Below are positions 1 through 64,000 of a DNA stretch of 64,000 bases, in pieces. The translations under genes were made by a program, and so were the position numbers. The stretch is from Acanthaster planci (Eukaryota), in assembly GCF_001949145.1 (NCBI RefSeq), contig NW_019091356.1, positions 62,001 through 126,000 of the forward strand, written 5' to 3'. Each line of letters begins with the position of its first letter. The first letter of the stretch is position 1. Under the pieces are notes generated by a model. The model was not told the origin of the DNA and did no database searches. It saw only the letters and a list, made by a program, of their open reading frames with translations.

Positions 1-359
1 AAGTCAAGACACGGGTCACTCTTTTTTAAATAGCACAACAGGGTGACGAAGATTGGTGTCGATGTTGTAAATTATATCGAAAACTAAAATAAAAGTAATG
101 CCTAACACCAGGAAAACGAGTTTAAGTCACGTCATCGCTTAATATGATGCAAACATTCGCATTAATTATTGGGGACAAAGGCTACCACTCTGTGGCTCTC
201 CAAGCACTGACGTACTTGTACTTGTTGGACCAATGTTCAACCACCCGAACATCATAACTATATTTCAAGCCCTTCAGTCATTGGTAGACTTAAGACCTCA
301 ATTTTATGCTCCACGGGTATTGTAACGACTAATCTGTCTCACTTTAATGGCAAATAAGT

Positions 360-615
360 GAATGTAGCAGTAAATGCTGAATCCAGACATTCGACGATTC
401 ATGCTGTAGATACTGAATATTCAAACATTAAGCGATTGATGCTGTAGGCCTGAATGCTAAATATTCAAACATTGGGCGATTAATGCCGTAAATGCTAAAT
501 TTGAAAATGAGGTGATTGTTGCTATTAATGTCAAATTCTAAGCTGAACTGTTGCTACAAATGCTACATTCTACCTTGACGGATTGATACTGTGGATACTA
601 AAACTAAACTGAGGT
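360..615. repeat. Degenerate tandem repeat, ~36-38 bp unit, ~6-7 copies
   Basis: Recurring pattern like GATTxATGCxGTAxATxCTxAA, e.g. gattcatgctgtagatactgaa, gattgatgctgtaggcctgaa, gattaatgccgtaaatgctaaa, gattgatactgtggatactaaa. Confidence 0.55.
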
Positions 616-2268
616 AACCATTACTTAACGTTGCTCACACCTGTCTTTACTTTGGGAAAAATTCGTCCCAAAAACGTGCAATAAATTTGTCCAAATTAAG
701 CAAATGATAAGATCATTTTCATATTAATTGTTGATTGAATCAGCATTCCCTATTTTCAAACTTTTCACGGGGAAGATTTAGATATTGTTCCTTTAGCCTG
801 CATGTTACAGTAAAAGGGGCGAGCTAGCCTCAATGTGTACATGCTACAACTTCAACTGTAGTTGTTCCAGTCACCGATGATACAGAGAAAGCAAATCTAG
901 TCTGACGCGACATAGTTGGTAACATGAAATGATCAAAGGAAAATTCATCGTTCGTTTAATTCAGAACTCCTGTTCAGAATTAAATGAACCCACCTTATTA
1001 AACAATGAGTTCACAAACCCTCTATTATGTGAACCATTTTTATTCCAATCCCTGCATTAATTTGAGAGATAATCTTTACAGGTCGCATCATCTAGGATAA
1101 GACGTTGGCCTTGCAACTGATGAAAGTTTGGCGAATGCAACAACCGTTTATCGTCCCTGGAGGATTAGAGACTTTAAATGAATAATTTCCACATCCACAT
1201 CCTTTTCATTTCTTTGAGCAAGATTGCGAGTAATTTTCAATTTGGGTTGTTCTCTCACTGAACGGCAAGACGATACCTCTAAAAATATCGAGCTGGCGAA
1301 GGAAGATCGACCTCAAGTGTGGACAGAGTTGGCTCCGTTATCTGGTAACTTCTTCCTCTACAGCTAGCTGCACTATTGGGAGGTTGCAACTGGGGGTACA
1401 ACTTTATGAACTTGATGTTCATGTCACAAGAGGTGCACTTTTTAGTGCTTAAATGCTACGTGGACTGGAAGTGAGTGATAGTGACAAGTCCTGAGGTCTC
1501 CAGGGCTTAGACACCAAGTTAAAGGGACGGGGCTTAGTTTTTGAAAATATCTCTGGAACTTTTCATTAGGATGTGAATAATATTAACACAATTCCCAATA
1601 ACGCCTGAGTACAAGTCGTTGTCTGCTATACACTTTGAGGTTATTTTAAGTACAGCTCTCTTAAATACGTACCGTAGTCTAACGCTGTGTTAAGTAAACA
1701 GTTGGGGAATCATGTGCTTGACGTTTTAAAGACTACACGACGTCCTTTCCACTGAAACATTTATTCCGTGCGGATTACCCCGATGAAAAACTGGATTCGT
1801 AAAAGGCTAGGTTAAAATTGGATACATGGGGAAAACAAAATAGACAAAGGAATTACGGTACTTCAAAATCATTTCTTTTCACTTTGATTTGAACCAGTTT
1901 AGAAAGATTCACAATGCGAAAGATACGGTTGCCTATGTTGGAAACTAAAAAATATGGTAGCGTTATGCCATTGTTACCATCAAAGGGCGGACTTCATTCT
2001 GGTGGTTGTTAATGAGCTAAAACTTTCTAATGTAAATTTATCAGACTTCTCAGTTTCCTGACCCTTTAAGTACATAAGCAATTATACCACGAAAATGACT
2101 GCAATAGGGCTAATGCTGACATCCCGTGATTGCTTACCAAGTACAATGCATCGCCACACGAACCATTAGAGACACCTTAATCTTACTACGGCATGAACAC
2201 ATTCCGTTGCTACAAAATACAAGACTTGTTTCCGCTCAGCTAAAAGTGTAACCAACCTTTATATATAG

Positions 2269-2565
2269 CGCCAGATACCACACAACGACACTTGGCACAA
2301 TCCTTCAAAATTGAGACTTTCGCCTGAGACAAAGGAAGTCGAGATAAGCAAGATCGATGATGTTTTCACGCCCGAAGAGCTCATTTCTTTTCCATGTGCG
2401 GAAGTTACCAATTGGAATAGCGAGGCGAATCCTTCCTTTCTTGTCAACGCCTCAGGGCGCCCCCGTGGTCCAGAAATTGCAGTGCGACGACCCCCTGGCC
2501 CAGTTATAGACACAGCTTCCACCTACCCCCTTCAAAGACATTCAGGAAATGGAAGAAATTATTAG
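2269..2565 (+). CDS. Possible terminal coding exon of an unidentified gene starting upstream
   Basis: AG acceptor at 2267-2268, then an open frame RQIPHNDTWHNPSKLRLSPETKEVEISKIDDVFTPEELISF...GRNY* that is GC-richer than its flanks. No family recognised and no partner exon confirmed. Confidence 0.25.
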   Translation, partial: RQIPHNDTWHNPSKLRLSPETKEVEISKIDDVFTPEELISFPCAEVTNWNSEANPSFLVNASGRPRGPEIAVRRPPGPVIDTASTYPLQRHSGNGRNY

Positions 2566-5500
2566 ACTGTATGGTTTCGGCGAAATATGTCACCCTTGAT
2601 AAAAAGTATACTATGATTATTTCCGTAAAGTTCCGTACGAATTATGAGAGTGGGATAAAGGCCGTCCATCACAGTGTACAAAGATGCAGGGAAACTCCAT
2701 TACACAGAAAAGTAAAAGTGACTCTTTTTTTGTTTTATTTTTGTTTCTGCCGGGGGGCTTAAGTCGCATCTTTTATCGCTGATTTGCAGATTATTCATTA
2801 AAAGGGCTTCGACCCATTGGACAGACATATTTATCAAATATATCTCTGTAACTACATCGCATTATGCAAAAAGTAAAAGATCATGCATTCTTTTCACTGA
2901 ATTTAGTGTACTTTACATAGAAAAACGAATTGGTTTAGATGAATCAAGGCATATATAGTATGATTTGGTGGATGTACTGAGCCACCTCTAACACAAACTG
3001 GTCATTAACTGTTAGTCCAAAAGATCAGTTCAAGTTTCTTTTGCCGTCACATTCATCTTCAGGCGGGGAAACATAAATTTTTCTGTGAAACAGCAGAGAA
3101 TGGCCAATATAAGGATAAAGGGAGCAGTGAGACATTTCTTGTAATGAAAGATTCTCAAGAAGAGTACAAAAGCTTGAAAGCCTGAAGAAGTCTCCTGATG
3201 GCACTTGAGAGAGATTAAAAAGTTTAAGAAGTAGGATGTAAATCCACAAACAAAATCAAGTAGCACTAACGAAACCCCAAACTACAATCAAATTCATGTT
3301 GCATATGGGCTTTAATCAGATCTCACAGGTTGGTAACAGTTCACTGTAACAATATGTGTGTTGAAAACTCGAAAATATACAGTCAGATATTTGTTACAAA
3401 GATGGTGACTTGGTCAACCGAAACCCTAACTTATTCTTGGAGAACAGAGAGTCGCAGAGAAATCTAGAATCTCGTCAAGTCTAAACCCTACACATATAGG
3501 CCTACAGGAAAAGGGAAGGGGGGTATTATGGGGGCAAATGGCTAACCAAGAGGTGCACTGAACTTGGATGATGTAACGAATAGGAACTCAGTAAACCTCA
3601 GTTTCTAAACCTAACACCAATTAGGATACCAATCAGCTACGTCATGACATCTCTGATTAAGAGGTAAAACTAAGCTCTGAGAAACTACAGAACATGGAGG
3701 TTTATTTTTAAAAAGGAATATCCTTTAAGGATAGATTCTAGGAAAGAAGTGCGATTTAATGGAGTTATCCTCGAGAGGTCCAGATTACAAAGCTCTTATA
3801 AGATCTTCTTTTAAGAAATGTTCTGTCCTTTATTGATGAAAACATTTATTCAACCTGACCGCAGATTTCACACGACTGGGATTTAATAGACAGATAGCAC
3901 TAGCAGTTCTTTTCCAAACTTAGCTGACCCGTCAAAATGTGGCATGAAACTGTGACAACTCCCTCCATACACAGCAAATTTGTTCGGGTGCTTGTGATAT
4001 CATAATGCTTGACAGATCACTGCTGTCGGCGACTCGATCGACTCACAACCACCCTTCAACTTACGACTATTTGAAGCACGTAATCCAGGTCCTCTCAAGA
4101 CAGTGTTAGCATCTTACATGTAGTTTTCAACCTTAAAAAACGAGCACACAAAATGTTATGGGTACAGCCAATCATGTTTTTCTTGACAGTGGAATTGGAG
4201 ACTTTTGATGTGTGTCTACTAATTTCAGTAATTCTGAGAAGATGCAAGCGGAACGAACTAAATATTAATTATACTAGTATTTTCAGTATCCCATTCAAAA
4301 AAACTAATCTGAAACTATCAGTAATTGTGACTGACTTTACTTTATTGTAACGCAAACCCAGAGTGGCTTTGAATCCGCCAAACCAGTTTTCCATGCTACT
4401 TCCAAACACCACAACAACTCAATTACAGACCTGAGATGGATTTAGCCGACCGCTTGCAACACCGAATCGCTCAACCAGGCGGTAATCCAAAGTGCTATTT
4501 CATTACCCTTCTTTCAGCGATTTTCAAAAATAGACTTGGCCGTATGCTGGGGGAATGGCAATTGAATTCGTCATATTCCAGAGATCAACCGCACAAGGTG
4601 AAAGATTTGAACTTATTAATAAGTTCAAATGGAGGACCTAAATCAGACTACCACCTTCAATGAAAACGATATTGCAATAGCATGTGTTTCATACATTTAA
4701 AGGTGCTCCGTAGGACCAAGCTGTAGGGGCATTTAATATAGGCTGTGAATATCACAGGAAAATTTTAAGTTTCTAAACTGAATGCTTATATGCATCAGTG
4801 TCCCCGAAGCCAAAATTTGCATCGGATGTTACTGGGCAGTTACGGCAGTATGGCTACGATATAACTAACATTCTTTCCGCTTCTGAAGGAGGTCCTCGTG
4901 CTTAATTGACATCCTGATGGAAAAGAAAAACAATCGAACCACACGCATACCAAGAAGTTTATTTTCACCTCGTTGGCAGTCATATTACAGTTAATTAGAC
5001 AATGATTTACGATGTCCCACTTCAAGGGAAGAAAAATCACTTTTACCGCTAACCAGATCTGTGTTGATTAAAGTGATGATTTACAGCCCCATCAAAAATG
5101 TTGCTCATTATACAGCTATCCCCGGAGACAACTAGCCCAATCTGTTGTTGAATTTTGAAGCATGATGGATGAAACAATTTTTCTTCCACGTCATCTACTT
5201 GCGATGGCTGAGAGCGATGAGTAGAAAAACACATGTTAATACCCAGGAATCACAGAATCTATATCACTCATATCGTGAGTGGAAATGTAATTTTGCAATA
5301 AAATAAACTTTAAAAAAAAATATTGTCTTTGTCGGTCCCGACGAAGCTTTAACCGTATTTATGGAGCGTGATTTCCAACACATGCAGGTTTAGAAGTAGG
5401 CCTAGATATCATTCCCTTTTAAAAACTTTTATAAAGTAAATCAAAATAAAATGAAGGCCCTTCACCCTTGTTTAACTGCGTCTTGATAGTCGCCAATTAC

Positions 5501-8500
5501 ATCTCAGCATAATGCAATTATATTAGAAACATAGTAAGGAATATACGAGTTATATGGCTCGCAGAATGTAATCTTAACAAACTGAAAGCACATCTGGGAT
5601 GGGTCTAAGGCTGAGACGGCCAGCAGTCTGCCAAGCCAAACCTGGGACTAAACTCATTTGTCACGGCTGGCTGGCTCCCCTAGGCAAGTGATCACAGACC
5701 GTTGAATCGGAACGAGAACTATCCTAGGTCGGCTCCCCTCCCCAACCGACTCCGCAATCCAACTGAAGGCTAGAGTCATTTCGGCGACACGGTTCCGACG
5801 AACGGCTCGCTGTAGCCCCGTGGTTTGTTATTATAGGCTGTTAGCTCGTGTAAAGGTACGCTGGCATCCGTAAAAAGGACTCGAGATGGAATCATCGTAG
5901 AACCCCGACTGTACTTGGGGGAATTTAACCTGATAGTCTGCTTGCCAACCATTTATGAAAAATTCAGATTGAAGGGTCATTGCTTAATCCTCCAGCTAGC
6001 CTCACTAATGAGAAATATGACAAGCAGGGGACACTGGGGTGATGCAAGAGGCTGAAATGATTAATCTAAAGAGTACTAACTACTTTCTCTAAATATGCAA
6101 TTTCTAGGGCCGTTGGTCTATGAACAAATGTCAAAAGTGTGAGATGACGGGGAACGGGACAAAAACAGGCTATTAGATCTCCAACGTGCAATAGTTTTCA
6201 ATTTGTACTTGTGAACAAGATCGTGGCATTATTTGTGTTTACTTAACCAACAGCACCCTATTGTGGCTTTCTAAATGAGCCGGTACCGGTATATGAAAAT
6301 TATATGTGACCTACATGATTGAGAAATATTTTCGATCCGTAGCATTCTTTTGCAGTTGGCAAGAGATAAAATGAGAGGTTTTCAACAGAAAACAGGTATC
6401 CCAGAATCCTCGTAGGTGAAAGTTTGCCCACCTACCTTGCTTAAAAGTTGAAGGCAAAAGGTCAGGTGCTTCATCGCACACAGAGTGATAAAAAGTGAAA
6501 TAACTGGCTGTCAATACACGCATATGGCTTTCTGATAACTTATTTATGCCAACAATGTTGTTGTTAATAACCACAGTCGGTACTTCGCTCTCGTACAAAG
6601 ACCCACAGAAACCCATCTGGGCCTACTAATATCTCCCACCTGAACTACGTCTTTAGTCCACCGCGGATTGTGGAGGTGTTTCTCAACAATGCCCAGGGTA
6701 CACCTGTTAGACGCGTCTAGACCACGCGAAGTAACTTCCCCCACGGGGAAAGGTCAAGCCTAGCGTAAGAAGCATATTAAAGGAGGGCTTTACAATGACA
6801 CGATGTGCCAACACTTTTGAGTAGTGAACTGCTCTGAGGAGATGAGAGCTGTTTCTGATGTTCGTCATACCTGAAAATAGACTGCTAGGAATTACTTACA
6901 GACTGGAACATCTTGCATTGCATGAAATGAAGAATATTGAAAAAATCTGGTGCACTCTCGATCCGGGCAGGAACTTTCTAATTAAAGATTTTTTTTTTTA
7001 AATTGAACATGGTTTGTTTAAACGATTATTACTTCTACATAAAATAAGATCGTGAAGATAATGAGTTTACACTACGTGAATTACATAGCTATGCATAACC
7101 AATTATTTCAAGGTAAGTTGGAACGACATCGCTGTACTTAAAAACTTACTCGTGATTTTTCCTGGATTGGCTTACGTGATACTATTGTACAGACATCTAC
7201 TGACTAGGGGGTTGGGTCGACAGATAATGGGGCCGGGGTCAGTCTTTACGGAAATTTATGTGACATTTGTCATATTTTTATAGCCCACTTATGTTCAAAC
7301 CTCACAGTCACGACAACAACCATTATGAATATAAAACGTGACAGGCGGCACCTCGGCAGTTTTTACTTTTCCATATAAATGAAGCTGAAGCAATAGTTGT
7401 TTTAAAATAGATGAATACAAACTTATATAAAAATTGTTTGCAATCGGTGTCTTTAAGAAAAAAAAATATATGTCTATGCACTAAGGATCACGAACTTTAA
7501 GTGTCTAAACTACTTAACCAACTTGTTTGCCCGAAGTTATAAAATATCTTGAACAGTGAGGTACTTAAATGGTATATCCGTGAAGAACTTGGTACCTATT
7601 ATATGAATGAATTCAGGAGGATTTCCATGTTTCAAACTTGTGACAGTAATAACATCGGGTATACCTAAGCCTACATAATTATGGTTTCACGTGTATACCG
7701 CAGGAGCCGCGGAAAAATTATAATACAGCTAAAAAGTTGACACTTTGTTATTGAGGTCCCTTCCTTCCTCCATGTTGAGGCCGAGTACAATGACTTTGGT
7801 TATGGTTAGAAGGAATCCGCTCACCCACGACGGCTTCCATTTAGCGGCTTCATGCACTTAAGCCTATGTTAGTTAAGTTTCAGAAATTGCCAGGTAATTC
7901 GGACAGTCACACTCACCAAACGCTGCACAGAACTCGCGCAACTCAAAGCCTAGCAATTTGCAGGAGTGCTACGGCATGACTAACTTGGATTCGTCAGTGA
8001 TTTTGCCCCAAATCTCTAGACGCTAATAATTAATATAACTCCCACTGGTCTCGTAAGCTTGCCCCGTCAAAAGGTTGACAGTGTTCATGAATAAATGACC
8101 CCACAATGTAAATATGCATCACAATAAATCTTGTATCCTCAACCCTCTCCATCCTACTCTGTTGTGAACAGTATATGATACATAGCAACAGCTGCCTTTC
8201 TGGACTGGTCTTTTTAATACGAGAAAAAATATTACCCTATTATAATGGGCGTTGAGTGTGTTCAAATACAATACACTGTCACATTAAATAACACAACCGA
8301 CCTTGCTGAAACGCGCAATATCGCAGCGACGTCATTAACACCATAGACAGGTATATAACATCCTTTAACTAAATCCATAGATTCACTCCTCATTAAAAAT
8401 GCAAAACTAAAATTGCAAAATAAAGAACACGATTACTGAAAATAAGGCTGGACACTTTGATCGGGACAGTAGACGATATCCCATTTGGCAACGAGAAATA

Positions 8501-9866
8501 GCACACAGGCAACAACTGTGAATGCTTCAATCCATTACATTTGACAGTGCAGACTTCACTTGTATTCCCATTTCAAATGACCATCAAATGACCATTCAAA
8601 TGACCATCCTACTTAATGGAGATATGTAGACCTTGATATTTTCAAACTGTACACTCTGGGACGTATTTTGGTCTGTGCGGAAGCTGCATATCAAACATGC
8701 TTGGAGAAGGCCTAAGCTCAAAAGTGCAGAAAAATAGCAAAGATATCCCCCCAAGAAAAAAAACACACACAAAACAAAACCACTGCTACACCTCCACAGT
8801 GTGACTCCACTGTAATGTGATTTCAAACGAGGAATGCAATTTCAGACCGAGAGATATTTTCTTCAGCTTTCCCCTGTGATACTTGCATGTTGGTCTACTT
8901 TGACACAAAAAGTGAAACTGACACCATTGAGTACTGGCATGCCGCCTGAAGTCTGATCAGACAGCGCCCCCCACTGAGTGTGTAGAAACAACATAATTAG
9001 CTAAATTTTGGCGGCGTTCTTTTTGTAAAAGAGCCGCTCCGTTAAATTAGTTTCACCGGAGATCTTTGAGTGGTGCAAGGGTTTTATCCGAGTTAGGTTC
9101 GCGGATAAAATTGAGTTAACACGGTCGGACCCATTGGCCGTCACCTGCCTAGTTTTGATGGGGACGTTATTCGGGAGCAGATTAAATATGACGGCTGTAG
9201 TTACCATCGTGCTGTGACTGATACACGAATGAGTGCTATGATCAAAGTAGTTAAGAACGCTTTAATATTTGCTTGCCCAGGCTGTTACAACAAATGGGCT
9301 GAGTAAATGTGGTGAACAGGGACAAATTCCCTTGCCTCTTGAAAGTAGATTAGAATGCAAAACATTGAAACAAGCATCTCCCTTCGATAACTCCTTTCAA
9401 ATTTTCCTGAACCACACATTTACACCTGTATTTTACATGATCCAACATAAAAATATTCTCAACTGTCGGTCAAGGTCATCTTGTACCCCATTCTCGGACG
9501 GAGAGCGGAATGACAAAGAAATCGTAAAAGAAAATGGCACCAATGATTTTAGTACAGTTGCTCGCTGACAATAAAGCAGCAAGCACCCAACCACATTGTC
9601 ACAACAGGACTTTAACGTATGTATAACGCATGGCACCTTATTGAACTTAGCACTTTACACATAAGGCAATGAAATCCAACAGCAATCATGCAACCTATCA
9701 CCTCTGATTGAATTACATGTGTTTAATAACCTCAAGCACAATCAATGTGATGTGCGCGTGATTTAGACTGCGGTACTGGAATGTACGTTCCATAAATGTA
9801 TTACTGATGGGCCACTGTACCAAACAATTTGTACTACCGCCTATATGACATTTCTTCAGTTATTAA

Positions 9867-11247
9867 AGGTGGTATTTGGCTACACCATTGTTTAATCTTA
9901 AAAACGGGACTGCCAAAGTATCTTCAAAACAACAAAGCAGCCATACAGAGATTTGGATTGGTTTGTAATTTTTATGATGAAAGAGTTCACCACATGCGAA
10001 AACATCATTTCAGTATAACCCCCTACGATGGTGGTATGATCCGAAGGGCGACCAGCAATGTGCAACATGGTCGCCCCTTTTCGGGCTCAGTGGCGAAGCC
10101 TGTGGTTTTTTTTTAACAAAACCCGCCATTTCTAGACACTTAAAGGCAAAGTATAGGATTCGAATGTACTGTAATTTGTCAAAATTGGCGGATTTGACGG
10201 TTTGTGACTTACTTTGTATATAATTTCACTTTTTTATAGTTCATTTTTTTTAATTCACTGCTTGGAGAAGAATCGAGAAAAACGCTGTTCATTTTTAACA
10301 CTCAAAGCCCAGCTCGTGTAATTTGTCTCACAAAAATCCATGGGCCACAGGACGTTGATCTGCAGACCAATTATGGCCCTCAAAATACATTTTTCCCCAT
10401 GGCTTCACATAGAAGTAGTGGTTGGCAAATTTACCTGCATGTCTGTGTGTCCTTTTCAACAACGCAACGCCGAGAATTTGTCAAATAAACGTTTCATCGT
10501 TCAGTGAATTGACTGCAGTCACCAAAGTCACTGCACGACCACAATGTACACTGTACAGGTACAGTACACATGCACGACCGACCAAGTACATGTATGTTTT
10601 CATGTCTTTCAAAAACCGTCAACACACCGTCAGTGCCCATCATAAGCACTTCATAAATAAACAATGTGGTAACTATCCTTGCAATTTGGTCATAAAAGTT
10701 GTTGTGATTGGAAAAGCAGAAAGCTAAATGTCTCGACATTTGAGATTTTGTTCGAGAACAACCGGCTTCGCTGTGGAGCTCCGAAGGACCGGTCATCATC
10801 GATTTGGACCATATCATTATCTTAAAGGGTGGGACCGCGATGATATATTAACGTGAGGTAAACTTCCAAAGTTTCATAACGAAACTTTAATTTCAAACAA
10901 GCCCAAATTCTCTTTTAATGTGTTTGATACGGTCACATATATATTTTATTTGTTAACAATGAGTTTAGGCGTGCCGAAAGCGCGTTGGCAGTCTGTATAT
11001 TACCCGTTAATATAGACTCTGCCAACAGCTCAATGCTTTTTGCGCCCGTTAATGGTTGCGGTATATTTGAACGAATTGTATTTTCCAAAGATCGTCCGTC
11101 CGGACAATCTTTTTCGACAATGACAGCATTCCTGGCGGCAAGATTTTACAGTGTGTGACACTATTACGTACTTACTTACACTGAGATATTTCAAGACAAT
11201 ATTCGACAGTCCCGTTTTTGAGGTCTTGCAAATCCTATAAACAGCCT
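9867..11247. mobile_element. Kolobok-like non-autonomous DNA transposon(s), probably nested or compound
   Basis: TTAA|AGG left ends at 9867 and 10144; CCT|TTAA right end at 11247. The reverse complement of the right end (ttaaaggctgtttataggatttg) matches the 10140 terminus (ttaaaggcaaagtataggattcg). The subterminal aaaaacgggactg at ~9900 is inverted at ~11207-11219. Confidence 0.45.
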
Positions 11248-13592
11248 TTAAAAACGAGGAGTGTTTTGACCAATTTTTCTAGAAGCAGTAAACTAAAAAA
11301 ATAACACGTCAATGGAATGATACACAAAGAAATTAAACTCGAAAGCAGCCAAGTTTGAAAAATTATAGCGAATGCAAATGGTTTATACATGTACCAACTG
11401 TAAAAGGAAAATGTCTATAACTATACGAGGATGAAAAGAACTGTTGTGTCGTAAGGAAACTGTTGTAAGAGCTTTGGCGTATACGCTCCGATCACTTTTT
11501 TGGGAGCCTGCGGCAGAGATGACCAAAGAAACGCACCACCAACATTCGGACGTGTCTCATTTCGAATTGAGTGCTGTCCACTAATTTCAGCCCCATTGAA
11601 AACAGTGTACGATCGAAATTCTTAGAAGGCTCAATAACGTGCAAGCCAACATCCCTGAGATTTCTTGAACAAAAATTGAATTATTGTTCGGTCCTAAATC
11701 TTTCTATTTCTTTTCAATTCTGAGGGGTTTACCCCTGGATTTTTAAATTTCGCACACAAAAACCCACCCCCTAAAAGGGATAGTTCAAGTCTGCGTTCAG
11801 CCATTTCTCAAGTGGCAAGCCCTCAACTTTCTCGGTCACTTACAATTTTCAACCGTATTTTTTCAGTCATTCTGCTAAAAAATGAAAGCCCAAACACCCA
11901 TGAAGTTGATCGTGGCAAGAATTTACACAATCTCACCATTTGGGGGGCCAAACAGTCTCCTTTTTCAAAAGATACTGTGGGGGGCACTTTTAATGCTAAT
12001 GAGCTGGCCAGAAATTCTCACTTGAATTATATGACTGCAAACCGAAGAGTGCTCGCATCAGCAGGGTTCAAGACTTGCTTTAACCTTTTCAACCGAAATG
12101 GAATAATTGCACTACAGGGGGCGCTATTTTCATTTGGGTACTTTTGTGAAAGCAGGTCGCCCTGTACTTAAACAGTGTGACAGTTTAATGATCGCAGAAT
12201 AACCTACAGGGAGGTCTTGGACTCAGTAGGCGCCTAAATTAAGTGTTGAATTTTGGCGCCCTGCTTCAACCAGGTGCCTGACCCAAACACCATGAAAATA
12301 TTTCCTTAGCGATAACCATGTACTCTTTCATTGAGCTCTAAAACTAATCGCGTAGAACCAGTGGATTTACTTGTGGACAACTACAGGGTGAAAATTAGGT
12401 CTTTGATGCTACTTTAATAAAATGTTTCTTTGAATAGATCATTTTTTTCATCTTTGTTTTGTGCAAGGGGTGTCAATGAAAAGGCTCCACCACAGTGAGT
12501 GAAAGCAATGTACGTATACGCGTTCAGGATTCTTTGCAGTCGGCGAAGGAAAGACAGCCATTGCTTTATGAAATGTCTCTTTCAAATGCTCAAATAATAC
12601 TTGTATACAATAAGACTTTAAAAGATTGCAAGTTATAACGGGTGACTTTTCTTTTCTCAAAATTTTGCACACCCCTGATCATCATTTAACCTTCAAACTG
12701 TTTCAAAATAACATTACCCAATGCATCACTGGATAAGGTTATTCAACATTGGATAAGGCTATTTAACACTGGGCCTTAACGTGACTTTATCCAACGGAAT
12801 GTATATAATGTGTTTAAACATATGAAAAATATCTGATTATATATTATGTAATTTATGTTACGTGAAGACGAAAGGCATGGGCAGTCAAGATTTGTAAGAC
12901 ACTGCGATGCAGACGCCTTTAAGCATTTGTTTATTCTGTAAAGAAGACCTTTTTAAGTTACCTCAAACGAGAAAATTCTACGCACTTGAGTCTAAAATTA
13001 AAATTGTATGGAAATAATTTCCAAAAGCCATGAAATGGGATACAACTACATGTATTACCTTGCAAATTAGGGAAAATACCATTATTTGACTTTAATCCTA
13101 ACGTGGATTTGGTCTGAGATAAGTACTATTATGGTCTTCTTAAGTGTCATTAAAACTTAGTTTTATTCCCTCGGATGAAACTTTAATACAGCTGTGATTG
13201 AATATACTTGATGTATTTCAAAAGTGTGTTAACATTGCAAATTTAAACAGACATTTGAAGAGAACCTGTCAGTTTCCTAAAATACTGCTTCGAACCTTTG
13301 CACTGTTTCAACAATGTTTTTATATTTAACATTATCATCCATACGTAAAATTTCTGTCCAAGTAAAATTTGGTTCTTGTTTATCAAGGGGCAGAAGTCCA
13401 TCTGATTTTCCAGTGTTATCTAGCTAAACAGTATGCAGTCCATTAAACAACATTACCATCGTACTGCTTGCATTATATCACGCTGAAAGACAAAATCAAA
13501 GGTTGCTCTTTCTGGAATATAAAGGAACAGAAGACCTCTGTAGGCCTACCTGGGAATCAATTATATTCGTACGTGCAAATTGAATTAACAGC

Positions 13593-16500
13593 ATGGCACC
13601 CATGGTTGTTCTTATTACAGGATGCTCCTCAGGAATGGGGTTAGCTGAGGCAGTGTATCTTGCTACTACGTCAAAGCATGACTTCAAGGTGAGTCTACAC
13701 ATAGTTTATGGGTACACAATTAAGATACAACGAGCAAACATTGAGTTAGTGTGTCGGTCTCAAACAACTAAGCTCTGAGACAAATACCCATTAACGATGT
13801 TTATCACTGAATGTTTACAAGGGCAAAACAATACTCAAGAATAGACTCAAGTACAAACAGGTAGTTCATCAGTGCATTATACACGCTTAATGAGTGGAGT
13901 GAAATGCAAGCAAGGTCAATGGTAGTCCATAACATTTATTTTACTTTTGACAACTTTTGGATTTTGCAAAGGTGTGGTGCTTATTAATACGGATATGAGA
14001 TGTTTAATTCTTAGGTTTATGCAACGGTGATTGATCTTGATCAGAGAGAGCACCTGGAAAGGGCTGCCGGAGACTCTCTCAATAAAAAGTTGTTCATCCG
14101 TAAACTTGATGTCACCAAAGAAGACACCATCACATCCGTGGTTGATGAGATAGTACGAGAAAACAAGAAGCTTGACGTTGTCGGTGAGAAATATAGGGTT
14201 GAGCTAATTTAATGAAGACGTGCCTCCTTTGACACGTACCGGGGAAGGACCAGGGTCTGAGGAAACTTTAAAATGGATGATACCATGCTGTCTCTTTCAC
14301 TCAAAGTTCACCGGAGCGGATCTACAATGTTTTACTGGGGTCGGAAAATTTGTGTTCGTGTTTGCGTTTGTTTCTGCATTCAATTGGGGACCCNNNNNNN
14401 NNNNNNNNNNNNNNNNNNNNNNNNNNNNNNNNNNNNNNNNNNNNNNNNNNNNNNNNNNNNNNNNNNNNNNNNNNNNNNNNNNNNNNNNNNNNNNNNNNNN
14501 NNNNNNNNNNNNNNNNNNNNGTTGCAGGCAAATACACACTTGAGTGGGTGGGTGACCGTGCAGGCGGGGCATACATAGTGTGGACCTCTGCACAGAGAAG
14601 TCCTCATACTGTAGGGTATGATGGCGTTGTGCGGACTCAAACACGTCCACACAATGTTTTCCCCTCTCTGAAAAACAGTTTTATAGGCATTTGGGGGTCA
14701 ATGTTATCCGTAGCAAAATGAACAGGAACAGTCCAGGAAATCATCATCAAAAATCCAGCTCGAAGGAGTTATCCTAGTTGGAGAAAATGGAGCATTTTTG
14801 TTAAGTTTCCTTAGCCACGCGGGAGAACAAAGGAATGTCCACACTTTGTATGTAAAACAGGTATATGTGTGTAGGCAGTCGTCGTTGTGAAGCCGTATTG
14901 AATCTCTGGTGTTTCCTTAACCGTACGCTCAAAATAAGACACCTAAATGGTTAATGCTTCCTAAGAGCTCTTTCAACCTTTAGACGTGGGTCCTAAAAGA
15001 GCATCTCTAAGGAAAACATGTTTTCTCTGATTTAATCTGTTCAAATAAATATGCATGCATCTAAATCAAACGCGGTGTCATTTGTCTTCAGAGTTCGCAG
15101 TGGACAAACCCTTATGCATGCCAACAATGGCTACGGGTACATGCATTGTTTGGTATGCATAAGAGTTCATCCACTACGAACACAGGGCGAGGGTTCGCCT
15201 CGCTTTGTCCGTTTCCTCCGAATGACGCAATCTACATTCAGAATTCGCATCTTGTCATGAACAGAAAAAAAACCTTTTTAGCTTGTTACAGTTGAGCTCT
15301 AAAAACAGATGAAACTGCTTTCGTTTCGGATGCTTCCATATTTATTTAAACAGAAAAAAATCAGAGAAAACATGTTTTTCTTAGAGGTGCTATTTAAATA
15401 CTTATTAAAAATTGAATGACTTTTAGGGGAAGGTTTGACCTCCTCAACCCGCGCCTGCTTAATTCATTTTGAAAATAAATTAAGGAACTATTAGTTAAAT
15501 TTAGACCTCTTAAGTTATGACACTTACCCGTTTGGAATATAATCTGTTCGCATTCAGTCGGAAGACACTGATTACTTTTCAATTTATATAAAAGTCATAC
15601 AAACTACCAAAAAAATATACCAGACCAACCTTCCTTGAACCGCCAGAAGGTATGATGTATATACATGTACGCTGAACAGGAACGTGTCGAGTGTCAAGGT
15701 TGCAGGCCCGTAAATTGGCCGAAACCTGCTTGCGCGGGCAACGTTACAATTTGTATGCACACTATTCTCTGAAAAATAATGCATTTTATGGCCCAAGAAC
15801 GTGAAGATTTGTAGAAAAGACAGGTTAAGGCGAGCAAAGAGAATACTAGCTTGTGTCTGAGTGAGATTTAGGAGAAATCGGTGCCTGAAAACGTTCTATA
15901 TTTCGAGAAGTGTAGGCATCGATATTTCAAAATGGCTAGGGGCTTCACGACTGCTTTTTAGGGGTGACCGTCCGTGGAAAAATATCTTTAAAAGTCATCG
16001 GTTAACCAATGGAAATTTGAAAAGAAAATTAATAATCATAAAATGGGCTTTAATTTGATGTGCATCTCGAACGCCTGAGAATCTTGGGATTATTTTTCCC
16101 GATTTTTTGAAGTTCGGGTATATATCACTGTCGGTTATGGAAGTTTATTTTACTGGCATGCAACCCCACCTGTTTTGAGGGCGAACGCCCTGAGTTCCAT
16201 TTCGAGTTTCTAAATAATGCTTACATGACAGCGCCCCCGTGTGGCGATAACTTTAATATGCAGTGCCCAGGCACGAGTACATTCTGTAAATCTTGTAATG
16301 AGTTGACTGTTTCAAGTTTTTCTCTTTCTGCATCCTTTTTACAAATGTTCAGTTAACAATGCTGGGATTTTAGATCAAATAGGCTTCTTCTTTAACAAGA
16401 CACGAAGCTCTGTTGATGACGCTCGTGCCATGATGGAAGTTAACGTGTTGGGACCAGCAAGAGTTATTCATGCTGTTTTGCCTACGATGAAGAAACAGAA

Positions 16501-17422
16501 GTTCGGCCGAATAATCAACACAACGAGCGGAACAGGCATAGAGGGTAATGCAAATTACAGGATTTGATTTTTTAGTCATTGCTCAATAATTGACCAACCA
16601 TTTTTGTAATCTTCGGTGTAAAGATTTAACCTTTTTAGTGGCAAAGTATCCACTAATCTACCAACAAAATCCCATCAAGGCAACATCCATAAAAATCAAC
16701 AAAATCAAGATCGTTTTATTTTCCACTACAGCGACACCTTTCTTGGAGTTTTATTCGGCATCTAAATTTGCACTTGAGGGACTTTCTGAGAGCTTAGCGC
16801 CCGTTCTTCGCAAAGGTTACAATATCAGGTAAGGTCTCAAACTAGACTGAATGACGTCTTCATATCAGAACTGGAGAGCCAACCACAAACCTGCGTAACC
16901 CGATATGTCACCTTCTACTGCTCAGAATTTAGAGAAAAAGCCTTCACATAATGACCAGCACCCGTTTATTTCAAACTGGACCTTAGTCTTGCACTCCAGA
17001 GAGCAGTGCATGTGCTATCGTTTCGGGCCTTTATAAATAGATCCAATCAAAGCATCGAAACTGTCCAAATATAGTTACTATTTCGTGATTCTAACAGAGT
17101 CAGTATTTTGGAGCCTTCCGCAGTCCTAACACCTCTTCTGGAGAAAGCAATGAACCCAGATTTTAAACCAGATTACGTGTGCGGAACCTGGGAAGAGGAG
17201 GCCCAAGAACTATACAAAAACTACTGGGAGAAGGACCTGAAATCCGCCCTCGGTGTCTACATACAACCAGAGGAAGTTGCACAAATCTTGGAAGAAATCA
17301 TCCTCTGTGATGATCCGCATCTACGATATCAAACCAACGCGACTTTGAAGAAGACGGTTGCAGCCAAAATGGTGGACCCCACAGGTGATTCTGTCTTCAA
17401 AGTTTTTCAAGCATTTCAATAA
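13593..17422 (+). CDS. Short-chain dehydrogenase/reductase, retinol dehydrogenase 8 / 17-beta-HSD1-like; 5 exons
   Basis: Exons 13593-13688, 14015-14183, 16353-16544, 16732-16828, 17098-17422; all GT-AG and phase-consistent. Motifs: VVLITGCSSGMG (TGxxxGxG), KVYAT, LDVT, VNNAG, YSASKFALEGLSESLA (YxxxK), RVSILEP and PHLRYQT, which is typical of the RDH8/HSD17B1 subfamily. AATAAA at 17550. Confidence 0.92.
14998..15393. mobile_element. MITE with ~100-bp imperfect terminal inverted repeats, Kolobok-like, in SDR intron 2
   Basis: Left arm agagcatctctaaggaaaacatgttttctctgattt...aaataaatatg is the reverse complement of right arm catatttattt...aaatcagagaaaacatgtttttcttagaggtgctat. Flanked by TAAA on the left and TTAA (15394-15397) on the right. 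Confidence 0.75.
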
Positions 17423-20375
17423 ACAAAAAATCCAGTTGGCGGGCTTTTGAGCGCAGCAGAGCTTTATCAGAACTTAAGCTATTTTTGATGTTGTAGTAGA
17501 ACGAGAACAGTCTGACCTGACTATGAAATGACTTATGATTGAAATTAGGAATAAAAATTACCATCAAATTTGATAGTTTCTCTATTTCAGAAATTCAAAT
17601 ACCAGTTTAGTAAGGGAAGACTACCTTATATTTATAGTCCTACTGATTCAATACGGCAATTCCACTAACTTCATCAACGTCCTTGAGGGAGGTCGTGTTC
17701 TTAGTAATAGTAGTAAATTAGGTGTGGATACTACAGCACATAGAAACTCTGTTCCCCTAACTTGATTGTACAAAATGCTACCAATGCTTGTCGCCGAATG
17801 CCAGCAAAAAACTGCATCAAGATGCACGAGAACGTGCATCTTGATTCCTTATGAAAGCCCGACTTCAAGGTGAGTAAGGTTTTATTTTTTTACGTAAAGA
17901 ATTAATAAAATCCACGGTACAAGAACAAGGGTGAGCAGGTCTAATAATTTTTCGGTACGCGGTAGGTTTATGCGGATATCACAAGCTGTGAATTTGAACT
18001 TAAGGACTTTCTCCGAAAAAAGAAGAGGGAAAAGTGGCTCGTTCGTCAACTAGATTAACCCCGACAAAAGTCAGATAAAAACTTGATAAACAGTGAAGTT
18101 TCATGAAAGCATGACATACACATCAATACTTAACTACGGTTTAACGCGTTTTAAATTAGGTAGCGTAGTCTTTGTAACGTATTATAGTTTGAAAGATGTC
18201 ATCCTTTACATAAACATTTGGCCACTACCACTTACTATTCCAGGTCAATTACGATGGAAATTGTGAAAGTTGGATTGTTTATAGCTTAACAACAAAACTT
18301 GTTTGGAATCCTGTCAAATGAATCCCGACTGATGGAATGATTATTACCGATTATACACCTAGTTCAACCACTTAATTTTCAGACTTAAAATTTGTGTTTC
18401 CATATTGAAGGAATTTTAAATTCACTATTTTCATTCACATTTCCACATTGAAGGAACTTTAAATTCGTTATTCTCATTTGCATTCTGATCGTAGTTTTAA
18501 ATGTGCATAGTAACTTACAATTTTTGCCCATCGGTAAACAGAACCACCCTCCCTTTTTGTATGTCTGACTTCAACACTCAACATAGATGGTCGGCGTTTT
18601 GAAGGTTACATCAGAACTATTAATACACGCTAGTCAGACTCCATAAAAGAGGGCAATCTACGATGTACCCAGCAAGATAAGAGACAGACAGGTATCCCCC
18701 ACACGTCCAATCCTTACACACTCTAGACTATTGTTACCTGACACACAACCCAAGACGTCCGAAAGTAATTCCTGAGATTCCGATCAAACAGTGACCAACA
18801 CAAAGGTGAGGGGTTGCTCTCTGTCCCATATCTTGTTTCATATTCTCTATGAGGCAATATTCAACAAAAATCTACACGACCCCTTCGAAAACATTATGAA
18901 TTGCTACTTGTTTTTCTAGTACAATCCTTCCTGATTTTAAATTTAAAAATCACAAAGGCACTCTAAAAGTACAGCATTCTGGCCGATAGAAAGCTGTTTA
19001 GGATTGAGGTTTGGGGATTTGTCAAACGGAAAGATGATTTAGCACAAGTGAGATGATACCATAATTCCATTAAGAAAATGGTAAAACAACATTAATATGG
19101 AGTCGTATAATGGTGAGAGTGCAAACAGTAATCTGATTCTATAGAGGGTTACATCTTCATCGCTTTAGAGTGCTCAATAAATTATTTACGGCTGACTGCA
19201 TTGCCAGCAAAAGTAGACACTTGTGCGAGCGCACGATAACCTGTGTACAAAGTACACCAGTGTAGATACACATTTTTGCATGAACAAACCTGAAGATATT
19301 AATTCACCGTATGGCAAGAACTTTACACTCTCAACCCAAATGAGAAATTTCTAATCGGCATTTTATCTGGTTTTAATGAAAATAGTTAACGACAACATGA
19401 TTTGAGCAATTGAGTTTGTCCCATTTGGTCTAAAGTAAACACTTATCTGTATTATCATTATATTTTAGCAAATGGGCATTTAAATTTCTTAACAAGATGA
19501 TTTAAATCAGGAAACTGTTTCCCAAGGTGAAAATCAATCATACCGTTGATTGTTCCCTACGCCCAACTTTTTTTTCTTCAGTTAAATTTAACTACAAGCC
19601 AAAAACAGATAAGTGAGACTGTTATGTCCACCTTGTTTATAACCACTAAAGTTTATGATTTGAAATGCTGAGTAACTACACAAATACCATTAATTAATGT
19701 CAATAATTGTCATTTTCCCTCTGTAAGAATTATTAGACACCAATTATCTTTTAAAAGGTTATTCCGTCAGCATTCACTATACAATCTTAATTATCTGTAT
19801 GCTAATTCAAACAGAGTATGAGCACATATAAACGAAACAAAAGGATCATTAATAAAAGATCTGCTGCAAACGGCTTACTGACTGGAATGTATAAACATTA
19901 GAAGTTAAACCGTTATTGTACATGTATTTTCTTCAGGGTATGTGTGACCAATGTTGAAGCGTCGAAAATAGTGCAATGTTTTCTCCTCCATGGGTTGGAC
20001 ACCCGAAACCCTCAGAGAGTAGTTACGTGGTCAGATTTGTATTTTCCTTGTCAATGCAAATTTGACCTTCCTGGCCGCTCCACTGTAGGTAGAAAGTTAC
20101 ATGGCAAAGAACCGTTCTGCTATTGGCATTAGTTCCTACAGTAGATAGAAACTCATCGGTTTCCGAAATGTTCAACTCGATGGCCTTAACACCCAGCAAG
20201 GAAATAATTATCTTCGTTATAATGTTTATTCACTTTTAACATTGCGTTCAGGCCTCAAATTTCAAACACTAAACAACCTCACTTAAAGTTTATTGATGAC
20301 TGTTATCATCACAGACTTTGCCTCAAGTGTCCGTGTCTGGTTAATCGGCATGTATCACACAGACCTTTTTTTCTC

Positions 20376-21170
20376 TCAAGCCTGCCTGTGACAGCAAAGG
20401 CCAAATACGTTTTTTGCTGAAGGTTCATGGAGGTCCAAGCTGAGAAAACCATGCACAAGAGGACTGACTGTTGAAGCAGTAACCTTCAGAAGTAACAATG
20501 CGTTCGGAACGTTGCCCCTTTTAAACTCCATGCAGAAGAAGTATCTCAAGATCGCAAATATGACTTGTTCTACGTCATTCGTACAGATCATTAGCGCAGT
20601 GATAGTCAATTTGATCATTATGCGCTGAAAGGACAAACGTCGACCCTGTCCATGACGCTTGCACAATCGTCTCATTCTGCTCACATAACAGAAGCCATCT
20701 ATCACCCAAACTGCCAGATAGAAAACAGCAAAAAGAGCAGAAGCTGCTTGTCTTACTTGGCGGAACACGCGTGCTGTTACGAACAAGGCTGTTTAGATTC
20801 CAGCGGTTAACCAAACAATAAGGCAAATTTTGACAGCTCTCCGTTTATTGTTGGAAATTAAAAACATTTCCTTGGGATGCATACTCCAAGATGTCTTTCT
20901 GCTGCTACGACGGAAGCAAAAAGACTGGATGCAAAACATACACCTAAGATTCCAGAGAGGAGAAGTGGAACTGGCCAGGGTCCATATTTGTTCGCGTCAG
21001 TAAAAGATCTAATGAGCAAAAAGATCAATAACAAGATATCTGCCACGGTACGACATGTACGACAATAATTGCATCAAATGGTTTATGGGCGTTCTAAACA
21101 TCCCCAAACACACCAAAATAAAAAGTCCATAACAGTTGGTTTTTCACCTAGAAGAGCTGCATGGAGTGCC
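20376..21170 (-). pseudogene. Degraded class A GPCR pseudogene, tandem paralog of the 23690-24667 receptor
   Basis: Fragments in shifting frames align in order with the intact neighbour: TNCYGLFILVCLGMFRTPIN (vs TNCTFLVVIARHKFLRIPFN), VADILLLI, SSLFASVVAAERHLGVCIP (vs TSLFVTVVATERFLAVCFP), RAVKICLIVWLTAGI* (vs RAWKISASAWLTAAIC), KLTITAL, LRYFF, VTASTVSPLVHG. At least two frameshifts plus an in-frame TAA at 20793-20795. Confidence 0.85.
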
Positions 21171-23689
21171 CTCACAAGAGCATTTTTGTTATTTCACTTC
21201 AATGACAGTTGAAGTACAAACGATCTACGCATGTATAGCAATGACAATAGAAACTATACACTGTACTAAGCAAAGCAAGAAGTCAAAGTTTTTATTTCGC
21301 AACACACACAAAAATGAAGGTGTTGAAAAGCTGCAATAATTAGTTGGACTTTCTGCTTAGTTGATCAAGACATACAAAATTTTCATGTTATATCCCTAAT
21401 ATACACTCGTTTCAGTCGTTATTGTCAACCGGTAAAAGCAATTATCGTTCAATAGCAAAATTCGCTGAAGCATCATTATAAATACAAATTACATGAAAAA
21501 GACTGGAAAATGGGAGCCTGGCAACGCAATAAACATAAGAATGTCACACTGCGATGAATGATTTATCTAGACCACTTGCACATTTATACAAGCTCACGTT
21601 CGATACTCAACAGCACGAGCAACACAAAACACAATTAGTGTTTTGCAAGGACACAGAGAACATGTAACGTCATGAATTACTTATTGGTTTAATGATATGA
21701 GAAGGCTTTGTACTGTTTTCATGGCGCAGTAGAACGCACACATGACATCCATTGCTAGCCGTGCGTAAACCGTTCAAGGTATCCGGGGGCGGTCCATGAA
21801 ACTGCCAACCATTTGGTCCGTGATAATACCAGCTTTCCCTTTTGTCTTAAATTGGGCCTGATTAGAGTTTATCATTCATCCTTTAGCAAGGTAAAGACGC
21901 AAGCCAATGGCGCGCATAAGCTCGACATACGGTTTACAGTGCCTTTTTCGTCTCGCGTCATCATGGAACATACAGTACACGTACTTAATACACGTGGTAC
22001 TTGACATTATAAACCAGCATTTACCCGACGATTTAAAACTCAATCTCAAATGGCAAGCAAAAGAAAAAAGTCAAATCGGGAACAACGTCATAAAAAAGGC
22101 CGACAAAGAACTGTCATTGACAGAGATCTTCTAAGTTTAGATTCTAGAATGGAGCTGTGACTTTGGTCAGTCAGTGATGGCATATAACTAGTTCATATCC
22201 TTACTAGTTGAAAACGTCCATTTGACTGTTCTCACATCAATCACTCTTTCTTAAACAATTCATTAGTGAAGGCGACACGGCGTGACAAATCAGAGATGAA
22301 TTGAGGCACGTATTACAAACTGAATGTTTACCCACAATATTCATACAGTAGGCCAGATTACAATATTGTTGGGCATGCATATGGCACACAGTAATGACGC
22401 ATTCAACGCTTCTGTTCTAGAAACGATGCAGGGCACGTAGCAGCACTTCTGGGGTGATGAAAGTGTAAGCAGGCTCAGCGTTCATCAGTGGTACTACTGT
22501 AAGGGGGTTCGCTGGGGTTTCTGACACGGGGTTAGGTCAAAAGTCGCAGGTTTAGGATTGACAAGGGTTAAGAGAAGCCTAGGATTCAAAGATATTTCTT
22601 GTCGCAAGTGTTTCCTTCAAAATTGTAAAGAAACAATAAGTTTAGTCAATAAAATTTAATCCAAATTATGAGAGTCGAGTACATGGACTAAAACTGTGAT
22701 AAATATATCAAAAGTCTGGCTTAGTTAAAGAATTCTCTAAGTAATCAACTGGTCATTGTACGAATAGGATTCCAACGTCGTTTAAACACAAGGACAATAC
22801 TTTATATCCAGGACAAAATATGCAAATGAGTTTGTTCCTTCCTTGCTTCCTTCCGTTCTTATTACATGTAGATGCAAGTGTTTCCATTTGTGGAACAAAA
22901 GCAATAAATCAATGCTACAAGATAGCTGGCTGTCACAGAATGCCTCCGTCGTTTGTAAGGGGCGATTCCACTTTACTTCAACAGAGGGCAAAATACAAAA
23001 AACACGTGATCATAAGGACGCATTTACAGAGCAGCTCGAGAGGTAACTTGACTCCGACAAAAAGATTTGGACGACGGCATTTTCAACTCCACATAATCTA
23101 TTTACAATAACTGCCAACCGGACGAGATAAAACAGCGAAAAACAAAATTTGTAAACTTGTTTTCTCTTTTGATTTCTTTCTAATGTTTACACAAGCTATG
23201 TAGGATGGGAAAGTACGTTGGGGAATGCTTAGCCCTGTTCGTCTCTTGCCCCAGGAGACAGAAGGGCCAAAATGCAGTAAATCAATCTGGATACAGCCTC
23301 ACATTTTTAAGTCATTTTGCCACAACAAAATAAATCGTTAGTTTTAACTTATTTCAAAAGCAGGACAACTGCATGAGATAAAGTACTGTGTATTATAATA
23401 TTTTCACCATCCATGGAATTAAACACTATGAGATTTTCTGTACACAGCATCAACGTACACAGAATAACAATGTATTTGATTCTACCAATGGCAATCAGCT
23501 TTTAGGAAGGAATATGTTAATTAGGTGTCAATGAATACAAATGCAATGTAATTATACCTACTTGCTAAAATCTTGCAATCTTCACATTTAAAGTGCAATC
23601 CAGTAGGTATCTGAAACCTTTCAAAAACCGTTTAACTACACAAACTTTAAATTCTCCTCTCTCATCAAACTCAAGTCCGGGACGGTTTG

Positions 23690-24667
23690 TTATTTATCAG
23701 TGGTTTGAACCGGAGATCGATCAATTAAGATGTCAGTTGCTCTCTTGAAAGAACGAGATGGGGGCTGGTTCTCTGTCAATTCCTGAGCTCGGTTGACCTT
23801 ACAGCACCATCTCCCAAGGACCTTCCTGACTGAAAGTTTCTGTAACTCGAAATTCACCACACCATACATGAGTGGGTTAATGGTGGCACTCGCAACATTC
23901 AAACACAAAACAATCATCTCAAAGGGTGTCTTGTTTAACTTCTCCTCGAAGAAGTAATGTAAGATGATGTATATGACGTGGGTCGTATCAACTGAAAACA
24001 CCACTAACGCAGTGATCGCTAATTTGGTAACAACGCGACGATGGACGCACGATGATGTCAATGGGCGTTTCCACAAACGCACAATGATGCAGGCATACAA
24101 GACACTGTTGACCGTTAGGAAAACCAAGCAAAAGAAAATTATGACGAAGAGAAGAGCCCTCTTTTCGAAGCTGGACAGGAACACCACCAGTTTAACCAGT
24201 GCGCCACAGATTGCAGCAGTCAGCCAGGCAGAAGCAGAGATCTTCCAGGCCCGGTGTCGGTCGTTGACAAGGATGGTATACTTCAACGGGAAACATACAG
24301 CGAGAAAGCGTTCAGTGGCGACGACAGTAACGAATAAGCTGGTGGCTACGTAGGAGACAGAAAACAAGAAACAAAATCCGCGCAAAAATGGGTCCTCCTT
24401 GTTACTTATGCATGTGAAAGACAGAGCAAGGATTAAGTAGATGACACCGCTGACTGCAAGGTTGGAAAGAAATATATTGAATGGAATTCGAAGGAATTTG
24501 TGACGTGCGATGACGACAAGAAAAGTGCAGTTGGTAAGGAGACCGATTGGAAAGATTACAAAGATGAATATATCAGGTACTGAGAGAGTTCGTTCATCAA
24601 ATAACATGTTTCCAGTTACATTTTGTCCACTGTCTTCAAGCATCGGTTCAGAAATGTTGATATTCAT
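23690..24667 (-). CDS. Intronless orphan class A (rhodopsin-like) G protein-coupled receptor, 325 aa
   Basis: Seven hydrophobic segments, N-terminal N-glycosylation sequons (NIS, NVT), TM1 GLLTN, TM2 NIFLSNLAVS, TM3 ERFLAVCFP, TM4 Trp, TM7 INPLMY, and a WCC after helix 8. Confidence 0.92.
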   Translation of the reverse strand: MNINISEPMLEDSGQNVTGNMLFDERTLSVPDIFIFVIFPIGLLTNCTFLVVIARHKFLRIPFNIFLSNLAVSGVIYLILALSFTCISNKEDPFLRGFCFLFSVSYVATSLFVTVVATERFLAVCFPLKYTILVNDRHRAWKISASAWLTAAICGALVKLVVFLSSFEKRALLFVIIFFCLVFLTVNSVLYACIIVRLWKRPLTSSCVHRRVVTKLAITALVVFSVDTTHVIYIILHYFFEEKLNKTPFEMIVLCLNVASATINPLMYGVVNFELQKLSVRKVLGRWCCKVNRAQELTENQPPSRSFKRATDILIDRSPVQTTDK

Positions 24668-27600
24668 GGTTCAAGTCCATATCAGATAACCCAGATGGCT
24701 TTGTTACGGATGAAGAGCTGCGTTCCTTAATAAAATGTAAATCGTCCATTTGGATGCTGATGTGCAAGGCTTAGTGCACGGACTGGATTTGCAGTGAGGT
24801 GTGTATTCGGCTCGTCCAGTACTTGACTCGAAGCAGAAATACTCACGCCACAAAAAGTGTCAGCCCCTCTCCACCAACTGACGGTTGTATCGCATACTAT
24901 AATTACCAAGAACAGCACAAATGCACTGCAGGATTGCACTTCGCTTGAAAGTAAAGGAGGTTTTATGGTGAACTCGAAATCAATTTACTGAGGGAAGCCG
25001 CCATAACAACCCCGCCAACACTGCCAATGCCGTTCCCGCCACTAATTTCCGGGTAGTTTATTACTTGGTACTCACTTATGTCTCTGACAGTCAAAGGCGC
25101 AGAGAATTTGAATTAAAATGTCTCTGTTCATTAATTCGTCAGCTCAAGCGCGAATGGCCACAGATGAATAATTGCCGTCAATGACAAATGCCTCAGACAT
25201 GTACTGTGCAATCTACTTCTGGTCTTGCAGAATGAACACGTCGTATACAACTACACCGAACAGTTACCCTATAATCGTGTTGTTTCACACAAACCCCTTA
25301 GACATTACAGACTATAACAGTCGGTGTGTGTTTTTCTTAGATAAAAAGACATATGATGCACGTGATTCAAACAGCTGCAATGGCCAACACTTATCTTTGA
25401 TTTCTCTCCACAATATATGAAACGGAATATCAGCATAATGAAATGAATCTAGTTCATTACGACAAGCTATACACAAAACCAGTCTGCTCAGAATTAAACC
25501 GTAAAAAAGCATGGTCCGTGACTTCCGACGGGCTTCACAGACAGAAGCTTTGATTTGCGCACAATAACTGGAAATTGTGGAATAATAATCAAGTCACCAC
25601 AAAAGTTACTCAGAGGTTTTTAAGAAAGCAGGTGTTATACTACTAAGGGGCAAATGCTACATTCTCTTCGTCTTCTGCAGAGACTAAAGGAGACCAGTCG
25701 TAAAATTTTGTAAATTAATATTGCAACTCAAAACAAGTCCCAAGCCATAGGTTACAGTCTCAATAAACGTAGAAATATAAACAAAGTTTTAAAATGAAGT
25801 TCTCGGAAAATCCGTAATTTTAAGCACACACATCTTATCTCTGATTTACTTCAAGAAACTTAGGAGATGTATTTGAGAAGAGGGCACAGAAATAGTTTAG
25901 GTGTGAACCACATTTCCATCATAAAGAGGAATGTATGCCTTTTGAAATGTTTTTGTTTTACTGCATCTTCAAATGTATGCCTTTCTGTCATTTTATTGAT
26001 TGATGCCATGGATACCATTTTGCCAATTGGCTATTAAAGGTGATTTCTGGGAACAATCAAAACTTTCTCGAAATTATTACTGCGGCTCCATTTTGTCACG
26101 GAAAACTGCGTATGATATTAAGGACACGTGCATTATATTACCACTCCATTATTTCTGCATGTGGATATACGCGAGTGATAGGCCTAACTGTTCTGCACAT
26201 TCCCAGGAGGGCATGTCGTACATAATAGACATCTAATATCAATTCCTTCAGGAAATATCCAAAGACGCTTTGTGGGTCGAACAATGTCTGACGCCAAATG
26301 GGTCCATGAATATAAGAACGAATGTGCAATAAAATCGAAAGATATTAACATAGAATTGCAACTCATTTCGCACAGTTTTGATGTCTGGGAATTAGGAAAA
26401 TAGAAGAGAAGTTTTAATCTGATTGCATCAGAATTGAATAAATCTCCGTGCACAAGCACAGCAAAATGGCACTATTTCAGCCTCACCACTGAAAAAGCAG
26501 TTCCGCTGACGCACTGAATGAGGCAGCTACGTATTCACACAAAGACCAAGCGTGGACACAACAGGTGTGTCGGCCTAAGGCACATTCGTTGCTAGGTAAT
26601 AAGCGCCCTCTCTCACTTCCGCAAGGAACACATAACATAGAGTAGAATCGTTCGGAAATGAATATGCTGTTTATTCTATTACATAACGACAAGCCGACAC
26701 AAAGAAAAAATGTTTGTAAATCTTTAATCCATAATCGATTTATTTCTCTCGGCGTTTACAACTACTGGAACACTATTACGCCTACGCCTTCAACTGACAT
26801 CCAAAATGTTTGTATACGAACGAACACATGCACATCTGAAGTGATCAGGGATCCAGTGGACTTATGACATTTCACTCTGCTGCCAGAAGGTTTAACATTA
26901 TTATACTCATTATGTCATGATTTTGGGTTGTATGAATAAAACTAGCATTTGCTCTTACGACCAGGTTTTAGCGTACAGTCGTGTTTGTACGAATTTAATA
27001 ACACAGAGAAAGCTTATACTGAAAAGCATTAAAGTTTCTTTAAAATGAACACTTCTTACTTCTTTATTCTTCTTGCTTTCGCTAGATCATGCATATTTTC
27101 TTCAATCTGTATGAAAAAAAAGGAGCAGGTACTTTTGATTTATAATTTTCAAGACTGGACCAAAGCAACCTTGGAAAAGTATGGTGAAGCAAATGCTTCA
27201 GAGCACAAAATGGCAGCGTTTATGAATCAGAAATAAAAAAATGCTTTGCCTTATTAGGAAGAACTGTCTATGAAGAATCTGAATACAAGCAAGTGAACCG
27301 ATTTCAAGACCTCGTCGGTAACCCACATGATGCAGTTCTACAAGTTAACAAAAATATTTTGCCTGTTTTCTGCAGTGGCAGACAAATCATCAAAAACAAA
27401 TCCTGGTAATCACTCTTAAAGCCTCACAATAGAACTTTCTGCTGCGTAAAAGAGTCATTATTTGTGGCTGTTTGTCGCGACCGGTGCCATTTCAAAGCAA
27501 CACAGTTCTCACTCATACTCCTCGCGAGGCAGGAAAACGAAAATTCCATCCACACGGTGAATTACGTTTTCAGCAAATGACCATGAATGACAACTTGCAA

Positions 27601-29099
27601 AGTAGGCATTTTGCATCAGCTCCAGGCTGCCCTGAGTGTCTCTATACATCCACTAAAGGAAGCCATAATGTTAAAACCACTCGGCAGTACAGTCAACCAC
27701 CAGCATTAAACATTTGCTACAATTTGTACAAGAAGATGTTGAATAGCAACAGAAAATTTTCACTTAAACAACTTCATGCTTTAGCTATTTCTAAGTGCTT
27801 TTACTTGGTAATAAGTATTTTGCTGTTTGCTTGAACTTCACTCGCATTTGCTGTTTTTTATTCATACGACTCGTTTTGTGGAAGCAAACGGTGAACTGTT
27901 CGCTATTTAGCTACTGTAAAAACGGTAATCCGCAAAACAAACTCTTGAATATTTAGCAGTAGCCTCAAGTATTAAGTTCTGACAGTGTACACACCTGCCA
28001 ACGCAAAGCAAGAATTCAATAGGGAAGGCTTCTGTGGAATGTAAGGATGAGAATGAAACTGTTCAGATCCAGGTTTCAATGAACTCAAGGATAAGCGCAT
28101 TTGCAAATTTCACATATTTCCTTGGTAGAGTCCCATCATCTTTCATAATGGCAAGATGCATGTGACACTACCATTCCCATTTTAACGTCCTGACTAAGGT
28201 TAACTCAGAACTGTGATTATAATTGTAGCAATTATCGCTCATTTTTCATTCGGTGGCTGTTTTAGTCATGAACACTTTTAAATAAGCCAAGTTATTACTT
28301 TCGACGCGACATTCACAAGACTATGTCAATATCAAACGAGTACTTTCGAGAAATATTAACCAGAAGTCACTCACAAACCATAACAGCTTAAATACATTAT
28401 GGCTAGGCTTTAGAAACGCTTCACTGTAAATGCAATAATTTTTTAAATAAAACACAAAATATCTGAATAAATTTAAAGTCATGGAATTAACATTCACCTA
28501 ATAAAAATGGTTATCTACACGTTCCCGTCAAGTTTTGTCTACTGTGTAAATGACGGTAACTGTTGAATGGACAAACTTATGAGAATTTAATCTCAGTACG
28601 AGGAACTTGCAGGTGTATCGTCAGTTTCATGGATCTAATCTCACAAAAACTGTCAAATACGCTGAAACCAGCAACCTGTTATTTGTGTACTGGATCCAGC
28701 AATCTTCCATACAGGCTTTTGTAGGGCAAGACTGATATTTGCCCAAATGACTAGACTCGCCATTTTCCTTTTTAAGAACGTGGCCGGTGAAAACTTTTTG
28801 ACTATCGCGAGCTGAAGACTTAACAAAGCAAGCATCCAAAGCAAACATGAAATTACATAACCGCAAACTATAGAATGGACATGCGCACTTCGTGTTTGTC
28901 CTTCTGGGTGGGGAGTTTTCCGAATCCTGGTGACATCTCCACCTTGCTCCGAGGTTGAAGCGCTTGATAAACCGTTGGAGAATGTCTAGCAAGGAAAGGT
29001 TTGCTGGTTTCGAATCTTAAGAAACCGCTTCAGATAAGAAATTTTGGAAACATTGGCAAGGCGGTGGCGGAGTGAGAAAGAAAGAGGGGCTTCGCTAAA

Positions 29100-32000
29100 A
29101 TGTACCACCTTCCAAGATCGTGGTGGTTTGTGGCGATCACTACTTTTGCAAGTTTGGTGACTCTGTCGCAAGGTAGGTCAGTTTGACGGTATAAAAATAA
29201 TAAAAAAATAAAACTAATTTGTTACCTTCAAAAAAGATTGAACATAGGATCTGATTGATGATTTTAAAAGTTTTCGTCTTAAAAATTTTAACAGAATTTA
29301 TTATGCAACCGCGCAGTACCACTTCAACATGTCACAATAGTCCAGTGCTATCTCATCTTACACTAACCGGAGAAAGTGTAAACAGATATTTGATCCCTGC
29401 CGTTTCTATTTGTGTCCGAGAACAAGGCCAATAAAACGTTCCCAAAAGTTTCTTCGAGAAACAAGAGCTTAATGTGAACTAATATGTTCTATACATGTAT
29501 ATCAGTAAATCCAACAAAAGTTACAAATGTTTAGGTTTCCATCAGCGACCTGTAAAAACTGGGAGACACTGAATCTCTGTTTATCTTTTTCATAGGAAAA
29601 ACAAGGTCCCAAAACAATAATCAAGCACCTATACATACAAAATGAACAAATTAGTATTGACTTGACGCACCTGTTGGTTCTTCTTTTACGGTCTAGGATC
29701 AGCAATTACTATATGTATCGTTTCATGGTGTTTGTATTTCTATTTAGATATTTGAATCACATGGCATAATTAACGCCATCAGACAGAGAGGGCACCCTCG
29801 TTTAATTACTGGTTTAAGTTAAACAATTTTGTTAGAGCCGTATGTATCATAACTGAGTACACATTTATTAGATTCCCCCTCTCCTTTGTATATATCTTTT
29901 GTCCTTTGTATTGTGGTATCTGCAGGGATTTTGTATGTATTCTTTCTGTGTACTGATTTTTTTTTTCATTTTGTGAGAACGAAATACCGTTAAATAGTTT
30001 AATTAGTGCTGCAGCTGAACCGAGTGATAATTTAATAATAATTCACGCACAGCATTTACATAGCGCAATATTAATCGAAGTGCCTCAAAGCGCTCATCAA
30101 TAAAACGAAGAGAAAACTAAAATATAACAGAATTTAAAACCCAAGAAGAATAAAAATCAGACCGATACAGATGTCACATCAATGAATAACAGGCCCGATT
30201 CTATGCGGGGCCAGGGGAATGAAGCCCCCTCCCCCAGCTCAACAATATTGGAATCGCGACTCTGCAATTTTTTTTAATTAAATGAATAGTCAGTAATCAT
30301 TTTGCAGGGTCATTATGGCAATATATATATTAGATTTTTTTCTCCAAAAGTAAAGAGCAGAAGCAAAAGTTAACTGGTTACATGTACATCAAGTGTCTAG
30401 TCCCCCTCAACCCCCCAAAAAAATGGTTCTAGAACCGCACCAGACGAAAAGTAGTGAAATGTTGTAAAAACTATTCAGATACCTAAAAAATGATGAAACA
30501 CTGTTGAAACACTTTCACACTAAAAATTTCCCCTTTACACAATCATTCGTAGTCGCAAGTATACAAAAGTATTCTCAAAATCATTGAAAGACTTTGCTCA
30601 TTTGTTAGACAACGGAAGCACATTCCAGAGTTTGGGAGTATCCGCTGAGAAAGCTCTATCACCTTAAGATGTTGATGCTGCAGTGGAAAGTTTCTGAAGA
30701 TGTATGCTACAAGATCAGAGTGAGCTGATGGGCCTATGATCAGTTAATTAATGATTTACTGATGTAACGAGGTGCTCATTAAATAAAAAGCGTGGACCAA
30801 GAATTCACAGCTGAAAACATGCAACAAACTACATTACATTCAGTTTGCATGACTATGCAAAATTCTCACAACATTCGGTTGTACTGCATTCACACCAACA
30901 TTATGCATGTCAACAGTCCAATAGCCAACCTCCTTACAATCCATATTAGGCCAATGATGTCATTAAGTACCGATGCAAAATACCAGTTGTAATATTGATT
31001 GGATGCTTATTGTCGTATTGCCCAAGGCAAGTCCAGAACCTGCGTTACCTGCAAGCTTGCGCTGATGTGCCTTTAGCCTGCTCCACCACCAGAGCAGTGG
31101 CGTAGCTAGGATTTACTAGTGGGGGCATATGGAGGCACCAGCATCTTATCGAGGGGGGGGGCACCTGCTTTCAGTGGTGTGTTTTTTGAGGCAAGTTTTT
31201 GTTAGCCTTGTTCAATATCCATTCATCTTTTTTTCATTGGGGGCACCTGGAGGGGATTTGTGGCTACGCCACTGGACCGGAACACTTACAATTTTAGTGC
31301 AGTTTCCTTTTCTTTGATCATGATCGTAGTATTCCTTTAAATTTGAGGGATTTCGCCTCACAATGTTTGCAAATCTCAAACAAGTCAAAGTTGATCCGTT
31401 AGACCGTGTATACGCGTGGTAATGAACCGAACCGTGTCCAAACCATGCCCCAAACAAACCCGAACCAAACCTGGAGCTAACTAGATTGCAGCAATAAATA
31501 CAAGAAATAATTTCTCCGTTTCCATCAATTCATAGTATCGTATTATGTCCCTCGAGCGATTATTATGCACTGTATTTTGTCGCTTGATACTTTTAGGAGA
31601 ACATCGCAAGTTTCCCTAGGGCACAAGACGGATAACAATGAAGCCAGAACGTTGGAGCTGTCATAATGAAGTTGCAAAATGCCGCACAACGCTCAATGAA
31701 TGCTTTATTGACAAAACTGATAATACCCTAAGAGTTCTCGAAGGCAATAGGGTTGAGAGAAGGAGAAAGGTAAACAAGGATATAGACTCCACCTTTAAAC
31801 AGCTTAATAAAACATGAAAAATAAAGGGCACGTCCATCTAAAGACGTGATGCAAAATACAATGTATAATCTCTCAATCCTGACATTGCACTTTATTTTCA
31901 AAAATGTTAAACTTAAATACTTTAAATTCTACCCATACTAAACGGAAATTAAAAATGGGTATTCCTTCTGCCGAAGATACAGCATTCTAACGCATTAGAA

Positions 32001-35000
32001 TACACCGTGTTGCAAAAAACAAAAATGAAGCAACAATCAACATCACACAATGGTAAAGAGTCATTTGTCGCCAGAATTCTTTAATAGACGTGGAACTCAT
32101 CTTTTATCTCTTTCCTGAATCTATCATATTCGCTGTAATGTTTAATGGGAGTGGAGCCAGACTATTTCGGGTTCCAAGCTTCACTTTCAATTTTTTTTCG
32201 TAATATGACTTAAAACATTTGAAACTAATTTATCACAAATTTTAAAAGATTATAACCATAAACTGGCAATGAACTTTTATATTGTTTTTGTTATTTTCTC
32301 TCAGATTACCCAAATTAAAAGTTAACCTCAGTTTCAATTCAAGATGGCCGACACATACTGATACCGTGTATTAAAGCTTGCGCTTCAGAAATAAATCCTA
32401 CCCCTTTCCATACGAAGTGCCAAATAGAGACACAGCTCAAAACAGTATGTTTAGAATTGAATTGAGTTGAGTTCAATTTAATAATAAATAATTTCCGGCA
32501 TTTCTGTTAACTTGACAACTGGTTACAAACGATTAAACGGATCATTAAAGCTTGAAAATCACACACATTAACTTGTTTGTCGACATTCATGAACGCCAAT
32601 ATCATTTCTTAATTTTTTTCCCCAGCTCAGTCTTGTGGTTCAGTGGTCACAACTCCCAATCTATCGATTGTATCTGGCAGCAGCTTTGACGATGGTGACA
32701 CAGTCAATTTCGAGTGTGCATCAGGTTATAGTCTGATTGGTGCACCAATCATCACGTGTATCGCTGGGGACTGGAGTCACGAAGTCCCAACGTGCGTCAG
32801 TAAGTCATTCAAAAAGTCGGCATCTGTAATCATTCAAAATCACTGTACGCAGCACTGTCAAAATTGCAAAGTTTTAGCTCTGTTGTTTGCAAATAAAATA
32901 CTGCGAGTTGAGTGTAGTTTATTTCGTTCTGCACTTTTATCTCTGATGCATGCCACTTAACAGAACGTCCTGTGTGTTTTTTTTTTCAATTAAAAATCTG
33001 TCTCAACTTGATGCATTTCAGTGCCACTTTTTTATGATATTCCATTTGTTTTACCCTATTCAAGCAGTACTTCCTTTTTGTAGTTTAAAGGGATTTTGTT
33101 GCATCTGCTTCCAGATATTTGGAAGTAAGATCTTCCCAAACCTTTTCAGATATCTCATCTTGTATTGCTTGAGAAATCATTCTTGTTTTCTGTTAACAGT
33201 GGACTGTGGAGACCCTGGCTTTCCTATTAATGGTTCCCAACTTGGCACCTCATCCTACCTTGCATACACCACTGTCAACTTCCAATGTGATTTGGGTTTT
33301 AGTCTTATAGGAGCTCCTGTCATTACATGCATTGATGGATCATGGTCGCTACCTATTCCAACATGCTTACGTAAGTTCTGTTTATTAATCTCACTGAGGT
33401 AATTATTTGCTGACATGAGAATTTTTCTGCTTTTCACCTTTATCTTTATTTCACCTCATGCTACATGCTAACACTGCTAGACAACCAAGATAAAGCACGA
33501 AGCCGTTTACCTAGAGAATTTGAATTACTTTATCTAGAAATGGTTCCCACTCAATTATTTACTGTTTTCCCACGGGATGTACATATAAGGCGAGCATTAA
33601 AACGTCTTAAAGAATATTAAATGGTCATCCAATTTAAGCACACTCTAATTGCTCATTTCTCCTTGGAAGCTACCTAAAATACATCCAATGTGTTGTAAGA
33701 AAAATAGTCTAAGCTAACAATGATGCTGAACTGTAGGCAACTCTTCTTTCCTTCATCCTAATTAGCTGACTGTGGAGATCCGGGAACCCCAACCCAAGGT
33801 TTTCAGGTGGGAACTCCGACTTACTTCATGGGTACCACGGTAACATTAGAGTGTAATGGTGGTTATGAACTTGTGGGGGCTTCAGTAATCACATGTGAGG
33901 GTGGAACCTGGAGCCGTGATATCCCTATGTGCTTCGGTGAGTATTTCATGGAACCAATTTCACAAACTAACAAAGAAAGATCTTTTATTCACCAAGAAAT
34001 GAACTACACAGAAGACGGATCTGTTTTTGAGCTGAAGACAGAAATATTTATGAAACTGTTTGTTTCTTCACCACTATAAATTTGTATGCGTGAGACACGA
34101 TCCTAGTCATTTTCAGCAGTCAAATGTAAACAGCACGAATTTTTACAAAAAATGTAGTTATGCTCAAACAACTTCTCTTTTATAGCTAACTGTGTTGACC
34201 CCGGTACACCCGAAAATGGCATACAGTCTGGTTCCTATGGCAACGGTGGCGTCTTGACATTTATATGTAACAATGGATTCAGCTTGTTGGGAGCCAGTGC
34301 AATTACTTGCTCCAATGGCACCTGGAGCAACGATGTACCTACATGTGAAGGTTAGTTACAAATTAAGACCCAATCAATATCCAAGGTAACTAGTAGTCCA
34401 TGATTCTGCGTTATAAATAAATGACATATTAATGAAATGAAACGTGGCAAACCACAGGAAACGTTGAGTGAAAATGAAGTCATTCGATTTGTGATCGGTT
34501 ACTTCGCAAGTTCTTGGGATATATTGAACAAATTACACAAGATTTACTTTTCAAAACTGGAGATTGAGTATGGGTAATGTTTATGATACGATTTTTTTCT
34601 TTCTTCAGCGGACTGTGCTGACCCAGGTACCCCATTAAACGGTAAAACGACGGGAACGTTCAGTAATGGAGACACGCTTTCATTTGAATGTAATGATGGA
34701 TACACGCTTGTGGGAGCTAGGAACGCAACCTGTCGTAGCGGTACCTACGATGAGCCTGTGCCTACTTGTTTCGGTAAAGCTGTCCAACACATTCAGCATA
34801 CTTAGGATTTTTGTTCTCGTTCAAAATTAATACGTTATTGCATTTTATCAGCATCATACATCAGTTAACATAACATTTGGTTTAAAGTTTCGCTGTCCTA
34901 CAAGTATAGTGTCCACATAATCTCATTGGTGGAACGTGGAGTCTTAATTAGCCACGTATAATAGTACGAATTTACGCGCCAAAATGTTCACTTTACGTAT

Positions 35001-38000
35001 TTGACTGCTGTTGGACAAGCAAAAGTATACAATTTGTGGAATGAAAATTGGGAGAAAAACTATTGATTTTCTGGTACTGTGCCCATGGAGTAGAATTGAT
35101 AGAGCATCGATTAGGCCCAAAGCTGAAAACAGAATACCACAAAACACCATGATGGAAAGTGCAGAAAACTCCATAAATCATTATTTTCCTATTTCTGCCT
35201 CTGTCATGGAGAGTTAATATTGTTTTGTTATTTATGCAGAAAACTGCGTAGATCCAGGTACCCCAACCTCGGGTAGCCAATCAGGATCATATGGGCATGC
35301 TGACGTCGTGACTTATTCATGCACAGTTGGATTCCAACTGGTTGGTGCAGCGCAGATCACGTGTGATGACGGCACCTGGAGTAATAGTGTTCCGTCTTGT
35401 TTAGGTAAAATCTTCATTTCACACCAAAATTTTAAGACGGGTCGGCATATGAACAGGCAGGCGAGTGACTAGGCAAGCAACCAAATTTATCAGATAAAGT
35501 CCGAACCCACATTGAAAACCAACTAATGAAAACTGTTCACTTTTTCCCATGACAGCCAACTGCACAGACCCAGGGACTCCAGCCTTTGGAAGTCAAACAG
35601 GAAATTACGGCAATTCTGAAATTGTCTTCTTTAACTGTTCTGAAGGATACACTCTGGTTGGTGCAGAGCAAATCACTTGCGTGAATGGAGACTGGTCCAA
35701 TAGTGTGCCTTTATGTAGAGGTAAACAACCTATATTTATTGTGATCAAGTTAAAGATTTAAGATAAATGAAAAAGCCCTTCCTACAACAATACAGCCAAA
35801 AAATGCAACCTGCACTGAAAACAATGGAAATGCTGGTAACAAATGAGCCAGTGCATAAATGTCCTGATTTCCAGATTTCAAAGGTTTGTTCTGGGGGATG
35901 TGATTTGTCACGGAATTTGACAGTCAAACCTCACATTATGGTTGCTACACACAGCAGGTTGGGAAACTACTTTGTTTCATTTTTTTTTTCCCTTTTCACC
36001 TTGGTTTTTAACTTAGCGAATAAAATGACTTGCAGTAACAAGTTGCAGCATGCAATTCGTAGGCTTGGCAAGCTGTAATAAATTTTCAAAATAGTACTTC
36101 CAGATCTTTGTTAAATCCATGTGCTTACACTCCTCACAATATTTCGTCATGATCACAGCCAACTGTATTGATCCCGGCACACCGACATTTGGCACCCAGA
36201 TAGGAACCTACAACCACGGTGATGTTGTTTTATACAATTGTTCAGAAGGCTACACTCTGATTGGTGCCGCGCAAATCACATGCATTGATGGCACATGGAG
36301 CAATAGCATACCGACTTGCCAAGGTAATGTAAACTGAGTGCAAGGCTGGCTTTCTTTAATGATATGGTACATACCAGAACTGAATTACCAGACTGAATTA
36401 TAACCTTTTTCTTAATATCAAATAGCTCAATTAAGATCTTTGTTTGTGGAGGTGAAATCTGTTTATACGGATGATTAAAGGGTTACTACAATACTTTTCG
36501 ACACATCAATCTGTCGATACGTTCTGTGAATTCTGAACAAAAATAATCCTAAATGTCAATTTAGCATTCATGAAACACCACCGTTTTGATTTATGTTTCA
36601 GCTATTTCAAACGCAGCTACTGCAGGAATCCAACAGGAAGCAACAACTGACGCTGATGCTCAACCGATAACGATGACCACACAACCAACTGAAAGCCAAT
36701 TTAGCAGTCCACTGATGTCAACTAAACCGTCTGGTTCGGCCGATATGAGTCAGCCAACTGTGGTAACTGAACCGATTACTGCCGAGCCCTTCAGCAGTCA
36801 ACCGATGTCAACTAAACAGTCTAGTTCGCCCAATACTAGTCAGCCAACTATAGTAACTGAAAGGATCAGTAACGAGACTTTCAGTGGCCCACCCATGTCG
36901 ACTAGACCCACTAGTTCACCTAATGTACGTCAGTCAACAAGGGTTACGGATCTGATAAGTGAAGAGCCTTCAAACAGTCCATCTATTTCAACTAGACCTT
37001 CTGGTACAACTGAACCCAGTGACGCTTCCACACTTCTTATAACCACACCACCTCCAATGCCTACTCTACCAACAAGACCACCTATGCCTTCTCGGCCAAG
37101 TAGTCCAATGCCTCCAATAACTGAGAAACCAGAATATACTTATCCCCCAACACCAACCTCTGATAATCCATATCCGACAGATCAACCACCAATTAAGCCA
37201 AAGTTCTGCCCACCACTGTGGCTCCATATTCAGGGAATGTATAGGCGGCGATACAAAGATGGAGACAAGGTTATTTTCTCCTGTAAGCCTGGCTTTGCTG
37301 TGGTTGGACCAAAATGGATCGTCTGCTTTGAAGGAGAGTGGAGTGGGCTCGTTCCAGAGTGCAGACGTAAGTACACCCAAAGCAGACACACCTTCAGAAG
37401 CACTTCTGCAGACAATTTCGACAACACAATTTCTTCAACAAAGTGTTACAAACAAAATACATGTACCACGTGTGGCTATTCAAACACTGGGTACTGATTT
37501 CGAATGCACTTCATCTTCTGCTGCTTGAGTAGTATTTCATAACTCTTATTTCAGACTTTTATTTATTCATGTACTATTTGTGCAGGTACGTGCGACTACA
37601 TTCCTTCGGCTCCGAACAATGGCCTAAGTAAATTTGTTCCATCAAAGCGTGATCCTTGGGAAGATTTCAATTGGGAAGACCTCCCACCACCGGTTGGGCA
37701 TTGGCCACAGAATCATCCTCATTATCACGAACCTCAGCTTCCACATCATCCTGGTCTCTTCGATTGGCTTCCATCGTGGAGCGAGGACTTACTGATAGCA
37801 TTTCTTAATTTAGAAAAAGGCCATATTTCGTGGGAAGAGTTTTTCCAACTGTTTCTCAATGGAATCTCCAACGGGAATGACAACTGGCCTTGGAGTGGAA
37901 ACATGCCATCAGGTTTACCTGATATTCCATGGAATGATATGTTTGCATTATTACCAAACGGCATTCCTTTGGGAAATGGTAATCACATGGCGTGGGAAGA

Positions 38001-41000
38001 AATGTTCCAAATGTTTCCAGATGGTTTTCCGTTTGGAGATGGTACTTTTCCTTCTTTTGGGCCTGGAGATGCTGATGATGGGGATACCGTTCCTGTAAAC
38101 GAGGACGAAGAAACCACGAGGCCGGAGGGTGAAGGAAATGAAGACGGGCCTGGAGATGAAGGACCAGTAAGACCTGGGCCAGATGGAGGTGACAACTTAC
38201 CACCTGGCCATGGAAATATAAGGCCAGATACTAACGGACGCAATGGTAGTGTGATCTCTACTGACCGGGACATTCCATGGCAGCAACTACTCGGACAATT
38301 TTTCGAGTGGCTCGAAGCTGAAAGAGATAGCTGGCCCTGGAACATGAACACCGGTGGAAACGAAGAAATGATGCCTGGCACTAACGAAGATGAAAGTACG
38401 AGGCCAAGACCGAGTGAGAGTGATATGAGGCCTGGTGACGACGGGGAAGTTGATTTTGAGAATAGCGAAGAAAGTGAAACACGATCCGACGACCATGAAG
38501 CTGAAGTGGGGCCTGGAAATGAAGGAGGTGAAGACGATGAGGAGATGGCTGGAGATCATGATGAAGAAACAACGCCTGGTGGGACAGGAGGAGAGACATC
38601 CGAAGAAGCATATAGCCCACTTGAGGGCGTCACTCAGCTTATTGGACTTGTTTCTGGAAGAAACCCCACATCTAACCATACTAGTATAGGCAGTCTTCCA
38701 TGGCAGCAGTTATTCGATTTGTTTCCTGGTGGAGTTCCTTTTGCAGACGGAGAAATATCAGTGACCCAATTTATCAATGTGTTTCCACGTGGATTGCCTG
38801 ATGTAGGAAACTTTACAAGGAGAGTTCCTCTATCAGATGTTCTGAACAATCGTTCGTCTGAAAGACCTGTTCAAGGTAATAGCACATTTCCGTGGATTGG
38901 TGCAGCACAAACAAGCTTGCTGGGTGTAGGAGACAGAGAACTGACTTGGGAAGCACTGTATCAACGACTTCCAAATGGCCTTCCAATTGGGAATGAAGTT
39001 GTTCCATGGGATGCACTGCTTATGTTGTTTCCCAATGGACCTCCCATAGCAGATGATGAATCTGGTGATGGATGGACTGGCCAAGTGCCACAAAATTTCC
39101 TAAATCTGGGAGATGGTAGCGTCACATGGGAAGATTTGTTTGAAATATATCCTAACGGTGTTCCTGCTGGTGATTATGTTATTTCCTGGGAAGTCCTGTT
39201 CACAATATTTCCCAATGGGCTACCACTGGAGGACGGGGGTACTTCTGGTGAACCTGCTGTTAATATGCCACGTCCTATGGCATGGACTGGTATGATTCCA
39301 TCCGAAATCCTTGATTTAGGTGATGGTAGTTTAACATGGGAACAATTGCAACAACAATTCCCAGATGGTATTCCATTAGGTAATGAAACAATTACATGGG
39401 AAGTACTGTTCATGATGTTTCCGGATGGTCCCCCAGTTGCAAGTTACGACTGGTCTTGGTTAGTCTCAGGGTTTCTCTTAGGGCGTCCCCTAGAGGATGG
39501 CAATGGACAAGAGAACCCAAATCCTGGCACAGGAGCAATGAATGGTCATCCGTGGGAAGATCTGCTGGATGTGATACTCACTTGGTTACCTTCCTTTCCT
39601 GATGATTGGAGTGATGATGGAGGTACACCTAATGACAATCCAGGGAATGGAGGAATACCTGGTGTAAGACCACCTTCAGGAGGTCAATGGAGTGGCCTTA
39701 TACCAACAGGCTTATTTGACTTTGGTAATGGCAGTGAAACGTGGGAACAACTGGTTGAACAGATTCCTGGTGGACTTCCGTTTGATACGGGAAACATACC
39801 ATGGGAAACACTTTTCAGTTTGTTCCCATCAGGGCTTCAGCCTCGTCTTGAGGAATGGCCATGGTCGCTCGATCAGATGTTCACAGGAAATAATGGGATG
39901 CCACCTAACATGGGCGGCGTGTCAGAACATACTCAAGAACAGCTTCGACCACTTATTCAAATGCTCTTGGAGAAGTTATGGAGTGGAGAAATTCTCATAG
40001 ACATGATAGTACACTTTCAGGCAGGTGAAATTCCATGGCAGGACATAGCATTGATATTTCCAAACGGCATTTCGTTTGGGGACATAACTGTTCCTTGGCA
40101 AGAACTAATCGATTTATTTGGTGGTGATGGCTATGGTGGTATGTCTGGTGGTAGTGGACATGAAGGGATGATGCCCAAACCATGTCTAAGATTTCCCTTT
40201 GGAGAATTCATACCAAGACATCCCTACTACAGCAGTGACAGTGGGGGATCATCCAGTATGTCAAGAGGTGACAGTTCCAGTGAAATGGAGTCAGGAAGTG
40301 GTGGCATGATGCCAGGAAGTGGTGAAGCCGTTGGTATGATGCCTGGAGGAGGTGAAGCCCCTGGAATAGTACCTGGAAGTGGTGAAGCCGGTGGTATGAT
40401 GCCTGGAAATGGTGAAGCTGGTGGTATGATGCCTGGAAGTGATGGAGTCAGTAATATGATGCCAGCAGGCAAAGCACCAACGGAAGGTGACATGGTGTAT
40501 TTCTTCTGTCAGCCTGGCTACAAGCTCATTGGCTCTCCCAGCATTACCTGCTCGTGTGATGGTACATGGAATGGTTTATCTCCAAGGTGCAAAGGTATGT
40601 TTTTGTTTTCTGGGGGGTTTTTTTCAAATCTTGTATAGCCATTAATTCTAGAATTTTTGGAAAAAGATACACATGTATCATGGCAAATTTCATGTTGTAA
40701 TCTCATGTACAGCAATAACGAAGCCAACTGTGATGCCGGATAACACAACACCATTTGCTGAATTTACAACCCTGGACTCTGATGACCAAACATCAGGAAT
40801 ATTCAAGCAAGAGTTGACGACCATCAATCCCTTTAAAGAAACAACATCTGCTTTAGAAGAAGTAACCATGCTGGGTGAAATGGAATTTTCAACTACAATT
40901 ATGGTTGATGAAGTTACAGAAGATTCAAGTGAACATCCAAATTTGGAAACAGATGAACCAAAGGGATCAATGACTAGTCCAACAGTTCAACAAACCGATT

Positions 41001-44000
41001 CAAAAACTCAGGCAAAAGAACTTACAACCAGCCCAAATCCAAAGTTACAATCAACAGATCAACCTGGAGATCCCACAATTAGTCCACAACCAAAGTTGCA
41101 GACCACTGTTCAACCAAGTGATGCCAGTACAAGTCCACAGCAGAAGACACAAACAAGTCTACCATCAAATAATCCAACAACGGTACCCCCTGGAGAGTCA
41201 CAGTCTACTTCAAACATTGAAACGACAAACAGTGAGCAGTACAATGACTGAAATTAATATTAGTCTGATAGAGAATACATATCAAATAATCCTTCATTTT
41301 TGTAGAAAATATGCTCATACGAGTAGTTCATTAAAACTGCAACATCATATTATTATTTATTTTAATTTATATAAATTTTTTGCTCCCAGATCCATGCAGT
41401 TCGAATCCTTGTGCGGAGAAAGCAAACAGCCAATGTGTCACTACGGACCAGGGAGCCTTTGCGTGTTCTTGTTTACCGCAGTTTTTTGAATCTGATGGTC
41501 AATGTGAACGTGAGTAGAACTGCCATTGTACTTGCAGTTTCAAGGCAAAAGATCAGGTATAACAAATGTGAATAATATTTTTATTCCCAACTGAAACTTC
41601 TGAAATAACCACGAACATACAAGCAATTGCATACAAATATATTTGGGCCTTTCTGCACAACTTGTAGCAATATTCAGTGTTGTAACGAGTCACTAAATTT
41701 GGTGACTCAAGTTGAGACGAGTCAGTTTAACACTGACTTGAGTCAAGTCAAGTCACTTTATGTAGTGGAGTCATCAAGTACCAAGCTCGAGTCAATTTGA
41801 GTCACAATTTTTTTCACAAAATACAATAACAGGACAACTACGTGTGAGTCATTTTTTAAAATTTTTATTTCATTTGGACATACTGAAAGTAAATTAGGGT
41901 GACAGGTATCTAGCCAACTAAAACTTTGATTTTTACTTTATTGAGACTCTAGTCTTATAAGTTTGTATTCGAGTCTCCATGAGAGATTCAAGTCGAGTCA
42001 TTTGGTCGCNNNNNNNNNNNNNNNNNNNNNNNNNNNNNNNNNNNNNNNNNNNNNNNNNNNNNNNNNNNNNNNNNNNNNNNNNNNNNNNNNNNNNNNNNNN
42101 GGATAGGCCTACTCAAGTCGAGTCATTTGGTCGCAGATAGGCCTACTCAAGTCGAGTCATTTGGTCGCAGATAGACCTACTCAAGTCGAGTCATTTGGTC
42201 GCAGATAGGCCTACTCAAGTCGAGTCATTTACCTGTTGGGATTCGAGTCGAATCACCAAGAAATGGAACTCAGGTCATTACAACTCCGCCAATATTTTGG
42301 TTGGGAAAAGTTTTTTTATTAACAATTACCACTGTCTCAAATTTTGCAATTTCCATACAGCATCACAGTCATTCAGTGGAACTTTACGAATCACTCAGAT
42401 TGACAGTCAACCAGCAGACTTCACTGAAGAATTACAAGATCCTTCGTCAGAAACATTTAAATCAATGGCAGCCAGCATGGAAAAGACGGTAAGCATAAAT
42501 CTCGTAGCACGCTTAAAAACTATCAACGTAAATCAAGGTAACTGAAACAGGTATCCTGCACAAAAGGAAAGCCGTGTATACACCATCCACACAAATTTTA
42601 AAAAGAAAAGTAAGGACAGAAAATTGGAATCTTTGACATTTTTGATTCAGTTCTTTAGTTTAGTACACGTACACGTACATGAAATCTGTCACCAAGAGAC
42701 ATCCATACTCAAAACAAGAATACGGTAACCTCCAAATCTATGTCATTATCAATCTTGGACATTAAAGACAAACTCACAAAACTTGCTGAGATGCTTTGAA
42801 AGGATACTTGCTAGTGAATGATATTTTATTGACTGCAGCTTAAGTTTAAATCAGCACTCTGTACTGTACCATATGCTTCTTGAAAACATCAACTTTTTAT
42901 TTCAGATTGACAGTATTTACCTGACAAGCAGTCCAGCTATTGCAGAACGATACCTTGGGAGTACAGTCTTAGGATTTAAGAATGGATCCATTGTTGTTGA
43001 TTACATTGCACACCTTAACAATACTCAAGATGAATCTACTGACGATCCTACCGTTCTTGAATCAGCATTTGAAGAAGCTTACATGAAGAGTACTAAGTCA
43101 GGAAGTCTAAATATCACAGTAGATGTAGCTGCAAGTACAGTGACAGGTTAGTTAGAAGTTTGACATAAGCCAACGAAAATCCCTACCGCAAAGCCTCTTT
43201 GAGAGACTAGTTACTCAGAGAGTTGCATGAAATTTGTTTCTTAATCTAAAAAACAAAAACCATTTTCTAGCTTTTTTCAAAGCTAAACTTATTGAGTTTA
43301 TCTAATTCCAAGGTACCAGGTAAACTGAGGGCAAGGTTATTTATGGAAAACATTTAAAATGATGGATTTCACAAATGTTGTGCCATTCAGTATCACCAGT
43401 TACAGAAACACACCTAGACCAGTAAATCAAAGTCTGAAATCAACCATGTATCTTCTCTGTTACTTCTGGATTATAATTTGTAGGATGCACACACAAGATT
43501 CAAGTCATATACAAGTATGTTTGCAAGTGTACATACAAGTTATAGTCAGGTATAACTTGTACCTCATCCATAACGACTCTATATGACTAGGTTATAATCA
43601 ATAAGGCATTCGTACACATTAAGTTTAACATACACATTGTAATTTGTGTTTTTGGATAATATTTTATCAGCTTGTAAATTGTACACAGGTACAATTTAAT
43701 ACAAGTCTGGCATACACATGAGTTACTATAATGAATATTTATGGATGCAAAGGGAAGAATAATTTCACCAGGAAAATGTTCTACTAAATCAAACATTAAA
43801 TCTCTTACAACGAATGAAATTATTCCTTCACTGCTTCCAATATTAAGTATTTTGGTTCATACAACGCCTGAATAAACCACATTTGTGTACATGTCCCCAT
43901 TTTACTTTGTCAGACTGACGTAAAATCATGCCATGACATTTTTGTATACAACTCTACACACAACTTATAACTTGTACAAGTCATACAAGTGGGTTATGAC

Positions 44001-47000
44001 ATGTACTAATAATTAGCAGTACATATATATATAACTTGTGCATACCAAGCAAGCTGCATCAGGTATAAAACAGATTATAACAAATATGTTATATATATTT
44101 TAAGCCGTACATTACTTATAACTCACACATACAACATGTGCAGAAGGCAACTTGTAACTACAAGGTACAAGTCGCAGGTATGCCTTATAGCCCGCACAGG
44201 TTAGCAGCAGTGAAGGTCACAAATTACACAGCTTTGTCCAGAACAAAAGTAACAGGGCTTGGGCATTTTTGTCCAAGCACGTTTGGGTATGCATGTCATA
44301 CATGCAACCTCTTTTTGAAGAATAGCATAAAATGACAGAACTTACCGGCTGTTGTTTCTTGTTTGTTAGACCTGGATGAGTGTGCTCTATCAGATACCAA
44401 TGACTGCTCCTCCAATGCTACATGCATCAATCTCCCTGGGTCATTTACCTGCCAATGTCATGCAGGATTTCAAGATGTTTCAGCAACACCAGGACGACCA
44501 GGCAGAAGTTGTACTGGTAATGACACAAAGCAAATACAAGCACAAGAGGAGTTATGCTGTTATAATGAAAGCTTTACAAAGCAAGAAACCATGATTTTCA
44601 TTTTTCTCCCCTAGCAAAAAACATTTTGGAAATGACATGACACCAACTCTTAGTGATTGATACATTGATGACAGGAATCTTGACAAAATCAGCACACTTC
44701 ATACATGCACGTCTTCAGAGACTGAAGTAATCATCACGTCTGTACAAGATATCACAATGATTTTGGTGTTCCATTCAGGCAAATACTGGCCAAAAATTGG
44801 GATGGTTGCAAGGGAAATCCTAATAATATATTTAAAACAATATATTTATATCAATGCTTGTGTTATGTCTGAGTAAACTGCAAAGCTAACAAAGTGTAAT
44901 AGCTGTCAGAACTTGGGGAATAAAGCACAAATAAAATTGAAATGGCTTAATATTAAGTTGATTTACTGCAGCTTAATATATGTGCTCTTACTTGATCATT
45001 CTAACAGTTTCAAAGCCGTCAGTATGTTCCACATCTAACGTTGAGTGCTCCCGTAATGCCACCTGTTACGACACAGACACCAGACCCGAAGGTTATAGCT
45101 GCCAGTGCCGCATTGGATTTGCTGATAGATCACCTCAAGTCATCCTAAAGCCTGGTAGAATCTGTGAAGGTAAAGTTCATCAGTTAACCTTGAAGATGTA
45201 GCATGTCAGAGGGCTCCTGCTTGCAGCAAAATGTCAGGGAATGGACTTGCATACATGCTGAACATCCTCTTTAAAAGCCAGTTCTTTGAGTTTTTAGTGG
45301 AGTTGTAAATTGAAAAGTAAATCCCCAACATGACAACTATGGACAAACCGAACCTAAGGCTTTTACTTTCCATAAATGGATTGCTCATTGCTTATCCACA
45401 TATAGGTATATGAGCCCCCTCTATCAAAAGCTTGTAACAAAACCTCTTCTGTAAAGGTAAGGATAACAGTTTTTAATAAAAATGACCATACTAATTTTTC
45501 ACGTTTCAGAATTTTGCCCTTCGTCAAATTGTTTCAATGGTGGATCCTGTGTTAATATCTATGAAACCGGGGAGCAAATATGCAGGTAACTACTTGAAAG
45601 CGTACCACAAAGAACTTGAAATAAATCATTTTCTTTCTGGTCAATAAAAAAAATGAGCATCTTTTGGGTATCCATCATTTTAGTCTTTTTATTTATTACA
45701 CATCTACATTGTATTCTGCTTATCTCATTGGCAGATAAAATTATTAACGCACTTACACTTCTTGAAAAGAAAGGTGATGAATGGATCTTGACTGAAGTAC
45801 TGACGAGTAGACAAGCAACTTGTTCATTGTCAGATTTAATTATCAGGAGTGAAATGGCTCACCACATTTCTCTTTTAAACAAATGTGCCCTGGAAAGGGG
45901 TTCAAAGTACCTTGACAACCAGAACAAGAAACTCGCAAATACACTTAATCTGATCAGTGCTATTGATAATTCTTACCACGTTTCTGCATTCTGATTGACG
46001 ACAGTTGCCCAGACGGTTACACAGGCCTACGATGCGAGGAGGCAGAGCAGACAGGTTGGTCTCTTCCAAATTCATTTAACCCTAAAAGAGCCCTGTTATT
46101 TTCTTTATTTTGGCCCGTCAGACAGCAGGGGGGTAATTAAGTAATAGAGTAATTAGAATTGAGTAGGGGGAATACAGTAATTTCTACCCTGTCTGTTTGT
46201 TGTTGTCAGATTCTTCCCCCCCCCCAAAAAAAAACTCGGCTGTGTCTCGCTTAATATTCTTTTGGAACTTGGCATGCATATAAAAAAACACTCCTTATCA
46301 TTACAAGTGTGAAGTTTGAACTCATCAATTAGAGGTACAGTTTTGTTGTCATTTAAGTTCAAGGCCACATTTATGCCAGCCTGCTTGCATTGAGCACCAC
46401 AGTCAAAAAAGTAAACATTTTTGCCTGGCCTGTCTCAGAAAAATGCACACTACACAAGAACAGTATGTCTATTTTCACAAAACTGGAGTCAAAATGACTG
46501 CATTACTCTAAATCTGTTTAAGGCTAAATGCCAAAAAAAAATACACTGCAGTGATATCAGGCAAAATGTTGAGGGGGCGAATTCCACCCCCACCTCACCC
46601 CACCCCCAGCTCTTTTAGGGTTAAACATTGTGACAGAATAACCACATATTGGACTCACCATTATCCATCTCTTTACAGGCTTGTCAGACACACTCATCCT
46701 GGTTATCAGTTTGACTTCAGTGGCCAGTCTTGTCATCATTTGTGTTGGCCTTCTACTGTGTTTCACCTTTTACCATCGCCAAACTAAGAAGAATATTAAG
46801 AGGCTTTCCCTGAGATCTTATCCAGTCAAGAGGGACTTGTCTCGCTTTGTTAGGGATGAGGAGGTTTGGGATCCCATCACTGTTGAAACTAGGTCCCAAG
46901 ACAGCAGACAGTCTCTGGTCAGAGAGGTTAGTTGAAGGATATCTATGATATACGGTAGACAAATTAAATGCTGTGGATTCAGAACCAATGCAGGCACAAG

Positions 47001-48924
47001 AATGTTTGACGTGGCTGTTTTAGAGTCCTGAAAGGCTAGTTAACTCTTAGCACTGCCAGTTACTGGACAGAAAAAGGTATTTCTTCTGACATTCTCTGCA
47101 CTGAGGGACTAATCCACTTAGAATGAACACAACTACATCCAGCCAGAAACATTACATAAGAGTAACAAAAGACCAATGAATCTCACTGTCTGACCTCAGA
47201 GGGCATGCACATGATGAAAAGGGAACTTCAAGCAATGCTGGGCTTTGCATACAGCTGGCTAAGGTGAAAAAATAGTCAAATTAGACTCTTCTTATGACAA
47301 TACAGGATATTTAATGCCATGTTCCCGTGAGATTCAGCTCAAATGGTATTGAGCACCATATGTACAAAGTTGAAAAACAGATATAGCATGTCAGGTGCAT
47401 ATGTATTACTGCACATTAATTGCAGCCAAAACAGTTTTTACCACTTTATTCCTGTATTGAAGTTTAATTTCTGCAGCTTTCTGGAGGCAACAAGATTGCA
47501 TTGCAATAATTCCACAGCATTTTAACCAATTTTCTTTTCCTTGCTCTTTGAAAGTCTCTTCACCAAGATGACTATCTCAGGCCTGGACCATCATCTGAAC
47601 CCAGACACTTAAATTATCCAAATGACATAGGGGAAGATAACCCAGATTTCATTGAAGAAGAATTTGAATCTCAAAGTAAATATATTGCTGATGCCATGAG
47701 CAAACTCCCAGAAGTTGAGGTAGGTGAAATGAAGATATTTGGAAACTAAAACAAAAATCCTTTATATTTGTTCCATTGGTAATTTAAAATTTAGAAACAC
47801 ATTAATGCCTCTGTGAAATTGTTCAATAATTCAAATACATGTAGTTTCCTGATTTCAATATAAGCCAGATTAATTTTAAAGTGTAAATTAAATAAGAGAT
47901 CAACAAGTTTCTATTTGTACTTTGAATCATTACTAAAGAGAAGAAATAAAAGCACTGGTTCCTGAATGTAAAAATACCTCTTTCAAAAGGATTGGTGAAT
48001 ACAAAGTACTTTATTGTATTTGGGATTCCAGAGGAGGATGCGTAAAGAGGTGCGTTCCCTTGGCAACTACAACTTTGGTCAGGAACCAGACTACCGTGAC
48101 AATTTTGTCAGGCCCTACATGGCCCCTGAGGTTATCCCAATTGACCAATACCTCCAGGTATGGAAAGGAAGGCTAATTTACATGTAAAAACAAAATGTAC
48201 ATCATATGTACTTACCTACAAGCTCTCAGGCATGCCTCCATCTCGTCACAATCCAAGCAAATGTCTGTCAATGGATAGTGAAAACTTTCCTTGGAACAGA
48301 CAGCATAAACAGTTTTTAAATAAAGAAGTTTTCAAAGAAATTCATGTAGTTTCATTGACAGAAAGCTGCACTTTCTTCTGTTTTAAATACGAATTTGGGG
48401 GATTCATACTGGAGGTAATTTATAACACAGGGAGAAATTGCTTGATATTTTCATCAGTCCATGTATTCTGTTAATAACAGTTCTAACCTAAGGGCTACTT
48501 GGTTTGGTGCTCTGAATAAAAAGGCATTCATCAGGACTGCCTGTCATCAAGAATGATTTGCAGTCATTAACAATTAATTTATCTGCATCAGGATCCACGC
48601 CGTTATAAAGTGTATGATGATGAATCAAGAGGGTATGGCTACGGACGTCCTAAGAGACCAACCATTGAACATCACCATGGTAACCGGATGAGTCTCCAAC
48701 AAGACTTACGAGGCAGCAGGATGTACCTTCCAAATGACAATGTTGCCATGCCAACTCAGCATGATTCTTACCCTATGGAAGATTTCTCCTCTCCAAGACA
48801 ATCCGTCCATCCGACAGCTCAGTATCCTCCAGCATCCCGTGCATATCTGCCTCCTTCCAAGACTGCCATACCCCTTCCTCAACCTCCCCCCCCACCACCA
48901 CTCCCTCCAGTTCCAAGGAATTAG
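29100..48924 (+). CDS. Large type I membrane protein (~2500 aa): signal peptide, 10 sushi/CCP, mucin-like PTS tracts, Trp-repeat region, EGF, SEA, cbEGF, 2 EGF, TM, cytoplasmic tail; 23 exons
   Basis: Phase-consistent GT-AG exons: 29100-29172 (MYHLPRSWWFVAITTFASLVTLSQ signal peptide); sushi exons 32626-32799, 33200-33370, 33766-33936, 34186-34350, 34609-34773, 35240-35404, 35556-35720, 36159-36323; 36602-37366 (PTS + sushi); 37586-40594; 40713-41231 (PTS); 41390-41509 (EGF); 42361-42488 and 42906-43146 (SEA); 44370-44516 (cbEGF, DLDEC); 45008-45169 (EGF); 45510-45585 and 46005-46054 (EGF); 46679-46926 (TM); 47555-47719; 48032-48157; 48592-48924. Total 7503 nt. Confidence 0.88.
30020..30790 (-). 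mobile_element. Decayed 3' fragment of an L2/CR1-group LINE in intron 1 of the sushi gene
   Basis: The minus strand reads APRYIS...RPISSL*S...*GDRAFSADTPKLWNVLP, matching the GDRAFSxxAPxLWNxLP C-terminal motif of L2/CR1-clade ORF2. It contains stops and is interrupted by a MITE-like insert. Confidence 0.75.
30190..30442. mobile_element. Possible hAT-type MITE inserted into the LINE remnant
   Basis: Imperfect TIRs caggcccgattcta / tagaaccgcaccag, G/C-run subtermini, and only a weak 8-bp flanking match (atgaataa / acgaaaag). Confidence 0.35.
31095..31274. mobile_element. 180-bp MITE, hAT (Tip100-like) type
   Basis: Perfect 12-bp TIRs CAGTGGCGTAGC / GCTACGCCACTG, internal gggggca repeats, and a degenerate 8-bp TSD caccagag / gaccggaa. 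Confidence 0.75.
36700..37010 (+). repeat. Coding 90-bp (30-aa) Ser/Thr/Pro tandem repeat, ~3.5 copies
   Basis: Units start at 36700, 36790, 36880, 36970: FSSPLMSTKPSGS..., FSSQPMSTKQSSS..., FSGPPMSTRPTSS..., SNSPSISTRPSG. Confidence 0.8.
40291..40470 (+). repeat. Coding 30-bp (10-aa) tandem repeat GEAGGMMPGS, 6 copies
   Basis: Consensus ggtgaagccggtggtatgatgcctggaagt repeated at a 30-nt period. Confidence 0.9.
41675..42288. mobile_element. Non-autonomous hAT-like element with GAGTC-rich subtermini and an internal 34-bp minisatellite (spans an N-gap)
   Basis: Imperfect TIRs CAGTGTTGTAACGA / TCATTACAACTCCG; 8-bp TSD GCAATATT (41667-41674) / CCAATATT (42289-42296); many GAGTC/GACTC motifs. 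Confidence 0.7.
41988..42230. repeat. 34-bp tandem repeat ctcaagtcgagtcatttggtcgcagataggccta
   Basis: Near-identical units at 42112, 42146, 42180 and 42214, and a partial unit before the N-gap; true copy number unknown. Confidence 0.9.
46080..46620. mobile_element. piggyBac-like MITE, 541 bp
   Basis: TTAA|CCCTAAAAGAGC ... GCTCTTTTAGGG|TTAA: perfect 12-bp TIRs with CCC/GGG ends and a TTAA target duplication. Confidence 0.85.
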
Positions 48925-51900
48925 ACCTGGTTCATTCAAACCATGCAGCACTGTCAACCCAGAATACAGCAGCTCAATTAGCACAGAGACTAAACAGACC
49001 ATATTTACACAATCTCCCAAAATGTTCATAGTTACATGTATTTCCCAACTAATTCCTCGCTTAAAGGCACCCGCCCCCCCTTAAAAAAATCCTTGTGAGC
49101 TGAACAGACTGCTGACAATAGATTTCTGCATTGGAAAGCCAACAGAGCTATATGCATGTATATTTACTGGAGTGCCAACTCACTGTACGAATGAAGTCTG
49201 GTGGGTGCATCAACATTTGTACACATACATGTACATATAAAAAACTCCAGATTTTGTACTGTTTTTGTACATCTATGGCATGTTTGCATCTGTATTCTAA
49301 AACAATGCATTAATAAGGCTGCATGACGTGCTGAAAACCTAAATTTAGAATAAGTATATAGGCATTAAGTTTTGCTCAGTACAAACAACAGCATGGTTAT
49401 ACGCTGTAGATTAAATGGCAGGTAATAAGTGAATTGTGTACTTGCACATAGTATTTTGACTACATAATTAAGAATTGGTTTCATCTTATTTTATTACATG
49501 CATGTTCTACAAATACACACATAAATTCTAAATGTTTGTGCCCAGGAAGCCTCCAAGCTTCTTTGCATGTTAGTAAATTAATATAACTCCATGTGAAAGA
49601 CTCTGACTTCAGTACTTTGAACATCCATGAATACTGTGGAAACATTATTTGGAGTATTTTAGTTATGATTGAGTTAGATAGGTAAGATTATTACTTTTTA
49701 TTAAGTAACTGATTTAGAAAGAAACCTGTATCTATATTATCCAGCAATTATAGTCTATTTGGTCTTGTTTGTCACACAAAAAATAAAACATGTACTTGTC
49801 AGGTTTATAAATGAGATGTAATGATTTTTATGTTAGCAGAGTTAGAGTAAGTGATCTTTCAAAAAACACAAAGCAAGGCATGCAGTCTGTGACTTTTGCA
49901 GTAGGTTTGCAGAAAAATCCACCGAAGTTTACAGTCTTGTTAACAGAATTCAAACCTACAGTGAGCACATTTGATCTGATTGATTTCTTTGAATTTTTCT
50001 GACAGGAAAATCCTAGCGCTGAACCAGAAAAGACAAATCATCATCATCACTCATGGGATTTTCAGTAAAATTGGGTTTAAAGAACCAAACAGTAAACATG
50101 GTAAATGTAAGCACTGAACTAAATGCATAAGAATTCTGCATTCCCAAAACTGTCAACATACATGAAGACTGCAGGCTGTGTGAGTGGTATATAGCATTTA
50201 AATTTGCATGAAAGGTTTATATCCTACATGTAAATCGAATGGACAACCAATAATGTTTAAGTTAGTGCAGAAGTTTTGCGTCCTTAAAAATGATTAACAC
50301 TGTGTAGATAGTCAATGATATTTTCAGTTATATTAAAGTATATATGGTAGTGTATTTCTGTTTAGTTCTATTACTTGCAACTTTCTCAGTTACCATTACA
50401 GTGACTTGCACCATATACTCGCAGTAAAATTTCCAATATTCCTATGCAACCAAGCTCCAGTGGACAACTTCTTGTTCTTTTTTCTTTGCAGTTAAACTGG
50501 CGAATCATAAAGTATATGAAAGTTTACCAATTATATTTCAAGAGTTGTACACAAATTCAACTTCCCTGAGAGTAACCCGTTTATGTATAGCACAAGAGAA
50601 GACATATGCATGTCAGCCTCATCATTGAGCATCACATTGTGATATCACAGACTAATATCCCCACCCCACAGTCCAAACCATAATGAGCAAACTGATAATT
50701 GACATTCATTGGTACCTCTGCTAATTTTACTATCCAGATGATAATACATGTCGCAAAATCAAGTGGGAGCAGTGAACTGGAAGTATAAATGATACAATCA
50801 GCTGTATCAGAGGGCTATAATTGTTTAACGATGGTTGAAGCTCATTAAAAGATGATTTTTCTTATACATGAAGTTCAATACCGTAATGTCTGCTGAACTG
50901 AGAGACACATGTTGATTTTCCTCTGAAATTGCTTTTAAAACTTCTGATACTGCTTCCAAACAATTTTTATTGCTTCTGACACATGCAGCCAACAAAATTA
51001 AACCCATATGGGATGTACCAAGTCTCTGCATGTCATCGGCGCAGAAACAGACCAAGACACCCATCGGTTTAATTAAATTGTGGACTTTTAGTTGAGGAAA
51101 ATATTTTAGAGAATTGAAAACAGGTGTATGCATGTAACTAAACAATAGTGCACTGCTGTCATGTGGGACATTATGTTTCAACACTCTATGGGACGTACAT
51201 GTGTAATACCCATCTCCAGTGCTACATGTACGAGTCCCTCGGTTGTTAAAACGTGTCCTACATCACAGCAGTCCATAATTCTTAATTACCTACATTTATC
51301 TACCTTTTATAAATGACCGATTTTAAGGTTCAGAACACTGTGCACACGTATTTGTCTTGTATGCCTTTACCACAGTCAATATGGAACTGTAAAGACAATG
51401 GCTTAGAAACAAGACTCTTAACAAAATCTTCAAAAACACATAATCTAATACTGACAAAGAATCTAGTAGATTCTCTTTTATTTCAAAACAATGATGGTTT
51501 CTTGGACTGGGTTCATATCCACTGTAAATATTTACTTTTTGTCAGAATAATATCGTATCAGATTACTGATATTTCATAATAGACACAAATAAAGAAAAAT
51601 GAATAGACCAAAAACCAGTATGTTACAAACATTCATTTCACAGTATTTCATGCAAGTGACATAAGCCAAAACGAAACGTTGAAAATAATATGAATGACAA
51701 ATGGAACAAGAAACAAGCACCAAAACAGAAGCCACAAAAACAGACATTTCTGAAGGAAAGCCCGTTTCTACAGAATGTAATTCTTCTCATATGTGTATCT
51801 GAGATATACTGGTATCAATTCAGAACCAAGAATTTAACCCAATTTTTAACTGAATGAAGATGATATCAAGGATGTGTTCACTCTAGTGACTGTAAACTAG

Positions 51901-52837
51901 TAACTGCAGAGTGGAAGAAATGAAAAATCAGTTGCAAAGAGAACAGAGATTCCTGTTAGATTCACACTACTCTCATGCTAAACTTAACAGGTGGTCACAG
52001 AAGGTGGTCACAGAAACTTTCTGAGGAGCTGCAGTGTTAACAGGTTGCCAACAGGAACAGCTATGACACGTCCATGAGTGCGCTGTAAATTTTTTTACAG
52101 GAAGACTGGTTCTCTACTCCCTTTGTGTGTGAGCACTCACACTGCTGGTTTCATTACACACATGTAGTACTCTCCATATTTCAATAAAGGCAGCCTGTCT
52201 CTTGCCTCACAAATATTATGATGAATTTAACTTAATGAATGAATAATAAGACCAGGCTTTGTACAACGAGTTTTGGTTTGGGAGAAAATATACAGGAAAC
52301 GTCAGCCACGTAAAATAACCACTACATGCTGTGCTACATTTGGTTAACCACAAATGGAAACAACAATCAGTCACTGCTGGCACAAATACATGTACATGTA
52401 GACAAGCCAAAATGGAGTCCCAATTAAAAGAGGAAAAGTCCAATGCAAACACAATAAATGGTTAATAAATGCAGTAAAGCTCATGCACATATGATGAACA
52501 CAGATAATCATATTTGATATTCAATTTCTGACACAATTTGCAGAATAACAGGTGCATGCACGTGTACATGTAAGAGTACTTGCTTCATGTTTTCCCTTGC
52601 ATTATCAATCCACTGTCATGTTGGCAATCTCGCTCATAGCGGGTGACATCTACTGTAGCAGTCAATTTATCAGGAATTTAACAGCGACAACTTGTTGAAG
52701 CGCTTTCCATACAGGTTCCCAACATACTTTTGTCACTTCATTGTAACTTTCCACTGTTCAGTATCAAGCATGCAATATAAAGTCACCTTTGTGAACTGTC
52801 AATACCATCAACTGTAGCCAATCAATCAGTCCATCCC

Positions 52838-55800
52838 TTACACCTCTTCCTGTTGTTGAAATTCTTGAAGTGTTTGATTGTCAACAGCAATCAAAAGAAA
52901 CTCTACACCGTCCAATCCCTGAATGAAAAGAGTTTAGAAAACTAACATTCATTAAGGAGGGGCAATACAAATGGAAGGCAACATATGCTTCATAAACAAG
53001 ACTGGCCCCACTGTAATTGGCATGCAATATCTGCAAGCAGTATGTAGTAGAACCGAGTAGCTACATTGGGAGGTTCATTCATGCAGAAATCAATTATACA
53101 TTCTATTTGAGATGATATTTGAAATATTTATCACCAACTTCAGGGTCATTAGCTTCACCCAATCAGACAGTGAATGAGGCATCACATATTCTAACATAAA
53201 TATAACATACTGGAAGCATAGCATAACATAACATAAATGAATATACTCCTGTAAAAAAATTGAAAATTAAACCCACATAAAATCTGATACCAAGTGTGCC
53301 TTCAGGATATATCTTTAATATTTAAAAAAATCTCTCAACAGAATACTATTAAACAGGGAAAATTCCAATAGGATGCCTTCTCTATCACCTTCCCACTTTA
53401 GTTATATACAGTTACTGTTTCAAAATGAATAGCGTTTCATTTGAAGTGACTTGAAGGGTGAAATGTGTCATACATGTATATCAAAAGACTGTCATTGTTT
53501 TTTGCCCATTGTGACTTTTCCTTGGCAACAAATGCTTGAATTAATCTGAGCACCAAAGGTGTATATGAACATGTATAATGGGAAAGTGTAGAAAAAACAA
53601 AGTGAATTCTAAAACCTTAAAACTGTCAGCCTACTCTATCTACCTCAAGCTGAGGTGCACCCTCAATGGGAAAGAAAGACATATGGTACTAACTTTTCAA
53701 ACCAGGTTCTTGCACACCTTTGGCGTGCACGTGAAGATCACACATTTCAAGGCAACGTGTACCCAGCATGCCTGCCTGCCTGCCTGCCTGTGGGGAACGC
53801 GCAGAAAGTTGCATGCCTATGTGGTGAATGTGTAGCAAAGGACTTGCAATTTCATTTCAAAACACACCCTCTGTTCTTCCTGCTCGAAGTGAATAATGCT
53901 ACCAATACTTACCTTTTTAGATCTGACAAGTTTGTGATCTCTGAATTCCGTCAGCTGGGCCCTGAGTGTTAACTCACTGTTAACAAGGAAAGCTTCACGA
54001 CACCTCTGGTACAAGTCATGAAAGGACAACCCTGCAGAAATGACAGCACAAAGATTTGGACTGTTCAAACTCCATAAACATGTACAATGCTTCCAATGGA
54101 ATACAATTCCCAATAGCTGCTTCACTGAATGAACAAATTTTGACATTTACAATGTACACCACAACACTGAAACAGATTTATCCAACTCTGAGCAGTATCC
54201 TTTGGTGGAATGATGTTACCAGAAGTAGCACAGAAATGAAACAAAATAGCTGTACAGAAAGCCTCATAAAAAGGTATTATTAATATCAATAATTCTATAC
54301 AAGAACTAATATTAGAACTTATCGCTTTACAAAAACCATACTTAACTACAGGTGGTGTTGGTGAATAAACACATAGCTGTTCCCAAATGTTTTTTGTTGT
54401 CTTTTGATGACTGTCAACAAGTATAAGTTTGCAATGAATTGAATTACAAATAACTGCCAAAGTAGCATGTGTAACGAAAAACCAATTATCACTGCAATTG
54501 AATGTATAGGGCATGAGATACGACAATTTGTGTGTTAAAATACAAGTTCTGGTCAAAGCGGAAGTAGAGGTCACACGAGGTTATATCAATTTCCATCTAT
54601 AACATGTCCCTGACGATGTGCATGCCAAATTTGAGTTAAATCTGTCAAATAGTTTACTAGTTATTAGACTGTAAAGAATGAACATTTGAGTTGAGGTCAC
54701 GTGACCCCTGATGACGTCATGATTACAAAAGTTATATGGTACATCTTCTGATGATGGTTAATTACTCTACCGAGTTTGAAATTGATAGGACCTAAAACAA
54801 TTGCCAAATTGCTTTGTAGAAAAAAACAGTGGAAAAAGAAAAAAGGAAAAAAAAAACTTTAGCGACTACAATAGCTGTTAACAGCTAAAAATTGGAATAA
54901 AGTTTACTGACTTTTCCTTTCAATTTAACTGACCTTGATATGCTGCATTGTCCTGATGTGATAGCTGATACTCAACAAGGAGGTTGAAGATGCCCCTGTT
55001 CATCAAAAGAAAAAGCAAAATAACTTTCTCAAAGAGGGTGGTGTTCAGTAATGATCACCAAGGGGAGGTGATAGATGTATATGTACATGTATGGTAAAAA
55101 CTTGGGGCACATAATCACGTGTTCATCATGTACACATTAATGTACAGGTATTTGATGTACTTGAACGTCTGCGACTATAAATACATGTGTCAACTTTGAC
55201 TTACACTCTTTACCTACGTAATTCAGTCTGGAACTACTGCCAAAATGTGAATTTGGAACAAAGCAAAGTACATGTACTTCAATACATGATACTGATTCAA
55301 ATGTGCGGAGGTGTTATGACAAATATTAATGTTGCACGTAAACTCACCTGGCATTAGGCGTAAGACTTCGTAGAACATGAGTGAGTGAGCTAAGTGCTAG
55401 AACACCAGACTGCTGGACCAAGAGTGAATTCTCATAAGAAGTTTCCTCCGTATAAGGTTCAAACATTGTGACATCATACCACACCCAATAGAAACTGCTG
55501 GATTTGGACTGGTCCCAGACTAGAAGAAAACATTGCATATGAAGCAAGGTATGAGACGGAGAGACCCCCCTCCCCCCGCTTTGTGTCAGTCATTGTCTCA
55601 CTGGAATCTGAGGAATTCTTTTCAGACATCTAGGGGGATGTGTTAGGTGACAATACTGCAGAGTGTGTATGTCCATTGGACAAGTTAGGGGGGTACCCCT
55701 CGGTCTCATTTCTTGCTGGATATAGATCATAGGCATTATAAATTCCTTGTTGCTTCAAGAGTAATAAGAACGGGTTGATTGAATGTGATTTGAGGGTCAT

Positions 55801-58800
55801 TTAATTTGCTGATTTTCCTCAACAGGAGTTGTAACTGTCTACCTGTAATATTATGGACACTCGTACAATGTACACATGTAAGGGCACTCAAACAAACAGT
55901 CTGATTATGGAGGAACAATGAACAAACAAACTTTGACTGAGTCGGCAAGTCAAAATAAACATTTTGAAGTCATAACTTACTTAGTGGAGCATTAATGTGA
56001 TCAATTGTTGCAATGATATGGACGAAAGCTGACTGAGACAATGCTGAAAGAAAGGACTGAACTTTGTGTCCTCGAAGCATCATTCCATCAATATTATGAA
56101 TAATTAGAAACAATGGCTCTGAAATGAACAAGAACATTGAACACCAATTAAANTATAAGTTTCATATCCACAAACAGTTATTACCATTTGAAATTTTAAA
56201 AAGAACAGGTATTTGAAACTTTTTTTGTAAATTGAAGTTCATGTACAAATTAAAGATACATAGTTGCAAATTACACAACTAAACAGTAACACTAATGGAT
56301 CATTTGAACCATCTACACAAATTAATGACAGTTCAGAAAAAAACTCATAAGATTCTATTCCTCTATAAACTATCATTCATCCTCACATGAAATACCAAAA
56401 TCTGTTTGTCCAATATCATGTATTTACTTTTTTTTCTGAACAGCAACTGTATACGTGTACATGAATACATACATGTATGTATACATATACATGTACATTA
56501 ATCAGTTGTGAATATTTTTTAATTGAATTCTTCAAGTACCTTCACGTTCTTCTAATATGTTATGGATATACTCAGACTGCTCAGCTAGACTACGAAACCC
56601 GACTGCATGGTCAAATACATCGTCAGTTATGCTGTTCAAGATCTGCAAAGCAAAGTTAAAAGGGCAACCTGTAAACATGTACAGAGCAACACATCTCTAC
56701 ATTTCTTGACTATAGATTAGAATTCGCCTAAATTAGGATGCATGTTAGAACCTGGTGTAATTGGTGAATATTAGACCACACTAGAGCAGAGAAACCATAC
56801 ATGTACACAATCACATATTCCTTGAAACTATTAAGTACAAATGTGTACACATATACATTATAGTCTATTAAGTTTTGGTCATTTTCTACAAAAGGTTTTT
56901 CGGCTATTAAAAAAGTTAAATTGCTTTGATTTTCCAAACACATCTTCAAGGAAGTATCAATTATTATGCCTCTGTTAGACCAACCACAGCCTATCCAAAC
57001 TTTAACCCCCTTTTGCACACTATACATCACACTAAGCTTGATTGCAGCAACAGCTGTATGCAACTTTTCTGGTGCTATAGTACGAGCATTACATTGTAAC
57101 CGACTGTAGTACGAGCATTACGTGGTAACCGACTGTAGTACGAGCATTACGTTGTAACCGACTGTAGTACAAGCATTACGTTGTAGCCGACTGTAGTATG
57201 AGCATTACGTTGTAGCCGACTGTAGTACGAGCATTACGTTGTAGCCGACTGTAGTATGAGCATTACGTTGCAACCGACTGTAGTACGAGCATTACGTTGT
57301 AGCCGATTGTAGTACGAGCATTACGATGTAACCGACTGTAGTACGAGCATTACGTTGCAACCGACTGTAGTACGAGCATTACGTTGTAGCCGACTGTAGT
57401 ATGAGCATTATGTTGTAACTGACTGTAGTACCAGGATTAAGTTGTAACTGATTATAGTGCCAGGATTATCTTGTAGCTGACTGTAATACGAGCATTACCG
57501 GTACACTGTAACCAACTGAGGGACAATAATTCTGTTTCAATGTTCAACTTACACTTTTGACAGTAAGTCCTGGGAAGAATCCATTGATCACAACATGATT
57601 CCAGCTGCTCAACATCTCTACCCTGAACATGTCTAGAAGATGTCTCTTAGAACCAAGACCATACAACATCAGATTGAAGCCATTGCTAAGAACAAAGAAA
57701 ATCAAAACTCAGACCAAGAATCCTATTCATGAAAAGAATGTAATTCTTAGAGGAAACTTCGAAAGAAAGAAGTGCGGGTCACTACATGTATTCTTACCTT
57801 AACTGGAACATCCACTTATTAAACAAGCCTCTGTATTCCTGATACATCTCTTGGATTTCTTCAGTGTAGCTATTTGGGGTATTAGTTAGTGCCTTGTGAA
57901 CCTGCTCTTGATCCATCTGTGGAATTGCTAGTCTGGCCAGAGTGTGGTCGGAGGTCATTGACTGACCAGAATGTGCCGAGAAGTATTCTTCTGCCATGTT
58001 GGGCTGTAGACAGAGCAAGTTCAACTTACAATGTAGAACAATGCTGTAAAAATAATACATATCATTTACAAAGAGCAACAAATATTGAATCTCAAACTTG
58101 GACGTTTAGACTATCATTGTGCTTGAGGTTTTGTCTTCGTTGATTACAATGTAAATGTATTTCTGATTACGAGGTACACGTATAGGGATAAGCAATAGAG
58201 GGATTTCACATTAGCGCCGTCTGCACATATCTGCATCGAAACCAAGGCTCTCTGTGTTGAACTTCGTCGCGCGTGCCCATGGGGTCCACACAGTACATGG
58301 AGTATCCATTTCTTAAGTGTGATGCAACTTCAGTTTAATCCAGGCCCACTGCACATGCAGATACACGACCATCGCAGAAACGCTAGTGCGCAGTCAATTG
58401 TCGTTATTTTTTCTTTTGATTTACGTGTTGAGTCATCATGAAAGACTTCCACAAAATTTTGCAGCCTAAAAAGTCTGAATTTAACTATCCTTTACATATT
58501 TTGTGTCCTGACTCCTTACTTTCAATCATCTGATTGTATTAAGAACTGAAGCTAACACAACCTCGTTTTCAAATGCCGAAGTGTGCAGATCATTGCTAAA
58601 AGCGTTGTATTGAGATCCCTCTATAGAGCAAAATTTCTCCAAGCACATCTCAACCAATCCTACCAGTTCAACTTCCCCTCTGGTTCTCCTGCGTGTCATG
58701 GGACCCTTTACAGCAGAACCCCTGGCAGGTGTTACAACCTTTCCGTCACCACATGTTGCACTCCCTGTGACATTCCTTCCTGACTTGTATGTAGGTGTGG

Positions 58801-60712
58801 TACTGTGCTTGCTATGAGTGCTACTGTTGTCATCACTGCTGTCTTCCCCAGAGCTACATGTAGATACCTTTGAGGACTCACTATCATCATCTGAATCAGG
58901 TAAGGTTCCTAAAGGTAAGGATTTAAAATGCAACAATGACCTGGGCATTTTAATTTGGAAGCCCATTTTGATCAAGGTCTTAGCAAAATCTCCCAGCTTT
59001 TGAAATCGGTGCAGTAAATCCATTTAGCATCCATCCAAGCTACGTATGTGCATATATATGCGTCTTGATTTTCACTATTTTTACTTTTTACTTACTTCTA
59101 CACGTATTTTTTCTTATCCCTCTTGACCCAACCTTTTGAGTTTGCTTTTTGCTTGACATTGGTGTGACACTACTTCTTGCCAGTTGTGCCATCTGTCCAG
59201 TCCGCTTGATCTTCTTGAATTGATAAACATCGGCTCCTTTAATACCTGTTTCATCGAGCAGTACTGAGAAAATAGTTAACAAAAACAAAAAATTGAAGCT
59301 ACTTGTACAGTGGTTGACAAAGTCAACAATGGTACATTTTTGCTGAGGTTGAGATATAACGTGCATGGCTATTTATGAGCAAACTCTGTATTTACTCTCT
59401 CAAGAGCATATGTAATCAATATTTCATTCAAAAGTCAAAACCAAGTAAATTACAAGGATGGATCACACTCTTATCAAATGACGAAGGATATTCTCTCATC
59501 ATACATGTATGTCAGATCAATGTCATAAAAAAGGATCACTCAGACATGTAATTAACTTGTAATGACATTAATATCAGTTCTGCTTCATGTGTCTCATCAA
59601 AAGTATCAGACTGCCAAGAATTCTGGCTATTCATGAATTACCATCTGGTGTTTTGTTGAAGTGAATGTCTTCCTTTTCCTCATTATTCTTATCCTCATCT
59701 GATGAATCTGCCAAGTCCTTATCAAATTCCAAGAGGCTCTCCTTATAATTGACCGACTTTCTGGTAGATCTCACTGGTCTCTGAGAGGGTGTTGATGCTA
59801 GAGTTTGCACTTTTGACCTCCTTGGCTTTTTGGCTAGAAAAGTAAAATTATTTAGAACATACTGTACATATATGAGGAAATAGCAGTTTTGGAAGAGCCC
59901 ATTGGTACATGTACATGTAGTATCTTATCGCTCAGTCCGTTTATTACGTATGTCTTGACATGCAACAGCCGCTGAGACGATGAGGGTCAAGTGACGTAAT
60001 GTTCAACGATCTTATTTTAAAGATGGCGACTGGGAGAGCGAGCCCATTAGATTGAATGGATAAAGGCAAAAAGACTGGTAAATACCTGAATAACGCAAGT
60101 GAAATCATTCAATACATGGTTTTAGAAAGCGGAAAGGTCAAGGATCATGTTCGTATGCAAAAGAAATTGCGCCCACGATGGTAAGTGGGTGCGCCAAAAA
60201 TGTTCAGTACGCCGACACGAAATTGCGCAAAGGAATGTGTGGCTAAGGATGGATCGGGAGTGAGAGTCCGTTCCACACTAGTGCTGGGGCTAGGGTGAGT
60301 TGACCTACAATCCCACCACGGCACTGGCAGTGCAAATTATCAGTCACCTATGTCCCTACCCCAAGAACTGCGGGGTCCGACGTCGGACCCTAGAGCACAT
60401 TTCTGGGGGTAGCCTAGCCAAGGTGGACTCCCTGACCGTAGGCCTACTACGTTAGTCCTAATCATGTAATGAAGACAACGCCTAGCTAGCTACGTCCAAC
60501 CTGGAATAGCTCTCGGGCCCGGGTAGCCTACCCATGTCCCACGCATTTCAACTTGTCACTATGGGCTATATATATATCATACACCATATAAATACATTAT
60601 CCCAATCCTGATTTTCCTTACCTGAGCAGACATCATTAACGGTCACAATGTGTCGAACGACCTCGTCATTTCCTACAAATTCGAGTGACACCCGTACCCT
60701 GGACGCTGCCAT
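52838..60712 (-). CDS. ORC2: Origin recognition complex subunit 2, ~569 aa; 12 exons
   Basis: Exons 60712-60622, 59833-59642, 59263-59096, 58908-58664, 58003-57798, 57685-57553, 56642-56540, 56118-55981, 55519-55348, 54995-54934, 54031-53913, 52918-52838; all GT-AG and phase-consistent. Diagnostic ORC2 peptides: [126 protein letters not shown]. Confidence 0.97.
54542..54890. mobile_element. Possible non-autonomous Helitron/Helentron (HINE-like) element in an ORC2 intron
   Basis: Starts at acaag, has two degenerate internal units with gaggtcac and ccaaatttg/ccgagtttg, and ends in a 16-bp palindrome TAGCTGTTAACAGCTA (54872-54887) followed by an A-run. No TSD seen. Confidence 0.45.
57078..57498. 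repeat. 29-bp minisatellite, ~14.5 copies, in ORC2 intron 6
   Basis: Unit tagtacgagcattacgttgtaaccgactg at an exact 29-nt period, head-to-tail, degenerating toward 57420-57498. Confidence 0.95.
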
Positions 60713-60813
60713 CTTATCTCACGCGCCAATTCTTTGAAGGTTAACTCCAATAATGAATAAGCGTTTATTTGGCAAAGCACAAACAAACGAACGCGTCCTG
60801 ACGAATTTCCAAG
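60713..60813. promoter_or_regulatory. Compact bidirectional promoter region between ORC2 and ZNF830
   Basis: Only 101 bp separate the divergent ATGs. E2F-like TTGGCGCG on the minus strand at 60722-60729 and ACGCGT at 60791-60796. Both start codons sit in AAGATGGC (YY1-like). CpG-rich relative to the gene bodies. Confidence 0.7.

Positions 60814-64000: not shown

Follow-up and report, generated by a model that had tools for sequence, protein, structure and literature searches.

The analysis of a window of 64,000 nucleotides (the whole stretch of DNA under study) disclosed a gene of Acanthaster planci for a type I membrane protein of ~2,500 aa, in which the two halves of one sushi/CCP domain (sushi 10) are embedded in a single exon and lie ~945 residues apart. 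It is probable (roughly 0.68) that these halves refold as one disulfide-locked sushi clasp, from which an array of repeats hangs off the stalk of the membrane protein. The gene structure, the motifs of both half-domains and the repeats can be read directly, and the split is conserved in Patiria and Diadema; since these sea star and urchin relatives are interrupted at the same spot, the halves are likely to fold together as a clasp. If this is true, a domain of ~60 residues whose two pieces come together across nearly 1,000 residues would widen the known tolerance of a common extracellular module, representing a natural test case for the folding of discontinuous disulfide domains and, possibly, a scaffold displaying very large inserts. 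The analysis also brings to light a conserved but mislabelled echinoderm surface protein, and exposes an undescribed Trp-rich repeat domain.

Gene structure

The gene model consists of 20 exons, with AG/GT at all the junctions, no stop, and an alignment with Patiria starting from residue 1. The domain order is signal peptide, eight sushi, mucin, sushi, split sushi, mucin, EGF-SEA-EGF3, transmembrane (TM) segment and tail:

29100-29172, + strand: exon 1, start codon (ATG 29100) and signal peptide (hydrophobic 24-aa leader), GT donor, phase 1; aligns with the Patiria ortholog from residue 1
32626-32799, 33200-33370, 33766-33936, 34186-34350, 34609-34773, 35240-35404, 35556-35720, 36159-36323, + strand: eight one-sushi exons, all phase 1-1
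36602-37366, + strand: Pro/Thr/Ser mucin segment, then sushi 9 (complete, divergent first half; Pfam Sushi E 8e-11)
37586-40594, + strand: big exon, split sushi 10 and insert; AG/GT, phase 1-1, open frame, 3009 nt
40713-41231 and 41390-41509, + strand: second mucin exon and first EGF exon, identical to RefSeq XP_022081937
42361-42488 and 42906-43146, + strand: two exons encoding the SEA domain; its self-cleavage motif G/SIVV, read from the sequence, lies at 42986/42987
44370-44516, 45008-45169, 45510-45585, 46005-46054, + strand: three more EGF-like domains
46679-46926, + strand: TM exon, hydropathy peak 2.67
about 47561-48924, + strand: three cytoplasmic-tail exons (tblastn), with tail motifs common to Diadema

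The GSIVV of the predicted SEA domain is located at 42984-42998, and the SEA domain of the Patiria ortholog is recognized by Pfam with an E of 1.6e-12. When sushi 9 was compared with 1,931 sushi second halves, its best match outside the sea stars was the Diadema domain preceding the split sushi of that protein.

The big exon is delimited by an acceptor AG (37584-85) and a donor GT (40595), and its 1-1 phase is that of 9/9 upstream sushi exons, as originally noted; one module per phase 1-1 exon is the typical structure of sushi genes. The frame, stated to stay open throughout, contains 1002 codons without a stop, while the remaining five frames carry 26-86 stops; the probability of such a stop-free exon by chance is ~2e-26 at the local base composition. 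A contig from a DNA run, possibly not independent of the assembly, spans 31205-41669 with 10 differing letters and 4 gaps; among the differences listed, with 152 others over the 20 kb lying beyond the list, the exon has a single one, at 37812, which is synonymous and affects a third codon position. Since this contig crosses the exon with one listed synonymous change, an assembly artefact was rejected as its source, even though the run is perhaps not independent.

The RefSeq annotation of this gene is truncated: XP_022081937 starts at Met 37987, within the big exon, and the first half of sushi 10 is missing from it. Its starting point might point to a different transcript, that is, either two genes, as this model implies, or introns within these 3 kb, whose splicing would take out the greater part of the insert. 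Internal splicing may occur, given that Patiria isoform X2 lacks 210 residues of Gly/Met/Pro repeats and the Diadema copies differ through internal deletions; moreover, no junctions of this gene were listed in six RNA runs, four of which left the big exon uncovered, with traces in the other two. However, the RefSeq product would be without a signal peptide, both the open frame and its conservation extend upstream of 37987, and the stop-free 20-exon AG/GT model matches Patiria from residue 1; furthermore, a few RNA reads fall within the middle of the exon in two of four runs, and the insert is conserved at the protein level (62-76% identity to Patiria in the repeats). Such a transcript is, in our opinion, very unlikely indeed.

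The two halves of sushi 10

It is known that sushi domains pair Cys1 with Cys3 and Cys2 with Cys4, and that the loop after the NG motif tolerates insertions. The two halves are:

37588-37647, + strand: first half, Cys1 at 37591, C-x3-P-x2-P-x-NG, then a strand
40471-40593, + strand: second half, Cys2 40507, Cys3 40549, extra Cys 40555, Cys4 40588; Pfam Sushi 34.6 bits

The exon harbors the six Cys already noted (37591, 40183, 40507, 40549, 40555 and 40588, i.e., residues 2, 866, 974, 988, 990 and 1001); the four consensus ones (37591, 40507, 40549, 40588) are in order and accompanied by the G[YF] and G-x-W motifs. The usual sushi is made up of ~60 contiguous residues, a contiguity that is lost here, and Pfam Sushi matches only residues 966-1001 of the exon (profile positions 21-56 of 56, E 2.6e-8). 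The Cys1-Cys2 distance is 972 codons, as first reported, against 25 in the neighbouring exon 34186-34350 and a median of 26 in 975 tandem sushi domains; it exceeds 100 residues in 6/975 tandem sushi domains without extra Cys.

According to the available part of a published description, the CCP hypervariable region follows strand B (PMC2806952), and the break in sushi 10 falls there, just after the NG strand. The C, P, P and NG of the first half have equal spacing in Acanthaster, Patiria and Diadema, and 13/20 residues of this half are identical between the two sea stars. The half-domain motifs and the splits found in Patiria and Diadema thus support the proposal of one CCP split after the NG motif and the following strand.

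Joining the halves, a check suggested together with that proposal, raised the score in all three species. With the first 16-20 residues placed ahead of the second half, the sushi HMM aligned from Cys1, and the score (the best of three lengths, which favours the test sequence) rose from 48.1 to at most 54.0 in Acanthaster, from 40.4 to 48.5 in Patiria, and from 45.9-50.6 to 56.1-61.7 in Diadema. Some matched controls of 18 residues scored as high (16/296 in Acanthaster, 3/390 in Patiria; 3/323, 1/253 and 0/285 in Diadema), the first-half motif being weak in Acanthaster and more distinct in the other two species. The AlphaFold2 model of the whole exon product (5-row alignment) has a pLDDT of 36, too poor to read the halves, and a complex prediction of residues 1-30 and 955-1002, run uncontrolled, scored 0.02 and speaks neither for nor against the pairing.

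The Acanthaster first half scores weakly alone (6th percentile of true first halves, equalled at 56/922 insert positions). This might be the mark of a decayed domain, whose opening motif would be a remnant and whose second half would fold alone or with the Cys 40183 segment, forming no clasp; the 40183 motif, kept at 11/12 residues between the sea stars and having an aromatic/Pro counterpart without Cys ahead of the Diadema second half, would agree with this. Nevertheless, C-x3-P-x2-P-x-NG has been kept over about 500 million years (date from PMC5460417), and Diadema copies 3 and 4 leave Cys3 partnerless except for the opening Cys; decay therefore appears very unlikely.

The original prediction had named in advance Cys 40183 as the true Cys1 if the split were wrong. 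On the first-half profile this Cys scores -18.6, against +1.7 for 37591 (in Patiria, -19.5 for the internal and +9.5 for the opening Cys). A joined-half alternative built on it reached 53.0 bits in Acanthaster, with that Cys unaligned, and this did not hold in Patiria. Two Diadema copies (3 and 4) have exactly four Cys each and none between the opening Cys and Cys2, so that the exon-opening Cys is the sole possible Cys1; Cys 40183 was rejected in this role on both grounds.

The insert

Between the two halves, the following features were recognized:

37648-37728, + strand: conserved Trp/Pro/His-rich insert start, 22/27 identical to Patiria
37774-38040, + strand: Trp-rich partial copy (residues 63-102) and R1 (101-151), repeat profile 23.9 and 64.4 bits
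38041-38652, + strand: acidic Gly/Pro/Glu/Asp linkers with one short amphipathic helix, 44-46% identity to Patiria, low-confidence coil in the model
38653-39441, + strand: Trp-rich R2-R5 (residues 356-404, 435-489, 495-549, 565-618), with two additional copies here in Patiria
39685-40134, + strand: Trp-rich R6 and R7 (residues 700-751, 797-849), 79.9 and 66.8 bits, with a helical segment between them
40183-40218, + strand: conserved motif with extra Cys 40183, 11/12 identical to Patiria; not a sushi first half
40300-40470, + strand: about six Gly/Met/Pro 10-residue repeats, read from the sequence; the alignment shows about 24 in Patiria isoform X1

The insert contains seven full and one partial Trp-rich repeats of ~55 aa each. 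Its identity to Patiria is 76% at residues 698-845, and R4, located at 39070-39234, is predicted to form a helix-hairpin-helix (mean pLDDT 77, core 87-88). The insert had been depicted as an acidic loop of ~1000 aa: the acidic character is borne out (150 D+E and 30 K+R out of 935 residues), but the plain loop gives way to what appears, from the model, to be a series of repeats, each predicted to be folded, with acidic linkers between them.

No usable match to the sea star repeats was retrieved from Pfam, PDB or ESM Atlas, a PDB sequence search (query P0035) giving one match with an E of 0.53, nor was any retrieved for the Diadema insert from ESM Atlas. With the repeat model, Foldseek gave no match at E<=10, a search by which a small domain can be missed, and a fold comparison gave 0/48,161 chains at Z>=2, which, for the same reason, leaves a new fold unproven. 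Two sub-threshold Pfam candidates in the inserts, wHTH-Calcineurin_assc (E 0.005) and SOCS box (E 3e-4, 21.4 bits against a cut-off of 23.5), were rejected, as was a TM segment within the insert, the hydropathy of the big exon being at most 1.12 compared with 2.67 at the TM.

A Cys beside Cys3, equivalent to 40555, is present in 4/1,861 sushi second halves, all four belonging to sea star orthologs; both extra Cys co-occur in two full sea star proteins, and the one beside Cys3 is absent from all urchin copies. This joint occurrence fits the additional staple that had been envisaged, and Cys 40183 is likely the partner of Cys 40555.

The halves might also pair between chains, the first half of one molecule and the second half of a neighbour forming a CCP and giving rise to disulfide-linked dimers or a surface meshwork. 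A linker of ~945 residues, long and partly disordered, makes same-chain pairing less favoured, and the strand-swapped CCPs of haptoglobin and IL-2 receptor alpha offer a precedent. On the other hand, judging from the conserved 40183 motif and the conserved residues that follow the first half, each end of the insert seems to pack against the domain of the chain it belongs to, and we consider the swap improbable.

Orthologs in Patiria and Diadema

The Patiria miniata orthologs (XP_038078002/3) have the same split sushi, and their RefSeq models run unbroken through sushi 9, the opening Cys, a segment of 1,070-1,280 aa and the second half. Diadema antillarum XP_071492238 has an equal domain order, with the sushi-to-SEA unit in four copies; three split copies are complete, with Cys1-Cys2 distances of 1053, 841 and 938 aa, and copy 2 is without Cys2, in a model that looks partly mis-spliced. 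Orthology is indicated by 50.6% identity across the initial 445 residues, the best match of sushi 9 and common tail motifs. The ortholog comparison suggested at the outset thus finds the split kept in both relatives, i.e., in three species of two echinoderm classes, all of this evidence coming from automated gene models.

The three species share domain order, split position, insert size, a Trp content of about 3-4% and an acidic excess. However, no similarity was detectable between the Diadema and sea star inserts (best BLAST E 0.65, no repeat-profile matches), the former containing ~33-aa Leu/Met/Trp repeats instead of the ~55-aa Trp-rich ones. An aromatic/Pro motif resembling the 40183 motif, without the Cys, precedes the Diadema second half.

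Word-index protein searches yielded one relative each in 6,711 and 7,994 candidates, and none among 217 candidates for proteins of 30-137 aa. The representative search, which was the only cover for 138-550 aa, gave mostly ordinary sushi proteins in the best 150 of 954 matches, and two metagenome scans confirmed 0/209 and 0/179 candidates.

Proposed mechanism and function

In the clasp, Cys1 (37591) would pair with Cys3 (40549) and Cys2 (40507) with Cys4 (40588), the pairing common to all CCPs; a third bond (40183-40555), particular to sea stars, might tie the insert's end to the domain. Sushi 9, sushi 10, mucin and EGF-SEA would then follow one another along the stalk, with the insert left aside as a bulky, multivalent branch of acidic character; a cut in this branch would not detach the nine distal sushi domains.

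Because of the mucin-SEA-EGF-TM base, the likeliest job, proposed tentatively by analogy and still somewhat doubtful, might be that of a glycocalyx or cuticle protein that is cleaved in SEA and can be shed, its repeat array binding or spacing the surface matrix. As regards a skeletal role, seven short motifs of the protein were absent from two Patiria skeletal-proteome supplements, which speaks only in part against it, as the insert gives few tryptic peptides. A more speculative and rather unlikely idea is that sushi 10 could be a 500-million-year-old expansion socket, a kept CCP clasp loaded with unrelated Trp-rich arrays of ~1,000 residues (in sea stars a helix-hairpin-helix repeat with a new fold, in urchins another kind of helical repeat) hidden from the load path of the stalk, and acting as a redox or force latch; if so, breaking Cys1-Cys3 would free about 950 residues of extra length.

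Comparison with known systems

Sushi 10 shares with the Sushi/CCP/SCR family (Pfam PF00084) the four-Cys pattern, the NG turn, G-Y/F and G-x-W, and the phase 1-1 exon; unlike the sea star domain, ordinary members have no extra Cys pair, and here Pfam detects the second half alone.

MUC13 and HEG1 are SEA-type transmembrane mucins, and the sea urchin 63-kDa sperm membrane protein has an EGF-SEA-EGF arrangement. With MUC3/12/17 the Acanthaster protein shares a PTS-rich stalk (exons 36602-37366 and 40713-41231, short by mucin standards), an EGF-flanked juxtamembrane SEA (Pfam SEA in the ortholog, GSIVV here), a single TM helix (hydropathy 2.67) and a cytoplasmic tail; the cleavage motif is defined as G/S[V/I]VV in the available part of PMC13643018. 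It differs from these mucins in having ten sushi and an inserted repeat array, and in its short mucin segments, about 170-200 aa each.

The UniRef label assigns the Patiria protein to SVEP1/polydom, a membership that was rejected: SVEP1 is secreted, and vWA, HYR, ephrin-receptor-like and pentraxin domains, all present in true SVEP1, are absent; vWA, HYR and pentraxin are likewise missing from the Acanthaster protein. On this domain content, the label is a misnomer. In mammalian SVEP1 the integrin alpha9beta1 site is located inside an enlarged loop. This site is borne by CCP21, as stated in the available parts of PMC10281526 and PMC9805129. Crustacean SVEP1 (isopod RXG68519, KAL7640866 and KAB7506590; KAG7158260) carries, within a sushi array, an acidic insert at the same CCP site. 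Compared with the sea star insert, these are shorter by a factor of about 4 to 6 (Cys1-Cys2 169-216 aa), with no repeated domains seen in them, and an RRRR furin-type site, missing from the sea star insert, occurs in that of the isopod. The architecture, for which no described counterpart had been known at first, is thus not unique, its design being shared by the Diadema ortholog, and the sushi loops of crustacean SVEP1 make the sea star insertion an extreme case of a known insertion type.

Structure of the Exon and of Its Gene

The exon located at 37586-40594 spans 3009 nt between an AG and a GT and, like the nine sushi-bearing exons upstream, is in phase 1 on both sides. It is open in one frame for 1002 codons, each of the five other frames containing 26-86 stops, and its six Cys lie where the original prediction had placed them. 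Read as a split domain, the exon encodes a tenth sushi (CCP) domain, sushi 10, whose first half (opening Cys at 37591) and second half (Cys2 at 40507, Cys3 at 40549, Cys4 at 40588) flank an insert of about 945 residues. The Pfam Sushi search recovered this domain only in part, the match being confined to the last 36 residues of the exon product. The whole exon is spanned by one contig of a DNA run, with one synonymous change listed inside it. The original observation on this exon holds.

A 20-exon gene model (ATG 29100 to 46926), with canonical splice sites and 2,293 codons without a stop, shows 0 mismatches in 1,433 residues with the Acanthaster planci RefSeq protein XP_022081937. The latter begins at an internal Met of the exon (37987), from which the exon product is 100% identical to it, and lacks about 860 N-terminal residues, among them the signal peptide, nine sushi domains and the first half of sushi 10. 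The full protein, tail included, is ~2,500 aa long and is composed of a signal peptide, eight sushi, mucin, sushi 9, split sushi 10, mucin, EGF, SEA, three EGF, TM and a cytoplasmic tail.

Features of the split-sushi gene and assembly gaps
37204-37365: sushi 9, with a divergent first half carrying a run of three Arg (first-half profile score -5.9)
47561-48924: cytoplasmic tail, with the motifs I-A-x-A-x-x-x-x-P-E and R-P-Y-x-A, both also in Diadema
42011-42110 and about 14390-14510: gaps in the assembly, together 219 N

The gap at 42011-42110 sits in a tandem repeat within the intron preceding the SEA exons, outside sushi 10. The divergent first half of sushi 9, with its three-Arg run, is kept in the sea star Patiria miniata, the Diadema version being canonical; in sea stars, the cytoplasmic tail terminates with poly-Pro.

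Conservation of the Split

The proteins XP_038078002/3 of P. miniata run continuously from sushi 9 to the same first-half motif, 1,070-1,280 residues and the same second half. Among 975 tandem domains without extra Cys, the Cys1-Cys2 spacing has a median of 26 and exceeds 45 in 9 and 100 in 6 cases, in a set of proteins retrieved by similarity search and biased towards relatives of the sushi 10 second half. The largest spacings in the scan, 1053 (with one extra Cys), 938 and 841, belong to XP_071492238 of the sea urchin Diadema antillarum. This protein was treated as an ortholog, since it opens with the same architecture (50.6% identity across 445 residues), contains the domain that, of 1,931 second halves compared, matches sushi 9 best outside sea stars, and shares the tail motifs. 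PMC5460417 places the sea star/sea urchin split at ~500 million years ago.

In two of the four Diadema split copies, the span between the opening Cys and Cys4, both included, holds four Cys and no more, so that the opening Cys is there the sole candidate for Cys1; one has a fifth Cys, and one, probably mis-spliced, is without Cys2. The motif C-x3-P-x2-P-x-NG is present in all three species. The ortholog check thus agrees with the split originally proposed for Acanthaster. In XP_071492238, residues 900-5700 comprise a sushi 9/split sushi/mucin/EGF/SEA unit repeated four times, followed by three more SEA blocks; these near-identical units may represent either a true tandem duplication or a fused gene model.

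Profile and Structure Tests of the Two Halves

A first-half profile anchored on Cys was scored at the opening Cys, at Cys 40183 and at the insert positions. The possibility that Cys 40183 is the true Cys1, named in the original prediction as its refutation, fails on this test (-18.6 vs +1.7 for the opening Cys); the internal Cys of Patiria scores -19.5. The Acanthaster opening Cys falls in the 6th percentile of true halves, with 56/922 insert positions scoring equal or better, and that of Patiria scores +9.5, with 2/1,203 positions as high. When the first 18 residues were joined before the second half, controls scored as high in 16/296 cases in Acanthaster, 3/390 in Patiria and 3/323, 1/253 and 0/285 in the Diadema copies; with 20 residues, compared with the same 18-residue control fragments, the controls as high were 3, 0 and 0, 0, 0, respectively. 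The Cys 40183 segment, used as first half, gave 53.0 vs 54.0 in Acanthaster, with that Cys unaligned, and failed in Patiria. Overall, the profile tests agree with a split domain, the agreement being modest for Acanthaster alone.

The break falls directly after the NG strand, a region described in PMC2806952 as hypervariable in CCPs; the same source reports the disulfide pairs Cys1-Cys3 and Cys2-Cys4. By this standard pattern, a Cys1-Cys3 bond would enclose about 985 residues in a ring; the stalk would run via sushi 10, bypassing the insert, and the latter would jut sideways as beads on acidic linkers. Less probably, the two halves might pair between chains, or sushi 10 might have decayed. The predicted structure of the whole exon product has a pLDDT of 36, too low for reading the fold of the halves.

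The Insert and Its Trp-Rich Repeats

The insert is acidic, as predicted (D+E 16%, K+R 3%, Trp 4%); rather than a plain loop, it is organized as ~55-residue repeats. A profile derived from the window's own copies identified seven full and one partial repeats in Acanthaster and nine full and one partial in Patiria. Among the 166 proteins searched, the profile also matched three ENA fragments and none of the remaining proteins, including Diadema; one fragment keeps the same motif order with much shorter acidic linkers. The building block of each repeat is a 20-residue unit with the pattern W-x-x-L-x-x-x-x-P-x-G-x-P. For a single repeat, AlphaFold2 with an alignment of 10 rows predicted a helix, a beta-hairpin and a helix (mean pLDDT 77, core 87-88), and four of the five models exceeded 74 pLDDT. 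Searches against Pfam, the PDB and the Atlas clusters gave no match. Acanthaster and Patiria share 62-76% identity in the repeats and 44-46% in the linkers; copy number varies, Patiria carrying two additional Trp repeats and about 24 Gly/Met/Pro decamers vs 6. The Diadema insert resembles that of sea stars in size, Trp content and charge, but shows no detectable sequence similarity to it (best E 0.65) and is built of ~33-residue repeats; a deep homology between them may exist.

Concerning the two extra Cys (40183 and 40555), a Cys two residues past Cys3 occurs in 4 of the 1,861 second halves, each of them belonging to a sea star-type ortholog, and in none of the Diadema copies, the fifth Cys being found in Diadema copy 1 only. 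Both full sea star proteins carry a Cys at exon residue 866/983, within a motif 11/12 identical; the Patiria insert holds two further Cys. The co-occurrence of the extra Cys in these two species fits the additional disulfide staple suggested originally.

Expression and Neighbouring Genes

Six raw RNA runs were compared with the window.

Other genes in the window
about 50800-59000, minus strand: expressed gene, spliced at 52917/53912, 54030/54933, 54994/55347 and 55519/55981
57797-58105: ORC2 Pfam match within this minus-strand gene, the positive control for the RNA runs
23690-24670, minus strand: single-exon rhodopsin-family GPCR (Pfam 7tm_1, E 3e-17)
20379-20792, minus strand: fragment resembling that GPCR, at a distance of 3 kb and unmatched in Pfam
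60802-61239: open frame resembling the start of ZNF830
17075-17419: open frame resembling the final exon of a short-chain dehydrogenase

Neither of the last two frames has Pfam support. In a set of four of the six runs, the neighbouring minus-strand gene showed spliced joints, so that these four derive from Acanthaster planci or a very close species. In one run, the 3-kb exon is covered at a depth of 0.45-1.3 in 5/6 bins (an estimated eight read pairs or so), together with a few intronic reads; a second run shows traces, and the other four show no depth on it. Transcription of the exon is thus weakly indicated. No joints of the split-sushi gene occur among those listed (threshold three reads; 4 more joints lay beyond the listing). 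Less probably, the transcript might differ in structure from the single-exon reading.

Possible Role and Comparison with Known Systems

The SEA domain carries GSIVV, which matches the self-cleavage motif of transmembrane mucins described in PMC13643018; on the basis of this motif, the ectodomain is likely cleaved in SEA and sheddable. The protein could belong to the glycocalyx or the cuticle, and its repeat array would bind or space the surface matrix multivalently.

Searches among open-access papers yielded no description of these accessions or of echinoderm sushi-SEA-EGF membrane proteins, and nothing relevant on sushi domains that are nested or carry insertions. In principle, CCPs are known to accept insertions in their loops. 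In SVEP1 of isopods and others, one CCP has a Cys1-Cys2 spacing of 169-216 aa, at the same site as the sushi 10 break; an RRRR furin-type site is present in the isopod insert, so that the halves, once cleaved, would remain disulfide-linked. In the light of such insertions, sushi 10 is regarded as an extreme variant of them, with an undescribed repeat domain inside it.
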